Shown here: positions 1 through 64,000 of the stretch, in pieces
Layout: the number at the start of each line of letters is the position of its first letter
Position numbering within the stretch: the stretch's first letter is position 1
Virus record (IMG/VR): IMGVR_UViG_3300002039_000001
Coordinates: 1-64,000 of that record
From: a virus
Length of the DNA: 64,000 nucleotides
Strand: one strand, 5' to 3'
The notes under the pieces: generated by a model
Database searches by the model: none
Seen by the model: the letters and a program-made list of their open reading frames with translations, nothing else
Told to the model about the DNA's origin: nothing
Position numbers and translations under genes: made by a program

Positions 1-60
1 CGGGAGCAGTGCGAGTACGCATGGCAAGTAGCTGATGTGGTCCTCGCAAGTGTCGGCTAG
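1..60 (+). CDS. C-terminal end of an unidentified gene cut by the window edge
   Basis: Frame 1 is open from base 1 and stops at TAG 58-60 (...REQCEYAWQVADVVLASVG*). A diverged copy of this peptide is encoded at 715-765. Confidence 0.45.
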   Translation, partial: REQCEYAWQVADVVLASVG

Positions 61-69
61 ATTGGGGGC

Positions 70-645
70 ATGATACAGACTGAATGCACTGTCGCGGGAT
101 GTGATCGAAAGGTCAGATCCCGCGACCTGTGCGACATGCACTACCAGCGTTTCAGGAAACACGGAGACCCGACTAAACGCCTTCGGTCAGCCAACAACGA
201 ACGGCTGGAATGGCTCATGAACATCTTGTCGAAGCCTGAAACCGACGACTGCATTGAATGGCCATACTCAAGGAAAGCTAAAGGGTATGGCAGGGTGATC
301 TATCAAGGTCGGCAAGTCCACGCTTCGCGCGCTGTGTTGATGATTGCGACCGGTGAAGACCCGCCGCACATGCAGGCTTGCCACGATCCGGTCGCTTGCA
401 ATAACCGCTGGTGCGTTAACCGCAGGCATCTGTACTGGGGGACTCCGATGGATAACTCGGCCGACATGGTCAAGGCTGGGACGCTTCTGGTTGGTGAGAA
501 GACATCGTGGGCGAAACTCACCGAGGACGACGTTCGGGCGATTCGTTCATCCGAGAACAGCCTTCGCATTCTCGCTGACCGTTTCGGAGTCAGCGTCTCC
601 GCAGTTCATGCAGTTCGTCAGCGGCGAACTTGGAAGCACGTATGA
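70..645 (+). CDS. HNH endonuclease (HNH_3-like core, C-terminal HTH-like tail)
   Basis: 191-aa ORF. N-terminal CTVAGC...LCDMHYQRFRKHGDP Cys/His motif, core CHDPVACNNRWCVNRRHLYWGT...DN, tail LTEDDVRAIR...RRTWKHV. Full-length paralogue at 62218-62838. Confidence 0.8.
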   Translation: MIQTECTVAGCDRKVRSRDLCDMHYQRFRKHGDPTKRLRSANNERLEWLMNILSKPETDDCIEWPYSRKAKGYGRVIYQGRQVHASRAVLMIATGEDPPHMQACHDPVACNNRWCVNRRHLYWGTPMDNSADMVKAGTLLVGEKTSWAKLTEDDVRAIRSSENSLRILADRFGVSVSAVHAVRQRRTWKHV

Positions 646-672
646 CCTGCGAATCCTCGTGCGCGGGTCGGG

Positions 673-765
673 TTGAAGCTGAACCCGAACGGTGACTGTT
701 CGGGTACGTGGGACCGATCGCAGTGTGAGTATGCGTGGGCGGTCACGGGGGTGGTACTGTCATAG
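673..765 (+). pseudogene. relic 3-prime coding fragment homologous to bases 1-60
   Basis: Same frame as the HNH gene, open after its stop. Encodes ...GDCSGTWDRSQCEYAWAVTGVVLS*. No convincing start or RBS. 11 residues are identical to the peptide at 1-60, mostly with different synonymous codons. Confidence 0.45.
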
Positions 766-797
766 GTGACCAAACTCAGGCATAGACGTGTTTGGAC

Positions 798-829
798 GGA
801 CCCCCGCTGACTTCGGTCGCCGGGGGTCC
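798..829 (+). terminator. GC-rich hairpin with TTCG loop between the HNH relic and the portal gene
   Basis: GGACCCCCG (798-806) pairs with CGGGGGTCC (821-829); inner GAC-ttcg-GTC. No T-tract follows, so function (terminator or processing site) is uncertain. Confidence 0.3.
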
Positions 830-881
830 CTCCATGTAGCACCCACCGCCAACACAGGGTGCGCCGACCATCATCGGTTCG

Positions 882-2864
882 ATGGCTGTACACAGAGGCA
901 CACGCGCCGACTCAGGAACCTACGACGACGCGGTGCTCGGCCCATACGCCGAACTGTCCCACAAGCCACCATTCGCCGCTGAACTCCCCGAACTGTGGGA
1001 CGAAAAGCCGCACGTACCGACACGAGACATAGACAGGTTCGCCGCCTACCGAATCCTGTACGCCTACCTTCGGAACAACGCCCGACGCGTCATCAACCAC
1101 GCAGACGGCAAGAACCCAAGGAACCGCCGCGAATACGGCGACCCATCGTTGTACACGTCACGAGCCGCGTCCGGTGTCCTCGGCACCGAAGGCCCATCGC
1201 TCGTTCTTCCCGAGCTCGTCACCGCGACCGCGCCAGCACCAGACCTCACAAACCGTCCCGACGTCGACCAGCTCCCCGACGATGCTTCACCGACACAACG
1301 ACGCATCGCGCAAGCCGAAGTGGCCGTGTGGGACGAAATGAAAGAGGCCGAAGCAGAAGAATGGTTAGCGGCCGTTGACCTGCTCCCCAGGTTGCGTGGA
1401 TGGTTCCGTTACCTCACCGAATGGTCGAGAGCTGAACGAGCGATCGCCAAATTCACGCAACAAGAAACCGAGCACACGATCCCGTTGGGTGACGCCGTCG
1501 AGGTGTACTCATGGTCAACGGACACCGGACGGGTCGCACTCGACATTTACCCACCGGACGTGTGGTTCACCGACGAATCAGATGACCACACCGGATTCCC
1601 TCAAGTCGTTCATCTGGTGTGGGAAGAGCAGCACCCGAACCCCAAGAAGTACGACAACGACAACACGCAAGTCATGATCCGCAGGTTGACGTGGGAACGT
1701 GAACGTCTCGTCGACGACAACGACAACACCCAACCCCGCCAATACCCATATGCGGCTGAACCGTCAGAGTTCGGCGTGTACATGTCCAACATCCTGTTCG
1801 ACCCTGAAGAGGTGTCGAAGAAAATGAAGCGGGCCGGTATCCGCGACCACAAAGCAGACGTGACCAAGTGGCCGAACGCTTGGGGAGACGCAGGCCAGTC
1901 AGAAGACGGCACCGTGTTGGACCGCACCGACATAGGAATGGACTTCATCCCCGTCATCCTCAAGACGAACACAGTCGCCGAGGCGTCGTGGCGGTTCGGT
2001 CAATCACTGCTGATGCGATCAGCGCAAACGTTCGATGACATCGCCGCCACCGACTCCGACGTCCAATCCGCTGTAGGCCTCGCCGCTGTCCCCGCGTTGG
2101 CGGTGTCCGGTGTGTCACCACCAACCGAAGACGACTCCGGTCGGATCATGGGACAAACCGTCGAGGTCGAACCCGGCGCGATCCTGTACCTCGGGGCCGA
2201 AGGGTCAGCGGAAGCGATCGATATGACCGCATCCGTCGAAATCGCCAACAAGACATCTGATCGTATTCGTGGCATCGCATCCGAGATAACCGAGATCCCC
2301 GAAACGGTGTTGGGTCGCAACAACCTCGAGGAGTTGCCGTCAGGGCGAGCTCTGATCGAGTCTCGGGTTCCGTTTGATCAGCTCATCGCACGGTTGCGGC
2401 TGGCTAGGTTCGAGAAGTATGCGTTGGGGTTGAAGTTCGTTCAGCGCATCGCGATCCTGCACGACCCTTCTGTCGCTGCGTTCGGGTTCCCTGTTCGTGC
2501 CGAGTGGGAGTTCGGGGCGTATGTCCCGTCGAACGTTGAGGACGCTATTACGCAGGCTGGTCGTTTGCGTGAGTCCGGGGCCGGGTCGATCGAGACCGCG
2601 GTTCGGATCGTTAAGGGTGCCGGTGTTGAAACTGGGACTGTTGAGGAAGAGACTCGTCGTATCGTTGCTCAGGATACTGAGGCGGCGTTGCAGGCGGCTG
2701 ATGCCACTGGTTCAGCGCAGATCGCTGCTGATCGTTTGGATGTTGTGATCGATAGGCCTGACGGTGCTACTGCCACACCGGCCGCGGTGCCGGCACCAGC
2801 ACCACAACCAGACGACGACGTCGACGACGATGATGGTGGTCCTCCGACCATCAACCTCGGCTAG
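882..2864 (+). CDS. portal protein (putative)
   Basis: 660-aa ORF directly upstream of the scaffold and major capsid genes. Size and acidic C-terminal tail (PQPDDDVDDDDGG) are typical of portals. No direct motif proof. Confidence 0.7.
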   Translation: MAVHRGTRADSGTYDDAVLGPYAELSHKPPFAAELPELWDEKPHVPTRDIDRFAAYRILYAYLRNNARRVINHADGKNPRNRREYGDPSLYTSRAASGVLGTEGPSLVLPELVTATAPAPDLTNRPDVDQLPDDASPTQRRIAQAEVAVWDEMKEAEAEEWLAAVDLLPRLRGWFRYLTEWSRAERAIAKFTQQETEHTIPLGDAVEVYSWSTDTGRVALDIYPPDVWFTDESDDHTGFPQVVHLVWEEQHPNPKKYDNDNTQVMIRRLTWERERLVDDNDNTQPRQYPYAAEPSEFGVYMSNILFDPEEVSKKMKRAGIRDHKADVTKWPNAWGDAGQSEDGTVLDRTDIGMDFIPVILKTNTVAEASWRFGQSLLMRSAQTFDDIAATDSDVQSAVGLAAVPALAVSGVSPPTEDDSGRIMGQTVEVEPGAILYLGAEGSAEAIDMTASVEIANKTSDRIRGIASEITEIPETVLGRNNLEELPSGRALIESRVPFDQLIARLRLARFEKYALGLKFVQRIAILHDPSVAAFGFPVRAEWEFGAYVPSNVEDAITQAGRLRESGAGSIETAVRIVKGAGVETGTVEEETRRIVAQDTEAALQAADATGSAQIAADRLDVVIDRPDGATATPAAVPAPAPQPDDDVDDDDGGPPTINLG

Positions 2865-3118
2865 TCAGGCGGTCGGGTTTCGAACCCGTTCTAGTCCCGA
2901 GAGCTACCCGGAACCGTCTGCGCTCACCTAACCCGAGTCAATCTGAGCGGTAGCTAACCAGACCCCAGATCCCTCAAGCGTCACGCACGCCCATACCCCG
3001 AATTGTACCGCACCCCTAAGACACCGACCCGCGAAACCAACGATGGTGACGAGCCAAACCCGGCGGCTACAAGATCGGGGACACGAACCACAGTGTCGAA
3101 ACGTGGGAACAGAGGAAA

Positions 3119-3790
3119 ATGACAACCGAACCAGCAGCACCAGTACAGGACCCGCCACCGGCACAACCGCCAGCGGCACCACCGGCACAACCGCCAGCGG
3201 AACGTCCACCGCAAGACCTCCGAGACAAGATGGCCCAGCACTTCTCACAAGAAGAGCAGGACCTCCTTTTCGGTCAGACCCGCCAAACCGCGAGAAGCGG
3301 AGCAGCGAAGGCCCTGGCAGAAGAACTCGGAATGTCAGTCGAAGACGCCAAAGCCACATTGAAAAAGGCTGAGGAAGAGCGACTAGCGGCACTGTCAGAG
3401 TCGGATCGGAGAGTCGCCGAAGCAGAAGCGAAAGCGATCGCAGCAGAACAAGCAGCGGCCGCAGCGACAGCATCGGCTCGTCAGATCACCCTCGAACGTG
3501 AACTCGAAACCGCAGGCATGGACTCGGCGGTCGCAGCTCGGATGGCTATCACCATTCAAGGTGCGACACCAGAAGAGATAAAAGCGGAGATCGAAGCGAT
3601 GAAGACGGAAACGCCTGCATTGTTCACAGCCCAAGGTACGACACAACAGGCGGCGCCGCCGTCTAGTCGTCCAGCCGGTCAGCAAGGACCTTCAGGCCCA
3701 GCTTCCGGTGTCGTATCTGATCAGGAATCAGGTCGTGACCTGTTCCGCAACCGAAACAAGAAGAGCCGCAAGAGCGGTTCCGACACCTAA
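3119..3790 (+). CDS. capsid scaffolding protein (putative)
   Basis: 223 aa. Pro/Ala-rich N-terminus, long Ala/Glu-rich helical core (AEAEAKAIAAEQAAAAATASA). Lies between portal and capsid genes. RBS gaggaaa precedes the ATG. Confidence 0.65.
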   Translation: MTTEPAAPVQDPPPAQPPAAPPAQPPAERPPQDLRDKMAQHFSQEEQDLLFGQTRQTARSGAAKALAEELGMSVEDAKATLKKAEEERLAALSESDRRVAEAEAKAIAAEQAAAAATASARQITLERELETAGMDSAVAARMAITIQGATPEEIKAEIEAMKTETPALFTAQGTTQQAAPPSSRPAGQQGPSGPASGVVSDQESGRDLFRNRNKKSRKSGSDT

Positions 3791-3805
3791 ACAAGGAGAT
3801 CCCAG

Positions 3806-4216
3806 ATGCATCTCGGCATCGGAAAGTCGTCTTACAGCGACGATCAAGTTGAGTGGTTGGCCGACGAGCACGGTACCGAGTCCCGGATCACCGCGCACAT
3901 CGACCTGGCTGACTTCGCTCAAGCCACCCACGCCCCGAACGGTTACTTCCCGGGCGGGCTACACGTTTCGTGGGAGGACGAAGACACCGGCCAAGTCAAG
4001 CCAGACAGCAACACTGCTGCTGAGTTCGCCGGGTTCATCTTCCGCAACACGGAATGGCCACGAGACCTCGACACGGGCGCGTACCTCGCGGCCGGGACGA
4101 TCTCAGTTCCACTCATGCAACACGGCAACATCGTGGAGCCGTACCTCGCAATTGCCCCAACCGCCAACACACGCACCGGCGCTATCGCCGCAGGCGTGAA
4201 GTACCGCAAGTACTGA
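3806..4216 (+). CDS. small capsid accessory / head decoration-like protein (by position)
   Basis: 136-aa ORF immediately upstream of an E-like major capsid gene, the position of gpD in lambda. No sequence motif recognised. Confidence 0.35.
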   Translation: MHLGIGKSSYSDDQVEWLADEHGTESRITAHIDLADFAQATHAPNGYFPGGLHVSWEDEDTGQVKPDSNTAAEFAGFIFRNTEWPRDLDTGAYLAAGTISVPLMQHGNIVEPYLAIAPTANTRTGAIAAGVKYRKY

Positions 4217-4230
4217 TCGGAGATTGAACA

Positions 4231-5289
4231 ATGGCTGAACTGAACAACAACGTCGCTCCGCAAGTACCAGACACGGTCCTTACCGGTTTCGCTCGCGAAG
4301 CGCTCGACACCATGTTCGAGGAAGACGCAGATCTGTTCGACACGATGTTCCCACTTGAGAACATCGATGACGTCGACTGGACCTACAACTCCACCTCGAT
4401 TCATCGCCGACCAGCCGGTGAGTACCGGACCTGGGACGCGCAAGGCAAGATGAGCCGTCTCGGTCACTCCGGTGAAGCCGCGACGCACGCACTGCCCCCG
4501 ATCACCATGAAGGATGTCCTCGGTGAGTACGACCGCCTTAAGGTCCGTCGATACTCAGATGACCGTCTTCGGAACGCGATCCTGAACCCAACCGAAGGCC
4601 TCGTCGGAACGGTCTATGACCGTCTCCGTATCGGCATGGCTGAACTGGTCGATACCGGCCGGTTCACGCTCCCCGAGAACGGTCTCGGATCTCAGGTCGT
4701 CGACTACGGTCGTGCCGCAGGCAACACCACCACGGTGGCGAACCTGTGGACAGGTGCAGGCGCCGATGAGGTCACCGACCTCATGGCCGCATATCAGGCA
4801 TGGCTCGACGCCGGTAACACTGGGGAAGCACAATTCGTGATGACCCGTGTCCGCCGCCAAGGCCTCCTGACCGCACAGTCCATGATCGACTACGTCACCC
4901 AGTCGGGTAACCCGTCGACTCGACGGATTCGCCAAGTCCAGGTTGACGAGACCCTTCAGGAGTTGGAGCTTCCATCGATCAACGTGTTCGACGCGCAGGT
5001 CACCGTGATCAACCCCGCCAACAAGCGGACCACGATCACACAACGCCTGCTCGACGAAAAAGCGATCTACGTGATGCCACGATTCCCGGTCGGTCAGACC
5101 GTGATGGGCACCACCGCCGAAGAGCTCGACTATGAGCTTTCTGGTGGACCGGACGCTGGTGGCATCATCGCGATGACCTACCAGACCCCTGATCCGTACA
5201 CCAAGTGGACGAAGGTCGCCGGAGCGGGCATGCCCGTATTCTCCGATGGTCAAGTTGACTCGGTCGTTAAGGTCACCGTCGCCGCATAA
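4231..5289 (+). CDS. major capsid protein, lambda gpE-like family
   Basis: 352 aa. Overall layout and C-terminal end (TPDPYTKWTKVAGAGMPVFSDGQVDSVVKVTVAA) resemble phage major capsid protein E. Follows the scaffold gene. Confidence 0.8.
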   Translation: MAELNNNVAPQVPDTVLTGFAREALDTMFEEDADLFDTMFPLENIDDVDWTYNSTSIHRRPAGEYRTWDAQGKMSRLGHSGEAATHALPPITMKDVLGEYDRLKVRRYSDDRLRNAILNPTEGLVGTVYDRLRIGMAELVDTGRFTLPENGLGSQVVDYGRAAGNTTTVANLWTGAGADEVTDLMAAYQAWLDAGNTGEAQFVMTRVRRQGLLTAQSMIDYVTQSGNPSTRRIRQVQVDETLQELELPSINVFDAQVTVINPANKRTTITQRLLDEKAIYVMPRFPVGQTVMGTTAEELDYELSGGPDAGGIIAMTYQTPDPYTKWTKVAGAGMPVFSDGQVDSVVKVTVAA

Positions 5290-5390
5290 GTGGTGGCGTA
5301 GCAAGTCCTCCTCACTCGGTCGGCGTTCTACTCTCATGGGACGCCGACCGGTGAGGAACTTTCAGCACACAAACAGTTAAGGAATCAGCA

Positions 5391-5633
5391 ATGGCCAAAG
5401 TATTGAAGCGCAACGCAATCGTCGCAGGTGTCGCCCGTGAAGCGGGCTACGAATTGACCGCAGATGAAGCGGACAATGTCACGAACGAACTCCTCTTTCA
5501 GGAGGAAGAGTTCGGGGCGCCGGCAGCGGTCGCTCTCCCAGCGGAGGACGACGGCAACGACAACGATGAGGCGCCAGCGCCGAAGGTGTCGAAGAAACCA
5601 GCCGCCAAGAAGAAGTCAGCAAAGAAGAAGTAG
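5391..5633 (+). CDS. hypothetical protein with acidic middle and Lys-rich tail
   Basis: 80-aa ORF, RBS aaggaatc upstream, ends KKPAAKKKSAKKK. Confidence 0.5.
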   Translation: MAKVLKRNAIVAGVAREAGYELTADEADNVTNELLFQEEEFGAPAAVALPAEDDGNDNDEAPAPKVSKKPAAKKKSAKKK

Positions 5634-5655
5634 CAACCACGGAGAAAGGGGCAGA

Positions 5656-6345
5656 GTGTCTGTCGCTCTAGTACATCAACAAGCCCCCGACTCCGCTACT
5701 GTCGCCGAGATAGACGCAGCGTTCGAAGCGTCCTCGGGTCAGATAGCGCTCGCTGTTCTCGGGTTGTGGCGTGCATGGCACGCGACCCTGTTGTCGTCAC
5801 CTACGAAGTGGGCGGCGGCAGGGGACTACTCGGAGGACTACACCGAAACCGTTAAGAACGTGAAGGAACACGTTCGTCGTCTCGAACTCGAGGCGGGCGT
5901 CGGGTTGGCGGTTGCTGGTGTTTCGGATCTGCCGACGATGGGTCGGTCCGCGTTGGCGCGTCGTGGCCGGTATCGGACTGATTGCCCGAACCCAAGATCC
6001 ACACGAACCACAACCAGCACCACATCTTCGTCGGCGTCTCTGACCGATGACATCCTGGCCGCTATCGCAGAAGCGATCGCCAGGGCACAGCTCACTGTTC
6101 GGGTTCATGACCCTGTTGATCTGGTCGACAACGTGGCGTTGGTGTTGACGAACGCAGGCCCGAACCTCACCACCGCTAACGCGCTCGAAACGGCGGTGCT
6201 GGTAGACATCGAAGACAGCACCGGGAATGTAATCACCTCAGGTGTAGCGGTAACAAAGTCTGGTTCTGATGTGACGTTGGAAGCGTCGCCGGGTATCACC
6301 GGTTTGAAAGTCACTGTCCTAGGAAATCCACCAACCACACCGTAA
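5656..6345 (+). CDS. hypothetical virion-module protein
   Basis: GTG at 5656 preceded by ggagaaagggg. The track ORF 5464-6345 overlaps 5391-5633 in an Arg-rich frame, so I trimmed it. Ser/Thr-rich linker followed by a beta-rich C-terminus. Confidence 0.5.
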   Translation: MSVALVHQQAPDSATVAEIDAAFEASSGQIALAVLGLWRAWHATLLSSPTKWAAAGDYSEDYTETVKNVKEHVRRLELEAGVGLAVAGVSDLPTMGRSALARRGRYRTDCPNPRSTRTTTSTTSSSASLTDDILAAIAEAIARAQLTVRVHDPVDLVDNVALVLTNAGPNLTTANALETAVLVDIEDSTGNVITSGVAVTKSGSDVTLEASPGITGLKVTVLGNPPTTP

Positions 6346-6356
6346 GGAAATTCGCT

Positions 6357-6632
6357 GTGATCATCCCAAAACAACACACGTTGACGACGACACCGATCAA
6401 GGTCGCGCCGACCCTTGACATTCGTAACGACTTCCCTGTCGCCGTGTCCTTTAACGTCACCACAGGTGGCGGCATTGTCCGTTTGTACGGTGAAGAGGCA
6501 GGCGCCGACTATGTGACGTTTTCTGATTCGGACACGTTCGGGCCGATCACGTTGCATACCGGCAACGACGAAGTGTGGCTCCGTGCTGACACCGGGACGG
6601 TCGACATTCAGGTGATCGAGGTGGGCGCATGA
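6357..6632 (+). CDS. hypothetical small beta-rich protein
   Basis: 91-aa ORF, GTG start. Its stop overlaps the next start (ATGA). Confidence 0.5.
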   Translation: MIIPKQHTLTTTPIKVAPTLDIRNDFPVAVSFNVTTGGGIVRLYGEEAGADYVTFSDSDTFGPITLHTGNDEVWLRADTGTVDIQVIEVGA

Positions 6633-7102
6633 GTTGGCGCAGAGGCAACCGAGGCGACAGCAACGGTTCATCTTCTGGTGAAGGCACACTCATGCCGATC
6701 GGATCATTCTTCTACTGGATGCTCCCCGATTCGGATCCGGCCGGCGCAGGAGATTCGGTGCTCAAGGCCGGAACCACCATTCCTGCCGGTCCTAAGTACG
6801 CCACGTTGCGATCGATGTACGGATCGACATTGCCGGTCACGTCAAGGTTTCATCGTCCGACAGATGGCAGCGGTGATGCAGGTCAGCTACCTGGTGACCT
6901 GAAGACAGACACGACCGCTCCCAATGGATTGACGGTGTCATTTCAACTTCGCAGGGCAACCAACACGTCGGCTAGTGGCGGTGCACACAGGTACCAGACG
7001 ACCGGCAGCTATGTGACCCCGCCGCAGACCGTGTCGATCGGCGGCGACGACGAGACCGCGCCGGTTCATATGATGGTCGACGTCTGGTTCGTGGCGACCT
7101 AA
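6629..7102 (+). CDS. tail-collar / MdpB-like fibre-tip domain protein (putative)
   Basis: 157 aa. GSFFYWMLP...KYATLRSMYG near the N-terminus and GGDDETAPVHMMVDVWF at the end resemble the phage tail collar domain pattern (…Y..L…G … E.RP.n…). Motif-level only. Confidence 0.4.
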   Translation: MSWRRGNRGDSNGSSSGEGTLMPIGSFFYWMLPDSDPAGAGDSVLKAGTTIPAGPKYATLRSMYGSTLPVTSRFHRPTDGSGDAGQLPGDLKTDTTAPNGLTVSFQLRRATNTSASGGAHRYQTTGSYVTPPQTVSIGGDDETAPVHMMVDVWFVAT

Positions 7103-7404
7103 TGACTCGGGACACAACCGAAGACACCAAGAGCGACAAGATCCCTATTCGTCGACGCCTGTCGGAAGTATCAACCACGTTCGTGATCGGACTTTCAGTC
7201 ACAGGCATCGCATTGATCGCGTTGCTACCTGCCGGCGCCTGGCTCATTGTCGCTGTGCTCCGAGAACCGAACGGTGTGATCCCATTCAACGACACGGTAG
7301 CTATCGCCGCGATCGGCGGTCTGCAAAGCATCGCCGCGCTAGCGCTGGGCGATCGGATAGGACAAGCACGAGAACGCAACAAAGGCACAGACCATGATTC
7401 GTGA
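7102..7404 (+). CDS. small membrane protein
   Basis: 100 aa with two hydrophobic helices (TTFVIGLSVTGIALIALL, AIAAIGGLQSIAALAL). TAATG overlap with the preceding gene. Confidence 0.55.
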   Translation: MTRDTTEDTKSDKIPIRRRLSEVSTTFVIGLSVTGIALIALLPAGAWLIVAVLREPNGVIPFNDTVAIAAIGGLQSIAALALGDRIGQARERNKGTDHDS

Positions 7405-9280
7405 CGCGTTCAAAGCAGTCACCCATCATGCGCAAGGGTTCTGGCGCGGCCGTGACAAGTTCGGCAACCCAAACCCGAAACCGCCGAAGCTCACCAAAGC
7501 CGAGAAGCGCAAGAAGCGCAACGACAAGCTGACGAAACTGCCCATGTCATTGGGTAAGAAATTGAAGCAGATGGTTAACAAGGCCGGTGACCTACTCAAC
7601 TCGTTGAAAGCGCTGAACGTCGCTGATCTCGCTGCAGCAATCGGCCCGGCAGTCAACAACGTGATGACCGCGGCGAAGACGGCAGCGCCGGCATTGGCGG
7701 TTGCAAGCGCTGTTGGCGTCAGTGTGTTGACTGGCGCAGCGATACTCAACGAAAGAGAAGACGATAGGCAAGTCGACCGCGTCGAGATCGCAGCTCTACA
7801 GGACCAACTCGACGAGCTCGACGCAGGCACAATCTCATCAACCGAAGCGTCAGCGATACAAAACCAGAACGACACTCTCGCAGAGAAAGTCGACACGTTG
7901 ACCGAGCAGATCAACGTGCTCGCAGAATCAGAAACGGTCACCGAGCTCGCAGAACGCCAGAACACCACTGACAGAGTCATCCAAGAAATCACCAGCCAGC
8001 TACCAGGTCTCGCATCATCTGACGACGTCGACGCGATCATCAACCGGATACCCGCACCAGTGGTGGCCACACCAACAACGGTGCTTGACATCTCCGAAAT
8101 CGAGAACGAAGTATCCGACATACGATCCGACGTCGACAACAACCAGCAAGCCATCGCTGAACTCGACTCGAACCTCGACGAACTTCAACAGACGGTCGAG
8201 CAGCTACCCGACGCAGCAGCTCTACGGTCGTTCGTCGACCAGCTCCAAGCACAAATTTCTGATGTGGAAGACGGAGCACCAACGGTCGAAGAAGTGAACG
8301 CGTTGGAAAGTGCACAGCAGGAACTTCAAAGAGCGCAAGCTTCGACCGACACTCAAGTGCAAGAGATGCGATCAATTGTTGATGGTCTTCCACCGCCGGC
8401 AGATCTCACCGGGCTTGAAACGTCCATCAGCGAGCTCGTCAAGTTCAGGGAGTCAGCCGAGCAAATAATCAGCGAGCTCGACGCAACGATCGTCAGTCTC
8501 GAAGAAGTAACCGTCGCAGATCTGCAAGCAGTCGACGCAACGATCATGGATCAGGCCACTGCTCTAGAAATTGCTGTAGCTGAATTGGAATCGGCAGGAG
8601 GGTTCGACGCATCAGACCTTGAAGCAGTCGATGCTGCCAACGCCGCGGCCGCTGCAGCAGCACAAGCACAAGCTGCAGTCGTTGCTGCCGAGCTCGCATC
8701 GACAGAAGCGTTGCTCGACTCGATCGCTGAAGTGTTCTTCGCAGATGTCATCGAAGCTTGGACAGTCGGCATTGAAGTTGGTCTTGTCACGCAGAACGGA
8801 TGCGACAGCAAGAACGCTTTCGTGTTCTCTGGGCAGTTCGGGCTTGGAGCAAACGGCGATGACGGAACGACCAAGGAGTTCTGCGCAGACTTCGTAGCTG
8901 TCGCACCGGCCATGCCGTCGTCATGTTCGATCGACAGTCCCATCTCGTTGTTATGGCGTCACAACGGTGCAGCGATCGAAGAATTCTTCGGTACGACATC
9001 TGGACCCGACCCGTCGACGATGACGTTCGGTGTTCGCGGACAAGCACCAACGACAGTGCTGACGTTGAACCCTGGCGATGGGTACAACGACACCAGTGCC
9101 GGCGAAGTGAACGTGACACCGCCGGCCGATCTGAATCAATGGGGCCAATCGGTGGCGTTCAGGGTCGAGGCAGATCTTCACTTTGTTTCTGGCACCCGTT
9201 CGACTTCACAGGTGTACGCCGAAACGTACGGCGCGCCGACCGCATCAGCCACAGCAACGGTGAGCTGTTCGGCAGGTTAG
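7394..9280 (+). CDS. membrane-anchored long coiled-coil protein with Cys-containing C-terminal domain
   Basis: 628 aa. Lys-rich N-terminus, one hydrophobic helix (APALAVASAVGVSVLTGAAIL), about 330 aa of acidic heptad-like sequence, then a globular end with 5 Cys. Confidence 0.6.
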   Translation: MIRDAFKAVTHHAQGFWRGRDKFGNPNPKPPKLTKAEKRKKRNDKLTKLPMSLGKKLKQMVNKAGDLLNSLKALNVADLAAAIGPAVNNVMTAAKTAAPALAVASAVGVSVLTGAAILNEREDDRQVDRVEIAALQDQLDELDAGTISSTEASAIQNQNDTLAEKVDTLTEQINVLAESETVTELAERQNTTDRVIQEITSQLPGLASSDDVDAIINRIPAPVVATPTTVLDISEIENEVSDIRSDVDNNQQAIAELDSNLDELQQTVEQLPDAAALRSFVDQLQAQISDVEDGAPTVEEVNALESAQQELQRAQASTDTQVQEMRSIVDGLPPPADLTGLETSISELVKFRESAEQIISELDATIVSLEEVTVADLQAVDATIMDQATALEIAVAELESAGGFDASDLEAVDAANAAAAAAAQAQAAVVAAELASTEALLDSIAEVFFADVIEAWTVGIEVGLVTQNGCDSKNAFVFSGQFGLGANGDDGTTKEFCADFVAVAPAMPSSCSIDSPISLLWRHNGAAIEEFFGTTSGPDPSTMTFGVRGQAPTTVLTLNPGDGYNDTSAGEVNVTPPADLNQWGQSVAFRVEADLHFVSGTRSTSQVYAETYGAPTASATATVSCSAG

Positions 9281-9505
9281 TTCTGATCCGAGGATGCCTC
9301 GAACCGCAAGGAGAGAGAGGATCTACGGTCTCCGCGACTAACCGAGAGCACCCTACGACAAGGCCACGGTCGGCCTCATACTGACCAACGTAGGACCCCG
9401 GGTCAGCACGTTCCGGCAATATCACAGGCGAAGGAACGTGGCAGAAGAAACGAAAAAGAATACTGGTCTGATCGCCAACCTCCAAATAGCTGACGACGAC
9501 CTCCC

Positions 9506-9958
9506 ATGATCCGCGAGAACATACCGCTGTCTGATCTGACGGCGGCGATGAGGAACCAGCCATCACACCGATACCGGGTGATCGTCAAATCCCAGTACGA
9601 CGCCGACACGTTCCGTGGGTGGCTTGATCTCGGTTGCAACGTTTGGTTAACCGGCAAGAAAAACAAGGGTGAAGGGTTCCGTCTCATCGGTATCGACACA
9701 CCAGAAGTGGCTAGGTCCAAGCAAACGACCAAAGCCAAACGTGAGAAAGAACACGCAATGGGTCGCGAAGCCCGCGACTACATCCGTGGCCTCGTTGCCA
9801 TCGAATCCGATTTGGTTGTTGAGACGTTCGGGAAAGACAAGTACGGACGATGGTTGTCACGGGTTTGGATACCGGGTGGTCCATGCCTCAACGAACTATT
9901 GATCGTCAAGGGTCACGCTGTCGAATACGACGGCGGCACCCGCCTATACCCCGTGTAA
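9506..9958 (+). CDS. thermonuclease (staphylococcal nuclease, SNase-like)
   Basis: 150 aa. FRLIGIDTPE signature, KEHAMGREARDYIRGLV, KDKYGRWLSRVW, LLIVKGHAVEY. Preceded by a 225-nt less GC-rich spacer. Confidence 0.8.
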   Translation: MIRENIPLSDLTAAMRNQPSHRYRVIVKSQYDADTFRGWLDLGCNVWLTGKKNKGEGFRLIGIDTPEVARSKQTTKAKREKEHAMGREARDYIRGLVAIESDLVVETFGKDKYGRWLSRVWIPGGPCLNELLIVKGHAVEYDGGTRLYPV

Positions 9959-9975
9959 ACCGAAAGGATCACAAC

Positions 9976-10626
9976 ATGTCAAAGCAACCAGTATTGGACT
10001 TCACCGGCGAAGCGACGATCGTTCACCGACCGGACGGTACCCGAGTACTAAAGGAGGCTATCACATGGGTCGAAACGTGGGATGAAGTGCGCGGCGGACC
10101 CGCTGTTGGTTCACGCACGTTCACCGCCCCAGCCGGAATGGTCCACGACGGAATGTCCGTACCGTTCTCGCAACTCTCCATCGCCGGTTACCTCACGTCG
10201 ATCGTGTTGTTCTTCGGGTTCGACGCAACCACCGCCGCGCTCGTTGTCGCCGGGTTGACTGGTGTGATCACATCGGCGTTGGCGCACATGAACGGTGCCA
10301 CGATGCAGCTTCCCGCCGCGTTGCATGACGCCGCCTACCGGTTGCGTACGTGGGACGACCCCGACCATCCCGGGAACCTCAACCGCCGGGGTGAGAAGAT
10401 GACCCGAGCGGAGGCTGACAAGTTGATGCGGTCCGCTGCGCTGATTAACGGTAGGCGAGCTCGCCGCAAGGTGTCCGCGGCGAAAGCGTGGTTCCTTGGC
10501 GGCACTCATTGGGCGCAACGATGGGTGGCTTGGACAGTGCTCGCCCCGATGCTCGGCGGGTATTTGGCGTCTAAGAAGTCGTTCGGTCAGATGGTGATCG
10601 ATCGAAGCGTCCTAGACGACGAGTAA
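9976..10626 (+). CDS. DUF1353-like membrane protein
   Basis: ATG 9976 after gaaagga. APAGMVHDGMSVPF and LHDAAY match the DUF1353 pattern (G..tDG.S.P ... HD..Y). Hydrophobic segments lie between them. Confidence 0.6.
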   Translation: MSKQPVLDFTGEATIVHRPDGTRVLKEAITWVETWDEVRGGPAVGSRTFTAPAGMVHDGMSVPFSQLSIAGYLTSIVLFFGFDATTAALVVAGLTGVITSALAHMNGATMQLPAALHDAAYRLRTWDDPDHPGNLNRRGEKMTRAEADKLMRSAALINGRRARRKVSAAKAWFLGGTHWAQRWVAWTVLAPMLGGYLASKKSFGQMVIDRSVLDDE

Positions 10627-10636
10627 CGTTCGGGTC

Positions 10637-10945
10637 ATGGAAGAACCCAGCACACATATGACCGCCGAGCAGCAATTTCAGAAAGCGATCGAGGACGCAG
10701 TTCACGAGTGGTGGCCGAAGATGGTCGGAGACGCGTTGTCGAATCAGGACACCGTTGACTTCTATGACGAGCATGATGCGCTTGAGGACTTTCGAGTGTC
10801 CGCCCCAACGGCGTGGGTCATGACGATAGAAGGTCGACCTTTAGACCCCGAAGCGTCAAGCGCGTTCACACGCCATTACCACCGACCTAGCCAGTCGCCC
10901 GCTACATCACGGGGTCTCGCCGAGTACTGCCGAGAGAACTGGTAA
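10637..10945 (+). CDS. hypothetical protein
   Basis: 102-aa acidic ORF that fills the gap with no competing frame. Confidence 0.5.
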   Translation: MEEPSTHMTAEQQFQKAIEDAVHEWWPKMVGDALSNQDTVDFYDEHDALEDFRVSAPTAWVMTIEGRPLDPEASSAFTRHYHRPSQSPATSRGLAEYCRENW

Positions 10946-10948
10946 CAC

Positions 10949-11944
10949 ATGGAACATCCGCCGATCGTTGGTGACATCACCGACGAAGTACTGGCACTGT
11001 TCGTGCAGGCACAAGAGCGGATCATCGCGGAGCAAGCCAAGATCCTCGCACTCCCAGAAGACCAACGGAAACGACACGCCGCATACCGACGACGTCTCCG
11101 CGACATGGAAGCAGCGATCGAACAAGAAGTGAAACAACTACTCGGCGGGTTCCAACAATGGGCCGAAGGACGCATACCCGTCGTCTACGAAGAGGGCGCC
11201 CGAACCGCGGCACGAGTAGCACTCGAATCAGGTGTCGCGTTCGGTGAGTTCACATGGACCCAAATCCATGTCGACGCTGTCACCGAACTCGCCCAAGACA
11301 CATTCGCTGATGTGCTCGAGGCGACACAGTTCGTGGAGGAAGACACGAAGCGGTGGATACGGGAGATGGGACGCCGGAACACGGCCGGGTCGATAATAGA
11401 AGGGCGCACAGCGGAGCAAGCAGCCCGAGACCTGGCCAAACACGGGGCGAAACGACTCGGAAAGATGGGTGACCCGCTACCGATTACATCGGTCATCTAC
11501 AAGAACGGTTCGCTACGCACGCTCGACGATTACGCGGACATGCTGATCCGCACTAAGACTGCCCAGTCGTTCAACGCCGGCACGCTGAATTATTCGACCG
11601 AATACGGTGTGACTAGGTTCGAGATATTCGACGGTTCCGACTGTGGTTTGGTCGCTCATGACGATCCGCAGAAAGCGAACGGTTTGATCGTCGACGCGAA
11701 GACGGCGGCGCAGTACCCGATTTCGCATCCTCGGTGTCGTCGGGCGTTCGGGCCACGGCCTGACCTGGATGATGGGACACCAACGGCGGAACCGGTGTTT
11801 AATCCGTCGACGACCGCGGCGCAGCGAGCCGACCAAGCCGCCGCGGAACAGGACCGGAGCAGACGGTTACGGCGGCAACGAACAGCACGTAATGCCCGCC
11901 GAGCTCGTGCCGAGCGTCGGGCGCGCACACCACGCACCGGGTAG
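10949..11944 (+). CDS. MuF / SPP1 gp7-like minor head protein (putative)
   Basis: 331 aa. ...AQYPISHPRCRRAFGP resembles the HPNCRC motif of Phage_Mu_F proteins. Arg-rich C-terminal tail. Confidence 0.55.
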   Translation: MEHPPIVGDITDEVLALFVQAQERIIAEQAKILALPEDQRKRHAAYRRRLRDMEAAIEQEVKQLLGGFQQWAEGRIPVVYEEGARTAARVALESGVAFGEFTWTQIHVDAVTELAQDTFADVLEATQFVEEDTKRWIREMGRRNTAGSIIEGRTAEQAARDLAKHGAKRLGKMGDPLPITSVIYKNGSLRTLDDYADMLIRTKTAQSFNAGTLNYSTEYGVTRFEIFDGSDCGLVAHDDPQKANGLIVDAKTAAQYPISHPRCRRAFGPRPDLDDGTPTAEPVFNPSTTAAQRADQAAAEQDRSRRLRRQRTARNARRARAERRARTPRTG

Positions 11945-12217
11945 CTGAACTGTCCAAGCGTTGGTGGGCGTGATTGATATTGTGGCCCTAAGGGCATGGA
12001 TGACATCCACACGAAACGACTTCAAGGCGTGGCGGCTACTTGCACGATGGCAGTGGACACACCGCAGAGAATGCAACCTCCCCGAGACATGGCGATACGT
12101 CGACTCAGGCGACATATATGTCGACAACACATGACCTGTTCACATCACTACCGTCGCGTCCCTAGTCAGCCTTACCTGAACCAGTCTGATGAAGGTCTCC
12201 CGGTTGGTGTTACTGAT

Positions 12218-12454
12218 ATGCCGGAATCGTGTTGGCGTTGCGGCCTGATATTGGACATGGATGCGAGTGTCGCCGCTCAAATGTACGGAGGTGGCGATAC
12301 CGAGTTCGGTGACGTGGCTTGCGTGCATTTCTTGCCGGTTCTGGAAGGATGGACCGTCGACGAAAAAATCGGTTGGTTGCGTCAAGGGTTCGACCTGCCC
12401 GATTCTCAATTGTGGGAAACGATGGTCGTCCACGAGGGTTGTGAAATCTGCTAG
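12218..12454 (+). CDS. hypothetical small Cys-containing protein
   Basis: The frame is open from 11996, but the first 74 codons are Arg/His-rich and look non-coding. ATG 12218 gives MPESCWRCG...HEGCEIC (78 aa). Confidence 0.3.
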   Translation: MPESCWRCGLILDMDASVAAQMYGGGDTEFGDVACVHFLPVLEGWTVDEKIGWLRQGFDLPDSQLWETMVVHEGCEIC

Positions 12455-12476
12455 GTGGATGTGGCAACCTAGAGGT

Positions 12477-12791
12477 ATGCAGCACCTAAACCTTGTAGTT
12501 GACCAAGACGGATACGTGAGGATCGGGGCGCCGACAGACGCCCCGAAGGTGTCATGGACGCAAGTCCAAGACGTCCTCGACTCGATCGACCTCAACGAAA
12601 TTGAGCAGGTCGCGATGCGGGAATCGTCGATGGCACAGAAACCGCAGATCGGTGAGCGTACCCGAGCCACAATCGGGCACGCATTGTACGGTTTGTTCCA
12701 TGACGACCCCGGCGCACATCCTCCGAGCGCGCAAACGGATGAACAAACAAGTGTCGTGGTCGACGGGACAAATCAGGAAACCGTCGACTAA
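12477..12791 (+). CDS. hypothetical protein
   Basis: ATG 12477 lies inside track ORF 12261-12791. The upstream part overlaps 12218-12454. Confidence 0.5.
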   Translation: MQHLNLVVDQDGYVRIGAPTDAPKVSWTQVQDVLDSIDLNEIEQVAMRESSMAQKPQIGERTRATIGHALYGLFHDDPGAHPPSAQTDEQTSVVVDGTNQETVD

Positions 12792-12843
12792 AGGACCGTC
12801 CGACCCGGCCACGTTCCAACCCACGATCGTTGAAGGTGCTCTG

Positions 12844-13101
12844 GTGTATTCGGGTCCGTTGGCGATCAACTCGGTCGCTGATCAGCACCAATCGAAGTTC
12901 TCGTCCGGTGATGACGTCATGACGGACACGCACCGGTTGACGATGGAACTGGGATCGGAAGACATCCGGCCGGGAGACATCGTCACTGACGACGCGTTCC
13001 CGGGCAAGTTGTTTAAGGTCACAGACTTTCGGGTCTCGGACTTCGCTGTTCGGAGGTTGATCGGGTTGCGTTCGATCAGCCGGTCGGAGTCGATTCAGTG
13101 A
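12844..13101 (+). CDS. head-tail adaptor-like protein (putative; start uncertain)
   Basis: GTG 12844 after gaaggtg; alternative ATG at 12919. ...GDIVTDDAFPGKLFKVTDF... resembles head-tail joining proteins. Position just before an HK97 gp10-like gene. Confidence 0.4.
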   Translation: MYSGPLAINSVADQHQSKFSSGDDVMTDTHRLTMELGSEDIRPGDIVTDDAFPGKLFKVTDFRVSDFAVRRLIGLRSISRSESIQ

Positions 13102-13499
13102 CCGTCTCGATAACGATCGATGGGCTGGCCGGTATTGAAGGGATGCTAAAGCCTGTGCCACCGGGCAACGTTCGGCGTGGCGTTTACCGTGGCGCGCTCA
13201 TCGTCGAATCAGCGATCAAAGCTAATGCGTCGGGTCGCCCAGGTCCGAGGGTCCAAACCGGTGACTACCGCAGGTCATGGAACACACGCAACGTTTCCGC
13301 TGATGGTGACGGGGTTGCTGTGTCGGTTGGGACGAACCGTCCGCAAGCACGCCGCCTAGAGTTCGCGTTCTCCGGCGCCGATAGTTTGGGACGTGTGTAC
13401 TCACAGCCAGCGTTTCCGCATGTCGAACCGGCCATCGAATCATCTCGGGGCAAAGTTCTCGAGCTGATCGCCAAAGAGATCATGGACGGCAGGTCATGA
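13098..13499 (+). CDS. HK97 gp10-like head-tail connector / tail completion protein
   Basis: 133 aa. ...VQTGDYRRSW... and overall layout match the HK97 gp10 family. GTGA overlap with the preceding gene. Confidence 0.55.
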   Translation: MTVSITIDGLAGIEGMLKPVPPGNVRRGVYRGALIVESAIKANASGRPGPRVQTGDYRRSWNTRNVSADGDGVAVSVGTNRPQARRLEFAFSGADSLGRVYSQPAFPHVEPAIESSRGKVLELIAKEIMDGRS

Positions 13500-14050
13500 G
13501 ACGTTTCAACCGGATCGGTGTAACCCGCTACCTGTTCGCCCCCACATTGACCGACCCGTGCAATCCGACACTTGCCGAGCTCGCCGCGGCGATCGATATC
13601 ACATGTGAAGCGCAAGGCGTCGCCGGGTTCACACCGAACTATCGGATGAAGGAACTCGAGTCGGATACGACCCCGGACAACATCGGTATCGTCGGAACAA
13701 GGGCGGCGTTGAACCCTACGTTCGCTATGCACGATCTGGAGTTCGACGGTTCGGTCCTTCGACCCATGTTCGAAGTTGGTACGACCGGATACCTGATCGT
13801 TGCCCCGTACGGTGTCGATCACTTAGCGACCGATGGTGGCCGGGTCGAAGTGTTCCCCGTCATGTCCGCTGGTAACGACGAAGAGTTCACAGGCGCCCGG
13901 AACGATCCGGCGTTGTGGATACTGTCGCTTGTGGTGACCGGACCAAGGTGTGATGCGATCATCGACACGGACGGTCAGTTCGCGTTGTTGCATGAGAACG
14001 GTGACAACATATTGACGGAGAACGGTCTAGACACCCTACGCGTGGAGTAA
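13496..14050 (+). CDS. tail-tube-like / neck protein (paralogue-like to 18184-18690 at the N-terminus)
   Basis: 184 aa. N-terminal YLFAPTLTDPCNPTLAELAAAIDIT parallels LIWLPAANAAADIEAPTQAELGHA of the putative major tail protein. Confidence 0.45.
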   Translation: MRRFNRIGVTRYLFAPTLTDPCNPTLAELAAAIDITCEAQGVAGFTPNYRMKELESDTTPDNIGIVGTRAALNPTFAMHDLEFDGSVLRPMFEVGTTGYLIVAPYGVDHLATDGGRVEVFPVMSAGNDEEFTGARNDPALWILSLVVTGPRCDAIIDTDGQFALLHENGDNILTENGLDTLRVE

Positions 14051-14071
14051 CTGTCGTGGTGGTCTGGTGAA

Positions 14072-17000
14072 ATGCCAGATCGCAGAGTGTCCGAACTCCC
14101 ACCAGTTTCTACGGTCGCCGATGCGGACGTTCTCAAGGTCGTCGCTGCGAGTGTCTCATCGAAAATCACCGTCGCCAATCTTCGTACCGTCGTAGCGGGC
14201 GCCGCACAAACCGCAGCGAACAACGCGCAGACCGCAGCGAACGCCGCCGCGGCGACCGCGTCATCAGCGTCAACGACCGCCAACACGGCGCTGACCACCG
14301 CGAACAGTGCTTCGACGACGGCAACCGCGGCGAACACCGCTGCAAGTGCCGCCCAATCATCGGCGAACGCGGCGCAGACCACCGCTGACGCGGCGACCAC
14401 GGACCTTGCGTCACTGAACCGCATCGATGACACGGTCACGGTCGCGGATGTTGGTAACGCTGTCCCGGCCGGGTTCTCGTTCGGGTTCAACCCAGCGACC
14501 GGTGACCGGTTCTACCGCAACGCCGGGGGCAACTGGGCGCAGGTGCCGACAGGTGGCGGAGGTGGCACCGCCGAAGTGGACAACACCGTCACCGTCGCGG
14601 ACATCGGCTCCGCAGCCGGCGCCGGGATCGTATGGGGATTCAACCCGGCGACCGGTGACACGTTTTACGTTGATGCTGGCGGCAACTTCCAAGCTGTCCC
14701 TGACGACGATTCGCAGAACGCCGATGAGGTCGACAACACGATCACCGCCGCGGATGTCGGTAACGCTGTTCCTGCTGGTATCGAATGGGGATTCGACCCG
14801 GCCACCGGGAACAGGTTCTACCGCAACAACGCCGGGAACTGGGCGCAGGTACCGACCGGGGGAGGCGGGTCAGCAGAGATCGACGACACGTACACCACCG
14901 CCCAGAACGGGAACGCCGCTCCGGCCGGGATCGCTTTCGGTGTCAACCCCAACACCGGAGACCGTGGCTACGTCGACAATGCAGGTAACTGGCAATCCGT
15001 CCCGGCCCCAGCAGGAGCAGCAACTCACGCCTACGTCGCGAACGTCGCAGCGCTCCGGGCGCTTGACACGTCGACATGGCAGATCGCGAACACCGACAAC
15101 AAGAACATGGCCCCGTCATATGTGTGGGTTGGTACGAACCAGTCCGCCAACCTTGACCCCGCCATGGTCATCGCCCCCAACTCGGATCTAACCGGAGCGT
15201 CGGGGGCGTGGCGCGCTTTGGCCCTCGATGCCCGCCTCGAGTGGTGGCACTCCGACACCGTCACTATCTCGGCAGGTACCGAGATGCTCGCCACCCTGCA
15301 GAACGCCACGACGTGGTGTGTCGCCAACAACGTGAAGCACCTCCGCTCGGACCTGGACTTCACTCTGACCGGCACATGGATTCCGGGCACGATGACCTAT
15401 GAGTTCAACGGCGAGATCACCGTTGGCAGTAACACGACCCGGATCGATGTCGGCCGAGATGTGCACTTCTCAGAAATTCGTTTGAAGACGTCGGCGACGT
15501 ACTCCGGTGTCCTGTTCCGGATCTTCGGTGAGGGGTCTGGTCTGAACGGGCGTTATACGCACGGCCGGATCTTCATCGAGTCGGATGGGTCGGATTCGGT
15601 GCCTGGTACCGCTTTTCAGCTCTGCACACTCGCGGCTGTCGGAGAGCAGTTGGCGTTCGTTGATGTTCATCGTCTGTACGTGGACGGTTTCACCATCGGC
15701 CTTCATGTGTGGAACGAACCCGGGTCGACGCTCTGGGTCAACGACAACAACATTACGGGCGACATGTATAACTGCAAGACGTTCGTTCTGTTCGAGAACG
15801 AAGGATCAGGCGAGCAGTCGTCGAACACGTTCCAGCTTGGTATGCAGCCACGGAAGAACGCCGGGGACTACGACTTCGCAGTTCAGGCCCGGGCGATCGG
15901 TGTTGGGTCTGGTATCCAAGCGAACAAGGTTGAGCTTCGCCCGCTTTGGGATTGGCTGGCTGAGGACCCGCTCGGTGGTTTCCATCCTGTTGCTTTCCAG
16001 TGGGGCGTCCCCGGCGATGTCGGCGAGGTCAAGGACAACCAGACCGAGGGTCGGTTCCCCGCCCAGCAGTTCGCCACGGTCAACGCTTCGAACACGTCTC
16101 GTGTGTACGGGGACGATTACAAGTCGATGTCGGATGAGGCTATCGCCCCGGTTGGACATGATTACGGGACGATCATCGGTGACACGAACAACGTGCTTGC
16201 CGACATCGATTCGAAGCTTGCATCAGCGATCACGTTGCAAGGCGATTGCACGCAGTGGACCGCCAACGATCTGAAGGCGTTCCTCGGGTTGCACTCTGGC
16301 GCGCTTCCCGTGGCGCGCAACATCGACGTCGGGTCGATTGACTTCGACTTCGGGATCGACAACGTGTTCGACGACCTCAAGTCTGTTGGTGTGATCTTCG
16401 ACGGTGACGGCCAGTTCACCCAATACGTCGAATTTTTCGTATCCGACGACGGTGTTGCGTGGGACCCGGTGAACGTTTCCAAAGCACATCCGAACGTGAG
16501 ACGGTTGGGTTCCGCTCATGTGTGTTCGCACAATTCGACGAACTCTGCGAACGGCAAGTTCCGGCACCTCCGCATCGCGTTCGACAACGACGGCGCGGCG
16601 ACCGCTGTGCGACCTCAGAAGATGTACGCGGCGTTCAAGGAATGGGATGGTGTAGCACCGTGGCTCTCTGGCGGGTTCCTTCCGCAGGCACCCGTCGACA
16701 CTGGTGGCACGAGACGACCGATCGTCATTCCTGGACCCGGCCAGATCGAAGTCGGAGGCCTCGCGGTTGGAGGAGGCGGAGCGTCTAACGAGATCGACAA
16801 CACCTACACCACCGCTGATATCGGCAACGCGGCTCCGGCCGGTGTTGAGTGGGGAATCAACCCAGCGACCGGTGACCGTGGGTATGTGAACGGTGCAGGC
16901 GATTGGGCCGCGGTCGTAGGCGGCGGTGGTGGTACGGGCACATATGCCCTTGACGTGACTACCGCGGACCGGACGAAGAACAACACCAACGACACCGCAT

Positions 17001-17392
17001 CGACAGTCGATCAGATGGCTATCACGTTGACCGCTGGCACGTGGAAGGTGTCTGCAGCGTTGGCGATCATCGGTGACGAGGGTGGTGACTTCGCAGCACG
17101 TATGAACGCCACGGCAGGACTCGCCGCGTCAACCGCCCGGTTCATCGTCGACGGTGGCCTCCCCGGCGACGCCACCCCAACCGCTGGTGGTGGCCGTCGT
17201 CAAGCCGTCCAGTTCGCCACGTCGGTCAACGCCGGTACGGAAATCGGTCAGGGCAGCATCCAGAAGTGGGACGGCGTCCTAGTCGTCACCACACCAGGAG
17301 TGCTCACACTCACGTGGGCGCAGGACACACAGAACGTGTCCGACACGACCCTGCAATCCGGGTCGATGCTCGAAGCGACACTCATTGCCTAA
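14072..17392 (+). CDS. large fibre / tailspike-like protein with beta-helix core and 5 copies of a ~50-aa repeat
   Basis: 1106 aa. Fibre-type N-terminus (SELPPVSTVADADVLKVV...), Ala/Thr/Asn-rich coiled segment, 4 tandem repeats, beta-helix-like repeats (VDGFTIGLHVWN..., NDNNITGDMYNC...), a fifth repeat, and a minor-tail-like C-terminal domain. Confidence 0.75.
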   Translation: MPDRRVSELPPVSTVADADVLKVVAASVSSKITVANLRTVVAGAAQTAANNAQTAANAAAATASSASTTANTALTTANSASTTATAANTAASAAQSSANAAQTTADAATTDLASLNRIDDTVTVADVGNAVPAGFSFGFNPATGDRFYRNAGGNWAQVPTGGGGGTAEVDNTVTVADIGSAAGAGIVWGFNPATGDTFYVDAGGNFQAVPDDDSQNADEVDNTITAADVGNAVPAGIEWGFDPATGNRFYRNNAGNWAQVPTGGGGSAEIDDTYTTAQNGNAAPAGIAFGVNPNTGDRGYVDNAGNWQSVPAPAGAATHAYVANVAALRALDTSTWQIANTDNKNMAPSYVWVGTNQSANLDPAMVIAPNSDLTGASGAWRALALDARLEWWHSDTVTISAGTEMLATLQNATTWCVANNVKHLRSDLDFTLTGTWIPGTMTYEFNGEITVGSNTTRIDVGRDVHFSEIRLKTSATYSGVLFRIFGEGSGLNGRYTHGRIFIESDGSDSVPGTAFQLCTLAAVGEQLAFVDVHRLYVDGFTIGLHVWNEPGSTLWVNDNNITGDMYNCKTFVLFENEGSGEQSSNTFQLGMQPRKNAGDYDFAVQARAIGVGSGIQANKVELRPLWDWLAEDPLGGFHPVAFQWGVPGDVGEVKDNQTEGRFPAQQFATVNASNTSRVYGDDYKSMSDEAIAPVGHDYGTIIGDTNNVLADIDSKLASAITLQGDCTQWTANDLKAFLGLHSGALPVARNIDVGSIDFDFGIDNVFDDLKSVGVIFDGDGQFTQYVEFFVSDDGVAWDPVNVSKAHPNVRRLGSAHVCSHNSTNSANGKFRHLRIAFDNDGAATAVRPQKMYAAFKEWDGVAPWLSGGFLPQAPVDTGGTRRPIVIPGPGQIEVGGLAVGGGGASNEIDNTYTTADIGNAAPAGVEWGINPATGDRGYVNGAGDWAAVVGGGGGTGTYALDVTTADRTKNNTNDTASTVDQMAITLTAGTWKVSAALAIIGDEGGDFAARMNATAGLAASTARFIVDGGLPGDATPTAGGGRRQAVQFATSVNAGTEIGQGSIQKWDGVLVVTTPGVLTLTWAQDTQNVSDTTLQSGSMLEATLIA
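14423..15010 (+). repeat. four tandem in-frame ~150-nt coding repeats
   Basis: Units begin IDDTVTVADVGNAVPAGFSFGFNPATGDRFYRNAGGNWAQVPTGGGG, VDNTVTVADIGSAAGAGIVWGFNPATGDTFYVDAGGNFQAVP, VDNTITAADVGNAVPAGIEWGFDPATGNRFYRNNAGNWAQVPTGGGG, IDDTYTTAQNGNAAPAGIAFGVNPNTGDRGYVDNAGNWQSVP. Confidence 0.85.
16793..16935 (+). repeat. fifth, dispersed copy of the same coding repeat
   Basis: IDNTYTTADIGNAAPAGVEWGINPATGDRGYVNGAGDWAAVVGGGGG, about 1.8 kb downstream of the tandem array in the same ORF. Confidence 0.8.
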
Positions 17393-17898
17393 TGACCATT
17401 CTCCTACCGAACGAGGACGAGATCACACAAGCGATCATCGACCTACTCCGAACGCAGATACCGATCGACGTACCCGCGTTACCGGCAACGTCGGACGGAT
17501 CGACACGCATCGGTGACGGCAAAGCCCCATATCCGAGGGACACGATCCTTCAACCAGTGGACTACCCGTATGCGTACGTCACGTCGATCGCTTCCGGTGA
17601 AGTCGCCATAAAGTCGTGGCACGCACAAGACACGCAACGATTCATATTTCAGATCACCAGCGTGTCCGGTGAACGTGATTCGGCGCAGCAGTTAGCGAAC
17701 GCGATCAAACAAATCTTGATCGGTCGGACCGTCCCTGCAGACCCGGCAACGGACCCTTCATGGTGGGATCACAAGATCGAAGGACCAACGACAAGGGTCA
17801 CGCACCGCGAGCAGAACTCCGGGTCGGGCACTCACCCAGTCGAAGGGGACCTGTGGAACACGGTCCATCGGTACGACATGCAATGCACTCGTAAGTGA
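17392..17898 (+). CDS. tail terminator / DUF3168-like protein (putative)
   Basis: ATG 17392 overlaps the previous stop (TAATG). 168 aa. ...ITQAIIDLLRTQ...DYPYAYVTSI... resembles tail-completion proteins. Precedes the tube gene. Confidence 0.4.
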   Translation: MTILLPNEDEITQAIIDLLRTQIPIDVPALPATSDGSTRIGDGKAPYPRDTILQPVDYPYAYVTSIASGEVAIKSWHAQDTQRFIFQITSVSGERDSAQQLANAIKQILIGRTVPADPATDPSWWDHKIEGPTTRVTHREQNSGSGTHPVEGDLWNTVHRYDMQCTRK

Positions 17899-17935
17899 CC
17901 GCGCACCCTACCCGTAGCGGCTAGTCGACTGTCGA

Positions 17936-18145
17936 ATGGTCGGCATGGCAGAAGTAGTCACCCTCATCATGAAGCGCGAAGACGGTACGGAAGACATCCG
18001 CGAGATGTACTCCGACAATCCTCGTGTGAAATTGCTCACCGACCTTGGTTTCAAGGTGAAGCGCGAAGAGCGCAACGCCGGCAAGTCCAAGGGCAAAGAG
18101 TCCGAGGGCGGCGACGAAACCGCCGACCAGAGCGGCGCCGACTGA
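17936..18145 (+). CDS. hypothetical small charged protein
   Basis: 69-aa ORF with ATG starts at 17936 and 17945. Confidence 0.45.
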   Translation: MVGMAEVVTLIMKREDGTEDIREMYSDNPRVKLLTDLGFKVKREERNAGKSKGKESEGGDETADQSGAD

Positions 18146-18183
18146 CGCCCACAACCTGAACCAACTACAGGAGAACAAACCAA

Positions 18184-18690
18184 ATGGGTACATTCAGCCC
18201 CCTTGAAAATACGCTGTTGATCTGGCTCCCAGCAGCCAACGCAGCAGCAGACATCGAAGCGCCAACTCAGGCAGAGCTCGGACATGCGTCAGCGAAGAAC
18301 TATCTTCACGACGACGCGGTCACGACCTCTGAGTGTCTGATCCGTGGTGGCATTTCCGGTCTCGGTATCACCCCGACCACCGTCGATGTTTCCGATCTGT
18401 GTACTGCGCAGAACAAGACCGCACGTGGCCCAGACGATCTCGGTGACCTCACCATGACGTACTGGCGCGATGACACGAACAACCCGATTTGGGATGACTT
18501 CGCTGTTGACGCTTCCGGCCAGCTCTTCATCTTCGTCGGACCGAACGGTCACGCCGCAGGTCAGGAAGGCATCGCGATGGAACTCACCGGACTGAACCAG
18601 CAGTTCGGCGAAGCGTTCGACGAGAACCATCAGCAACACATCATCGCTTTCACCAAGCAGCGCCAGGTGACAGCTACCGCAGCGGCATAA
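18184..18690 (+). CDS. major tail (tube) protein (putative)
   Basis: 168 aa. RBS ggagaacaaacc upstream. Followed by a strong terminator, then chaperone-position genes and the tape measure. Confidence 0.6.
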   Translation: MGTFSPLENTLLIWLPAANAAADIEAPTQAELGHASAKNYLHDDAVTTSECLIRGGISGLGITPTTVDVSDLCTAQNKTARGPDDLGDLTMTYWRDDTNNPIWDDFAVDASGQLFIFVGPNGHAAGQEGIAMELTGLNQQFGEAFDENHQQHIIAFTKQRQVTATAAA

Positions 18691-18715
18691 TCCTTTTCGC
18701 CGATTGCTTTAAGTC

Positions 18716-18760
18716 GGAGTGGTGGTCCCGTGCTGGGGGCCACCACTCCTCTCGTTTTGG
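18716..18760 (+). terminator. intrinsic terminator after the tube gene
   Basis: GGAGTGGTGG (18716-18725) pairs with CCACCACTCC (18740-18749), with extra CCC/GGG pairs inside, then TCTCGTTTTGG. Confidence 0.65.
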
Positions 18761-18785
18761 TGTGGTGTCATGTAGCATCTTTGCC

Positions 18786-19541
18786 ATGACTGATACTCCA
18801 CCCAGCACACCAGCCCACGCCGCCCCGTTGATGCCTCCACGTCACCGGGCCACGCCGACGTTAGAACCGTGGGACATTATCGAACAGTTCGATGGGGCAC
18901 CCGAGCCAGTCAAGTTGTTCGTGGACCTGTCCGACGCTTCAGCGGCGATCAAGATCCTCGAGAAGCTGGTCGACGCGAAGGAAGAGATCGCGGCGGGGAA
19001 GATCATCCGCCCGGATTTGCACCGAAAGATGGTCGAGACGAAGGACGCAGCGATGGCTGCGGTGTTGAACGACCGGATCGACAAGATTGACGCGCAGGCT
19101 GTGGAGATTCAGGCGCGCATCGATCAGATCGAAAAAGAGTACGAAGACAAGTTGGCCGAGTCGGACATTATGGAGTTCTGGATTGGTTCGATCCCGGCGT
19201 CCCAGTTCGATTGGATTGTCTCCGAGTATCCGGCGACTGATGAGGAGAACCAGCAGGTCCTCGCCGAGCGGCAGAAGACCGAACCGGCGACCACGTTGGA
19301 GGATGTGGAGCGGGACACACCGTATTCGTTCAACAAGATTCCGGTCCCGTGGGTGACGAGAGCGTGTTACAAAGTCGTGTGGCCCGACAATCGGGTCAGC
19401 GAAGGCGATTCGATCACCGAGGACCGAATCCAACAGATATACGACACGTACGGTGAGGTAACCTTCACCGCGTTGTATGCGAAGGCCAACGAGATGCAGG
19501 CCCGCAACACGATCGTCGTCGAGGGGATACTAAAAGGTTAA
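18786..19541 (+). CDS. tail assembly chaperone (by position)
   Basis: ATG 18786. 251 aa, acidic and helical. Lies between the tube and tape measure genes. Confidence 0.45.
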   Translation: MTDTPPSTPAHAAPLMPPRHRATPTLEPWDIIEQFDGAPEPVKLFVDLSDASAAIKILEKLVDAKEEIAAGKIIRPDLHRKMVETKDAAMAAVLNDRIDKIDAQAVEIQARIDQIEKEYEDKLAESDIMEFWIGSIPASQFDWIVSEYPATDEENQQVLAERQKTEPATTLEDVERDTPYSFNKIPVPWVTRACYKVVWPDNRVSEGDSITEDRIQQIYDTYGEVTFTALYAKANEMQARNTIVVEGILKG

Positions 19542-19618
19542 AGGCCGACGCACGGTTCGAATCGCAACTGCGGTTTTGTGTCAAGGCCGGTATACCTCAT
19601 AGCCAATACTTGGGTGGT

Positions 19619-19996
19619 ATGCCCGGTGTGTGGACTGACCTTGACCGGTGCAAGCACGAAGCGTTCATCGTCCGCGAGTCGGATCGGTGCCCGCGTTGCC
19701 ACATGTTCAGTGACGAGTTCCCGACCGACATGGAAATTGACACGGGTCAGAAGGACGCCCCTTACGACATGGAGATGCATCGTTGCTGGTCGTGTTTCCC
19801 GTTGGACCAAGCGAGGGAAGAGGCGGAGCATCGGGAGAAGGAACATCCGACATCGCGTGGTTTGCGCGGCGTTGTGTTCCGTTGGAAGACGAAAGACAAG
19901 ACGACACCGACGATTGAACCGTTGGCTGTTGAACGTGAACCTATGCCGGAATCGTTGAAACGACGGATAGTCGACAAGCTCAAGTCATTGCTGTAG
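19619..19996 (+). CDS. zinc-ribbon protein in the second chaperone position
   Basis: ATG 19619 (TTG 19610 also possible). CKH...CPRCH...CWSC. Its frame is open back to 19457, which is the -1 frame relative to 18786-19541. Confidence 0.5.
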   Translation: MPGVWTDLDRCKHEAFIVRESDRCPRCHMFSDEFPTDMEIDTGQKDAPYDMEMHRCWSCFPLDQAREEAEHREKEHPTSRGLRGVVFRWKTKDKTTPTIEPLAVEREPMPESLKRRIVDKLKSLL

Positions 19997-20037
19997 CACC
20001 CCAAACGGGGGCGGGTGCGACAGTCCATAGTTGACCG

Positions 20038-23000
20038 GTGGACCGTCGTATTCTTGAGGTAGTCGTACAGGCATCAGGCCTCAACAAGCTCAACAGTGGC
20101 TTGGCGTCGACGTCGAAAAGCTTTCGTGCGTTCGGTCAGGAAGCAGCGAACTCCGTTAAGGGCGTCGACTTCGTTTCGGTCGGTACCCAAATCGAGAACA
20201 CCGGACGCAAGCTCAAGGTGTTGTCGGTCGCTTCCGCTGGTGCCATCGGCGCCACCGTACGGGTCGCTTCCCAGTACGAACGAGAGTTCTCGAAGATCCA
20301 AGGCCTCGTTGGTTTATCCGCGAACGAGGTCGACCGTCTCAAGGACTCTACGTTAAGTCTCGCCGGTGCTACCGCCCGGGCGCCGCAAGAACTCGCAACA
20401 GCGATGTTCACGATCCAATCCGCAGGACTTCGTGGACAACAGGGCATGAACGCCCTCGACATCGCTGCACGGTCGGCCGCGGCTGGGATGGGAACGACCC
20501 AGGCAAATGCCCGCGCGCTGACCGGTGCTCTCAACGCCTACCAATCAACAGGACTCACCGCCGCGAGGGCAGGTGACATCCTCGCCGCGACGGCGCGCGC
20601 CGGTAACTTCGAGCTCGCCGGTCTAGCCGGAGCGCTGGGACGAGTACTGCCTGTCGCGTCGACGTTGGGTGTCGGGTTGGATCAGGTCGGCGGCGCAATC
20701 GCGTTGCTTACCCGGTCGGGTCTATCAGCGGCCGAGTCGATCACCCAGATACGTGCCGTACTCAACAGCCTGTTAGCACCGTCAGAGGCGACCCAGAAGC
20801 AACTTCGTGCTGTCGGGTTGTCGATGGAGGACCTGCGGTCAACGCTCACCAACGACGGGATAGTCGGTGCGTTGAACCAACTGTTCGAAGCGTCAGGTCG
20901 GAACGAACAAGTATTCGCACGGATGATCGGTTCGCAGGAAGCGGTCGGCGCAGCGTTCAAGCTGACATCCGCATCAGCGTCGGAGTTGCAGGACACGTTC
21001 GGTCAGGTAGCTAACTCGGCTGGTGTACTCAACGAGGCGTTCGACGCGGCGGCATCAACTGAGTCGTTCAAGATGGAACAGGCGTTGGTGTCGTTGCGTG
21101 TCGCAGCGATCGAAATCGGGAACGTTTTCCTACCTGTCGCAGCCAAGATTGCTGGCGGCGTCGCCGCCATGACCCGCGAATTCGGTGAGCTTCCGCAGCC
21201 GTTGCAAACCGTGTTGGCGGGGATGCTCGCTGTTAGCGCAGCATCGTCACCGTTCCTGACCGTGTTCGGTCGGATCATCAAAGTCGGCGGTCAGGTAGGG
21301 CCGTCACTTCTCAAGGCCGGTGCAGGACTCTCCAAGCTCGCAGCAGAAACGACGACCGCTACCGCAGGTATCACCCGTGTCGGCAACATCTCGGCGAACG
21401 CGTTGGGTCCAGTCGGCTTGTTCGGCAAGACCGCACAAGGAACCGTTGTACCACTCGGCAAGATGGGCGCATCAGCGTCGACGTCGGCCGCTGGGGTCAG
21501 CAAGCTCGGCGTCGCATCTGCCGGTGCCGGTGGAGCAGTCGCAGCGCTAGCCGGGCTGATCATCGGAACAGCGATCGGTGCGTACATCGGTTGGGCCAAA
21601 GCCGCCGAAGAGACTCAACGTCGCGTCACATCATTCGACGAAGCACTCGCCCGAGTACCGGGCACCGCGCAGTACGCCGTCGCTGAACTGACCAAGGTTC
21701 AAGAAACGCTGTCTCGTCTCGACGACCAAGCAGACGAAACGACCGAAGGACTGTCCGGTGTTGAGAGCGCCATCTCGCAGGCGCTCGCCGGGTCACTGAC
21801 AGAAGAGGCCATCCGAAACGGGAACCTACTCGGTCTCACATTCGACGACCTCGCACAATCCGTACCTGACGCACAGAAGTCGCTCCTCGATTTCCGTGGC
21901 GTAGCCGCCCAGGTCGCCAACGATTACCAAACGGCCGGCGCCGCTGGCGCAGAGTGGGCAGCGATCATCCGCGACCAAATGGTCGTCGAGAACGAGGGCC
22001 TTGTCGACACGCTGTTGAAGGGCGTCGAAGCTGGCGTCATCTCCCGGCAGGAAGCAGCACGTCTCGCTGAGGAATGGACGAACTCGGCGGATGCGTTGCG
22101 TCGATCCAACGAAGAGCAAGACGCAGCAGCCAAGTCTCTGGTCGAGCTGGGTGAGGCACAAGGCAAATACTCCGACGTCCTGTTGCAAACGATCAAGGAT
22201 CAGAACACTGCCCTTGACGGCAGCATTGATTGGGTCGGTGTTAACGAAGACCTTCTCAGGATCTTCGGGACGTTGTCGATCGAGGCCCGCAAGTACGCCG
22301 GGGCGGTCGACGGTGTCGTCGACTCGTTGGACGGTTTGGATGGTGTCGGCGAGTACTTCGGGGACATCATCGAAGGTGGACGCGAATCCGCTGAAGAAAT
22401 CGAACAGCTCGCCGCTGAACTGGACGACCTCGACGGACGTGACATCGACGTCGGTATAGACGCAGACACCGACTCGGTGGAACGCGCCCTCGAAATCCTG
22501 ACCGACATGACAACCGAGGATTGGGAAGTCGCCGTCCGCGCCGATACCGACCGGATCGACGACGACCTTGCAACCACCGCCCTTTCGTTGGCGAAATTCA
22601 CTGACGAAGAAATCGTGGCGGTACTCGCCGCCGACGATGAACTGTTCAACGCGCAACTAGCTGTCGCGTTGCAGAACGTCGGCGTGTTCTCCACCGACCA
22701 CCTCGCCACCCTCATCCTCGACGCATCGCAACCACAGCGAGTACTCGAGGTGATCACTCGCACGTTGGGCCAACTGGCCGGTATCAACATCCAATCGAAG
22801 TTGACGGCACCGATCGCTGAGACTCGGGCGTTCGACGCCGCAGGTCGTAACGCGGTGGCCACGATCAACAGTCTGAACTTCGGGTTCGATCGGTTGGCTG
22901 GTGTCGCTCGTGCCGGTGCAGGTGAGCTCGGAAAGATCGGGACAGCGGCTAGGTCTGCTGGTGGCGGAGCGAAGTCGGCGGGTAAGGCAGCGAAGGAAGC

Positions 23001-25794
23001 GGCGGAGGAGATCGAAGAACTCACCGACGTTGTCATCCGCAACGAGGCCCAATGGGATACGTGGCTGGCGACGCTTGACGCTACGCAACGTGAGGTCGCA
23101 GAGACCGCGTTGGAAGAGGCGAAGCTTCGACTGTCGATCACCGAATCGGAGTCGGCGCTTAAGTCCGCGGCGGGTCAGCAGAAGGTGTACGCAACCGCAC
23201 TTGACCTGACGAAGGACAAGCTCGGGGATATCGCCGACGAAGCAGTGAAGGCCGCGGATGGTACGGAGGCGGCTGAGGACGCAGCGGAAGCGTACGAAGA
23301 TGCGTTGGATGATCTGGTCGACACGACCGAGGACTATCTCGACGCGGCGTCGGAAGCGGCGGCAGAGAATCAGGATCTTGCGTCTTCTTACGATCGGGTT
23401 CGTGACGCCATCGACGACGCCAAAGGTGCGTTGGAGGGGTACGCCGGGGTTCAGAAAGATTCGCTTGAGGCGGCGATCGATTATGAGGAAGCGGTCGACA
23501 AGCTAAGAAAGAGCCTGTCGGAGGCGCAGCCAGAGGAAGCGGAAGGTGACGAACCCGCAGTAGCGGGCGGTATTTCAGGTGGCACCTTAGACCTGGGGCA
23601 GAACTCAGGGCGCGATGTTGCTGAGGCGTTGATCGAAGCAGCAGAAAACGCGCAGGCCTATGCACTGTCGCTAATTGAAGCCGGTAACTCCGCTGAGGTC
23701 GCACGTGACCGGCACGCCGGGATGGTCGAAGAGATTCTCCGTGCCGCTGAATCAGCCGGGTTGTCACGTGAAGCGGTCAACGGTCTCGTCGGCGAAATGC
23801 TCACCATTCCCGACGCTGTCCTGATCCAAGCAGAAGTGGATGCGGGGGCAGCGCTGGACGAGCTCGCCGAGTTGAAGGGCGAAATTGATTCGTTCGACGG
23901 GACAACGGCCGAAGCGAAAGCAGTGTTCGACACGATCCAAGCACGGGCGGAACTCGTCGAAGTGATCCAAGAGGCGGAAGGTTTCGATGGTACCGAAGTT
24001 CTGGCGACGTTGGCGGCGGACTCGAACCCGTTCGACGCGACACTCACAAACGCCATCTTGCAAGTGGCTGGGTTCTCAGAGACCGAAGCGACAGCGTTGC
24101 TCGAAGCAGATGACGCGAACCTTCGATCGACCCTCATCGCCGCGCTGATCGAACTCGACGTCATCGACAAGAAGGAAGCGCGGGCGTTGCTCGTCGCGAA
24201 CAAGGGCGAGTTCGACGTAACTATGGCCCAAGTCCGGGCGCGCCTCGACGAAGTCGACGGTCTCCTAATTCAGTCCATCATCGATGCGGACTCGACTGGT
24301 GTGGAACGTGGCGTCGCTGAGGCGTTGATCATCGCCCAGGGGTTCACTCTCGGCGAGTACAAAGCCGAACTAACTGCGGACGGGTCGCCGTTGCAGGCAG
24401 AAGTGAACCGGCAAATCCTTACGTTGGCCGGGTTCTCCGAACGGAAAGCGACGAAGTTCATCGAAGCGGACACCGCAGCGTTGGACGACGCGATTCTGGC
24501 AGCGAACATCGCTTTGGGAATTCTCGACGCCGAAGAGGTATTCGTCGACATCAACGCGGATGACACCGAGTTCGAAGGCAAAGCATCTCGGGTCGAGCGG
24601 TTCTTCGAAGAGATGACGGGCCGGGATGTGACCGTGTCCGTGAACGCCGATGGCAACACCGAAGTGCTCGTCACCGCGAAGGAAGACGTCGAGGACCTCG
24701 ACGGTAAGGACGCCAAAGCATCGGTGACGGTGACCCGTAAGGACAAGAACGATCTACGCCGGTTCGCTCGCCGTCTCGCTGAGATCGGCGAAACCGACGC
24801 CGAAGCGAAAGTCCGTGCTGTGATCCGTGGCAAAGCTGACCTCGCGTCGCTTGTCACTGCGCTCGACAACGTACCGGTGGAAACCACAGCGATCATTCAG
24901 GCACGAGTCGACGGGACCGCTGACCTGTCCGGGTTGAAGAACACGATCGACGAGATCGCTACCGTTCACACGCTTGAGGTGTCGAGCAACATCTTCGATG
25001 TCACCAATGACGCGACCAGACTGGCGGAGGTTGCCGAGGCGGCGACCATCGGTCGGATCATGAACATTGATTCGAACATGCCGGCGGTGCAGGCGCAGGC
25101 CGAGGCGTTGAGTGATTCCGCTGATGACGCCACCGCTGAACGTCGACTCGTCATGACGACGAACGCGGCGCAAGCGACCGGCAAGGTACAGGGTTTCGGG
25201 CGCGCGGCGGACACGGCGGTCAAGCCACGTACCGCTGTGATCAATGTGGTGGTGAACGATGGTGGTGTGTCGGCTCGGTTGGATGGCATCGCCCGCAACC
25301 GGTCGTCGACTGTCACGGTCAACACCGTGGAGAATGTGCAGCGACGTGTGTCGGAAACGACGTCGTTCTCGTCTTCCAAGTCCAATTACCGTGGGTTTGA
25401 GCACGGCGGTTTTCAAGAAGCGTCACCGTCGCGTGCGTTCATCGCCGCTGCTCGCTCACCGATCCGTGTCATGAACGAAGGTGTCGCCAACCGGACCGGT
25501 GAAGCGTTCATCCCGTTGGTTCCAACGAGACGCAGCATCGACATTTGGATGGAGACCGGTCGAAGGTTGGGACAGATCGAAGCGTTCGAGGCGGGCGGGT
25601 TCTCATCGGGCACTGTTGGCCGACCGTTCGCAGCCGGTGGCGGGGGTCGTGGCGGAGACATGAACGTCGGGTTCGACATCGGCGTATCTGTCACCGCAGG
25701 CGCCCCGTTGGATCAGGTCGTGGCGGTAGTCGACCAAAGAGTCGACATAATGAAACGTGATGTCGACCGTGATCTGCGAGCATTGATGCCATGA
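20038..25794 (+). CDS. tape measure protein
   Basis: 1918 aa, Ala/Glu/Gly-rich with long helical stretches and a Gly-rich hydrophobic block (AGGAVAALAGLIIGTAIGAYIGW). Canonical position. Confidence 0.85.
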   Translation: MDRRILEVVVQASGLNKLNSGLASTSKSFRAFGQEAANSVKGVDFVSVGTQIENTGRKLKVLSVASAGAIGATVRVASQYEREFSKIQGLVGLSANEVDRLKDSTLSLAGATARAPQELATAMFTIQSAGLRGQQGMNALDIAARSAAAGMGTTQANARALTGALNAYQSTGLTAARAGDILAATARAGNFELAGLAGALGRVLPVASTLGVGLDQVGGAIALLTRSGLSAAESITQIRAVLNSLLAPSEATQKQLRAVGLSMEDLRSTLTNDGIVGALNQLFEASGRNEQVFARMIGSQEAVGAAFKLTSASASELQDTFGQVANSAGVLNEAFDAAASTESFKMEQALVSLRVAAIEIGNVFLPVAAKIAGGVAAMTREFGELPQPLQTVLAGMLAVSAASSPFLTVFGRIIKVGGQVGPSLLKAGAGLSKLAAETTTATAGITRVGNISANALGPVGLFGKTAQGTVVPLGKMGASASTSAAGVSKLGVASAGAGGAVAALAGLIIGTAIGAYIGWAKAAEETQRRVTSFDEALARVPGTAQYAVAELTKVQETLSRLDDQADETTEGLSGVESAISQALAGSLTEEAIRNGNLLGLTFDDLAQSVPDAQKSLLDFRGVAAQVANDYQTAGAAGAEWAAIIRDQMVVENEGLVDTLLKGVEAGVISRQEAARLAEEWTNSADALRRSNEEQDAAAKSLVELGEAQGKYSDVLLQTIKDQNTALDGSIDWVGVNEDLLRIFGTLSIEARKYAGAVDGVVDSLDGLDGVGEYFGDIIEGGRESAEEIEQLAAELDDLDGRDIDVGIDADTDSVERALEILTDMTTEDWEVAVRADTDRIDDDLATTALSLAKFTDEEIVAVLAADDELFNAQLAVALQNVGVFSTDHLATLILDASQPQRVLEVITRTLGQLAGINIQSKLTAPIAETRAFDAAGRNAVATINSLNFGFDRLAGVARAGAGELGKIGTAARSAGGGAKSAGKAAKEAAEEIEELTDVVIRNEAQWDTWLATLDATQREVAETALEEAKLRLSITESESALKSAAGQQKVYATALDLTKDKLGDIADEAVKAADGTEAAEDAAEAYEDALDDLVDTTEDYLDAASEAAAENQDLASSYDRVRDAIDDAKGALEGYAGVQKDSLEAAIDYEEAVDKLRKSLSEAQPEEAEGDEPAVAGGISGGTLDLGQNSGRDVAEALIEAAENAQAYALSLIEAGNSAEVARDRHAGMVEEILRAAESAGLSREAVNGLVGEMLTIPDAVLIQAEVDAGAALDELAELKGEIDSFDGTTAEAKAVFDTIQARAELVEVIQEAEGFDGTEVLATLAADSNPFDATLTNAILQVAGFSETEATALLEADDANLRSTLIAALIELDVIDKKEARALLVANKGEFDVTMAQVRARLDEVDGLLIQSIIDADSTGVERGVAEALIIAQGFTLGEYKAELTADGSPLQAEVNRQILTLAGFSERKATKFIEADTAALDDAILAANIALGILDAEEVFVDINADDTEFEGKASRVERFFEEMTGRDVTVSVNADGNTEVLVTAKEDVEDLDGKDAKASVTVTRKDKNDLRRFARRLAEIGETDAEAKVRAVIRGKADLASLVTALDNVPVETTAIIQARVDGTADLSGLKNTIDEIATVHTLEVSSNIFDVTNDATRLAEVAEAATIGRIMNIDSNMPAVQAQAEALSDSADDATAERRLVMTTNAAQATGKVQGFGRAADTAVKPRTAVINVVVNDGGVSARLDGIARNRSSTVTVNTVENVQRRVSETTSFSSSKSNYRGFEHGGFQEASPSRAFIAAARSPIRVMNEGVANRTGEAFIPLVPTRRSIDIWMETGRRLGQIEAFEAGGFSSGTVGRPFAAGGGGRGGDMNVGFDIGVSVTAGAPLDQVVAVVDQRVDIMKRDVDRDLRALMP

Positions 25795-28700
25795 CGAACC
25801 GAACGATCGACGACAAGTTCCTTGGAGCGGAAGCGGGCGACGGTTCCGACGTGAACCGGTACGCCATCGAATCAGCTAACGACGTCGTCGAAGCGACACA
25901 CGAATCGTGGCCGGAGTCGGGTCAGGTCGTCGCAACGGAACCCGGCGCCCGCATCCACCTTTTCACCTACCCAGATTCGACCGAAGGCCGGGCGCCAACA
26001 GCGGAAATCCCAGCGGTACCACCATCCGATCCGATCCCCGCGAACATCGAAGGCCCGTTGACCCTGTCCGGGACGTTCAACGTTGGGCAAACCATCACCG
26101 ACGCCGACACGGCGATCGACCGGACCGCCGACCAGTTCATCGTCCTCGACCAAGTCGCTGTCCCAGCGTCGCCGTCTGGTGTGTTGTGGGAACAAGGAAA
26201 CGGCACAGACGGCGCGTACTGCGGTTTCGTTGGCGGCGAGCTCGTGATCCGAAACGGTACTGGTGGCGACGCACGATTCGACGGTGAACTTCTCGCCGAT
26301 CAAACCGGGACGTTATACCTGCATCTGAACCCCTCCGCAGGGTCAATGTCGGCGTGGTGGTTGAAGGACGGAGATATTCAGGCGATCGCGTTGGGAATCG
26401 CATCGTCGGGTACACCGGGCGATTGGGCTGGGACGTCCGGGGGGTCGGTCGGTCAGGTCGCAGGGTCCGCGAACATCGAAGGCGGATCGGCGGTACCACC
26501 TAATGTTCGGGACTCGAAAACGGTTATGCGTGTCGGTGGCGGCGGATCAACCGTCGCGGATATGCCGAACCATCAGGCAGGCGACAAGCTGGTCACGATC
26601 GTGACGATGCATAACAACGGCCAATCAGGGGCGGCGACAGCGCAGCTACCCGGTGCGTCACGTCGACTGAACTTCAGAGGCAAGAATTCCGTGTGGGCAC
26701 CGGCCATGTTCATTTGGGAACAAGTCGCAACGTCCGACGACGAGCAGATCACGGTCACGTGCCAAGGCCCGACCAAGGATTGGCAACGATCGATTACGGT
26801 CATGGCGATAGAGAACGCTGGGCAGGTATCAGCGAACCTCGGCTCGGCGCAGGGCGCAGGTCCAAGCACGATCGGTTTCGACGCAGCCGACGCCGGGTCT
26901 GCGCTCGCTATTCACGTTCACTCATCGGCCAGCCCCGAAAACCTCAACGGTGTTCCGGGCGACACGGTCGCATCGCAGAACGACCCGGAGTATCGCGGTC
27001 ACCAAGTCGGGTACACCACATCGTTGGGCGCAGCCGTTGTTGGTGTGGAACAAGATCCGCACACATCGGCGACGATCTCGGTCGCTGGTGACGTCGTCAA
27101 CGAAGGACTCGCAGCGTTCAACGGGACGATAAACGAAGCACGGTTCTACAAGAACACGCCGCAACCAGGGAACATGCTCGCCGAAGGCGTGTTCGGAGAT
27201 CCCGGAACGCCGATCATCCCAGCCGCCGCCGCTACCACCTATGCCACCGGTTCACCATCGACGCCATGGCCGAACGCCGACCTCGGTCGAGTCCTCGAGT
27301 CGGTGCGCCCGAGGTTGGTTCAGTCACGTACTGGTGCCGGGTTGTGGGCCGCTCGTGCGTTCACTGTCGACGATTCCGGCCGCACCTTGTACGCGCCGAC
27401 GATCCACCGGTTCACTGACGTCGAAACGGACTCCGGGTTCGTGGACCGTCTAGGAGCCGCTGTCGCATCGTTCTCGGACGGTACGGACGTGAACACCGCG
27501 ATCGGTAACGGATGGCCCGTAGGTCTACTGCTGGAAGCTGTGTCGGTCGATGAGACGTCCCTATTCGGTGAAGCACGGTTGGATGTGGCGTCTATCCGGT
27601 TCTCGTGGGTTCATCCACCAACCGCCACTATCATCTACCCCGCAGCGTCATCGCTCGCAGCGACCGTCACCCCATCAGTGGGTTGGACACTCCTCGACGA
27701 CGATCAACAGTCGGCGTACAGGGTTCGGATCTGGTCCGATTACGACTCGGACAACCCGAACAGCAACGTCGTGTATGACTCCGGCCGGATCGTGTCGAGG
27801 TCCGCCCGATCGCATCAGGTCACACGACCATTGCTTCCTGACTCCGGTTACTACGTCGGCGTTCAATCCGAAGGCCTGCAGGTAAACGGGCGCGCAGCGG
27901 TAGCGAACTGGGTCACACACCAGTTCTCGACCGGTGAGGAATCAGCGGCACCGACGACTGTCGCAGCTCCGGTAGCGGCAGACAACGGCGACGGGTCAGT
28001 GACGATCACGGGTGTCGATTCGCACGCCGACCAGATCGGCACCTATGCACTGATCGAACGAGCATCAAAAGCCGAGCTCGACGCGGCACGTGTCGCGTCG
28101 GTTGAGGCGGCACCGAAACTTGTTGCGGAATCGTTCGACGCGCGGGCACCAGGGTGGATGACGACGAACTCGGTGAACGTACCCGCCGCGGTGCAGTACT
28201 ACGAATGGGAATGGTTCGGCCGGTTGAATTGGCTGGTCGAAGATACCCGCACACTGTTCGAGCACGGCGACGAAGAAAACGTTCGTGCAGGCATTTCGTT
28301 GTGGGGTCACCCGGAGAACTTCGATTTCAATCAGCCTCCACCGAACCCGACCCCAACATTGTTGGGCACTCCGCAAGCCGCTGGTGATCTTGTTGTTGAT
28401 GCGCTGTATGCGGGGGAGATCGGATACCGTGCGCGCCTTGACGCACCGTTGCAAACGATGACGTTGTCGATGTCGGTCGACGGTGGGAACACTTGGGTGA
28501 TCGCTCAAACGTGGCTGACCGGTGTCGTTGACCCGCAAGTCGCGGCGGTCAACGCCCCCATGTACCTCAACTACCGTCCCGGTGACCCTGACCAAGCGAT
28601 CAACGGTCACGTGCGCCGGTTCACGTTCAACGTCGACGGCACCATGTACGCCGACGTGGACATTGATCGGGACGCAACCGCCGACGCGGCGTCGTTCACT

Positions 28701-30134
28701 GACGCAGCCGGTAACACGTGGCAACGCCAATCAACAGCGACCGTGATCAAACCCGAAGGGCAAACATCGGACCGTGACGTCGGGTTGACGTCCCAGTCGA
28801 ATGGTCTCGCAGGTGCCACGTTGCAAGCGGTACCGGCGTCGGTGATCGCAGCGAAGTACGACGAAGGTTTCGCCCATATGGTCGAATGGTCAGGGACCCT
28901 AGCGGTCCCGGCCGGGACACTCGTCGAGGAAAACATTTTTGAGGCGTCCGCATCTGATGGTCCGACGTTGTCGCTTCATACCCGCGAGTCCGCGGGCAAC
29001 AAGATGTGGATGAAAGTGTGGGACCCCGCGGGCGGCTCCATTTCGAAGTCGACGGAGAACGTTCCTTTCGGTCAACGTGTCCACGTCAGGATGCTCGTCG
29101 CCCGTCACGCCACCGACGCCGCTGTGGACATGGCGATCGCTTGGTCCGAGGACGGCGGCGCGACATGGACCAGAGATGCAGCGACATCAGGTATCGGATC
29201 AGATGGCGGAGCGAACTTCGCTACGTTCGAAATGAACCCGGTCAACGGCACAGGTGAAATCACGATCGGTAACGCAACCGGCCAAGGCCCCGGCGTTGCA
29301 GGGTCATCGATCACCGAATCGGTTCGCTGGTTCGACCTTACATCCGGGACGACTCTCGTCGACGCGATCCTCGGACGTGACGTACCAGACGTACCCGCCG
29401 CTCTCGGAGCCGGGAACTTCATATCCGGTGTCGGGAACGTATGGTTGCTCGGATCGCAAGCTGACCTGTTCATCCTTCCATCGGTCGTGTTCGGCGTCGA
29501 CGGCGAACTCGACGTGTGGGAACCAGTGACACCAGTGCGGGCGACAGGGTTGAAACCACGGTCGTCCGGTGACCGGTTGTCGTTCGTGGATCACAGCCCA
29601 CCGCAAGGCGTCGGGTTGGTGTACCGCATCCGGCCAGTACTCGAAACTGCACCGTTCGCTACGGCGTCGACGGTGTGGGCCGAAACCGGTGAAGTGACCG
29701 TTACGCCTCGATCGTGGTGGATCACAAACCAGGACGGTGTTCGGGCGGAACTCGATCGAGTACCGGAACATGACTTGGAACGACCAGCTAACGCGCAGGT
29801 AGCTGCGAACCTTGCCGGTGAAGATTTCCATGTGTCGACCAGTCGAGTGCGGAAACCGACGTTCACGATCTCAGTTGACACGCTCACCGAAGCAGCGAAA
29901 CTGCGGTTCATTGAGGTGGCGTCGAGCGATGGTGTGTTGACGCTGCAGAACGTTCACGGCGACTCGTGGTTCGTGCAACGCGTCGGCGGTATCACCACCA
30001 CCCAGATCAACGCTCACAAGTTGCTGACTGAGCCGTGGCCGATCCGTTACTCGCATCGGCACACCATCAACGTTGTGACTGTGCCACGTGCCGAAGAATT
30101 GGGCTACGGGGACCGAACGTATGCGGCGGGGTAG
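25791..30134 (+). CDS. large minor tail protein (distal tail region)
   Basis: 1447 aa. ATGA overlap with the tape measure gene. Contains an AGDKLVTIVTMHNN... module of the type seen in actinophage minor tail proteins. Confidence 0.7.
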   Translation: MTNRTIDDKFLGAEAGDGSDVNRYAIESANDVVEATHESWPESGQVVATEPGARIHLFTYPDSTEGRAPTAEIPAVPPSDPIPANIEGPLTLSGTFNVGQTITDADTAIDRTADQFIVLDQVAVPASPSGVLWEQGNGTDGAYCGFVGGELVIRNGTGGDARFDGELLADQTGTLYLHLNPSAGSMSAWWLKDGDIQAIALGIASSGTPGDWAGTSGGSVGQVAGSANIEGGSAVPPNVRDSKTVMRVGGGGSTVADMPNHQAGDKLVTIVTMHNNGQSGAATAQLPGASRRLNFRGKNSVWAPAMFIWEQVATSDDEQITVTCQGPTKDWQRSITVMAIENAGQVSANLGSAQGAGPSTIGFDAADAGSALAIHVHSSASPENLNGVPGDTVASQNDPEYRGHQVGYTTSLGAAVVGVEQDPHTSATISVAGDVVNEGLAAFNGTINEARFYKNTPQPGNMLAEGVFGDPGTPIIPAAAATTYATGSPSTPWPNADLGRVLESVRPRLVQSRTGAGLWAARAFTVDDSGRTLYAPTIHRFTDVETDSGFVDRLGAAVASFSDGTDVNTAIGNGWPVGLLLEAVSVDETSLFGEARLDVASIRFSWVHPPTATIIYPAASSLAATVTPSVGWTLLDDDQQSAYRVRIWSDYDSDNPNSNVVYDSGRIVSRSARSHQVTRPLLPDSGYYVGVQSEGLQVNGRAAVANWVTHQFSTGEESAAPTTVAAPVAADNGDGSVTITGVDSHADQIGTYALIERASKAELDAARVASVEAAPKLVAESFDARAPGWMTTNSVNVPAAVQYYEWEWFGRLNWLVEDTRTLFEHGDEENVRAGISLWGHPENFDFNQPPPNPTPTLLGTPQAAGDLVVDALYAGEIGYRARLDAPLQTMTLSMSVDGGNTWVIAQTWLTGVVDPQVAAVNAPMYLNYRPGDPDQAINGHVRRFTFNVDGTMYADVDIDRDATADAASFTDAAGNTWQRQSTATVIKPEGQTSDRDVGLTSQSNGLAGATLQAVPASVIAAKYDEGFAHMVEWSGTLAVPAGTLVEENIFEASASDGPTLSLHTRESAGNKMWMKVWDPAGGSISKSTENVPFGQRVHVRMLVARHATDAAVDMAIAWSEDGGATWTRDAATSGIGSDGGANFATFEMNPVNGTGEITIGNATGQGPGVAGSSITESVRWFDLTSGTTLVDAILGRDVPDVPAALGAGNFISGVGNVWLLGSQADLFILPSVVFGVDGELDVWEPVTPVRATGLKPRSSGDRLSFVDHSPPQGVGLVYRIRPVLETAPFATASTVWAETGEVTVTPRSWWITNQDGVRAELDRVPEHDLERPANAQVAANLAGEDFHVSTSRVRKPTFTISVDTLTEAAKLRFIEVASSDGVLTLQNVHGDSWFVQRVGGITTTQINAHKLLTEPWPIRYSHRHTINVVTVPRAEELGYGDRTYAAG

Positions 30135-31317
30135 CCAAGCGTTCGAGGATCTCCGACATCAAGCTGGGGCGGTCGTGACCCGCGTCGATGTTGTTGTGGA
30201 TGGTGATGTCGTCGCTGGTACGGAGGAACGTACGCCGTCGCGCAAGTTCGCTTTGCGTGACGGCAGGTTGACGCACAACGTAGCCACCCAAGTCGTGACC
30301 ACAGGGACGATGCAACTCGGGTTGCATGACCGGCACCTTGTCCCGTTGGACGGGTTCGGTCCGCTCGCCCCGATGGCCCGCGCTCGTCTGGTCGTATCGA
30401 CCGGGTTTATCCTGAACGGGCAACTGGAAACGATGCCCGCCGCTGTCCTCACAATTTCTGATGCGGAGTTCAAGTCGTTGGGTGACGGTGACACGATCGT
30501 CGACCTCGAGGTGGAGGATCTGTCGAAGGATTTGGCTCGGTCTGGGTTCCTTGCCCCGTTCTCCATTCATGCCGGTACGAACGTTGTGCAGGAGATCGCG
30601 GATCAGGTCGGTGCGGTGTATCCCGGGTTGGTGCTGAACGCTGATCAGTCTGGTGTGTCCACGGCGACGCTTGAAGTGGACGAGAACAAGAGCCGACTCG
30701 ACATCATCAACGACCTCGCCGGGATGATCAACACCAAGTTCATGTTCACCGCTGACGGTACCCCCACGTTGGTGTCGCGGTCGTTGGGTTGGGCTGACAC
30801 GCCAGTCGATCAGTACGACACGAACGACCCAAGGATCGATGTGTCCGGTGGGTTGAACGGGTTGTGTCGCAGGTTAACGATCGACGGTGTCCACAACGCT
30901 TTCAAGGTGGTGGCCGAGTCGACTCGGGAACCGGACGAGAACGGGGATACACCGGAACCGATCGTCGCGGCGGCGTTCGCAGATAACCAGCCGTCACCCG
31001 CATACTACGATCAAGCCATGTTTGACGCTGGCGCATCCGGGTTGTTTCCCGAAACGATCGTGACCCAAGTCATCCAATCGACCAAAGCGGTCGAGCAGTT
31101 CGCAAGGTCGTCTGCGAATACGTTGGCGTTGCAACCCGAGTTCGTGACCGGATCAATACGACCGTCCCCCGGGTTGGAGCTCATGGACACCATCGCGTTG
31201 AACCACGACCCAATCGGATTGCAAGGACTGTTCACTATCGGTTCGATGACCAGACCGTTAGGTGAAGGTTGGATGACGTTCGGCGCGAACGAACGCCGAC
31301 TCGGGGCGGCACTGTAG
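30121..31317 (+). CDS. minor tail protein
   Basis: ATG 30121 overlaps the previous gene by 14 nt. 398 aa. Second gene after the tape measure. Confidence 0.6.
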   Translation: MRRGSQAFEDLRHQAGAVVTRVDVVVDGDVVAGTEERTPSRKFALRDGRLTHNVATQVVTTGTMQLGLHDRHLVPLDGFGPLAPMARARLVVSTGFILNGQLETMPAAVLTISDAEFKSLGDGDTIVDLEVEDLSKDLARSGFLAPFSIHAGTNVVQEIADQVGAVYPGLVLNADQSGVSTATLEVDENKSRLDIINDLAGMINTKFMFTADGTPTLVSRSLGWADTPVDQYDTNDPRIDVSGGLNGLCRRLTIDGVHNAFKVVAESTREPDENGDTPEPIVAAAFADNQPSPAYYDQAMFDAGASGLFPETIVTQVIQSTKAVEQFARSSANTLALQPEFVTGSIRPSPGLELMDTIALNHDPIGLQGLFTIGSMTRPLGEGWMTFGANERRLGAAL

Positions 31318-32571
31318 ATGGCTGTCCAAGTAAACGCCGTCCAGTGCGGACCAGGAGGAGCGACCGGCGACATCTTGTCCGTAGCGTTGGCACGGTTGGC
31401 GTCCGGCGACGGACAGTTACCGATGCGGACCGGTGTCGTCGAGTTCGTCGACGAAGATGGTTACCCGCCGATCATCAAAGTGTCGGGCCGGTACATGCGA
31501 TATTTCGATAACGCCGGCACGATCGCCGCCGGTGACATTGTGCAATGGTTCGACAACGGGTACGGGCCTACGGTCATGGGCAAGTTGGCGCGCACTCCGC
31601 TGGTCCCTTCGTCGGCAACGACGGAATGGTTCGAAACCGGTAACGGCGCCGCGGATCACCCGGCGATCGGGTTGCGTGTATTCCAAGGGACAACCGACCC
31701 GAACGGACGATACGAATTCGAAGGCGGGTATGTCGCCGACGACGTACTCGTGGCGATCGCGTCAGGTGCGGAGTGGGGTTCACTGTCCCGGCAGTGGCAC
31801 CGACACATTTGGGTTACCGACACCGGGCAGGTTCGTGTGTACGGGATGCAACCGGGTCGACGGTTCCGGGTCCTCCTGATCGTCAAGAACGATTCGCCAC
31901 CGGGTGGCACTCCACAGTTCCGGTATGTGGCCACAGGTCAGAACGCGTCAGGCCCGATCGAACATCCCTTGTTCGCTGTTGCTACACAAACGGGGACGTT
32001 GGATTCGTCCGGGTCCAGACCAGCCGGGTCGCTACCGTCTGGTGTCACCGCCGCGAACACTCTTATGGTTCATGCTCGGGCGATCGACTCGTCGGGCAGG
32101 TCGATCGACGTGTCCAGGTATTCGCCGTCGAACTGGTCCGCGTCGAGAGCTCACCCTGACGGGCAGATCGAAGGTCGGAACCGGCAGGACATCGCGAACC
32201 GTCCGTATGTGATGACGTGGGTTTATTCGACTGCGAACCGGCATGATCCGAATGGCTCTGATTCTGTGGTTGATCATGTTGGTGACGAGTCGAAGGGTCA
32301 ACGGTCCCCGTTGTTGGTGACACGACACGTAGCGTCCGGGGCCTTGTCTGGTGGGCGACGCCAAACCGCGACCGGTATCGATGATGCTGGTCGTCGGGTC
32401 GCCGCTATCTCTGGTGTTGTCCCTGCGACCGGTAGGTCGGTTGCCGCTGAGATGTATTCGGAGTCGGCGAACGTGTGGGAATTCGCGGAACCAAACCAGT
32501 CGCAGAACGGACAGACAGCGGAAGGGTTGGCGTTTGTGCTGGCCGGTGCGGACACAGCGTCGGACGTGTGA
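31318..32571 (+). CDS. minor tail protein
   Basis: 417 aa. The start abuts the previous stop (TAGATG). Confidence 0.6.
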   Translation: MAVQVNAVQCGPGGATGDILSVALARLASGDGQLPMRTGVVEFVDEDGYPPIIKVSGRYMRYFDNAGTIAAGDIVQWFDNGYGPTVMGKLARTPLVPSSATTEWFETGNGAADHPAIGLRVFQGTTDPNGRYEFEGGYVADDVLVAIASGAEWGSLSRQWHRHIWVTDTGQVRVYGMQPGRRFRVLLIVKNDSPPGGTPQFRYVATGQNASGPIEHPLFAVATQTGTLDSSGSRPAGSLPSGVTAANTLMVHARAIDSSGRSIDVSRYSPSNWSASRAHPDGQIEGRNRQDIANRPYVMTWVYSTANRHDPNGSDSVVDHVGDESKGQRSPLLVTRHVASGALSGGRRQTATGIDDAGRRVAAISGVVPATGRSVAAEMYSESANVWEFAEPNQSQNGQTAEGLAFVLAGADTASDV

Positions 32572-32614
32572 CACACCCCAACCACCATAAGTGGTTTCAT
32601 ACCAATGTGACCGT

Positions 32615-32983
32615 ATGGAAGACGCCAAGTGGAGCAGAGATAAGGAACCGGTTTCGTGGAACATGATCCCGGCCGGTGTGTTGGTCGCTGTTCAGATGGT
32701 GTCGGAACTGTTCGGCATTGACCCGATGGATTTGTTGGAACGCGCGAGGGCGCTTCCGCAAATCGCGACGCTGATCGCTGTCGTTGGAGGTGTTTGGAGA
32801 GCGCGTAGCTTCGCGTTCTCGAAGGCCTCGGTCGACGTGATGATGGCGAAAGTTCGGGAGCGTGCCACGACCGAGGGCGTCTATCAGGAACGGGATGAAC
32901 GACGCGCTGAACAAGAGTTGGACCAACAAGCTTGGGAAGACGCCATGAACGAAGGGGAGAATCAGGCCAACGGCCTCGACTAG
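32615..32983 (+). CDS. membrane protein upstream of the endolysin (holin-like candidate; start uncertain)
   Basis: Two hydrophobic segments (MIPAGVLVAVQMVSELFG, IATLIAVVGGVW) and a charged C-terminus. Alternative starts at 32591 (GTG) and 32663 (ATG). Confidence 0.45.
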   Translation: MEDAKWSRDKEPVSWNMIPAGVLVAVQMVSELFGIDPMDLLERARALPQIATLIAVVGGVWRARSFAFSKASVDVMMAKVRERATTEGVYQERDERRAEQELDQQAWEDAMNEGENQANGLD

Positions 32984-32989
32984 TACCCC

Positions 32990-33772
32990 ATGGCTATCCT
33001 GTACCAGCACGGCATCCCCACAGCGGGGAAGCACATCAATATCAGAGACCTTCACCCCGAAGCTCGAGAACGCCAACTTGTGTTGTTCAAGTTGTGCGCC
33101 GCGGCGGGGTTGCGGATGTGGAACTACTCGGCGGTGCGAACCTATGACCATCAGAAACGGTTGTACGTCGCTTACCTGAATCGTGGGCGGCGGCATCCTG
33201 TGGTGGCGAACCCTGACCGTGTGAACTCGCGTGGTCGCCGTGGTTCTGCGCACATGCAGCAAAAGGCGAAAGGGTACCGTCACGGCAACCTGTCCAATCA
33301 GGTTGGCTATGGGTACGCGTCGGATATTGGGTTCACCGACCGGCGCCGTCCGAGTGTTGAAGTACAGAAACAATTCCATGCACTGGTCAAGAAAGCTGAC
33401 CTGTATCCGTCGGTGTCGACTGAGTGGTGGCACTTGGTCCCGACACCTAACGCCGACCTTCGAGTGTTCGGCGCGTTGGGTTGGAACGGTCAAGCCGTTG
33501 CTGACATACAGGAAGACTTGAACCGTGTGCTAGGTGCCGATCTGACCGTCGACGGGTGGTGGGGAAATCAGACGTCAGTGACCGTCGATGAGCTGCAACG
33601 TCGAGGTCAGGTCGTGCCTACTGGGTATTGGACAGAGCGGGAAAATGAAGTGGTCCGAACACTCCAAGCGAAGACGGCGAGCAACGTCTCGAAGTCTGCA
33701 GGTGTGGATCGGGCGACGAAGCAACGGATGCGGGAGATTGTTCGTCTCGCCCGTGAGCAGATCAACGATTAG
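32990..33772 (+). CDS. endolysin: M15-type peptidase domain plus PG_binding_1-like domain
   Basis: GSAHMQ...GYASDIGF...EWWHL resembles the zinc peptidase M15 (VanY / L-Ala-D-Glu peptidase) pattern. C-terminal GWNGQAVADIQEDLNRVLGADLTVDGWWGNQT resembles a peptidoglycan-binding repeat. Confidence 0.7.
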   Translation: MAILYQHGIPTAGKHINIRDLHPEARERQLVLFKLCAAAGLRMWNYSAVRTYDHQKRLYVAYLNRGRRHPVVANPDRVNSRGRRGSAHMQQKAKGYRHGNLSNQVGYGYASDIGFTDRRRPSVEVQKQFHALVKKADLYPSVSTEWWHLVPTPNADLRVFGALGWNGQAVADIQEDLNRVLGADLTVDGWWGNQTSVTVDELQRRGQVVPTGYWTERENEVVRTLQAKTASNVSKSAGVDRATKQRMREIVRLAREQIND

Positions 33773-33780
33773 GACCCGCT

Positions 33781-34053
33781 GTGTTTTCCATCTTTGCTTT
33801 TTCCGTGCCTGTGAAGGCCAAGCTCGCGGGGTCAACCGCCGCGGCGTTGGTCGCTGTCGAGGAGGTGTTAGACAATTCGTCTGACATCGCGGCGTGGGTC
33901 GATACGGGTTTGAACACCGCAGCGCTTGGGTTGCTGGTGTATATCCTGAAGCTCATGTTCAACGGAGAGTTAGTCTCAACATCGTTGATTGAAAGTGTCG
34001 TGGATCAGGCGGTCCGTAAATCTCTTGAGGGCGTAGCAGAGAGAGACCGGTGA
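33781..34053 (+). CDS. holin-like membrane protein
   Basis: 90 aa, GTG start. Hydrophobic segments FSIFAFSV, AAALVAV and AALGLLVYILKLMF. Directly follows the endolysin. Confidence 0.5.
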   Translation: MFSIFAFSVPVKAKLAGSTAAALVAVEEVLDNSSDIAAWVDTGLNTAALGLLVYILKLMFNGELVSTSLIESVVDQAVRKSLEGVAERDR

Positions 34054-34160
34054 TCCTGGTGACCCGCAGGTTCCGCTACTCGCTGGTAGCGCTACTTGTG
34101 GTGATGACACTCCGCTTAACGTTCGATACAGCCTTGACCCTCATCGAATCACTGACCCCT
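34050..34160 (+). CDS. possible 36-aa membrane peptide closing the lysis cassette
   Basis: GTGA overlap with the previous stop. VILVTRRFRYSLVALLVVMTLRLTF... Below the track cutoff. Overlaps the end of the convergent minus-strand gene by 12 nt. Confidence 0.2.
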
Positions 34161-34343
34161 TGAAGCTGCGTCGCGGTCTGCGATGAGTTGTTGGAGTGAT
34201 TGCGTTTCGATGTAGCTGCGTTGGTGTGGGCGGATGTGTTCTAGGCGTCCGTCTTTGCACATGCGGCGGATGGTTTGGGATGTGACGCCGAGCATCTCAG
34301 CGGCTCGTTCTGTGGTGACCCAAACGGTTTCGGGTTCGCTCAT
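34149..34343 (-). CDS. excisionase-family / MerR-like HTH DNA-binding protein
   Basis: 64 aa. VWVTTERAAEMLGVTSQTIRRMCKDGRLEHIR is a typical HTH_17 (excisionase-type) motif. Confidence 0.7.
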   Translation of the reverse strand: MSEPETVWVTTERAAEMLGVTSQTIRRMCKDGRLEHIRPHQRSYIETQSLQQLIADRDAASRGQ

Positions 34344-34459
34344 GGTCTACATCCGTCGCACGAATCGACGCCGCAGTTCCAGCAGCGGGCGTCGATCTCG
34401 AGTTCACCTTCTGCGCATCGGTCGCATGGTCGATTCAGTTTGTGTTTATGTTCTTGCAT
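34340..34459 (-). CDS. 39-aa zinc-ribbon peptide, translationally coupled to the HTH gene
   Basis: Hand translation: MQEHKHKLNRPCDRCAEGELEIDARCWNCGVDSCDGCRP*. Its TGA overlaps the ATG of 34149-34343 (ATGA). Below the track cutoff. Confidence 0.45.
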   Translation of the reverse strand: MQEHKHKLNRPCDRCAEGELEIDARCWNCGVDSCDGCRP

Positions 34460-34465
34460 GTGATC

Positions 34466-34493
34466 ATCGTACACGATTGTGTTGCCACGGCAA
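34466..34493 (-). promoter_or_regulatory. candidate leftward promoter TTGCCG-N16-TACGAT feeding a leaderless ATG
   Basis: On the minus strand, -35 is at 34493-34488 and -10 at 34471-34466. The A of ATG 34459 is the 7th nt after the -10. Confidence 0.35.
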
Positions 34494-34495
34494 CA
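34480..34495. promoter_or_regulatory. inverted repeat TGTTGCC-ac-GGCAACA (candidate operator)
   Basis: 7-bp arms with a 2-bp spacer, read directly. Contains both candidate -35 hexamers. Confidence 0.5.
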
Positions 34496-34510
34496 TTGGT
34501 GGTGTAGATT
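34482..34510 (+). promoter_or_regulatory. candidate rightward early promoter TTGCCA-N17-TAGATT
   Basis: Hexamers at 34482-34487 and 34505-34510. Lies upstream of the early operon starting at 34687. Confidence 0.4.
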
Positions 34511-34585
34511 GAATATGTGGAGCTCAACACCATGTCACAGGCCATGACCATGATGGACCTGATGACTTGTCACCGTGAACGCGAA

Positions 34586-34612
34586 ACCGGCCACCCCAAC
34601 GGGGTGACCGGT
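34586..34612 (+). promoter_or_regulatory. hairpin in the early-operon leader
   Basis: ACCGGCCACCCC-aac-GGGGTGACCGGT: 12-bp stem with one C:A mismatch and no T-tract. Confidence 0.35.
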
Positions 34613-34686
34613 CCGTGTCCTCGTGTTAAGTAGCAACGTCCTCCAACAGAAGTTTGAACAACCAACACACAAGGAGCAATATCAGT

Positions 34687-35112
34687 ATGGCACTAACCGA
34701 TGACAATCTTCGGACAAGAATCAGTCAGCACCTAGAACAGGTCGCTGTCGAACTGGACTTGTATCACGAGGCGGCGGCACCAAGGAACTGGTCAGACATG
34801 CTCTCCCATTTGGAGGACGCCGCAAAGATTTGTGGTCAAGCCCACGAGTTGGAGATAGCACGGATCGGTCGCAGCTACGACGATGTGTACGACCGCACCA
34901 ACCTTGCTTGTTATTTGGAGTCGGGTGACCGGTTCTCGCTGGTCGGTAACAGCGAGGTGTTTGTCGTGGTGACAGCGGACCCACCGGACGACTTCACGTC
35001 CGGGTTCTTCGAAGTGGTCGCACTCAACGAGCTGGACGAAACGACCCGTATCCGTATCCGCTTCGATGACATTGTTCGTACGTACCCCAACCCTGATCAG
35101 GAGCCGTTCTAA
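34687..35112 (+). CDS. hypothetical early protein
   Basis: ATG 34687 preceded by aaggagcaat. 141 aa, acidic. Confidence 0.6.
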   Translation: MALTDDNLRTRISQHLEQVAVELDLYHEAAAPRNWSDMLSHLEDAAKICGQAHELEIARIGRSYDDVYDRTNLACYLESGDRFSLVGNSEVFVVVTADPPDDFTSGFFEVVALNELDETTRIRIRFDDIVRTYPNPDQEPF

Positions 35113-35657
35113 TGACCGACATTTCGCCTATTCATGAGCTTGTGCTCGTCGCCTCCGGCGTGCTCCGTGAGGACGTCGCCACCGACATCTTGGATGTGCA
35201 GGACGGGGTCGATGCGCTGGCACAGATCGCAGCTATCCGCGAACGATGCAACTTGTTCGATGCGTTGATCAAAGCAGACATCATCGCGAAGACCGACGCT
35301 GACGCTGATGACAATGATCATCGTTCGGTGACGTTGGATGATGGGACGGTCGTGTCGATTAAGCGTCGCCCGTCGAAGGTGACCACCGATTGGGGTCGTC
35401 TCCTCCCGGCCGCTGTGTACCGGATCGTGGACGAGCAAGTTGTCGACGCTGAGACGGGGGAGGTCATGTCACCGGCAGAGAAGATCATTCGGGCGTTACC
35501 GAAGATTGTTCCGATGACCGGGTCAGTGAAAGCTAAGAAGACAGGCCTCGACGCGGTGGGCGTTGATGGCGACAAGTACACCGAGAAAGAGTGGGGCGCA
35601 TTGTCGGTGCGTGTCATCCCACCAGCACCAGAAACCAGCACAGAGGAGAGTAAGTAA
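35112..35657 (+). CDS. hypothetical early protein
   Basis: 181 aa. TAATG overlap on both sides. Confidence 0.6.
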   Translation: MTDISPIHELVLVASGVLREDVATDILDVQDGVDALAQIAAIRERCNLFDALIKADIIAKTDADADDNDHRSVTLDDGTVVSIKRRPSKVTTDWGRLLPAAVYRIVDEQVVDAETGEVMSPAEKIIRALPKIVPMTGSVKAKKTGLDAVGVDGDKYTEKEWGALSVRVIPPAPETSTEESK

Positions 35658-36574
35658 TGGCTACAGGAGCACGGACGTTCAAACCCAAGAAGGCAACACG
35701 GAAGGGTCAGCGGTTGCGTTTGTCGATCGACGGGCCAACCGGGTCAGGTAAGACATGGACGGGGTTGCAGATGGCAACGGTCCTGGCGGAAGGCAACCCG
35801 ATTTGTTTGATCGACACCGAGCGAGGTTCGTCTGGCCTGTATGGCGACACATACGATTTCGACATCGTCGATTTCGACCCGCCGTATGACCCCCGCGATT
35901 TGCGGTCGGCGATCCGTCAACTGTCCGACGAGTATGCGGTGATCATCGTCGATTCGTTGTCGCATTTCTGGTTGGGTGAGGGCGGAACGATGGACATTGT
36001 CGACAACGCGAACAAGCGGTCGAACAATCCGAACAAGTTCGCTGGTTGGGCTGAAGGTACCCCAGCGCAACGGGACATGGTCGACGCGTTACTGTCGGCG
36101 AATTGTCACATCATCACGACGATGCGTTCCAAGATGGCGTATGCGTTGGATGAGAAGAACCGTCCGACGAAGGTGGGGTTGGCGCCGGAGCAACGAGCTG
36201 GAATCGAGTACGAGTTCACGGTCGTTGTCGACATGGATTTGGAACACACGATGACGGTGTCGAAGTCGAGGTGCGACGCGATCGCCGACAAGGTCTATAA
36301 GGCTGGTCACACCGATGAGATGGCGGAGGTGTTGTCGGAGTGGTTGTCGTCGAATGAGGCGATGATCTCGGCTGATCAGATCAACACGCTCCGCGATCTG
36401 ACTGCACCGCTGACCGATGGTGACAAGAAACGGGTGAAGGAGTTGTTCAAGGAGCATTGGGGCGTCGCCCCGAAGCTGACCGCGGCGGAGGCTACGGAGG
36501 CAATCGAGTGGATCACCGAAATGGTTGACGGTCTCATGGCTGACACGCCGGCCGAAACACAAGAGGAGGAGTGA
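35657..36574 (+). CDS. AAA_24 / Sak4-like RecA-fold ATPase
   Basis: LRLSIDGPTGSGKTWTGLQMA (Walker A), AVIIVDSLSHFW (Walker B region), and a layout typical of phage Sak4-type recombination ATPases. Confidence 0.75.
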   Translation: MATGARTFKPKKATRKGQRLRLSIDGPTGSGKTWTGLQMATVLAEGNPICLIDTERGSSGLYGDTYDFDIVDFDPPYDPRDLRSAIRQLSDEYAVIIVDSLSHFWLGEGGTMDIVDNANKRSNNPNKFAGWAEGTPAQRDMVDALLSANCHIITTMRSKMAYALDEKNRPTKVGLAPEQRAGIEYEFTVVVDMDLEHTMTVSKSRCDAIADKVYKAGHTDEMAEVLSEWLSSNEAMISADQINTLRDLTAPLTDGDKKRVKELFKEHWGVAPKLTAAEATEAIEWITEMVDGLMADTPAETQEEE

Positions 36575-37011
36575 TGCAACTCGGAGACAAAATCAGTGGG
36601 ACTCATCGTCTCGCCCGCATCGTGGGACAGTATCCAGAAACTTACGATTACGCGGGTCCGGGAGATGGTCCCGGTATCACCGAGCACTACGGACGATCTC
36701 ACGTCCTGCACAAGACAGGATGGCACTACCCACCGTTTGATGGTTGGCTACGTTTCAAGGTGCCAACGAATACGGGTGACGGTGTGGTGTCGTGGTGGCT
36801 TCGGCCGTTGCCGTTTGAGGGCATCGTGGTTGCTAAGACACGGGCAAGCTCCGGCGAGCGAGTGGAGGGCTATCAGAGTGGATACTACGAACCAGAATGG
36901 CAGGAGCCGTACTTCATGGTGGACGAGACGTTCCCCGTGTTGTTCGTTGCGACGAACCTCGGGCCGACTACCCAATTCGTTATGGCACCCGCAGAAAGTG
37001 AGGAGTCATGA
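36571..37011 (+). CDS. hypothetical protein
   Basis: 146-aa ORF with GTGATG overlap. Confidence 0.6.
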   Translation: MMQLGDKISGTHRLARIVGQYPETYDYAGPGDGPGITEHYGRSHVLHKTGWHYPPFDGWLRFKVPTNTGDGVVSWWLRPLPFEGIVVAKTRASSGERVEGYQSGYYEPEWQEPYFMVDETFPVLFVATNLGPTTQFVMAPAESEES

Positions 37012-37346
37012 GATTCAGGGTGGCTATCTTCGTGGTTTGCGGGGTCCTTGTGATCGTGGTCGCCGCTGTGTCGGCGTGGGTGTCTACGCTGCTCGTCCCG
37101 TCCGGGTTGCCTAGGGTCGCCGGGTTGGGGTTGGCGTTCATGTGTGGTGTGTGGTCGTACAACGTGATCACGAAACCGTTGTGGCGTTGGTTGTCGACCC
37201 GCTTGTTTTTCCGTGGCTATGAGAATCCGCATGTTCACATGTGGCAGTTGCATCACATCAATCATCAGGCCGGTTTGACTGTTCTTCGTTGTTGGTCTTG
37301 CGGTGAACGGTCCACTCATCTAACAGAAGGAGCATCACATGAGTAG
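37008..37346 (+). CDS. membrane protein
   Basis: 112 aa with hydrophobic helices (VAIFVVCGVLVIVVAAV, GLGLAFMCGVWSY). Confidence 0.55.
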   Translation: MRFRVAIFVVCGVLVIVVAAVSAWVSTLLVPSGLPRVAGLGLAFMCGVWSYNVITKPLWRWLSTRLFFRGYENPHVHMWQLHHINHQAGLTVLRCWSCGERSTHLTEGASHE

Positions 37347-37746
37347 CGCGTATCGGAAGGCGTTGGAGGTTCAGAAGGAGAAGGACCGCGCGAACATCGA
37401 AGCACGGAACAAGGCGGACCGGGCGAACAGCACGATCCGTGGCATCATCCGCATGAACGCGATCAACGCGATCCATGACAGGATGAGCACGTACGACATG
37501 CAAGACAGGTTCAGTGATGACCCGGAGTGGGCCCACATCGATGTGTCGCAGTTTGAGCGCCACGTCATCCCACCAAGGAGCGACCGCCCCAATGACGGGT
37601 CACCACAACCGGCGAGCAAACGCGACGAGATTGAGATCATGGAGATCATCCCCGGCGCCTACCTCGTTGTTGACCGTAAGAAGGTGTTGGACGAATCGAA
37701 ACGACAACTCGACGAATCGCTCAAGGAACAGCACACCGATGGGTAA
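37339..37746 (+). CDS. hypothetical protein
   Basis: 135-aa charged ORF. Confidence 0.6.
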   Translation: MSSAYRKALEVQKEKDRANIEARNKADRANSTIRGIIRMNAINAIHDRMSTYDMQDRFSDDPEWAHIDVSQFERHVIPPRSDRPNDGSPQPASKRDEIEIMEIIPGAYLVVDRKKVLDESKRQLDESLKEQHTDG

Positions 37747-37924
37747 GACCAAACATCTGTCGATTCGGGTGACGTACGGACAACTGAAACTGTTGGTCGG
37801 TTTGCTCGGCGACGAAGTTTGCACACCGAGACCCACAACATCAGTGGGCAGGATGGAAAGAGAGAAGCTGGAAGCGCTTCTGACCGAGTGCGACGAGCTA
37901 CTGTCGGTGTTGACACCGAATTAG
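37739..37924 (+). CDS. hypothetical small protein
   Basis: ATG 37739 overlaps the previous gene by 8 nt. 61 aa. Last gene of the operon. Confidence 0.45.
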   Translation: MGKTKHLSIRVTYGQLKLLVGLLGDEVCTPRPTTSVGRMEREKLEALLTECDELLSVLTPN

Positions 37925-37993
37925 TCCTGGTGGGTTCGGTCGGCTCATATTAGCCCCGTCCCCCGCGGTTATCCGACTGACCCACCGCCTTTC

Positions 37994-38031
37994 GAGGGAC
38001 GGCCCAGAAGTTGAGCTCCGGGCCGTCCCTC
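37994..38031 (+). terminator. 12-bp GC-rich hairpin after the early operon
   Basis: GAGGGACGGCCC (37994-38005) pairs with GGGCCGTCCCTC (38020-38031). No T-tract. Confidence 0.5.
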
Positions 38032-38054
38032 TCGCGTCCAACCCAAAAATGTAG

Positions 38055-38086
38055 GCACCCGCCGCGGAACTGTTCCGGGCGGGTGC
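38055..38086 (+). terminator. second strong hairpin (15 bp with one bulge)
   Basis: GCACCCGCC-g-CGGAAC-t-GTTCCG-GGCGGGTGC, read directly. Confidence 0.5.
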
Positions 38087-38531
38087 TACTGTTCGAGCCG
38101 TGCAGAACGAACGTAGTCAGTATACCACCGACCGCTAAGCGGGTGGTGCCGGGGAAGCCCCGATGACAGCAGTCTCCCCCTCCGAGGTCGAGGGGACACA
38201 CTCACCACAAATGTGGGACCCCGAAAGGGGCAATCATTCCCAGTGGTCGGAGCAGCTCACCAACTCAGCACAACGTGCGAGGAACACCGGGAGCCGACCA
38301 CTTTCGCAGACATACCCAATGCGAACCAAAGCGCTGACCAGAGCGATATCTGACGGAGTGTGGCGGACACGGTAGCCACCCCGTGACGTTGGTCCGACCC
38401 AGCAAGAGAGACGGAACACCCATAACACAACACCCCTCCCCCAAAGGTGGGGGCAGGACCGCGCACAAAACCACACACAGACACAACAACGAACTATGAT
38501 CCTGTGACGTGACATCATCACCGGTAAACGC

Positions 38532-39149
38532 ATGACGATACTCGCGGACGGATGGGAGAAGCTCGGCACTTGTTCCTACATGGACGTAGCGTCATGGTTC
38601 CCAGAAGAGAACCATGACAACCCCCAAGCGAAACAACTGTGTTTGGGTTGCCCCGTCGCCGCCGAGTGCTTGTTCACCGGTGTGACCGAAGGTCATGAGC
38701 ATGGGATCTGGGGTTCGGTCGGAGCGAACCAGTTCCGAGGGTTAACCCGCAAATGGTCCGGCCTCATCAACCACCACGAAGACGATCGGGAAACAGCGGA
38801 AGCAGTGTTCCTCGACGTATGCGAACAAGTCCTCGGCGATGCACGCAACGGGACGAAGCATCACCTCGTGGCCAACACGAACAGCGTCGGCGTGACCCAC
38901 GGCAGACGATCCACCTTCAACCGCGGGTGTCGATGCAACGCCTGTGTCACAGCGGTTGCGTATGCTTCCGCTGACCGATCGCTGAACCCGTACCTCGAGA
39001 TGTGGGACGAGCTCGAAGCGCACGCCGCTGACTGCCCGTTGAAGCACTGTGAGATTTGCGAGTTCTACGAAACCGAAACCGGCCCGGACCTAGATCAGGT
39101 CCCGGACCTAGATCGGGTCCAGACCCCCAGCACGAAAGTGACAGCATGA
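38532..39149 (+). CDS. whiB: WhiB-like Fe-S transcription factor with a 130-aa C-terminal extension
   Basis: C14...C37-x2-C40-x5-C46 and GIWGS match the WhiB pattern. The extension carries HGRRSTFNRGCRCNAC and CPLKHCEIC. Confidence 0.8.
   Translation: MTILADGWEKLGTCSYMDVASWFPEENHDNPQAKQLCLGCPVAAECLFTGVTEGHEHGIWGSVGANQFRGLTRKWSGLINHHEDDRETAEAVFLDVCEQVLGDARNGTKHHLVANTNSVGVTHGRRSTFNRGCRCNACVTAVAYASADRSLNPYLEMWDELEAHAADCPLKHCEICEFYETETGPDLDQVPDLDRVQTPSTKVTA
39083..39118 (+). repeat. 2 x 18-bp tandem repeat inside the WhiB-like gene
   Basis: CCCGGACCTAGATCAGGT / CCCGGACCTAGATCGGGT (17/18 identical). Encodes PDLDQV-PDLDRV. Confidence 0.9.
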
Positions 39150-39817
39150 ACCAGATTGAACGCATCCGCCAACAAGAATCCGACCTGTTGGACGTCGAGA
39201 ATTTGACATTCGAAACGTGGCGGGACATCGGCGAAGGGATCAGCGTCCTCGACAAGATGTCGTTCTTCCTAACCGGGTTCTGGATACTCGCCGCGGAGGA
39301 AGCAGCGGCCGACGACCCGGACGTGTGGAAGAACCACACCGAAGTAGCCACCAAGATCCTGAAGCATCTGTCACCGGGCCAGATCGCCGAACGCAAATCT
39401 GTCGCAGCGAAGTTCCGTGATCGCCCCGACCTCCGCGAACTCCCCCTGTCATGGACCCACTTCAAGGTCGTCAGGTCCCTTGGTCCTGGCGCGGCTGAGA
39501 AGAAACTTCGCCAAGCCGCCGAGAACGGTTGGGACTCCAAGTACTTGAAGTCGCAGGTCGCCGATTCGAACAACGGTTTGCGTGACATGACCGCCCGAGC
39601 GAAGGGCGAACCAACGAAAGCCGAGATTAAAGCGATCGTGGACCGTCGCATCATCGACTTCCTTGACACGTTCGATCCGTTGGTCGACGACCTCGCCGAC
39701 GACGACGAACTGTTCCTTGTTGACAAGACGGGAACGAAGCGGGGCACACTGGTAGGTGCGACCGTTCACGCAGTCTTAGGTCGTACGAAACGACCGAAAG
39801 AAGTCATCGACGTTTGA
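39146..39817 (+). CDS. hypothetical DNA-binding-like protein
   Basis: ATG 39146 (ATGA overlap). 223 aa. LPLSWTHFKVVRSL...ENGWDSKYLKSQV resembles the N-terminal HTH-like module of DUF1016/YhcG-type proteins (weak). Confidence 0.55.
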   Translation: MNQIERIRQQESDLLDVENLTFETWRDIGEGISVLDKMSFFLTGFWILAAEEAAADDPDVWKNHTEVATKILKHLSPGQIAERKSVAAKFRDRPDLRELPLSWTHFKVVRSLGPGAAEKKLRQAAENGWDSKYLKSQVADSNNGLRDMTARAKGEPTKAEIKAIVDRRIIDFLDTFDPLVDDLADDDELFLVDKTGTKRGTLVGATVHAVLGRTKRPKEVIDV

Positions 39818-39850
39818 TGACAACCAACCTTCAGCACAAGGAGAAACGAA

Positions 39851-40225
39851 ATGGACACAACAGAAACCCCAGGCGACACCGTCCCGAACGACTCGGTCGG
39901 GAAGGTACAGGTACCGGTACGGGCGCCGTCGTCGCTGGTCGATGACATGAACCGGTTACGCCTACAGATCCTCGACGAAATCGAAGAGGCTCAAGCGGTT
40001 CTAAGACGGTGCCATGTTCAGCGTCTCGACATGTTGGAACGTCATGAGAAGGAACTCGCCGTCAACCACGAGCTAGACGATCAACTTCTTCGTCGTCGTG
40101 ATGAACTGGTCGCACGCGCACGGGACGAAGCGAACATCGACGCAGCACAAATCGCTGCGAAACTGCAAGTCACATCGACAGAAGTGGGCGCCTACGTCCG
40201 CGCTCACAACAAACGAAACGAGTAG
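39851..40225 (+). CDS. hypothetical coiled-coil protein
   Basis: 124-aa ORF with RBS aaggagaaacgaa. Confidence 0.55.
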   Translation: MDTTETPGDTVPNDSVGKVQVPVRAPSSLVDDMNRLRLQILDEIEEAQAVLRRCHVQRLDMLERHEKELAVNHELDDQLLRRRDELVARARDEANIDAAQIAAKLQVTSTEVGAYVRAHNKRNE

Positions 40226-40227
40226 CA

Positions 40228-43200
40228 ATGTCAGCCCTTCAAGCACTCAAAGCAGGACGAGCCACACCACCGCCACAACTTGGAACGAACCGGCTCCGAG
40301 CTCGTGTGTACGACAACATCCGCAACGAAACGTTTGCGGAAGCGTTGTTGACCGGCGCGAACGTGACGACACCATGGAACTTCCGCAACTGCCGCGGTCT
40401 CCGGTTCCCGCTCTTGACCTTGAGGGACCTCGCCACGTCGAGCGGACCAACGAACAATTTCCGTAATCCGCTGGTCCGCTTCGACGACTGCGAAGACATC
40501 CTGATCGAAGACCTGATCGTGATCAACGTCAACCGCATGGGCGACGGTCAACACCGCCAAGACGTCATCTTCCTGAACAACGTCCCCGGGTTCCGCATCC
40601 GCCGAGCTTGGGTTGTCGACCTGCATTCGCCGCACATCAAACCCGGCAAACGAGTCGACGAAGGACACCGCCTTGTCTACGGACAAGGCAACCTCGAAGG
40701 TTTCGAAATGACCGATGGGACGTACCGGAACTGTGGTCGTAACCTCGTGCAACTCGCACGGTCCACCGGGTCAGGTCTCATCGCACGCAACGCCACGTTC
40801 GGGCGTGGCCCACGCGACTCCTCATATGAGGACATGATCAACACATACGGGCACCAAGCCACCGCCAACGCCCCGCTGATCCAGCAACACAACTTCTTTC
40901 AATACGGCGGACCGTCACTATCGGGCACCGGGACGATCGTCGGTGACGGCGGCAACAACCGTCCGACGCGACACGTTCACGCAATCGAAAACATCTATCG
41001 CAGCACCGGAGCGGTCGGGTTGAACATGGGCGGAGGCGAACACAACAAAGCCCTCGGCAACATCATGTTCAACGACATCGATGTCAACGACCCCGAATCC
41101 GTTGGTGTCGTCTGCAACGACTACCGGTACGCAGGCACAGCACGCGACATCGAAGTGCGCGGCAACCGTTCATGGTGGCGCAACAACCTCCCATATAACG
41201 GTCGGGTACGCGGCGGGGAAGTGAACCACGCATACATCAACCGCAACCGCATCGACGGTTACACCATCGAAGACAACCATTGGGGCGACGCCTCCCTGCT
41301 TGACATCGATCTGAATTGGACCGGACCAGCAGGATTCACTCAACCGCCACCGGTACCAGACACGCCGATCATCATTCAGCCACCCACCGAACCAGTACCA
41401 GACAATCTGCGCATCATTGAGCTTGAGACGCAAGGACGTTCAGGCGAGGAACGGTTCACGCTCACCCTCGGCGAAGCAGAATTTGCCGATGTTCAACCCG
41501 GACGCTTGACATTCGAAACGAACAGCATCGACCGCGACCCAGACATCAGCATCATGTTCACGAACGACGCACCAGGACGAGACCTCGGATTCGTTTCATT
41601 ATCCATCGACGGACGTCAAGTCGCCGACCGGAACACACCGGGATACTTCTCCGATGGCACATGGCCACACGGCGGTGAACGCACCGCGTCCGAAGATATC
41701 GAACCGTTGCACCGCGGATGGTTGCACTACAACGACGGGAACCTGTTCTTCCGTGACCTCGTCGCTGCGCACCTCGCACAGTTCCCCGAACCACTGGAAT
41801 CACCACCCGAACCAGCACCGGAGCCGATGCCGGAACCGAAACCCGAGCCGGAAGATCCGTTGCCGCCGATCGTCACGCCACCCGTCACTAACCCACCTCC
41901 GGTTGTGGACATCACACCGATCGACATCGACGAAGCACCACAACAGCCTGACATCCCGATGATTTTCGGGCTACCAAAAACGCAAGTCCGCGCGATCGTC
42001 GCCGCGTTCCTGATCCTTGTCCTATCGGCACTCATCGCAGCGGTCGCGATAGCAGCCCTCGCCGTCGACCAATACCTGAACACCACCGACGCCGGAGCCA
42101 CACCAACCACCACGATCCCGACCCAAGGACCGTCCACGATCCCCGCCACAACCGACACCGTCGCACCAACAACCGAAGCGCCGACATCGACCACAACCGT
42201 CGTACCCGACGCAGGAGACCGCATGTCATGGGGAGGACAGTTGAACTCGGCGACCGACTGGCCCATCCGAAACACCGACATTGATTTCCGACTGGACCAC
42301 GCATCCACTCCCGCGGAAGACATCAACGTCGACGACATGCTGGAAGCATCGAACCAACGCATCCTCATCGGAGCGTCAACACCGGTGAAGAGCTTGGGGC
42401 AGTTCCGAACGAAATGCTCGTTCTCACATTTGGCGTACGACGACCCGATCGTGTTCCCCGGTCAACCCGGCGCCGCTCACCTCCATGTGTTCTTCGGTAA
42501 CACCATGACCAACGCTCACTCCACATCCCAGACCATCCACGACACCGGGTCGTCAACGTGCAACGGATATGAAGGGAACCGCACCGGATACTGGGCACCC
42601 GCAGCGATCGACACCAACGGCGCAGTACGAATCCCCGACTTCCTCACCGTCTACTACAAGTCGCACAGCAACCGGGCAGGTAACGTACTCCGACTCCCCG
42701 ACGACCTCGCGTTCGTGTCACCCACCGGAACGACCCTCGGCAACAACCCACTACTACGCTGGTACTGCTCAGACCACGGAGCCGACGCCGCCCGAAACCA
42801 AAACCAATACAACACCTCCGAAACGATCCCGACATGTGAGGACCGGCACTACCTCATCGCCCACATCGGGTTCGGGAACTGCATCCGAGACGCCGCCACC
42901 ATCGACGGAACCAACATCAACTCGAGCCCACTGGTCGCCTACCCACTCGGCGGTTTCTTCTGGGGCAACTGCCCCAACGGACACGTCTACGCCACCGCCA
43001 TCGAATACGAAGTCGAATGGGCACCCGGCCAACACCAAGGATCAGCCGACTGGATTCTGAGCTCGGACGTGAACCACGCCGAAGGCGGGCAATGGCCCAA
43101 CGGGTCCACCCTCCACGGTGATTGGATGAACGGTTGGAACCCTGACCTGTTCGACCAGATCCACGACACATGCGTCGATCAGCTCGCCGACTGCCGATGG

Positions 43201-43368
43201 GATCACGTCGCCGACAACCAACGTTTGATCCGTGTCGAGCACTTCGGTAACCGTGCCCCAGGCGCGTACACCGGCCCGAACGTGATCCCCGGTGAACAAG
43301 TGTTAGCCGGGTTGTGCCCGGGCCAAGAGTTCACCGGTCAACACTCAGTGTCAGCATGCACTAGCTAG
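40228..43368 (+). CDS. single-pass membrane protein: N-terminal beta-helix-like domain, Pro-rich linker, TM helix, Thr/Pro linker, C-terminal DUF1996-like domain
   Basis: 1046 aa. PbH1-like repeats (IEDLIVINVN, GLIARNATFG, HAIENIYRSTGAVGLNMGGG, IMFNDIDVND, RDIEVRGN). PEPAPEPMPEPKPEPEDP. TM AIVAAFLILVLSALIAAVAIAALAV. ATPTTTIPTQGPSTIPATTDT. AYDDPIVFPGQPGAAHLHVFFGN...STC...GYWAP matches the DUF1996 signature. Confidence 0.75.
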   Translation: MSALQALKAGRATPPPQLGTNRLRARVYDNIRNETFAEALLTGANVTTPWNFRNCRGLRFPLLTLRDLATSSGPTNNFRNPLVRFDDCEDILIEDLIVINVNRMGDGQHRQDVIFLNNVPGFRIRRAWVVDLHSPHIKPGKRVDEGHRLVYGQGNLEGFEMTDGTYRNCGRNLVQLARSTGSGLIARNATFGRGPRDSSYEDMINTYGHQATANAPLIQQHNFFQYGGPSLSGTGTIVGDGGNNRPTRHVHAIENIYRSTGAVGLNMGGGEHNKALGNIMFNDIDVNDPESVGVVCNDYRYAGTARDIEVRGNRSWWRNNLPYNGRVRGGEVNHAYINRNRIDGYTIEDNHWGDASLLDIDLNWTGPAGFTQPPPVPDTPIIIQPPTEPVPDNLRIIELETQGRSGEERFTLTLGEAEFADVQPGRLTFETNSIDRDPDISIMFTNDAPGRDLGFVSLSIDGRQVADRNTPGYFSDGTWPHGGERTASEDIEPLHRGWLHYNDGNLFFRDLVAAHLAQFPEPLESPPEPAPEPMPEPKPEPEDPLPPIVTPPVTNPPPVVDITPIDIDEAPQQPDIPMIFGLPKTQVRAIVAAFLILVLSALIAAVAIAALAVDQYLNTTDAGATPTTTIPTQGPSTIPATTDTVAPTTEAPTSTTTVVPDAGDRMSWGGQLNSATDWPIRNTDIDFRLDHASTPAEDINVDDMLEASNQRILIGASTPVKSLGQFRTKCSFSHLAYDDPIVFPGQPGAAHLHVFFGNTMTNAHSTSQTIHDTGSSTCNGYEGNRTGYWAPAAIDTNGAVRIPDFLTVYYKSHSNRAGNVLRLPDDLAFVSPTGTTLGNNPLLRWYCSDHGADAARNQNQYNTSETIPTCEDRHYLIAHIGFGNCIRDAATIDGTNINSSPLVAYPLGGFFWGNCPNGHVYATAIEYEVEWAPGQHQGSADWILSSDVNHAEGGQWPNGSTLHGDWMNGWNPDLFDQIHDTCVDQLADCRWDHVADNQRLIRVEHFGNRAPGAYTGPNVIPGEQVLAGLCPGQEFTGQHSVSACTS

Positions 43369-43436
43369 ATCCGACATTGGCACATCGACGTGTGCTACAT
43401 TTGGTGTTGCCTCCAAGCAGAAAGAAACAACACCAC

Positions 43437-44180
43437 ATGCAACGATTCCTTTCATCGTCACTAGTCCTGCTGCTGACGTTCGCCGCGTTCTACATGACGC
43501 ACATGGCGACACCACCAGACCCCGGGCTGGTGTCATCACCGACGACCACATCGTCGACGTCGACGATCCAAATGTATGACCCGTCCGCTCAACCTACAGC
43601 GCCGCTCACGTTGGAAGACTTGCCGTACGACCCGAACACCGGGTCCTATCTTGTCGATGCGGAGGCGTTGGAAACGTTGGCACGCAACCGTGCGTTGAAC
43701 GCCAACATCGAAGCCGACCTTTTACCCGCCGACCTACTCCCGGGCATCGCGGTGGACGCCCCCAACGTCGGACGCATCATCGAAGAACACACAGCGTCTG
43801 AGATAGTGGCACCCCCGATCGACGCTGACCCGTACACACTCCAAGCGTACGTTCAGACGATCGCAGCGTCCGAGTACGGGTGGCACGGCCAACAATGGGA
43901 CGACCTCGTGTGGCTCCTGAACGAAGAGTCAACATGGCGGGCCGACGTACGCAACCCCGGAAGCACCGCAGCCGGGTTGTTTCAGTTCCTTAGTAGCACC
44001 GCACGCATATATGGCATCGACCACCCCAGCACTACGGGCAGGTTCGCGACGGTGTCCGAACAGACACGAGCCGGATTGTTGTACATCTCGGATAGGTACG
44101 GCGACCCGACCAGTGCCAAAGCCCGATGGTTGTGGAACTGCCGCAACAACCCGCAACTACGCTTCCCCTGCTTCTACTGA
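43437..44180 (+). CDS. secreted or anchored lytic transglycosylase (SLT-like) protein
   Basis: ATG 43437. Signal-like MQRFLSSSLVLLLTFAAFYM, Ser/Thr linker, LLNEESTWRADVRNPGSTAAGLFQFLSSTARIYG (ES...AGL.Q pattern). Confidence 0.6.
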   Translation: MQRFLSSSLVLLLTFAAFYMTHMATPPDPGLVSSPTTTSSTSTIQMYDPSAQPTAPLTLEDLPYDPNTGSYLVDAEALETLARNRALNANIEADLLPADLLPGIAVDAPNVGRIIEEHTASEIVAPPIDADPYTLQAYVQTIAASEYGWHGQQWDDLVWLLNEESTWRADVRNPGSTAAGLFQFLSSTARIYGIDHPSTTGRFATVSEQTRAGLLYISDRYGDPTSAKARWLWNCRNNPQLRFPCFY

Positions 44181-44389
44181 TGGGGACGCTACGACTATCT
44201 GAGGACGGTAAGACGTGGCTTACCGGTGGCCGGTTCATCCCAGATATACCAGTCGGCGGGTTCAACATCGACCACGACGACGAAACTGAAGGCGACGGTC
44301 TGGGCCGTCTCAACTGCCGGAAGTGTTGCCAATGGCGCGACGACGACGCAGTCGATCGACTTTGCGAGGACTGCTATGACCGTGTCTGA
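44180..44389 (+). CDS. small Cys-rich protein
   Basis: TGATG overlap. 69 aa. LNCRKCCQWRDDDAVDRLCEDCYDRV. Confidence 0.45.
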   Translation: MGTLRLSEDGKTWLTGGRFIPDIPVGGFNIDHDDETEGDGLGRLNCRKCCQWRDDDAVDRLCEDCYDRV

Positions 44390-44495
44390 ATTTGGGTCTG
44401 TGATGCTGTGGGCAGGCCTCAACGTCGCGGTCGCTTTCACGATCGCATACACAGCAACACGCACATACTTTTGGTGGAAGGACCAGCACAAATGA
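44376..44495 (+). CDS. possible 39-aa membrane peptide
   Basis: MTVSEFGSVMLWAGLNVAVAFTIAYTATRTYFWWKDQHK. Overlaps its neighbours at both ends. Confidence 0.25.
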   Translation: MTVSEFGSVMLWAGLNVAVAFTIAYTATRTYFWWKDQHK

Positions 44496-44695
44496 ACCTG
44501 AAAGAAGCACGCAAGCAAGGCCGATACGTCGACGTCGTAGACCTCGGACGAGACGCATACCCCATCGACGCACACTTCTCCGTGTCCGCGGATCAGATAC
44601 CTGAACCGCACGACCGAACACGGTTCCGTGAAGTCCTCTACCAAGGACAACCCCTCGAAATTGTGTCGGTCCGTCGACCAGTCTGGGGTACGTAA
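44492..44695 (+). CDS. hypothetical small protein
   Basis: ATG 44492 (ATGA overlap). 67 aa. Confidence 0.45.
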   Translation: MNLKEARKQGRYVDVVDLGRDAYPIDAHFSVSADQIPEPHDRTRFREVLYQGQPLEIVSVRRPVWGT

Positions 44696-44697
44696 CC

Positions 44698-46008
44698 ATG
44701 ACCGTCGAATACCTCACCGGTGATTCACTCGAAACGATGCGACTGTTACCCGACAACAGTGTGGACCTGTCGGTGTGCTCACCGCCGTTCCTCGCGCTAC
44801 GTAACTACAACGACCTTGACGGCCAATGGGGATCAGAACCCGACCCATCGAGCTTTCTCGACAACCTCCTCGAGCTAGCCACCGAAACCCGACGAGTACT
44901 CGCACCGCATGGTTCGTTGGCATGGGAAATAGGCGACACCTACTCCGGGTCCGGTGGATCAGGCGGCGACTACAACAAGGACGGACTCCGCGAAGGCCAG
45001 AACAAGTTCACCGGTTCAGCGGCACGCAACGGCAAAGGCGCCGACGTCACAAGCAAAGACAAATGGGCCTCATCCGACAAACGACCGGGTTGGCCGCTCG
45101 CCAAATCCTTAACCATGGTCCCCACCCTGTTCGCCGCATCACTCGCCTACGGACACAACCTCCTAAACCCCGACCACACATTCGAACCGTGGCGTGTACG
45201 CAACATGATCGTATGGGCACGCAACAACCCACCAGTCGGCAGGCTCGGCGACAAGTTCCGACCAGCCGTCTCCTACATCACAGTGGCATGCCCATCGAAA
45301 GACCGTTGGTTCGACCTCGACGCCGTACGTGTCGACCCGAAGCACGGTTTCACCAGCACACGATCTATCCCATTCACTCAACCAGCGCGCAACATAGACG
45401 GACAGCCAGCACGAAAGGTCAACGGTCCAAACGAAGATGGCGAACGTATTGAGTGCAACCCTGCTGGGGCGCCGCCTAAAGACTTCTGGACCGACGAACA
45501 CCCCCCCGAACACATGCACTGGCTCGTCAACGGGCAACCATCCAAACTCGCCCATTACGCGATGTGGCCCCCGAAACTCGCTGAACGGTTGGTGTTGTCG
45601 ATGTGCCCGCTAGAGGTGTGCAACGAATGCGGTGAACCACGACGACGGGTGACAGAGACTGAACGAACGAACAACGGCAACCCGACGGACTTGGTGATAG
45701 CCCACCCAAATCAAGCATCAAGCGGTGGCGGGGAATACATCACCCAACGTGGTACATGGGGAACCAACGTCGAGACGGTCGGTTGGTCTGATTGTGACCA
45801 CGACAATTACCGTCCCGGTGTTGTGTGTGATCCGTTCGCGGGGACGGGAACAACTGTTCTGGTTGCCGACGCTCACGGTCGTGATGGCATTGCCATAGAT
45901 CTGGACCCGGCCAACCGCGATCTGTTGGAGATGCGCCGGGACGAAGTTATGCGATCGCTTTTCGGCACAAAGCCTCAGCTTCCCGGTCAAACGGAACTTT
46001 TCGCATGA
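44698..46008 (+). CDS. DNA N6-adenine / N4-cytosine methyltransferase (N6_N4_Mtase family)
   Basis: SVDLSVCSPPF (motif IV, D/SPPY/F type) near the N-terminus and VVCDPFAGTGTT (motif I) near the C-terminus. Confidence 0.85.
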   Translation: MTVEYLTGDSLETMRLLPDNSVDLSVCSPPFLALRNYNDLDGQWGSEPDPSSFLDNLLELATETRRVLAPHGSLAWEIGDTYSGSGGSGGDYNKDGLREGQNKFTGSAARNGKGADVTSKDKWASSDKRPGWPLAKSLTMVPTLFAASLAYGHNLLNPDHTFEPWRVRNMIVWARNNPPVGRLGDKFRPAVSYITVACPSKDRWFDLDAVRVDPKHGFTSTRSIPFTQPARNIDGQPARKVNGPNEDGERIECNPAGAPPKDFWTDEHPPEHMHWLVNGQPSKLAHYAMWPPKLAERLVLSMCPLEVCNECGEPRRRVTETERTNNGNPTDLVIAHPNQASSGGGEYITQRGTWGTNVETVGWSDCDHDNYRPGVVCDPFAGTGTTVLVADAHGRDGIAIDLDPANRDLLEMRRDEVMRSLFGTKPQLPGQTELFA

Positions 46009-46048
46009 AGAGACGCGTGCTCACTGCGAGTCATCAGGAGGTGGACGC

Positions 46049-46075
46049 ATGACCGGATCAATGTGGGACCGATGA
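46049..46075 (+). other. 8-codon leader mini-ORF coupled to the HNH gene
   Basis: aggagg-N7-ATG ACC GGA TCA ATG TGG GAC CGA TGA. Its TGA overlaps ATG 46072 (ATGA). Confidence 0.3.
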
Positions 46076-46500
46076 GACGGACAGGGTTTCGTAAACCAAC
46101 CGTCGAACAAGTCCGAGCCGCGAACGACCGCCGAACCGCGGCGAACCGGCGTTGGCAAACGAAACGCCGTCGCACACCAACACAAAAACAATCCTACGAC
46201 GACGCCGGAAGGGCACTGATCGAACGATGCAACAGCCGATGCGAAGCCGCATCAATGCACCATCCAGCGTGTGACGGATGGGGATACGAACGCCACCACA
46301 AAAAGGAACGACGCAACGGCGGCACCGACGACCTCGACAACCTGATGTGGGTCAACCCGAACTGTCACACGCCACGCATCCACCGCTACCGCAACCTAGC
46401 CCGCCACCTCGGATACCTCATCGACAACCGTCCCGTCGACGAAACCGCGGCACTCAAAGACCTCCAATACCTCCAACAACAACAGCAGGACAACCAATGA
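46072..46500 (+). CDS. HNH endonuclease
   Basis: CEAASMHHPACDGWGYERHHKKERRNGGTDDLDNLMWVNPNCHTPRIH (classic H-N-H spacing). GTG 46063 is also possible as the start. Confidence 0.75.
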   Translation: MRRTGFRKPTVEQVRAANDRRTAANRRWQTKRRRTPTQKQSYDDAGRALIERCNSRCEAASMHHPACDGWGYERHHKKERRNGGTDDLDNLMWVNPNCHTPRIHRYRNLARHLGYLIDNRPVDETAALKDLQYLQQQQQDNQ

Positions 46501-46910
46501 CAACCACAGAGCAGCATTCACCGGCCCGGTTCTCACCCGAACCGATCCTCGACTACTTCGACCAGGACCCCAACGGACCCGAACGCAAACTCGACATCGA
46601 CCGCATCGCACAAGCCTGTGGCATTCACCGACGCCGCGTCGTCCGATGGATCAGCGACGGCACAACCATGAACGACCGATGCGCCGACGAGATCGCCACC
46701 CGCCTCGGGTTCCACCCCGACATCCTCTGGCCTGATTACACGTCGACGTTGGGCGCTGACTGCCAAGCCCCCGACTGCGAACGACACCAAGACGTGCTAC
46801 GCCACGGCCTTTGCCTCGCTCATTACAACCGGTGGCGCCGACTCGGGAAACCAGATAAGGACACACTCGCACCGCTCCGACCCAGCAGAAAGGCGTCGGT
46901 CGCGGCGTGA
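46497..46910 (+). CDS. HTH plus Cys/His-motif DNA-binding protein
   Basis: ATG 46497 (ATGA overlap). RIAQACGIHRRRVVRWISDG (HTH-like). CQAPDCERHQDVLRHGLCLAHYNRWRRLGKPD is the same motif as the HNH N-termini. Confidence 0.55.
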   Translation: MTTTEQHSPARFSPEPILDYFDQDPNGPERKLDIDRIAQACGIHRRRVVRWISDGTTMNDRCADEIATRLGFHPDILWPDYTSTLGADCQAPDCERHQDVLRHGLCLAHYNRWRRLGKPDKDTLAPLRPSRKASVAA

Positions 46911-47950
46911 CCTACCGCATCGCCGAACTCTGCGCGGGCTATGGAGGTCTCGGCATGGGTCTCGAGCTAGCCGGTATCAACATCGAACACGTCTGGTACT
47001 CCGAACTGCACGAGCTCACAGATAAGAAGGGTAAGACGAAACCGAACCCGGCTGAATCGTTGATGAACGAGTACTACGGGATACCGAACCTCGGTGATCT
47101 CACCGAAATACACAACCCCCCGAAGGTTGACATTGTTGCAGCGGGGTTCCCGTGTCAGCCAGTCAGCGCGGCCGGTTTAGGGAAAGGGCATGAAGATGAA
47201 CGATGGATCATTGACGATGTTTGCCGAGTTGCGAGCGAATCCGGGGCGATGTTGCTCGTGCTCGAAAACGTGCGAGGACTGCTTGCCCCTGGCAACCGGG
47301 ACGCTATGGCCCGAGTGTGTGCAGCGTTGGCCCGTTTCGGGTTCGATGCGGAATGGGCAACTCTTCGAGCGTCCGATGTTGGAGCTTGCCACGAACGAGA
47401 CCGATGGTTTGGCGTTGCTTACAACGCCGACGGCTTGGCTGGGTCGACGTCCGGGGAATTCGGACCTGTCGATAACAGATTCGTTCGATCGGGGAACCGG
47501 ACACGAGCTTACGCGGGACATAGCCAAACTCCGATAAGGCTCTTACCGACGCCGACGGCGTCCAACCCGAACGAAGGTGAAGACCCCGACACGTTCGATG
47601 CACGGCAGAAGGCGAGGGTAGAAGCTGGTTCGAGGCCGTCACCGAAACCATTGGGAATGGTTGTAAAGACGCTCCCGACTGTAGAGATAGAGCATCCATG
47701 GGGAGAGTACTCGGACGCCATCGCCCGGCACGAAGAGATCATGGGTTCGCCCCCACCGTCACCGGCCGTAGACAACAAACTGTCGCCGTTGTTTGTGGAG
47801 TGGATGCAGATGATACCTAAGGGTCGCGTTACCGATCACGTTGAGAAGCGCAACGATGCTTTGTTCGTGTTGGGTAATGGTGTTGTGCCGCCTCAGGTGG
47901 CGGCGGCTGTTGGCGGTTTATTGGATCGGGTGGAGGGCCATGATGTCTGA
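46907..47950 (+). CDS. DNA (cytosine-5)-methyltransferase
   Basis: ELCAGYGGLGMG (motif I), GFPCQPVS (motif IV PCQ), LVLENVRGL (motif VI ENV). Confidence 0.85.
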   Translation: MTYRIAELCAGYGGLGMGLELAGINIEHVWYSELHELTDKKGKTKPNPAESLMNEYYGIPNLGDLTEIHNPPKVDIVAAGFPCQPVSAAGLGKGHEDERWIIDDVCRVASESGAMLLVLENVRGLLAPGNRDAMARVCAALARFGFDAEWATLRASDVGACHERDRWFGVAYNADGLAGSTSGEFGPVDNRFVRSGNRTRAYAGHSQTPIRLLPTPTASNPNEGEDPDTFDARQKARVEAGSRPSPKPLGMVVKTLPTVEIEHPWGEYSDAIARHEEIMGSPPPSPAVDNKLSPLFVEWMQMIPKGRVTDHVEKRNDALFVLGNGVVPPQVAAAVGGLLDRVEGHDV

Positions 47951-48392
47951 GTTGTCGATCGAGGATCGGTTGCAGGAAGTGCGAGCCAAGCAACGCCGGA
48001 ACAGGCCCCCGGTTCCTGTCACACCGGAGGTTCGGGCGGAGTCGCACAAGCAGATCGGTATGGCGTTAGCTGAGGTCGCTGCCGGTACTGAATGGGTGGA
48101 CCAAGTACGCCAAGCCATCCACCAATATTTGTTGGGGAACCGGTTCATGTTCATTGATGACCTTCGGGAGTGGGATCAGTTCCCCCCGATCCCTGGTGCC
48201 ACCGAAGAGGAGCAACGGTCAGCGAAGAAAGCGATCGGAACGGCGATGCACGCCGCCGCGAAGTCGTACGGTTGGTGTCGGAAGGCCCGGCCGACTGGTG
48301 ATTGGCCTGACGACGCGTTCGTGTCCCGCCCGTCCGTCCATTCCAACGGTTCGCCGAAGCCGCTATGGGAGTCTTTGCTTTACCGGCCATAG
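47940..48392 (+). CDS. hypothetical protein
   Basis: ATG 47940 overlaps the methyltransferase gene end. 150 aa. Confidence 0.55.
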   Translation: MMSELSIEDRLQEVRAKQRRNRPPVPVTPEVRAESHKQIGMALAEVAAGTEWVDQVRQAIHQYLLGNRFMFIDDLREWDQFPPIPGATEEEQRSAKKAIGTAMHAAAKSYGWCRKARPTGDWPDDAFVSRPSVHSNGSPKPLWESLLYRP

Positions 48393-48438
48393 ATTCGCGC
48401 ACCACACAACCCGGTGGTGGTGGTGGGATGGTCGGTGT

Positions 48439-48660
48439 GTGGACATTCCGACGATTCTGGTGTGGTGGTGGCGTAAGGGTAAGGCGCCTGTCCCTACGTC
48501 GGGTGATGTGTACGCGGCGCAGGCGGCAAAAGCGCGGGCTGTGATCGATTCGGCGAAGCTCGGTAACCCGACTCGTCGTGGCGAGGTCGCCCAGTGCGCG
48601 ACTGATGTGACTCGTTGGGCGAACGACCCGGCGTCTAAGGTGAGGTTCCCTCTCCGCTAG
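48439..48660 (+). CDS. possible small protein
   Basis: GTG 48439 within track ORF 48154-48660. The upstream part of that ORF is overlap noise. Confidence 0.25.
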   Translation: MDIPTILVWWWRKGKAPVPTSGDVYAAQAAKARAVIDSAKLGNPTRRGEVAQCATDVTRWANDPASKVRFPLR

Positions 48661-48708
48661 GGTGCATGCACCCACCCTATTCTTGGCGTTCGGTCCGACT
48701 CTTGTGGA

Positions 48709-48975
48709 ATGGCACCTCAAGAACAACAGTTCCGCCGCCCCATACTTGACCAACGCTCTTGGGAAGTGTTCGGCCGTTGGGTAGGCGAACGACAGTTCAG
48801 CTATGACACCGATGGGAACATCGAGCAGATCGTCGACAACGACGGTGGCACGATCGATTTCCAGTACAGCACCGATGGTGACATGGAACTGATCACAGAC
48901 GTGATCCGTGGGGATTCGACCATGTACACGTATACGACGACCGGTGACATCGACAAGATGAACCGCACCACATGA
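48709..48975 (+). CDS. stand-alone YD-repeat-like protein
   Basis: 88 aa. FSYDTDGNIEQIVDNDGG / TIDFQYSTDGDMELITD / TMYTYTTTGDIDKM resemble Rhs/YD repeat units. Confidence 0.45.
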   Translation: MAPQEQQFRRPILDQRSWEVFGRWVGERQFSYDTDGNIEQIVDNDGGTIDFQYSTDGDMELITDVIRGDSTMYTYTTTGDIDKMNRTT

Positions 48976-48983
48976 GGTAAACA

Positions 48984-50408
48984 ATGGCACTTCTTGACGA
49001 TCCCGATCAACTGACTGACTCCGCACTCGACGACGGTTCCACGAACCTGTTTGTCGATCCGATCGGGCAGACAATCAAGTTGGTACCGGGTCAGGGCGGT
49101 TTGGTCGCCATCGATGGTGTGACTGAGCAGGCTGTGTTCTCCAAGATCGTGGAACTGTGGCACACCAACGACGCTGGTAAGAACCTTGCGTCGTTCCCGT
49201 TCCCGTTTGAGAACATCACGGACGAGTTCTTCGAGCTGATCGACGGGTGGAACTGGGAGGACGCGACGACCCGCCAGTCCATCCGCAATGGTGGTTGGCT
49301 GGTCCGCAACACCTCCGGTCAGGTCACCGAGCACTGGGCGTCGTTCAAGGGCATCGGCGACATCTTCGGGGCCGATCAGCTTTACCACGCAGTGACCGGA
49401 GCACCGGTTGACTTCACGTTCACTGGGGCACCGAACCAGGCTGTGCAGGTCCTTTCCGACCCGAACGGCGACGGCAACTACGTCGACGGGTTCGACTACT
49501 CGGCACCATCCGGGGCCATCGTCTTCAACCGCAAAGAGAACCAGATCTTCTCGTCCGCTGGCCTCGCTGACATTGGTGAAGCGAACCTGCTGGCACCCAA
49601 GTCATTCTCATTCGCTGTCGGTACTGCCAACGATCAGAACATCGTCGAAACTGACGCGAATGTTGCGGCGAACGCCCCGTACACGGGCATGTCGATCACG
49701 TACCACTCGACTGCGCAGGCACGCGACATCGGTGGCACGAACCGGGACTTCGGTGTGATCATCGACGGGAACGGCGGCACGAAACAAGAGATCTACACGT
49801 ACCTGCAGTACCAGCTACGCCAAATCTCAGACATCGACGCCGACGCAGACGTCAAGACTGGTGCCCTCCAGTCAGCGCTTGCGTTGTTCGACGGCACCGA
49901 GCTCGTCACCCAAACTGTCGACAATCCTGACGGCGGCGGCGGCGGCGTCTACATCGACAACTATCTGGCAACCCAGATCAACGACTACCAGTTCACCGAC
50001 AACACGGGCACCGTCCGGGAATTCCCGTTCCTGTCGGGGTTCACGATCGACGCCAACGACATCGCCCAGGGCGACACCACGTTCAAGTACTTCGCGTACA
50101 TGACCGACCCGGACGGCGCAGCGAACGGCAACGAGTGGGGAACCGCAGGTGGCATCATCCTGCAGGACAACGGCAACGCGCCGATCACTGGCCTGCTTTC
50201 TGGCGCTTCGTCTGCGTCGTTCATCATCGACTACGACGGTTCGGCGCAGGGCGGTCGTACACCGGGCACCGACATCAACGTGACGGTCATCGGTATCGGT
50301 ATCACTGCGAACGGCGCAAAGTATGTTCGTGGCACAGGTGTGATCGCGAAGCAGTCGAACAACGTTGTGACGTTGGCACCTTCCACGAACCGCCAGTACA
50401 AGACCTGA
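48984..50408 (+). CDS. fibre-like / virion-associated-like protein ending NRQYKT
   Basis: 474 aa, Gly/Asp/Thr/Asn-rich and beta-rich. RBS gaggtaaaca. The C-terminal hexapeptide is shared with the next gene. Confidence 0.6.
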   Translation: MALLDDPDQLTDSALDDGSTNLFVDPIGQTIKLVPGQGGLVAIDGVTEQAVFSKIVELWHTNDAGKNLASFPFPFENITDEFFELIDGWNWEDATTRQSIRNGGWLVRNTSGQVTEHWASFKGIGDIFGADQLYHAVTGAPVDFTFTGAPNQAVQVLSDPNGDGNYVDGFDYSAPSGAIVFNRKENQIFSSAGLADIGEANLLAPKSFSFAVGTANDQNIVETDANVAANAPYTGMSITYHSTAQARDIGGTNRDFGVIIDGNGGTKQEIYTYLQYQLRQISDIDADADVKTGALQSALALFDGTELVTQTVDNPDGGGGGVYIDNYLATQINDYQFTDNTGTVREFPFLSGFTIDANDIAQGDTTFKYFAYMTDPDGAANGNEWGTAGGIILQDNGNAPITGLLSGASSASFIIDYDGSAQGGRTPGTDINVTVIGIGITANGAKYVRGTGVIAKQSNNVVTLAPSTNRQYKT

Positions 50409-50427
50409 TAGCCGAAGGGGGTCACTT

Positions 50428-52677
50428 ATGGCCTTTCTACGTGACAAGGTCATCGATCTTCAAACCTCGAACCTGAACAACATCACAACGGATATCACCA
50501 ACCTGGATTATGAGGCTGGTGACACGTTGGTGTTGTGCGTATCGAAGGACACCACAACTGGCGGTGATTTGGGCACGCCTGCGGGGTGGACGAAGCTCGG
50601 CGGTGACGTAACTAACTCGACAGCGGTCCGGGGAGCGCTGTTCTACCGGGAGAACGTGCCTGCCAATGTGCCGAACCCGGCAGTGACGTCGACTGATACG
50701 GATACGTGGGCGTCGTGGTGCGCTTCGATCGGCGGCGCACCCGCGTCGAATGTGATTGATGCGTCGACGACGTGGTCGGAAAACTTCACCAGCCACGAGG
50801 CATCGATCCCTTCGCTGACCACCCAGTCAGCGAACACGCTCGTGCTTTGGGCGATCGGCACTGACGGTGCCGGCCAGATCTACAACCCGAAGGCGTCACG
50901 TCTCATCAACTACGACGACGGCGTTGGTTGCACCGCCGGCGGGTTCTGGGCCACCAAGCTCAACGCCGGGGCGACCGGGGCGTTCACGATGCTGTCCGGT
51001 GGTGTCGAGCAGACGGTCGGTTGGGTCGTGTCGATCAAGGACGGATCTGGGGGCGCTGACGTGCCCGGCGTGGTCGAGGGCGGTGTCAACGAATCAAACC
51101 TTGTGCTCGCACTGCAGGGCATCGAAACGAACACGTACGCACCGACCGGTATCGGTTCGGACATTGCGATCAGTTCGCTGATCGGCACGTTCCAAGGTCG
51201 CAACATCTTGGACATGAAAACGCTGGTCGATCAGACCGACGCCGCGTCTGTTCCGTACGCTCGCGCCCCGAGGATGGAAGCTGACCGGCAGAACGACACC
51301 GGGTTCGCGTTGTCATGGAATTTGGATGTCACGAACGGCACCGCCGCGTTCGACGTGTCCGACCCCGACCATCACCTTTTCTTCATGATCCATCACCGTG
51401 ATGCGAAGCTGCAGGCGATCGGCGGTCTGGCGAACGACTTCGGCACCGCGATCTTGTTGCATGATTCTGGCGGCGACTGGGCGGCGTACGGTGTTGATGG
51501 CCGCGACTCGAACCGGAAACTCGACACAGCGAACGCAGGGCCGGTCATCATCGACCCTACCGATACCGTCCGACTCGCTGAGTCAGGCACCCTCAACGAC
51601 AACGCTCTGCGGCACATGACGGTGGCGGCGTTCGCTGCCCTGTCGAACAACTACTACACACATTTGGGCGGCGTGTACATCTGCCACCCGTGGACACTCG
51701 TCGGTGGGTCGTCGAACATCCCAGCGAACCTCGACGACATCATCGACTACGGCCGACGCCTCAATGTCCGACCGTTGTTCCGTGAGGGGTTCGCTTACAC
51801 GGCGTATGCGATCATCAAACTCGGGAACGGCACGGACGGTCTCGACTGCAACCTCGACGGTGACCAGATCACGTTCGCTGCCAGAGACAACGCTTGCCAC
51901 ATCGCTGACGGGCACTTCGGATTGATCGTCGACACCGCCGCAGGTAACAGCATCTCCGCGGTTGGTTCGTCCTGGGCGTCAGAAACACCGTTCCGGTTCG
52001 ACCTGTCATCAGCGGCCGGTACCGTCAACTTCCAACGAGCGAATGTCATTGGCGCTACCCCTGTGACGTTGTCGGCTGTTGTCGACATGACAGACGCGAC
52101 GTTCACAGGTTGCGGAGAGATCGACGCTAACGGCGCCGAACTAACGGGAGCGACGATAGATAGCAGCACCGCTACACCAGCGATAACGATCAGTTCTCAG
52201 GCCGAGCTCGACAACATGGTCGGCGTGAAATTCACGAACAACAACGTAGCGATAGTCATCGACGCAGCCGGGTCTCTAACGTTGTCCGCTGACAATGTCA
52301 CGTTCACCGGTAACACTGTCGACATCGTCTACACCGGTACGGGCACGTTGACGTGGCAGAACCTCAACGGATCTGACGCTGCGTCCTCATCAGCTCCGGG
52401 TGGCGGCACCGTGATAATCGAATCACCAGCCGTCTTGACGTTCACAGGTATGGACGCAGGGTCAACGGTTCGTGTCTGGTCCGGTGTCGGCGGCACACTC
52501 CTAGCTGACCTCAACGAGGTAGCAGGCCAAGCCGCGTACGCCCACAACGGGTCGGGTACTGTGTTCGTGCAATACACCGACATCGATACGAAGATCTTCA
52601 ACCTGACGATCGTTCTCGCACCGGCCGACTCGACGATCCCGCTCGCCACCCAGTTCAACCGCCAATACAAGACATAG
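50428..52677 (+). CDS. large fibre / tailspike-like protein ending NRQYKT
   Basis: 749 aa. N-terminal AGDTLVLCVSKD...PAGWTKLGG module as in minor tail proteins. Later beta-helix-like repeats (VKFTNNNVAIVIDAAGSLTLSADNVTFTGNTVDIVYTG). Confidence 0.6.
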   Translation: MAFLRDKVIDLQTSNLNNITTDITNLDYEAGDTLVLCVSKDTTTGGDLGTPAGWTKLGGDVTNSTAVRGALFYRENVPANVPNPAVTSTDTDTWASWCASIGGAPASNVIDASTTWSENFTSHEASIPSLTTQSANTLVLWAIGTDGAGQIYNPKASRLINYDDGVGCTAGGFWATKLNAGATGAFTMLSGGVEQTVGWVVSIKDGSGGADVPGVVEGGVNESNLVLALQGIETNTYAPTGIGSDIAISSLIGTFQGRNILDMKTLVDQTDAASVPYARAPRMEADRQNDTGFALSWNLDVTNGTAAFDVSDPDHHLFFMIHHRDAKLQAIGGLANDFGTAILLHDSGGDWAAYGVDGRDSNRKLDTANAGPVIIDPTDTVRLAESGTLNDNALRHMTVAAFAALSNNYYTHLGGVYICHPWTLVGGSSNIPANLDDIIDYGRRLNVRPLFREGFAYTAYAIIKLGNGTDGLDCNLDGDQITFAARDNACHIADGHFGLIVDTAAGNSISAVGSSWASETPFRFDLSSAAGTVNFQRANVIGATPVTLSAVVDMTDATFTGCGEIDANGAELTGATIDSSTATPAITISSQAELDNMVGVKFTNNNVAIVIDAAGSLTLSADNVTFTGNTVDIVYTGTGTLTWQNLNGSDAASSSAPGGGTVIIESPAVLTFTGMDAGSTVRVWSGVGGTLLADLNEVAGQAAYAHNGSGTVFVQYTDIDTKIFNLTIVLAPADSTIPLATQFNRQYKT

Positions 52678-52686
52678 GAACCCAGA

Positions 52687-52860
52687 ATGAAGTTCACCCA
52701 GCCAATTCACCTACCCGATCCGGCGTCGAAGCAACCGATCCCGTTCGCTAAGGGCGACAATGTCCCATCTTGGGCTGTCAAAGACCCGGAAACGATGCGG
52801 GCTATCGCTTCGATCACCACCAAATCGAAGACGAAGAAGTCGAAGAAGTCCAGCGACTAG
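52687..52860 (+). CDS. 57-aa protein with Lys-rich tail
   Basis: Hand translation MKFTQPIHLPDPASKQPIPFAKGDNVPSWAVKDPETMRAIASITTKSKTKKSKKSSD*. Below the track cutoff. Confidence 0.4.
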   Translation: MKFTQPIHLPDPASKQPIPFAKGDNVPSWAVKDPETMRAIASITTKSKTKKSKKSSD

Positions 52861-52869
52861 GCTCACCGT

Positions 52870-53364
52870 GTGATCACGTTCGACGGACCCAACAGAGAGA
52901 TACTTCTACCCCCTGGTGTGGGCGTGTTCGACACGATCGAACTGTGGTCGCGGTGGATCGATTGGGTCCACTCTGGGGTCGGTGCCCCATTCCCCCCGGC
53001 GTTCGTATCGATCGGCGGTCAGGAAGCAGGCACCGGCGAGGTCCCGTTCTTCCTTCAGTTGCAGAACCAAACCGACGATCTCCCTATGTCGGGTTGGGTG
53101 ATCCGCTTGTCACCGAACAGCCAAGTCGAAATGTCAGGCAACCTCATCCCGGCGAACAGCACACTTCCTACATATGACGTGCCGGCGTCGTCGTCGTTGG
53201 TGACGGAACGCACAAACCAAGCGGTGTTCTTACCTGATTCGACGATCAACAACATCGCTGATCGTGTGTGGGAGGAACTGCAAGCCGATCACCGGAATGC
53301 GGGCACGATGGGTAAACAGCAGCAGCATCAGTTGAACGCCGCCCGCATCGCAGCAGCCAACTAG
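52870..53364 (+). CDS. hypothetical protein (last gene of the fibre-like block)
   Basis: 164-aa ORF with GTG start. Confidence 0.55.
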   Translation: MITFDGPNREILLPPGVGVFDTIELWSRWIDWVHSGVGAPFPPAFVSIGGQEAGTGEVPFFLQLQNQTDDLPMSGWVIRLSPNSQVEMSGNLIPANSTLPTYDVPASSSLVTERTNQAVFLPDSTINNIADRVWEELQADHRNAGTMGKQQQHQLNAARIAAAN

Positions 53365-53401
53365 CGAGGAACGACACCCCAATCGCCTGAACCGTCTTGG
53401 T

Positions 53402-53575
53402 TCATGTCGACATATTCTCCATTTGTTGGACTGCTTGGACCATCGGCATTGTGTTGACCTCGGCGACTGCGTCGTCGTGAGCTAACCGATCACATTCATC
53501 ACAGTCATTCGGACACCCATCGGGACCCGACGTACGGCAACCCTCTTGCTTGTATCTCTTCGAGGTCGATGGCAC
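53402..53575 (-). CDS. possible 57-aa Cys-rich protein
   Basis: Hand translation VPSTSKRYKQEGCRTSGPDGCPNDCDECDRLAHDDAVAEVNTMPMVQAVQQMENMST*. The GTG start has poor RBS spacing. Confidence 0.3.
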   Translation of the reverse strand: MPSTSKRYKQEGCRTSGPDGCPNDCDECDRLAHDDAVAEVNTMPMVQAVQQMENMST

Positions 53576-53593
53576 GCTTCCGTGGGAACTCAG

Positions 53594-53863
53594 TCATCCG
53601 ACACCGAAGTCCACATCGAAGACACCCATCCCCTTGTACGTCTCACTGTCAACCCGACGGAACGCCACGTGCGCTTTCATTTCGAACACGGCACCACATC
53701 CGCATTCCACGTAGTAAGCGAACCCAGTGTTGCATATGTGGTTGAGTTCACCGCAGTCGGTGCATTTAAGGTCCATGCATACGGTGGTGCCTTTCCATTG
53801 TATGAACGCGTCACCGTCCTTGGATGCATCGGCACGGTCAGTAGCCCAATCACTGTCACCCAT
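53594..53863 (-). CDS. small Cys-rich (zinc-binding-like) protein
   Basis: ATG 53863 overlaps the upstream stop by 8 nt. ...CMDLKCTDCGELNHICNTGFAYYVECGCGAVFE... Confidence 0.5.
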   Translation of the reverse strand: MGDSDWATDRADASKDGDAFIQWKGTTVCMDLKCTDCGELNHICNTGFAYYVECGCGAVFEMKAHVAFRRVDSETYKGMGVFDVDFGVG

Positions 53864-54065
53864 TCGGATGATCCCTCCTCCAAAGTTCCCTAGCTTCATC
53901 CAGCCACTCACGAACAGTCATCGCCCCATTCGCCACCAGAGTCGACCGCCCCTTCACAACTTCGTCCACTGTTGTAGTAGCAGGCACACGCCGTCCGTTC
54001 TGTGACTTCGTGGTTTCTAGAACTTGCCCGGGTTGCCAATACCAATAGTCAGGCGTAGCGCTCAT
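53856..54065 (-). CDS. hypothetical small protein
   Basis: ATG 54065 with ATGA overlap to the upstream gene. 69 aa. Confidence 0.5.
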   Translation of the reverse strand: MSATPDYWYWQPGQVLETTKSQNGRRVPATTTVDEVVKGRSTLVANGAMTVREWLDEARELWRRDHPNG

Positions 54066-55006
54066 GTGAGTAGCTCCTTGCATCGGTCATCAAACGTCTT
54101 ATCGACGGACTTGAATTCTTCCATCATCGCGAGTGCTGCTGCTTCGGCTAGGAACAGATCCATATCGTCAGGGTCCGCCCTCTCATCGCCGGTACGTGCT
54201 CGTGCGCCTGTCAATCCCCACACGTTCGGTGTGCTGTCAACCATCCGTCCGAGCTCATGCCGCTCGGTTTCACGCATACGCCGTACCACATTGGGGTCGT
54301 CTGCTTGGTCGGTGTCGACATGCATAACCGATTCAGGTACACGTCGCGACCATTCACCACTGGGGGACGGAACGCTGTCGGGCGCTACCGCTTGCCAATC
54401 CCAAAGAGGACTGCCCACACCGATGGGTCCCCAGTCCCACATAGACCGACACGGCGGATGCGGCGCGTCCCACGAACGCTGGTAGCGACCAGTCGAAACC
54501 GGAGAACCCATCCTGTGGTTCTCCCAGATAACCCGCTGATACTCCGCCAACCGGTCCGCATCAACCACCGAATCACCGTCTCTGATCCGCTGCACCAACT
54601 CACGGGCACCAGCCACAATGCGATCACGCAACGCCGGAGTAACGTCCCCCGCCGCCGCTATACGGTCCACCAACGACATGTCAGGCCCCGGATACGCACC
54701 ACCAAGCCGATCAGTTTGTTGGGTGACCAGTTCAGACATGGTCCCAGCCGCAGAACGGTACCGCGACAGCATCTCCTCGGCGTCATCCACCGTACGGAGG
54801 AATGGTGCCTCGTCTAGCCACATGTGCCCCGCAGCCATACCGCTCATGCTGTCTTCGTGGCCTGCTGGGGTGTCCCACCTCACCTCATCAACAGGAACAG
54901 ACCATCGACGCACATACCCAACCCGTTCCGTCTCGTCCTCATCGTCGCTCTCATGCACAACACCCACACTACCCGCCCACCCACACACCAACCTGACAAC
55001 TACCAC
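54062..55006 (-). CDS. hypothetical protein (start uncertain)
   Basis: 314-aa ORF from GTG 55006, Trp-rich and acidic. Internal GTG starts are possible. Confidence 0.55.
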   Translation of the reverse strand: MVVVRLVCGWAGSVGVVHESDDEDETERVGYVRRWSVPVDEVRWDTPAGHEDSMSGMAAGHMWLDEAPFLRTVDDAEEMLSRYRSAAGTMSELVTQQTDRLGGAYPGPDMSLVDRIAAAGDVTPALRDRIVAGARELVQRIRDGDSVVDADRLAEYQRVIWENHRMGSPVSTGRYQRSWDAPHPPCRSMWDWGPIGVGSPLWDWQAVAPDSVPSPSGEWSRRVPESVMHVDTDQADDPNVVRRMRETERHELGRMVDSTPNVWGLTGARARTGDERADPDDMDLFLAEAAALAMMEEFKSVDKTFDDRCKELLT

Positions 55007-55071
55007 CCCACATCAGGGGAGGGGACGCCAACCACAGCGCACAAACGTGGGGAATCACCGAGCTACCACTA

Positions 55072-55782
55072 GTGGCATCAACCAGCAAACCAACCAAAAA
55101 GAAGACCGCCCGCAAACCAGCCAAGAAGCAGGTTGCGAAGGCGAAGACCAAACCAGCACCACGCAAGAAACATCCGGGCAAGGTCCGGGCCGGAGCGAAG
55201 AACTTCCCGCCTGAGGTGATCCTCGAGCAGCAGAATCACGCCATCCGGTTGAAGCGGATGGACCCGAAGATCACATGGGTCGCTATGGCGAAAGAGATTG
55301 GTGTGGAGTCGCATAAGACCGCGCAGAAGCGTCATGACGACGCGGTTGCGGCTATGCGACCTCACGCCGATTTCGACGAGTACCGCGCCCGTCATCTGTT
55401 CGATAACACGTTTACGCGGGGTCACGTGTTGACGGCGTTGCAGAAGATCGCTGATGAGATCGACAAGTGGGTTCCGACCCGTAATGTCACGAAGGTTGTG
55501 CCGGGGTTAGGGACGGTCGATGTGGACGAATCCAAAATTGATGAACTCACCGGCTTGGTGGATGCCATGGCGAAGATGACCGCGTCGCTGTTGAAGATCA
55601 ACGAACGCGAAGCCAAACTCCTGTTGTTGGATAAGACACCGGTCGGTGGCCGTGACCTGTCGACGTTCACTGATGAGCAGTTGGCTCGTCTGGTGGTTGA
55701 TCAGATGGCGGAGGCGTTACCGGACGGCATCTTGGAGGACATGTTCTCTAATTTGGAGACGATGCTCGAGGAAGCATCATGA
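55072..55782 (+). CDS. terminase small subunit candidate (basic N-terminus plus HTH-like segment)
   Basis: 236 aa. KPTKKKTARKPAKKQVAKAKTKPAPRKK, then ITWVAMAKEIGVESHKTAQKR. First gene of the operon that contains the large terminase gene. Confidence 0.4.
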   Translation: MASTSKPTKKKTARKPAKKQVAKAKTKPAPRKKHPGKVRAGAKNFPPEVILEQQNHAIRLKRMDPKITWVAMAKEIGVESHKTAQKRHDDAVAAMRPHADFDEYRARHLFDNTFTRGHVLTALQKIADEIDKWVPTRNVTKVVPGLGTVDVDESKIDELTGLVDAMAKMTASLLKINEREAKLLLLDKTPVGGRDLSTFTDEQLARLVVDQMAEALPDGILEDMFSNLETMLEEAS

Positions 55783-55976
55783 GAGTTACTGGTACAAGAG
55801 TCGAATCGATCGGCGAGGACCTATGGGGTTGGGAAGTCACACTCGTCGACAATCTGACAATGAACCGTACGTTCCGTGGTTTGGAAGGCACCGAAGAGGA
55901 CGCCGAGACAGCGCTTCGTGAGAAGGCCTGGGTCGAAGCAGGCGTCACAGTCCCCACCAGCGGCGTCGCATCATGA
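55779..55976 (+). CDS. hypothetical small protein
   Basis: 65 aa with ATGA overlaps on both sides. Confidence 0.45.
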   Translation: MRVTGTRVESIGEDLWGWEVTLVDNLTMNRTFRGLEGTEEDAETALREKAWVEAGVTVPTSGVAS

Positions 55977-56410
55977 GAGTGATCAGAGGAGGAAGAGCAT
56001 CGGGTAAGACATGGCGCATCATCACCGAACTCGAAGACGAAGCGCAACGCCTCAACGGACACGCCGTCCTATTCGTCGCCAACCAGCATGACGTCGACAG
56101 AACCACCGAACTGATACGGCAACGCACCGACATCGACCGAGTCAAACCCGTCGCCTACCGCAAGGCAGACCACCTACGCGGCCGGACCGACATCGTCGCT
56201 TTGGGTATGGACATCCCATCATGGAACCGCACTATGGAACTCTGCTACAGCGGGCAACACTCATCCATCCTTAGCCTCACATCGATCGTCACTGCAGGCC
56301 TCGACGTAGACATCGTCGACTCATACGACTACCTTCCCGACGACAAGAAGGAAAACCTCGACAAGGTCCGGGCGGAACTAGCCGACACGTACGGCATGAC
56401 AAGCGTCTAA
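55973..56410 (+). CDS. small P-loop protein
   Basis: 145 aa. GGRASGKT (Walker A-like) at residues 6-13 and IVALGMD as a possible Walker B. Confidence 0.5.
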   Translation: MRVIRGGRASGKTWRIITELEDEAQRLNGHAVLFVANQHDVDRTTELIRQRTDIDRVKPVAYRKADHLRGRTDIVALGMDIPSWNRTMELCYSGQHSSILSLTSIVTAGLDVDIVDSYDYLPDDKKENLDKVRAELADTYGMTSV

Positions 56411-56415
56411 CCCCC

Positions 56416-57822
56416 GTGTCGCTAAGAGCAGGTCAAGAAGCATTACAAGGCCTCACCACCCGACAACGCGAAGCGTACCTACAAGCCGCCCTAGCCGAAC
56501 TCGTCAACCGGTCAGCAGCCAAAGACCGCACACCATTCGAAGTCGCACTACAGGACTACCAAAAAGCACCCGAAGGCGACTGGCGCGTCCGACTGTTCAG
56601 AGCAGGCCGCGGCGCAGGCAAAACCCACTCCGGCGCCGCGTGGTCCGCCGAACAAGCCGAGAACGTTCACCCCGGCAAAGTCGGAATGGTCGTCGGTCCC
56701 AATTACACGACCGTTAAGCAGGTCATGATCGAAGGCCAAGGATCAGGCCTCCTCGACATATTGGGTGACCGAGTCAAGCGGTACGTCAAATCACCGGACC
56801 TCGAAATTCATTTGAAGTCCGGGTCGGTGATCCTCGCCCGATCCGCTGAACGACCCGAATCGATTCGTGGAGCGAACCTGTCATGGGCGTGGGCTGACGA
56901 GCTGCAGGACTGGCGATACCGCGAAGCATGGCACGACTCGCTCATGCCGGCGTTGCGTATCGGCAACCTCCCCCAAGTCATGGTGACTTGCACACCGAGG
57001 TCAGTTGGCCTGATTCGGGACCTCCGGGAAATGGTCGAATCCGGCAACCCGAGAATCGTTGAACAAACAGCAACGATGTTCGACAACCTGTTCCTATCGG
57101 AGCACGCCAAACAAGACTTGTTGGATCAGTACGGCGGAACAGAGATCGGTAGGCGTGAGCTCTACGGCGAGTACGTCGACTCCGTCATCGGTGCGGTGTG
57201 GAAGGAAGCATGGATCAAAACGGATTTGCCGTGGCAAACGATCGCGTCGCTCCATGGAGGACTGGCCGACTGCGTTGTCGGTGTTGACCCGACCGGTCAG
57301 GCTGAAGGGTTGGGCGATGAGTGCGGAATGATCGTCGCTGGTCGTACGCAAACGGGGCGTGGTGTGGTCATCGCTGATGAAACGATCTCCGGGTCACCGG
57401 GCGAGTGGATCGATCATCTGGCGGATGTGTTCTATTCGGAGTACACACCGGACCGTTGGTCGCCGCGCACCGTCGTGATTGAGGGTGACGGGTCGCACGC
57501 CAATTTCGCTAAGGAGATCTTGAACAGGTCGAATCACAACATCCCGTTTGATATTGTGAATACGGGGTCGGTGTCGAAGCTGGATCGTGCCCGCCCTATT
57601 TCGACGATGTGGGAACAGGGCCGTGTTGATCATTTGGATGAGTTCGATTTGTTGGTGGATCAGATGTTGACGTGGGTTCCTGGTGAGGTGAAGGGTTATT
57701 CGCCGGATCGTGTGGATGCGTTGGTGTGGGCGATGTCGTATCTGTTTCCGTCTCGGGCGAACAAGGCGACGTCGGTTGGTCGTCAGCATCAGCGGGGACG
57801 TACGCGCGACGGACGACGATAG
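56416..57822 (+). CDS. terL: terminase large subunit
   Basis: 468 aa. FRAGRGAGKTHSG (Walker A), WAWADELQDW (Walker B region), C-terminal nuclease-like VGVDPTGQAEGLGDECGMIVAG ... RVDALVWA. Confidence 0.85.
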   Translation: MSLRAGQEALQGLTTRQREAYLQAALAELVNRSAAKDRTPFEVALQDYQKAPEGDWRVRLFRAGRGAGKTHSGAAWSAEQAENVHPGKVGMVVGPNYTTVKQVMIEGQGSGLLDILGDRVKRYVKSPDLEIHLKSGSVILARSAERPESIRGANLSWAWADELQDWRYREAWHDSLMPALRIGNLPQVMVTCTPRSVGLIRDLREMVESGNPRIVEQTATMFDNLFLSEHAKQDLLDQYGGTEIGRRELYGEYVDSVIGAVWKEAWIKTDLPWQTIASLHGGLADCVVGVDPTGQAEGLGDECGMIVAGRTQTGRGVVIADETISGSPGEWIDHLADVFYSEYTPDRWSPRTVVIEGDGSHANFAKEILNRSNHNIPFDIVNTGSVSKLDRARPISTMWEQGRVDHLDEFDLLVDQMLTWVPGEVKGYSPDRVDALVWAMSYLFPSRANKATSVGRQHQRGRTRDGRR

Positions 57823-57888
57823 AGCGGTTAGACTGGTTTTCCGTGGACATTGTGTCCGCTCCTCACCGCCCAGAGGAACTACATGTGC

Positions 57889-57925
57889 GGACCGGCCCTC
57901 TTTTGTCACTGATCGGGGCCGGTCC
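57889..57925. terminator. 10-bp GC hairpin between convergent genes (candidate bidirectional terminator)
   Basis: GGACCGGCCC (57889-57898) pairs with GGGCCGGTCC (57916-57925). The loop contains TTTT and the stop codon of the minus-strand gene. Confidence 0.45.
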
Positions 57926-58646
57926 CACATTTATCACCGGTTCCGTATGGTTGACGCACCGCGGTGACACCTCGAGCGGCGAGGTCACCCCGCACCACAC
58001 TGATGGTGACGTCGAGCATGGCGGCGATCTCCAACGGTGTGGAGGTCACGGCCAAGGCCTGCACCTTGTCACGACGAGTTTTCGTGGCTTTGCGTTCACC
58101 GCTGTGTCGGTTCCCGGGTGGGTTGTGCGGTTTCAACCCCAACCGCTTCATACACCGACTCACACCGGGAACGCTCATACCGATCAGGTTCCCGATCTCA
58201 CGTTGAATCAAACCCTGTGCATGGAGTTCGGTGATGCGCTGATCGACTTCGTCCCGGCGTAGCTTCGTGGTCCGACCGGTAGCCCGCAGTTCTTTCATCA
58301 CCATTTCCCGGGTGGCGGCGAGGATGTCGTTCATGGAGTGGCCTTGGTCGTACATGTCGATCGCCAATGCGAGTTCTTCGTCGGTGACCGGCCGCGGTAT
58401 CAGCGGTGTCGGGTCGCGTTCCTGGTTGTTGAGCGCACGGGCGTAGCATTTGCTGCACAAGCCTTTGGCGTATTGGCCTTCGTCGTTGCAGTAAGTGCAC
58501 GGCGGGCCGTTCGCAGCACGCTTGTGGCGTTGTTCGGCGCAGTTTTTGGTGTTGGCGGCTGTGCAAGGGTCGCATCTGCATTTGAGGTTGCTGTATCCGT
58601 TGTAGGTGCCGTGACGTGGGTCGTCATCTGCGAGTGTTGTTGTCAT
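57906..58646 (-). CDS. multi-HTH DNA-binding regulator with N-terminal Cys motifs
   Basis: 246 aa. HGTYNGYSNLKCRCDPC, CTYCNDEGQYAKGLCSKCYAR, then HTH-like LIQREIGNLIGMSVPGVSRCMKRLG and PLEIAAMLDVTISVVRGDL. Confidence 0.6.
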   Translation of the reverse strand: MTTTLADDDPRHGTYNGYSNLKCRCDPCTAANTKNCAEQRHKRAANGPPCTYCNDEGQYAKGLCSKCYARALNNQERDPTPLIPRPVTDEELALAIDMYDQGHSMNDILAATREMVMKELRATGRTTKLRRDEVDQRITELHAQGLIQREIGNLIGMSVPGVSRCMKRLGLKPHNPPGNRHSGERKATKTRRDKVQALAVTSTPLEIAAMLDVTISVVRGDLAARGVTAVRQPYGTGDKCGTGPDQ

Positions 58647-58700
58647 GCCAACATGTTAGTGTATGGTGTGACAACGCAACAACAGAATGGACCACAGCAC

Positions 58701-59081
58701 ATGGACCCACTCAAATTCACCGACAGCGCCGGCGACCACCTAACACTCGCCACATGGACAGCCGGCAACACATGCGCAAGCGTCAACGTAAACAACGAAT
58801 CCGTATGGCTCACATGGGGCGACGCGCAACAACTCGCCGACTGGCTCACTCAACGACTCAAGGACAAGCCGCAACCCAAACTCGAGGTAGGCGCACCAAT
58901 CCGCCCAACCGACGACGAAAGCGGAGACTTTCCCCGATTCATCACATGGATAAGCAGCGACGAACAACATTACAACGTCCACTTCCGCGTATACAGAGCG
59001 TCTCAATGGTGGTCGTACCGAATCAACAGTGATGAGCTGGTTGTGTTGGATGCTGTACCAGAACACTGGAACCAACAATGA
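58701..59081 (+). CDS. hypothetical protein
   Basis: ATG 58701. The upstream part of track ORF 58338-59081 is antisense to 57906-58646. Confidence 0.55.
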   Translation: MDPLKFTDSAGDHLTLATWTAGNTCASVNVNNESVWLTWGDAQQLADWLTQRLKDKPQPKLEVGAPIRPTDDESGDFPRFITWISSDEQHYNVHFRVYRASQWWSYRINSDELVVLDAVPEHWNQQ

Positions 59082-59242
59082 GCTGGCAACACTGGGCAAT
59101 AGTCGCCTTACTCACCTTTGAGATAGTCTCGGCACCTTCCGGCATCGGTAAGCCACGCGAACCGAAGTCCGTAACACTGGCCATCTCTAATTCGGTGGTG
59201 TTCGCCTGTTTGCTGATCCTTCTGGTTTGGGGGCAGTCATGA
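59078..59242 (+). CDS. 54-aa membrane peptide
   Basis: Hand translation MSWQHWAIVALLTFEIVSAPSGIGKPREPKSVTLAISNSVVFACLLILLVWGQS*. ATGA overlaps at both ends. Confidence 0.4.
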   Translation: MSWQHWAIVALLTFEIVSAPSGIGKPREPKSVTLAISNSVVFACLLILLVWGQS

Positions 59243-59532
59243 GCTTGGCGGACCAGATTGCTTTCAAAGAGGAAGACAATCGGCGGTTGCGTCGGCTTGT
59301 GACTGAGGCCGCGGCGCGTGCTGACCGTATGACACGAGCACTCGCCAAACTGGAGCCGGTACCGCAACTCGGTTATCTGACCGTGCCGCTATACCGATGC
59401 CCCACCGATTGCCGTGGTTCTGATTGGACTAGTAACCGCTGGTATCACCGCAACGAGATCGACCACACCGATGATTGCGCCTATGCCGCGGCTGTGGAGT
59501 GGGTAGCCGCAAACCCAAAGGAGAAGACATGA
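59239..59532 (+). CDS. hypothetical protein (RCP-x2-C ... H-x-D-x-C motif)
   Basis: ATG 59239. 97 aa. LYRCPTDC...IDHTDDCAYAAAVEW. Motif paralogue at 63488-63832. Confidence 0.5.
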   Translation: MSLADQIAFKEEDNRRLRRLVTEAAARADRMTRALAKLEPVPQLGYLTVPLYRCPTDCRGSDWTSNRWYHRNEIDHTDDCAYAAAVEWVAANPKEKT

Positions 59533-60257
59533 GCACAGAACCACGCCTGTACGGCCTCCCTGACGCTGAAGAGCTTTGGGACGACCCCGGAGCGGTTTGG
59601 GAATCAGACATCCAACCTTGGTACAGGGGCGGCGGTGACACATGGACGATTGAAGAATGGACTATTCGACCAAACGCCGAACTAGTAGGAGACCCGCAAC
59701 CCATAGCGGAGACCGTCGCAGAATATGCGTCTGACCAGATGGGATTAGAGGCGGGTTGGGACTACTGGGAAGCAGCATCGAAAGACCCGGAGGTGTTGCA
59801 AGCGTTCCAAAAGGCGATGTGGCTTTTGGCAAGCAAGGTCAGCTACAAGCAAGCCGACGAACGTGTCGCCGTGCATGTCGTCACTTTGCAAGATGGCGAT
59901 TGGGGTCGTCCATTACTGAATGGTGAACCGCTGGATGTGCCTGCTGTTGTCCCGGAGAGTCGTGAGCATTTGGAACCGCCTCGGCGATGGTCACTGTTTC
60001 ACCCGCTACCCAAAGGAGAACACATGAGCAAGTACAAATCTGGTGACGTGGTTTCGGTGGACGGTTATGGCGCGTACACCGTCAGCGTCGACAACGGTCA
60101 CGCTGTTTGGTTGGCCGACCTACCAGATCGAATGGCAATCGACGAAGGCCACATGGTCAATAGTCGCGGTGTGCGTCATGGAGATTGGGGCGCTCCGCCG
60201 CGCTACAACCGATGGGTTGTAAAATCCCGAGTTGGTATCCCGGAGACCGAACAATGA
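59529..60257 (+). CDS. hypothetical protein (possibly two fused genes)
   Basis: 242-aa ORF. An in-frame internal aaaggagaacacATG lies at 60024. Confidence 0.5.
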   Translation: MSTEPRLYGLPDAEELWDDPGAVWESDIQPWYRGGGDTWTIEEWTIRPNAELVGDPQPIAETVAEYASDQMGLEAGWDYWEAASKDPEVLQAFQKAMWLLASKVSYKQADERVAVHVVTLQDGDWGRPLLNGEPLDVPAVVPESREHLEPPRRWSLFHPLPKGEHMSKYKSGDVVSVDGYGAYTVSVDNGHAVWLADLPDRMAIDEGHMVNSRGVRHGDWGAPPRYNRWVVKSRVGIPETEQ

Positions 60258-60598
60258 GCGTCGCTGAACGGATCATCGAGTTTCTGCTGAGACGTATCAA
60301 CCCGCCGAACCCGCCGTTCATTGAGGAGTTCGACGAGATGGGCCACCAATGCCAGGGAGAGCGAACCAATGAGCGTCACCGAGGCCGAACAGTGAGGGGT
60401 TTGGTTGTTGCGTTGATGCTCCTAACCGCCTGCGGTTCTTTCGACGGGAATAGGGTTGATATTCCCGGTGACGTAGACGGAACGATGGTCACGGCGTGTC
60501 ATGACGGTTACGCGTTCGCTGTGTACGACGGGTTTCGTGCGGGTGGGTTGACGCGGTTCCCGGAGATGGACCACCAATGTGAGGAGACTGAACAATGA
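60254..60598 (+). CDS. hypothetical protein; C-terminal 68 codons look like a lipoprotein precursor
   Basis: ORF from ATG 60254. From GTG 60392: VRGLVVALMLLTACGS (signal plus lipobox-like LTAC). Internal duplicated junction block. Confidence 0.45.
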   Translation: MSVAERIIEFLLRRINPPNPPFIEEFDEMGHQCQGERTNERHRGRTVRGLVVALMLLTACGSFDGNRVDIPGDVDGTMVTACHDGYAFAVYDGFRAGGLTRFPEMDHQCEETEQ

Positions 60599-60915
60599 GC
60601 GACGAACAGCAACGACAAACCTTGATCAGCATATGCGAGCGAGCGATCGTCAACCAAGACAAATGGGACGACCGCGACTCATCGGCCGCGCACAAACAAC
60701 TCGGCGTGTGCTGGTCGCTACTCAAAGCCGGATGTGACTTCCATGCGATGAAGGACCCTGACCGGGAAACGCTCTGGGTGCAGGTGTCGTTTCGTGGGTT
60801 CAACTGGTTTGAGTACGGCGACACGGACGACGGATACGACCCATTGGATAATGACCGGTTCTATTTGCCAACCGTGGAGCGACTGAATGCTGCTGATGGT
60901 GGGGACTGGTACTGA
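60595..60915 (+). CDS. hypothetical protein
   Basis: 106 aa with ATGA overlap. Confidence 0.55.
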   Translation: MSDEQQRQTLISICERAIVNQDKWDDRDSSAAHKQLGVCWSLLKAGCDFHAMKDPDRETLWVQVSFRGFNWFEYGDTDDGYDPLDNDRFYLPTVERLNAADGGDWY

Positions 60916-61487
60916 TGACTTTGTGGCGTGCGTTAACACTGCCCGACGGCTACAGCCGACGAATCCCCCTCGATCTCACGCAGCCTTGTTGGCCTTGGAA
61001 GGGAACAATTGCCGACCATGGCTATGGGGTCGTGATGATCGACTCTAAAACCAAGTATGTACACCGCCTGTCCTACCAGTTGCACGTCGGACCAATACCG
61101 CGCGGGTGGGAACTGGATCACGTCTGCCACACTGCCGCAGTCGATGTATGCGTAAGCGGTGACGAATGCCCTCACAGGTCATGTTGGAACCCTGCCCACC
61201 TAGAAGCTGTGACCAGCAAAGTCAACACCGAGCGTGGCAACCATCCCATGTTCGCCATCAAACGATCCAACATTTGCGGTAGAGGACACGATCTCACAAT
61301 CGAGGAGAACGTAACCATCCGGGCTAACGGCAACAGACGTTGCAGACTATGCGCCCGAGTGACCTATCTCGAACGTAAGGAAAAGGCAAAGACCGGCCCG
61401 AAGTGCGAGTGCGGCAAGCTCGTTCATGCTCGCGGGCTGTGCAGTGGCTGCTATGAGCGACGTAGGCGGATGGGAGAGTTCAAATGA
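60915..61487 (+). CDS. HNH endonuclease (HNH_3-like) with C-terminal Cys motifs
   Basis: WELDHVCHT...CWNPAHLEAVTSKVNTERGN, then CRLCARV and CECGKLVHARGLCSGCYERRRRMG. Confidence 0.75.
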   Translation: MTLWRALTLPDGYSRRIPLDLTQPCWPWKGTIADHGYGVVMIDSKTKYVHRLSYQLHVGPIPRGWELDHVCHTAAVDVCVSGDECPHRSCWNPAHLEAVTSKVNTERGNHPMFAIKRSNICGRGHDLTIEENVTIRANGNRRCRLCARVTYLERKEKAKTGPKCECGKLVHARGLCSGCYERRRRMGEFK

Positions 61488-62221
61488 ATACCCAATGGAG
61501 GTGCCTGACGCTTCCTCAACCCCACCCGTGGAGTGTGAGCTTCGCGGGTTGTGATGTGATCAATCGGACGTGGCAACCATCCCCCAAACTGTTCGAACGT
61601 GAAACGACTGTTTACGGATGTCATCGTTTGGGCGGCACCATAGCCGAGTCGTACGCTTCGCTGCGAGCACAAGAAGCGGGCGAGTCTTATGACACTGTTC
61701 ATGTTGTGGGTTGTCCGGGGTCATCGGCTGAGCACACTTACGAAGGTATGGGGTATTACCGGTCGACGTTTTTTGAGCCGTTGTGGGTGATGATTCACGC
61801 CGGGCAACAATGGGACAAGACGCTCCCGAAGTACATGGACCCACCGTTCGGAACCATGAAGCATTCCGCATGGCTGACCCCTACCGTGTCGGCGCTTGCT
61901 GATGGACACTCGGTGATCGGGTCAACGTGGGCGGATGGTGAGGCGACCGCTCTCATGACGCCTTCGCCGTTTGGTGCTGTTGTTGCGGTAGCCCGCATCG
62001 ACTCAGTGCATGAATCCGAGTTGTGTTGGAACGGTGAGGCGGGGAAGGATCTCCGGTTCTGTTCGCAGTGGGCGCACGCAGGCGACGATGAGGAAAACCC
62101 CATGTTCCATTGGGTGTTGGCTGATGTGCAGGTGTTGGGTACTCCGGTACCAGCGAAAGGCCGGCAAGGACTATGGAAACCGAGCGTGGAGCTCGTACAA
62201 CAAGTTGAGGAACAACTATGA
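61484..62221 (+). CDS. hypothetical protein (weak ASCH-like N-terminal motif)
   Basis: 245 aa. CLTLPQPHPWSVSFAGCDVINRTW resembles the QPWA...K..E.R start of ASCH-type domains. Low certainty. Confidence 0.5.
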   Translation: MNTQWRCLTLPQPHPWSVSFAGCDVINRTWQPSPKLFERETTVYGCHRLGGTIAESYASLRAQEAGESYDTVHVVGCPGSSAEHTYEGMGYYRSTFFEPLWVMIHAGQQWDKTLPKYMDPPFGTMKHSAWLTPTVSALADGHSVIGSTWADGEATALMTPSPFGAVVAVARIDSVHESELCWNGEAGKDLRFCSQWAHAGDDEENPMFHWVLADVQVLGTPVPAKGRQGLWKPSVELVQQVEEQL

Positions 62222-62838
62222 CCAGCACACCAGAACTACCAGACGACCTCTGCTGTTCGGTTCGCGAATGCGGTAGCCCCGTGCTCGCTCGCAATTGGTG
62301 TACCAAACACTATGGACGTTGGAAGGCCCACGGGGACCCGACATATACGGTCCATGACATCGACGAGAAGGCGGCATGGTTCGACAACGCAACCTCAACC
62401 GACAGCGACGAATGTATCGTTTGGCCGTGGCGTTGCGATCCAGATGGTTACGGTCTCTACAAGCACAAGGGCAAGTTCTCTCGGTCCCATCTGGTGGTAC
62501 TCGAACGCACGGCAGGACCGAAGCCTGACGGCATGGAGTGCGCCCACTCTTGCGGTAATCCACCATGTGGCAACCACCGGCATCTGCGTTGGGCGACACA
62601 TAGAGACAACATCGCAGACAAGCGGAACCACGGCACGTTGCTTATCGGCGAAATCCATCCTCGGTCGATACTGAACGAAGCGATCGTTCGTGACATACGG
62701 GTTCGTCGTGACATGGGGGAGCAGATCAAGGCGATAGCGGCGGCACATGGCGTGAACTGGTACACAGTTAGAGATGTTCTGTCGGGACGCACATGGAGCC
62801 ATGTTTCCGCGCGTCCTCCAGTAGAGGACAACACATGA
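62218..62838 (+). CDS. HNH endonuclease, paralogue of 70-645
   Basis: CSVRECGSPVLARNWCTKHYGRWKAHGDP, CAHSCGNPPCGNHRHLRWATHRDN, tail LNEAIVRDIR...GRTWSHV. Same architecture as 70-645. Confidence 0.8.
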   Translation: MTSTPELPDDLCCSVRECGSPVLARNWCTKHYGRWKAHGDPTYTVHDIDEKAAWFDNATSTDSDECIVWPWRCDPDGYGLYKHKGKFSRSHLVVLERTAGPKPDGMECAHSCGNPPCGNHRHLRWATHRDNIADKRNHGTLLIGEIHPRSILNEAIVRDIRVRRDMGEQIKAIAAAHGVNWYTVRDVLSGRTWSHVSARPPVEDNT

Positions 62839-63269
62839 CAGCCAAATTCTTGTTCGAACCCGAAGACGGCGACCTCGGAGTCATCGAAGGACACGTCTCA
62901 CACACAGCCGCTGTTCAGTCTTACGGCCACTACCTGTTGGACGTAGCGAGAATGACCGCAAACGACACAGACGAATACCTGCCGCTTTGCGATTCGGAGC
63001 ACTGCTATCAGACCGAAGACAAGTATCGGGAAGAGTGGTTTGTTTGGCACACGGAACCGAACGACCAAGCTCGACCGGTCACGTTGATCGGTGAAGGTGT
63101 GGAGTCCCGCGTTTATAAGGGTTCGGCGTTTGATTTGATGGAAGAGGAACGCCGCAAACGCAAAGAGCTGGAAGAGAAGTACCGCGCTATGACTGGTCGT
63201 GTCGTTACAGAGGCAGAGCGCACAGTTCAAACCACACGAGTCGGAGTAGAGGACAACACCAATGACTGA
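62835..63269 (+). CDS. hypothetical protein
   Basis: ATG 62835 (ATGA overlap). 144 aa. Confidence 0.55.
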   Translation: MTAKFLFEPEDGDLGVIEGHVSHTAAVQSYGHYLLDVARMTANDTDEYLPLCDSEHCYQTEDKYREEWFVWHTEPNDQARPVTLIGEGVESRVYKGSAFDLMEEERRKRKELEEKYRAMTGRVVTEAERTVQTTRVGVEDNTND

Positions 63270-63495
63270 AACACTGCAAGCCGCGATCTACGGCAACGAC
63301 GACCGAACCGAAGACCTCACCGACAACGACCAGGACCCAACCGAACCACATCCGACCGACTACCGCGACTGGTGGACAGGTAACGAACCATGGCGCGAGT
63401 TGACCGAAGCCGAGTTGTACGCAGATCCGTTGCTGGCTCACATGTTGGGGGCACCGAATACGATTCAGTGTGCCGGGGTGATCGTCGATGGCTGA
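63262..63495 (+). CDS. hypothetical acidic protein
   Basis: 77-aa ORF. Confidence 0.5.
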   Translation: MTETLQAAIYGNDDRTEDLTDNDQDPTEPHPTDYRDWWTGNEPWRELTEAELYADPLLAHMLGAPNTIQCAGVIVDG

Positions 63496-63832
63496 GTTCA
63501 TTGAAGACGCCATAGCGGACCGGCGTGCGAAGGCAGCCGATATACGGGCCAGACTCGCTCCAGCCAATTCTGGCGGTGCGATCATCCACGACCGCGCCGC
63601 AGCCCTGCTGGAGCGCGTGCAGTCTGGTGAGGTGGTTACAGCCGAGGCCCGAGCACTAGCCAGCATCAAGCTTGAGCGCAAACATGGCGGCGGGTTTCGC
63701 TGTCCGCTGCATTGCCATTGCCACTTGGTGCTCTGGTTCAAGACTGACGCTGTCGCGCACGCCGATGGTTGTCAGTGGGTTCGGTCGCGTGCCGCTGTTG
63801 CAAACGCGGAGAGCTCGAATGAAGTTCTGTAG
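63488..63832 (+). CDS. hypothetical protein (RCP-x2-C ... H-x-D-x-C motif)
   Basis: 114 aa. FRCPLHCHCH...VAHADGCQWVRSRAAV. Confidence 0.5.
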   Translation: MAEFIEDAIADRRAKAADIRARLAPANSGGAIIHDRAAALLERVQSGEVVTAEARALASIKLERKHGGGFRCPLHCHCHLVLWFKTDAVAHADGCQWVRSRAAVANAESSNEVL

Positions 63833-63923
63833 CAATCCCTAAAGTCTGCTGCTGGTGTGCCGACAGGTGTAGGGACAACCCACCCGAAACACGGTGTGGG
63901 GTCCAACCACAGGAGGTGCGGAC

Positions 63924-64000
63924 ATGTCCAACACCAGCAAGAAACAACGGCGCCGCCGCGGGGAACTAGCAACCGCCATAACACTCGGAGCCTTAACCGG
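63924..64000 (+). CDS. 5-prime part of a gene cut by the window end
   Basis: aggaggtgcggacATG, then MSNTSKKQRRRRGELATAITLGALT... Confidence 0.4.
   Translation, partial: MSNTSKKQRRRRGELATAITLGALT

Follow-up and report, generated by a model that had tools for sequence, protein, structure and literature searches.

A bitopic phage protein best read as an in-frame fusion of a phage-type beta-helix module and a host-type, membrane-anchored DUF1996 exoprotein

What might a phage gain from one long protein that joins a beta-helix module to a DUF1996 domain through a single membrane-spanning helix, and how did such a protein arise? The locus that raises this question lies in a stretch of 64,000 nucleotides (hereafter, the window; positions 1 to 64,000 of the IMG/VR record IMGVR_UViG_3300002039_000001) of an uncultured phage, the host of which we infer to be an actinobacterium. 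The ORF is a real gene for a bitopic membrane protein of 1046 aa, beginning with an ATG that follows the stop codon of the upstream gene by 2 nt. A TGA is found in the same frame at 40102-40104, with no start codon between it and the ATG, which excludes a 5' extension and, with it, the possibility of a signal peptide hidden there. The initial annotation had read from the translation a beta-helix, a carbohydrate-binding-like module, one transmembrane (TM) helix, a Thr/Pro-rich linker and a DUF1996 domain, in this order, and every one of these calls was upheld by Pfam, phmmer, hhalign, AF2 or hydropathy (Table 1).

Table 1. Features of the fusion gene and of the gene that follows it (window coordinates).
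Feature	Residues	Coordinates	Strand	Evidence
Whole gene, bitopic fusion protein	1046 aa	40228..43368	+	Stop codon 43366-43368; ORF listing, start context, GC3
N-terminal leader	1-49	40228..40374	+	Hydropathy, pLDDT, sequences/alignment
Predicted right-handed parallel beta-helix	~50-365	40375..41322	+	phmmer relatives, PF13229, AF2, Foldseek, invariant columns
CBM60-like carbohydrate-binding module (putative)	~395-515	41410..41772	+	F-x-N-D-x-P-G-R-D motif; relatives, hhalign
Pro/Glu-rich linker	519-577	41782..41958	+	Composition: 23 Pro in 59 aa (39% Pro)
Single TM helix (predicted), AIVAAFLILVLSALIAAVAIAALAV	589-613	41992..42066	+	Kyte-Doolittle, flank charges, homologue layout
Thr/Pro-rich linker, predicted extracytoplasmic	614-665	42067..42222	+	17 Thr and 7 Pro in 52 aa
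Extended DUF1996 domain; Pfam core 739-970 (42442-43137)	666-1046	42223..43365	+	Pfam, homologues, AF2
Adjacent gene: N-terminal hydrophobic anchor, Thr/Ser/Pro linker, C-terminal SLT-type transglycosylase	267 aa	43377..44180	+	PHROG, Pfam, tblastn

The C-terminal part matches the full DUF1996 profile (PF09362, 1-237/237) at E 2.7e-23 (83.7 bits; cut-off 27), and its homology to cellular proteins extends over residues ~676-1046 (530 homologues, the best sharing 50% identity). The head signature (D739-D-P-I-V-F-P), an HLH motif, the tail signature (H963-G-D-W-M-N-G-W) and ten conserved cysteines are all present, the two signatures being assessed in the form in which they were defined, i.e., DPIxxP and HxDxxxGW (PMC4738358), and the phage copy agrees with each of the 30 columns that are invariant in a DUF1996 alignment of 121 sequences. 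AF2 models the domain with a pLDDT of 87.8 and a pTM of 0.90, and a search of PDB and BFVD for a structural neighbour found none. The best matches of this half come from Acidimicrobiales MAGs (46-50% identity, chromosomal context); genomes of this order carry several paralogues each of what is there an expanded and mostly stand-alone family of exoproteins. Such Acidimicrobiales/Acidimicrobiia exoproteins (e.g., P0003 and P0007) resemble the C-terminal 469 aa throughout, with a short basic N-region, a TM anchor at the position of our TM helix, an Ala/Pro/Thr linker at the equivalent place, the 'TDWPIRNT...' extension ahead of the domain and DUF1996, and their invariant His, Asp, Trp and Cys are all kept in the phage copy. 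Their anchor, however, is N-terminal in proteins of 390-610 aa, whereas here it is internal and follows 577 aa of unrelated, phage-type sequence. A host-type origin of the C-terminal 469 aa is strongly supported by these comparisons, and we read them as a captured Acidimicrobiia-type exoprotein, complete with signal-anchor TM helix, Thr/Pro linker and DUF1996.

Carriage of DUF1996 by a phage, which the initial annotation had raised as a question, is not in itself new, since 69 IMG/VR contigs in 42 clusters and the complete siphovirus MW202423 in GenBank (UOF76731.1) also encode one. The loci in these 42 clusters belong to genuine phages, with phage hallmark genes in their flanks, and DUF1996 is likewise carried there as an exported accessory. 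The proteins concerned are always ordinary secreted ones, of 360-630 aa and with Sec or lipoprotein signal peptides, share at most 45% identity with the copy studied here, and differ from it in having no beta-helix or large N-terminal module. The genes adjoining DUF1996 are heterogeneous, both in other phages and in cells, so that genomic context points to no specific pathway. To our knowledge, no biochemical activity is known for DUF1996, fungal members included, and, with no structural neighbour found either, the label "glycan enzyme" rests on domain fusions, i.e., on relatives joined to CBM60, CBM_4_9, CBM_6, ricin-B, SLH or SH3_3 domains.

The N-terminal part was assigned by a less direct route. 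The profile check suggested along with the initial annotation bore out DUF1996 directly; for the rest of the protein, Pfam returned nothing at E <= 1, including no direct match to Beta_helix (PF13229), although 41 of 45 phmmer relatives of this part match that model. An exhaustive phmmer search retrieved 112 remote relatives, some of which match GH28 or pectate-lyase-like models, and the residues that are invariant in the family (E201, D202, N205, N222 and D240, the last within G-D-G) are kept. The suggested structural check gave a clearer answer: AF2 builds a confident core of short stacked strands (pLDDT ~85-98), which Foldseek matches with a probability of 0.99-1.0 to beta-helix enzymes and tailspikes (2pyg, 6qps, 9j4l, 2vbk and 7b8b, with a DFA-IIIase among the matches). 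The mannuronan C5-epimerase AlgE4 (2pyg) and the PL6 alginate lyase (6qps) are neighbours by fold. Hence, a right-handed beta-helix is the strongly supported prediction for residues ~50-365, based on both sequence and model, and its family is probably one that processes glycans. The module that follows stays below the Pfam gathering score for CBM60 (PF16841; 14.7 bits against 28.2, E 0.044), and AF2 models it poorly and with low confidence. Aligned by hhalign with CBM60-bearing segments, which themselves match CBM60 at E 1e-10 to 1e-42, it yields a probability of 97.5% (E 6.8e-12), and four phmmer relatives (P0147, P0167, P0187 and P0201) have CBM60 at the matched position. A CBM60-like identity, predicted in this way, is strongly supported.

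The relatives of the beta-helix fall into Sec-exported bacterial proteins, often with CBM60, and signal-less phage proteins of tail or structural modules. Secreted CBM60/beta-helix proteins (P0125, P0128 and P0134) belong to the same family (29-33% identity, with shared E-D and G-D-G motifs) but have signal peptides, two conserved Cys pairs and a CBM60 that is N-terminal to the helix; here, the first two are absent and the CBM60-like module is C-terminal. Two tail-module proteins, P0143 (locus L075) and P0144 (locus L074), have a colinear beta-helix that likewise lacks a signal peptide, a similar start and no disulfide cysteines; their helix is followed by Ig-like He_PIG/Big_9 domains, as opposed to the CBM60-like module, TM helix and DUF1996 found here outside the structural module. 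The leader is of low hydropathy, is modeled with a pLDDT below 50 (residues 1-48), and begins with M-x-x-L-x-x-L-K-A-G, similar to the N-termini of P0136, P0138, P0143 and P0144, a likeness that is suggestive only. A right-handed beta-helix is also the body of the tailspike depolymerases of Sf6 (2vbk), CBA120 (TSP2; 5w6p/6w4q) and Det7 (6f7k), and the signal-less beta-helix body of a tailspike or virion depolymerase is indeed present in our protein; a location in the tail module and TM-free solubility are not. The N module has its nearest relative in P0002 (37-40% identity), a gene that stands alone, terminates after a Pro/Thr-rich tail behind its CBM60-like module and is found on a phage-like contig that has another gene in common with the window. 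By this comparison, the linker at residues 519-577 probably derives from the 3' end of the gene that gave rise to the N module.

Taken together, the 1046-aa protein is best read as an in-frame fusion of two formerly separate accessory genes, one phage-type and one host-type, with the junction probably near residues 570-580. In a space of about 15 billion proteins, the combination of beta-helix/CBM60-like module and TM-DUF1996 turned up a single time, on one metagenomic contig only. No long protein bearing both domains was found among the homologues of either half, and none of the other DUF1996 loci encodes the N module. That the halves had separate origins, and that the unique feature of this phage is the fusion rather than the carriage of DUF1996, is shown or strongly supported.

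With respect to topology, the segment at residues 589-613 reaches a Kyte-Doolittle maximum of 3.08 and is the only one above 1.4 in the protein; hydropathy revealed neither a signal peptide nor a second hydrophobic segment. K584 and R588 precede the helix and D614 follows it (charges of +2/-1 in the N-terminal flank and 0/-2 in the C-terminal one). Of four Cys columns that are 84-97% conserved among 32 secreted beta-helix relatives, none is Cys here (0/4) or in the phage-type relatives, while the conserved Cys columns of DUF1996 are all kept (10/10). An N-in/C-out arrangement, i.e., a cytoplasmic beta-helix and an extracytoplasmic DUF1996, is therefore well supported as a prediction, because the flank charges, the lack of a signal peptide or upstream extension, the TM-linker-DUF1996 layout of cellular homologues and the distribution of cysteines all agree; the same placement had originally been predicted from the positive-inside rule. 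Lacking the disulfide cysteines of its secreted relatives, the N module should be able to fold in the cytoplasm; their absence is no less to be expected in whatever phage protein is synthesized in the cytoplasm and acts after lysis. SAR endolysins (P1 Lyz, R21 of phage 21) and signal-peptide endolysins are also Sec-exported enzymes that a hydrophobic segment tethers to the membrane on its outer side, the SAR anchor being N-terminal, weakly hydrophobic and releasable, and the domain a peptidoglycan hydrolase. An identity of this type was considered and rejected for the fusion protein, the anchor of which is internal and strongly hydrophobic and in which no muralytic domain was found.

The gene had been described as lying far from both tail and lysis genes. 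The non-structural setting was confirmed, the gene being located between WhiB and two DNA methylases, with 8 kb separating it from the last tail gene upstream; the distance from lysis genes was not. That is, an SLT gene starts 9 nt downstream, and an endolysin-like gene (VanY + PG_binding_1, 32990-33772) is found 6.5 kb upstream, in its usual place after the tail genes. The product of the SLT gene matches PHROG 15428 and transglycosylase/TMP segments, its Pfam SLT score is borderline (21.1 bits against 21.3), and its only tblastn matches are to transglycosylase motifs of actinophage TMPs and to free SLT proteins of Streptomyces phages. The two genes may form one envelope-directed unit.

As to function, we infer that the protein probably tampers with cell-envelope sugars, and an accessory enzyme directed at envelope glycans is the reading that we tentatively favor. 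It draws support from the pairing of the beta-helix relatives with CBM60, from the encoding of signal-less relatives in tail or structural modules, from the sugar-binding and other domains fused to DUF1996 relatives, from the repeated carriage of exported DUF1996 by phages and from the family-invariant residues kept in both halves. Under this reading, the N-terminal ~577 aa (beta-helix, CBM60-like module and Pro-rich tail) would be a phage-type part folded in the cytoplasm, and the TM helix would serve during infection as an internal signal anchor that displays a disulfide-bonded DUF1996 outside the membrane, on a flexible linker reaching into the wall, where it would bind or cleave a wall-associated or extracellular glycan. 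The beta-helix/CBM60 module would be held at the inner face of the membrane and reach its extracellular-type substrate once lysis opens the cell; since the relatives of the N module all act outside the cell, contact with its substrate most likely has to await lysis. The net effect would most likely be an envelope glycan stripped or altered on infected cells and debris, leading to less superinfection, fewer progeny lost on debris and easier escape, possibly with a contribution from the adjacent membrane-anchored transglycosylase. What speaks against the favored reading is that a tethered beta-helix/CBM60 module would have nothing to do during most of the infection and still be membrane-bound after lysis, an inefficient design.

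Alternatively, the protein might work on both faces of the membrane simultaneously, as originally proposed, with the beta-helix/CBM acting on cytoplasmic or lipid-linked glycan precursors and DUF1996 on the mature polymer outside. The topology, the invariant acidic residues kept in the N module and its capacity for cytoplasmic folding would all suit this proposal; however, every relative of interpretable location is secreted or virion-associated (i.e., Sec-exported or part of a phage tail or structural module, acting outside the cell), CBM60 is Ca-dependent per Pfam, which fits extracellular conditions, and the missing disulfides are equally expected for action after lysis, which makes a beta-helix working in the cytoplasm very doubtful. 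The fusion might also be an artefact or a neutral accident, i.e., a sequencing or assembly error or a very recent stop loss that joined a beta-helix/CBM60 gene to an adjacent TM-DUF1996 gene with its start at M578. It is a singleton, P0002 terminates right where the fusion begins, and the stretch from M578 through K/R to the TM helix is exactly the N-terminal layout of the cellular proteins. Yet no in-frame stop was found across the junction, frame-0 GC3 is high and coding-like over the entire gene, junction included, a single indel would not suffice for an in-frame fusion, and no Shine-Dalgarno-like sequence was found ahead of M578. In addition, phage genes flank the ORF on either side, which argues against a phage/host chimeric join, and the C part has a GC content (0.606) that agrees with that of the phage (0.589) and not with that of the closest donors (0.63-0.67), so that we consider an artefact very unlikely. 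Least credible, to the point of being far-fetched, is a displaced virion protein that docks on the tail through its leader and acts with all three domains from the virion. The genes for P0143 and P0144 come next after those for Dit and a minor tail protein, that for P0136 is part of a structural gene block, all three proteins share a similar N-terminal start and a colinear beta-helix, and no beta-helix paralogue was found in the window's own tail module; against this, a strongly hydrophobic 25-residue helix, inherited with a signal-anchored exoprotein, would target the protein to the membrane, and both this gene and P0002 are located outside tail modules.

The two remaining alternatives keep the protein at the envelope. 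As an auxiliary metabolic gene (AMG), it would supply an extra host-type, membrane-anchored DUF1996 exoenzyme that boosts scavenging of extracellular polysaccharides by the infected cell, with the beta-helix/CBM60 module as a passenger or a lysis-released glycanase. In line with this idea, the family is expanded and mostly stand-alone in Acidimicrobiales, its relatives carry CBMs and some neighbor apiosidase-like or GH9 genes, the anchor and linker of the phage copy are still host-like, and in other phages DUF1996 is movable cargo, once adjoining PhoH, a classic AMG neighbor. The phage copy is, however, a deep separate branch (44-49% identity) rather than a near-copy of a host gene, no transporter or catabolic partner was found among the phage genes examined, the gain from polymer degradation in a short infection is uncertain, and the fusion would be left unexplained; overall, we regard an AMG as rather unlikely. 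A lysis accessory appears quite improbable to us. By a logic similar to that of signal-anchored endolysins and of LysB of mycobacteriophages, it would be pre-positioned in the membrane and, together with the SLT neighbor, degrade a non-peptidoglycan wall layer, DUF1996 from outside and the beta-helix after the membrane is breached. The anchored, linker-bearing SLT product and a signal-less beta-helix that would wait in the cytoplasm like canonical endolysins agree with such a role, and DUF1996 is found beside endolysin genes in two phage loci (immediately downstream in L010, upstream in L024). Nonetheless, just 1 of the 42 clusters has an endolysin adjoining DUF1996 in the systematic neighbor analysis, the phage already has an endolysin-like gene, the surrounding genes are regulatory and DNA-modifying, and the TM helix is too hydrophobic, and not SAR-like, to allow release.

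Finally, a parallel to the favored glycan-directed reading comes from fungi. The DUF1996 proteins VLP1-3 and Wsc1I of Beauveria bassiana have the same DPIxxP and HxDxxxGW signatures, and sensitivity to cell-wall perturbants is among the phenotypes of their knock-outs (PMC4738358; PMC9148135), although these proteins are eukaryotic and vacuolar or cell-wall localised. Fusions of fungal DUF1996 to CBM1, CBM6 or WSC domains have also been noted, and a role in polysaccharide degradation has been suggested (PMC7679414).

The 1046-aa reading frame in which the initial annotation had recognized a beta-helix joined across the membrane to a DUF1996-like domain is present at the position and length it had reported (see table). 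Its ATG lies 2 nt past the stop codon of the preceding 124-aa gene, an in-frame TGA at 40102-40104 closes the frame upstream, and no start codon occurs from there to the ATG; that is, the N-terminus cannot be extended to take in a signal peptide. The only hydrophobic segment spans aa 589-613 (AIVAAFLILVLSALIAAVAIAALAV; mean hydropathy up to 3.08 on the Kyte-Doolittle scale), and the same scan found no other segment above 1.4 in the rest of the protein. A separate product starting at the internal M578 is not supported since no Shine-Dalgarno-like sequence precedes that codon. The window holds no paralogue of the gene.

The window belongs to a tailed phage, with the tail genes, including one for a 1918-aa tape measure protein, at about 20-32.5 kb. 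These and the endolysin-like, recombinase, WhiB, fusion, SLT, methyltransferase and terminase genes all lie on the plus strand. The SLT gene begins 9 nt downstream of the fusion gene, so that two consecutive genes encode membrane-anchored exo-domains; the sole relatives of the SLT protein in phage records are transglycosylase motifs within actinophage tape measure proteins and SLT proteins that stand alone in Streptomyces phages such as Endor1/2. The two methyltransferases further downstream presumably serve anti-restriction. Because the phage carries WhiB, its SLT protein matches actinophages only and its DUF1996 matches Acidimicrobiales, the host was probably a member of the Acidimicrobiia within Actinomycetota. 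Megablast searches with the gene and with 20 kb of the window found no near relative among GenBank phages, and searches with the flanking genes found no relative of this phage in IMG/VR.

Features of the window, with coordinates and strand
Feature	Position	Strand	Remarks
Minor-head-protein-like gene	10949-11944		
Large ORF	14072-17392		1106 aa; structural region; no PHROG match
Large ORF	25791-30134		1447 aa; structural region; no PHROG match
Endolysin-like gene	32990-33772	+	VanY-type peptidase and PG_binding_1
Sak4-like recombinase	35657	+	
Stretch without long ORFs	37115-38531		Just before WhiB
Hairpin	37994-38031		Strong; 15-nt arms, 93% complementary, 8-nt loop
WhiB	38532	+	
Beta-helix/DUF1996 fusion gene	40228..43368	+	ATG start, 1046 aa (ORF listing)
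SLT gene	43377-44180	+	267 aa; N-terminal hydrophobic anchor, Thr/Ser/Pro linker, SLT-type transglycosylase domain
DNA methyltransferase	44698-46008	+	N6/N4 type
DNA methyltransferase	46907-47950	+	C5 type
tRNA-Thr (GGT)	48265-48340	+	ARAGORN call
Large ORF	50428-52677		749 aa; replication region; no Pfam match
Large terminase	56416-57822	+	

A word-indexed search with the full-length protein returned only the protein itself, the low-complexity linkers having saturated the candidates, and the two halves were then searched separately. Pfam and PHROGs run directly on the N half gave no match, and PHROGs offered no family for the whole protein, for its closest N-half relative (P0002) or for the tail-type relatives described below. 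The word-indexed search with the N half found P0002 alone (485 aa, 37% identity), and exhaustive phmmer found 112 relatives of aa ~50-360. Among the top 45 of these, Pfam assigned PF13229 Beta_helix to 41 and NosD to 25, with a few matching GH28 or pectate-lyase-like models. The AF2 model of the N half consists of stacked short strands (pLDDT 85-98 over aa ~50-370), and Foldseek matched it, with probability up to 1.0, to AlgE4 C5-epimerase, PL6 lyase, DFA-IIIase and IFTase as well as to the Sf6, CBA120 and Det7 tailspikes and polygalacturonases. The invariant residues of the relatives are also kept (S-x-Y-E201-D202-M-I-N205, N222, G239-D240-G). Based on these matches, the model and the kept residues, we consider the predicted beta-helix at aa ~50-370, a putative catalytic module, confirmed. 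The resemblance of the middle module (aa ~395-515) to carbohydrate-binding modules held up as well: the AF2 model is poor there and the module's own Pfam match to CBM60 is sub-threshold (E 0.044), but all four proteins that phmmer matched to it bear CBM60 at the corresponding place, and profile-profile comparison to CBM60-bearing segments gave 97.5% probability (E 6.8e-12).

The relatives of the beta-helix are of two kinds. Most carry N-terminal signal peptides or anchors; a minority have no signal and start like the protein studied here, the beta-helix beginning ~50 residues in. Of the signal-less ones, P0143 and P0144 are encoded on phage contigs immediately behind Dit and a minor tail protein, with the capsid, tube and tape-measure genes further upstream, and P0136 is located in a phage structural block. 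P0002 is a stand-alone gene with a Pro/Thr-rich tail at its end, without a transmembrane helix or DUF1996, on a phage-like contig (L001) that has one further gene in common with the window. These signal-less relatives in phage tail or structural contexts, together with the stand-alone P0002, suggest that the N module is phage-type and folds in the cytoplasm, being virion-associated or free in related phages. On the P0002 contig, a frame 3 stretch at 5993-6331 overlaps that gene at its 3' end and, directly past the P0002 stop, encodes a Pro-rich stretch and then a TM-like segment (FGAVLVATALCLWGLVCAVSA); if the P0002 gene is frameshifted there, or if a second, short gene overlaps it, a membrane segment would follow the N module in that phage too.

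The C half has a different ancestry. Pfam places DUF1996 at aa 739-970 (E 2.7e-23) with the full profile covered, in agreement with the initial call, and a query of aa 660-1046 found 530 homologues, the best 12 of which are 44-50% identical, 390-613 aa long and encoded by MAGs of Acidimicrobiales and other Actinomycetota; one homologue adjoins leuCD and an apiosidase-like gene, an ordinary chromosomal setting. A scan of species-representative genomes likewise placed the closest relatives overwhelmingly in Acidimicrobiales or Acidimicrobiia, in whose genomes several paralogues are often present. Among the 80 cellular loci kept (L077-L156), several Acidimicrobiales MAGs carry two to three paralogues, an expansion of the family, and apiosidase-like or GH9 genes adjoin a few copies. 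As a clue to function, the surroundings of the cellular copies are heterogeneous, with only a weak CAZyme signal. In the cellular proteins, a short basic N-terminus leads into a TM anchor; a long Ala/Pro/Thr linker and a conserved 'TDWPIRNT...' extension follow, with DUF1996 last. The C-terminal 469 aa of the phage protein, from M578, are laid out in the same way. All invariant columns of a 121-sequence alignment are kept in the phage copy, as are both published signatures, the DPIxxP head and the HxDxxxGW tail (PMC4738358). The phage copy branches deeply and separately, being 44-49% identical to a clade whose members share 67-98% identity among themselves. At 0.606, its GC content lies near the phage value (0.589), with the closest donors at 0.63-0.67; therefore, the capture of DUF1996 is not recent, at least from any sampled lineage.

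AF2 modelled the DUF1996 half confidently (pLDDT 87.8, pTM 0.90), and Foldseek of this model against PDB and BFVD gave nothing significant (best E 0.25-0.26, TM ~0.1); the weak top matches, jelly-roll or ConA-like, were set aside as not significant. Searching PDB by sequence and by profile also found no match for either half. Fungal DUF1996 proteins are vacuolar, and knocking them out brings sensitivity to cell-wall perturbants as well as to other stresses (PMC4738358; PMC9148135); the literature consulted on DUF1996 contained nothing about phages or biochemistry. An Enterobacter study does not show cadmium binding by DUF1996 and only cites the fungal work. Fusions to CBM1, CBM6 and WSC domains have been noted in fungi, with polysaccharide degradation suggested as a role (PMC7679414). 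Bacterial relatives follow the same trend, being fused to CBM60 (P0022 and P0024), CBM_4_9, CBM_6, ricin-B, SLH and SH3_3 domains, and CBM60 is paired with a beta-helix in several secreted relatives (P0125, P0128, P0134). These pairings suggest that the three modules stem from one extracellular glycan toolkit, which is the main reason to think that both halves address related glycans.

Whether any phage carries DUF1996 can be answered in the affirmative: the domain is encoded on 69 IMG/VR contigs, which group into 42 clusters at 80% identity, and also by the complete siphovirus MW202423. Endolysin, tail protein, portal, terminase and DNA polymerase genes flank the domain, which marks many of the contigs as genuine phages. 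The proteins are 360-630 aa long with ordinary Sec or lipoprotein signals, and their immediate neighbors (terminase, tail proteins, one endolysin, PhoH, helicases) are heterogeneous enough that DUF1996 behaves as movable accessory cargo rather than part of a fixed module. A regular association with muralytic genes, suggested by the window and two contigs (L010, L024), was rejected once the immediate neighbors in all 42 clusters were scanned. One of these contigs, L010, has two DUF1996 genes (2888-4336 and 6858-8789), the second directly followed by a GH19/chitinase-like endolysin gene (8789-9337). The fusion itself is a singleton: no homologue of either half was found to contain the other half's domain, no N module is encoded near any DUF1996 locus, viral or cellular, and pattern scans for further N-module relatives confirmed none in IMG/VR and found none on metagenome contigs. 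That is, the architecture is unique, although phage-borne DUF1996 is not.

Three independent indications make a strong case for the predicted topology, with the N half inside and the C half outside the membrane. The helix is preceded by K584 and R588 and followed by D614 and D621, and its position is homologous to that of the signal anchor at the N-terminus of cellular DUF1996 proteins. Further, four alignment columns are 84-97% Cys in 32 secreted beta-helix relatives, whereas the phage protein has N, L, A and R there (0/4), and phage-type relatives likewise lack these cysteines; the DUF1996 half keeps 10/10 conserved Cys columns. Hence, the N half appears built for a reducing and the C half for an oxidizing compartment, and such a cysteine pattern offers a simple sequence-only read-out of the membrane side for which each half is built.

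The existence of the gene, its division into five segments, the separate origins of the two halves and the N-in/C-out arrangement are thus established or strongly supported. The role that we tentatively favor is the stripping or altering of a glycan of the envelope, both on infected cells and on debris, which would serve exclusion and escape. The helix would act as an internal signal anchor, DUF1996 would be presented beyond the membrane by its linker while infection proceeds, acting on a wall-associated or extracellular glycan, and the beta-helix/CBM60 module would wait at the inner face, meeting its extracellular-type substrate only at lysis. The weak points of this reading are that the fusion is a singleton, that the activity of DUF1996 is putative and that keeping a depolymerase-type module on a tether inside the cell is awkward. 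It is rather unlikely that the gene is instead a host-like auxiliary gene for polysaccharide scavenging, although the layout of the C half is that of cellular proteins. A part in lysis together with the adjacent SLT protein has a still smaller chance of being correct; the two genes are consecutive, and the phage DUF1996 genes elsewhere have varied neighbors.

The initial annotation had envisaged a two-faced enzyme with both halves active simultaneously. Its ORF, domain calls and topology stand, so that its interpretation is supported in part; the role was a proposal from sequence, and we regard it as improbable. Equally doubtful is an artefactual or neutral fusion: frame 0 GC3 is high over the entire gene, and no in-frame stop codon was found in the junction region. 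A displaced virion protein is highly improbable; N-module relatives do sit among tail genes, but here the module precedes a membrane anchor and an exported-type domain. Finally, there is a slim chance that the fused state is functional and selected, the protein remodelling one envelope polymer from both sides of the membrane in two steps. In the cytoplasm, the beta-helix/CBM60 module would intercept or trim this polymer while it is nascent or lipid-linked, and on the outside DUF1996 would cleave its mature form. If so, the phage receptor would be erased from infected cells, and DUF1996 would represent a new carbohydrate-active enzyme family, repeatedly used by phages and with a fold without solved relative.

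The glycan enzymes known from phages are tailspikes of the virion or soluble depolymerases, and the known exported ones are endolysins. The protein described here belongs with two known kinds, the beta-helix glycan enzymes and the exported accessory enzymes of phages, and is not categorically new; what is new is the architecture, a tailspike-type module tied across the membrane to an exported host-type domain, which provides a concrete case for studying envelope editing by phages in infected actinobacteria. Further, since DUF1996 is a large family that recurs as phage cargo and for which no structural neighbor was found in PDB or BFVD, it is a good target for structure/function work and CAZyme discovery.

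A few observations concern the genome more generally. The hairpin stretch ahead of WhiB coincides with a turn of the cumulative GC skew at ~38 kb and may be a terminator or operon boundary, or an origin; if it marks an operon boundary, the fusion gene would be the fourth gene of a unit beginning at WhiB. Promoter and terminator counts in our scans were at chance level. The tRNA-Thr call is uncertain because its site overlaps listed ORFs and the Rfam scan of the window at gathering thresholds reported no RNA family, tRNA included. The large ORFs without a match indicate that the phage is distant from described phages. With the terminase near the end and the minor-head-protein-like and tail genes in the first half of the window, the 64,978-bp contig probably represents a circularly permuted genome that is complete or nearly so.
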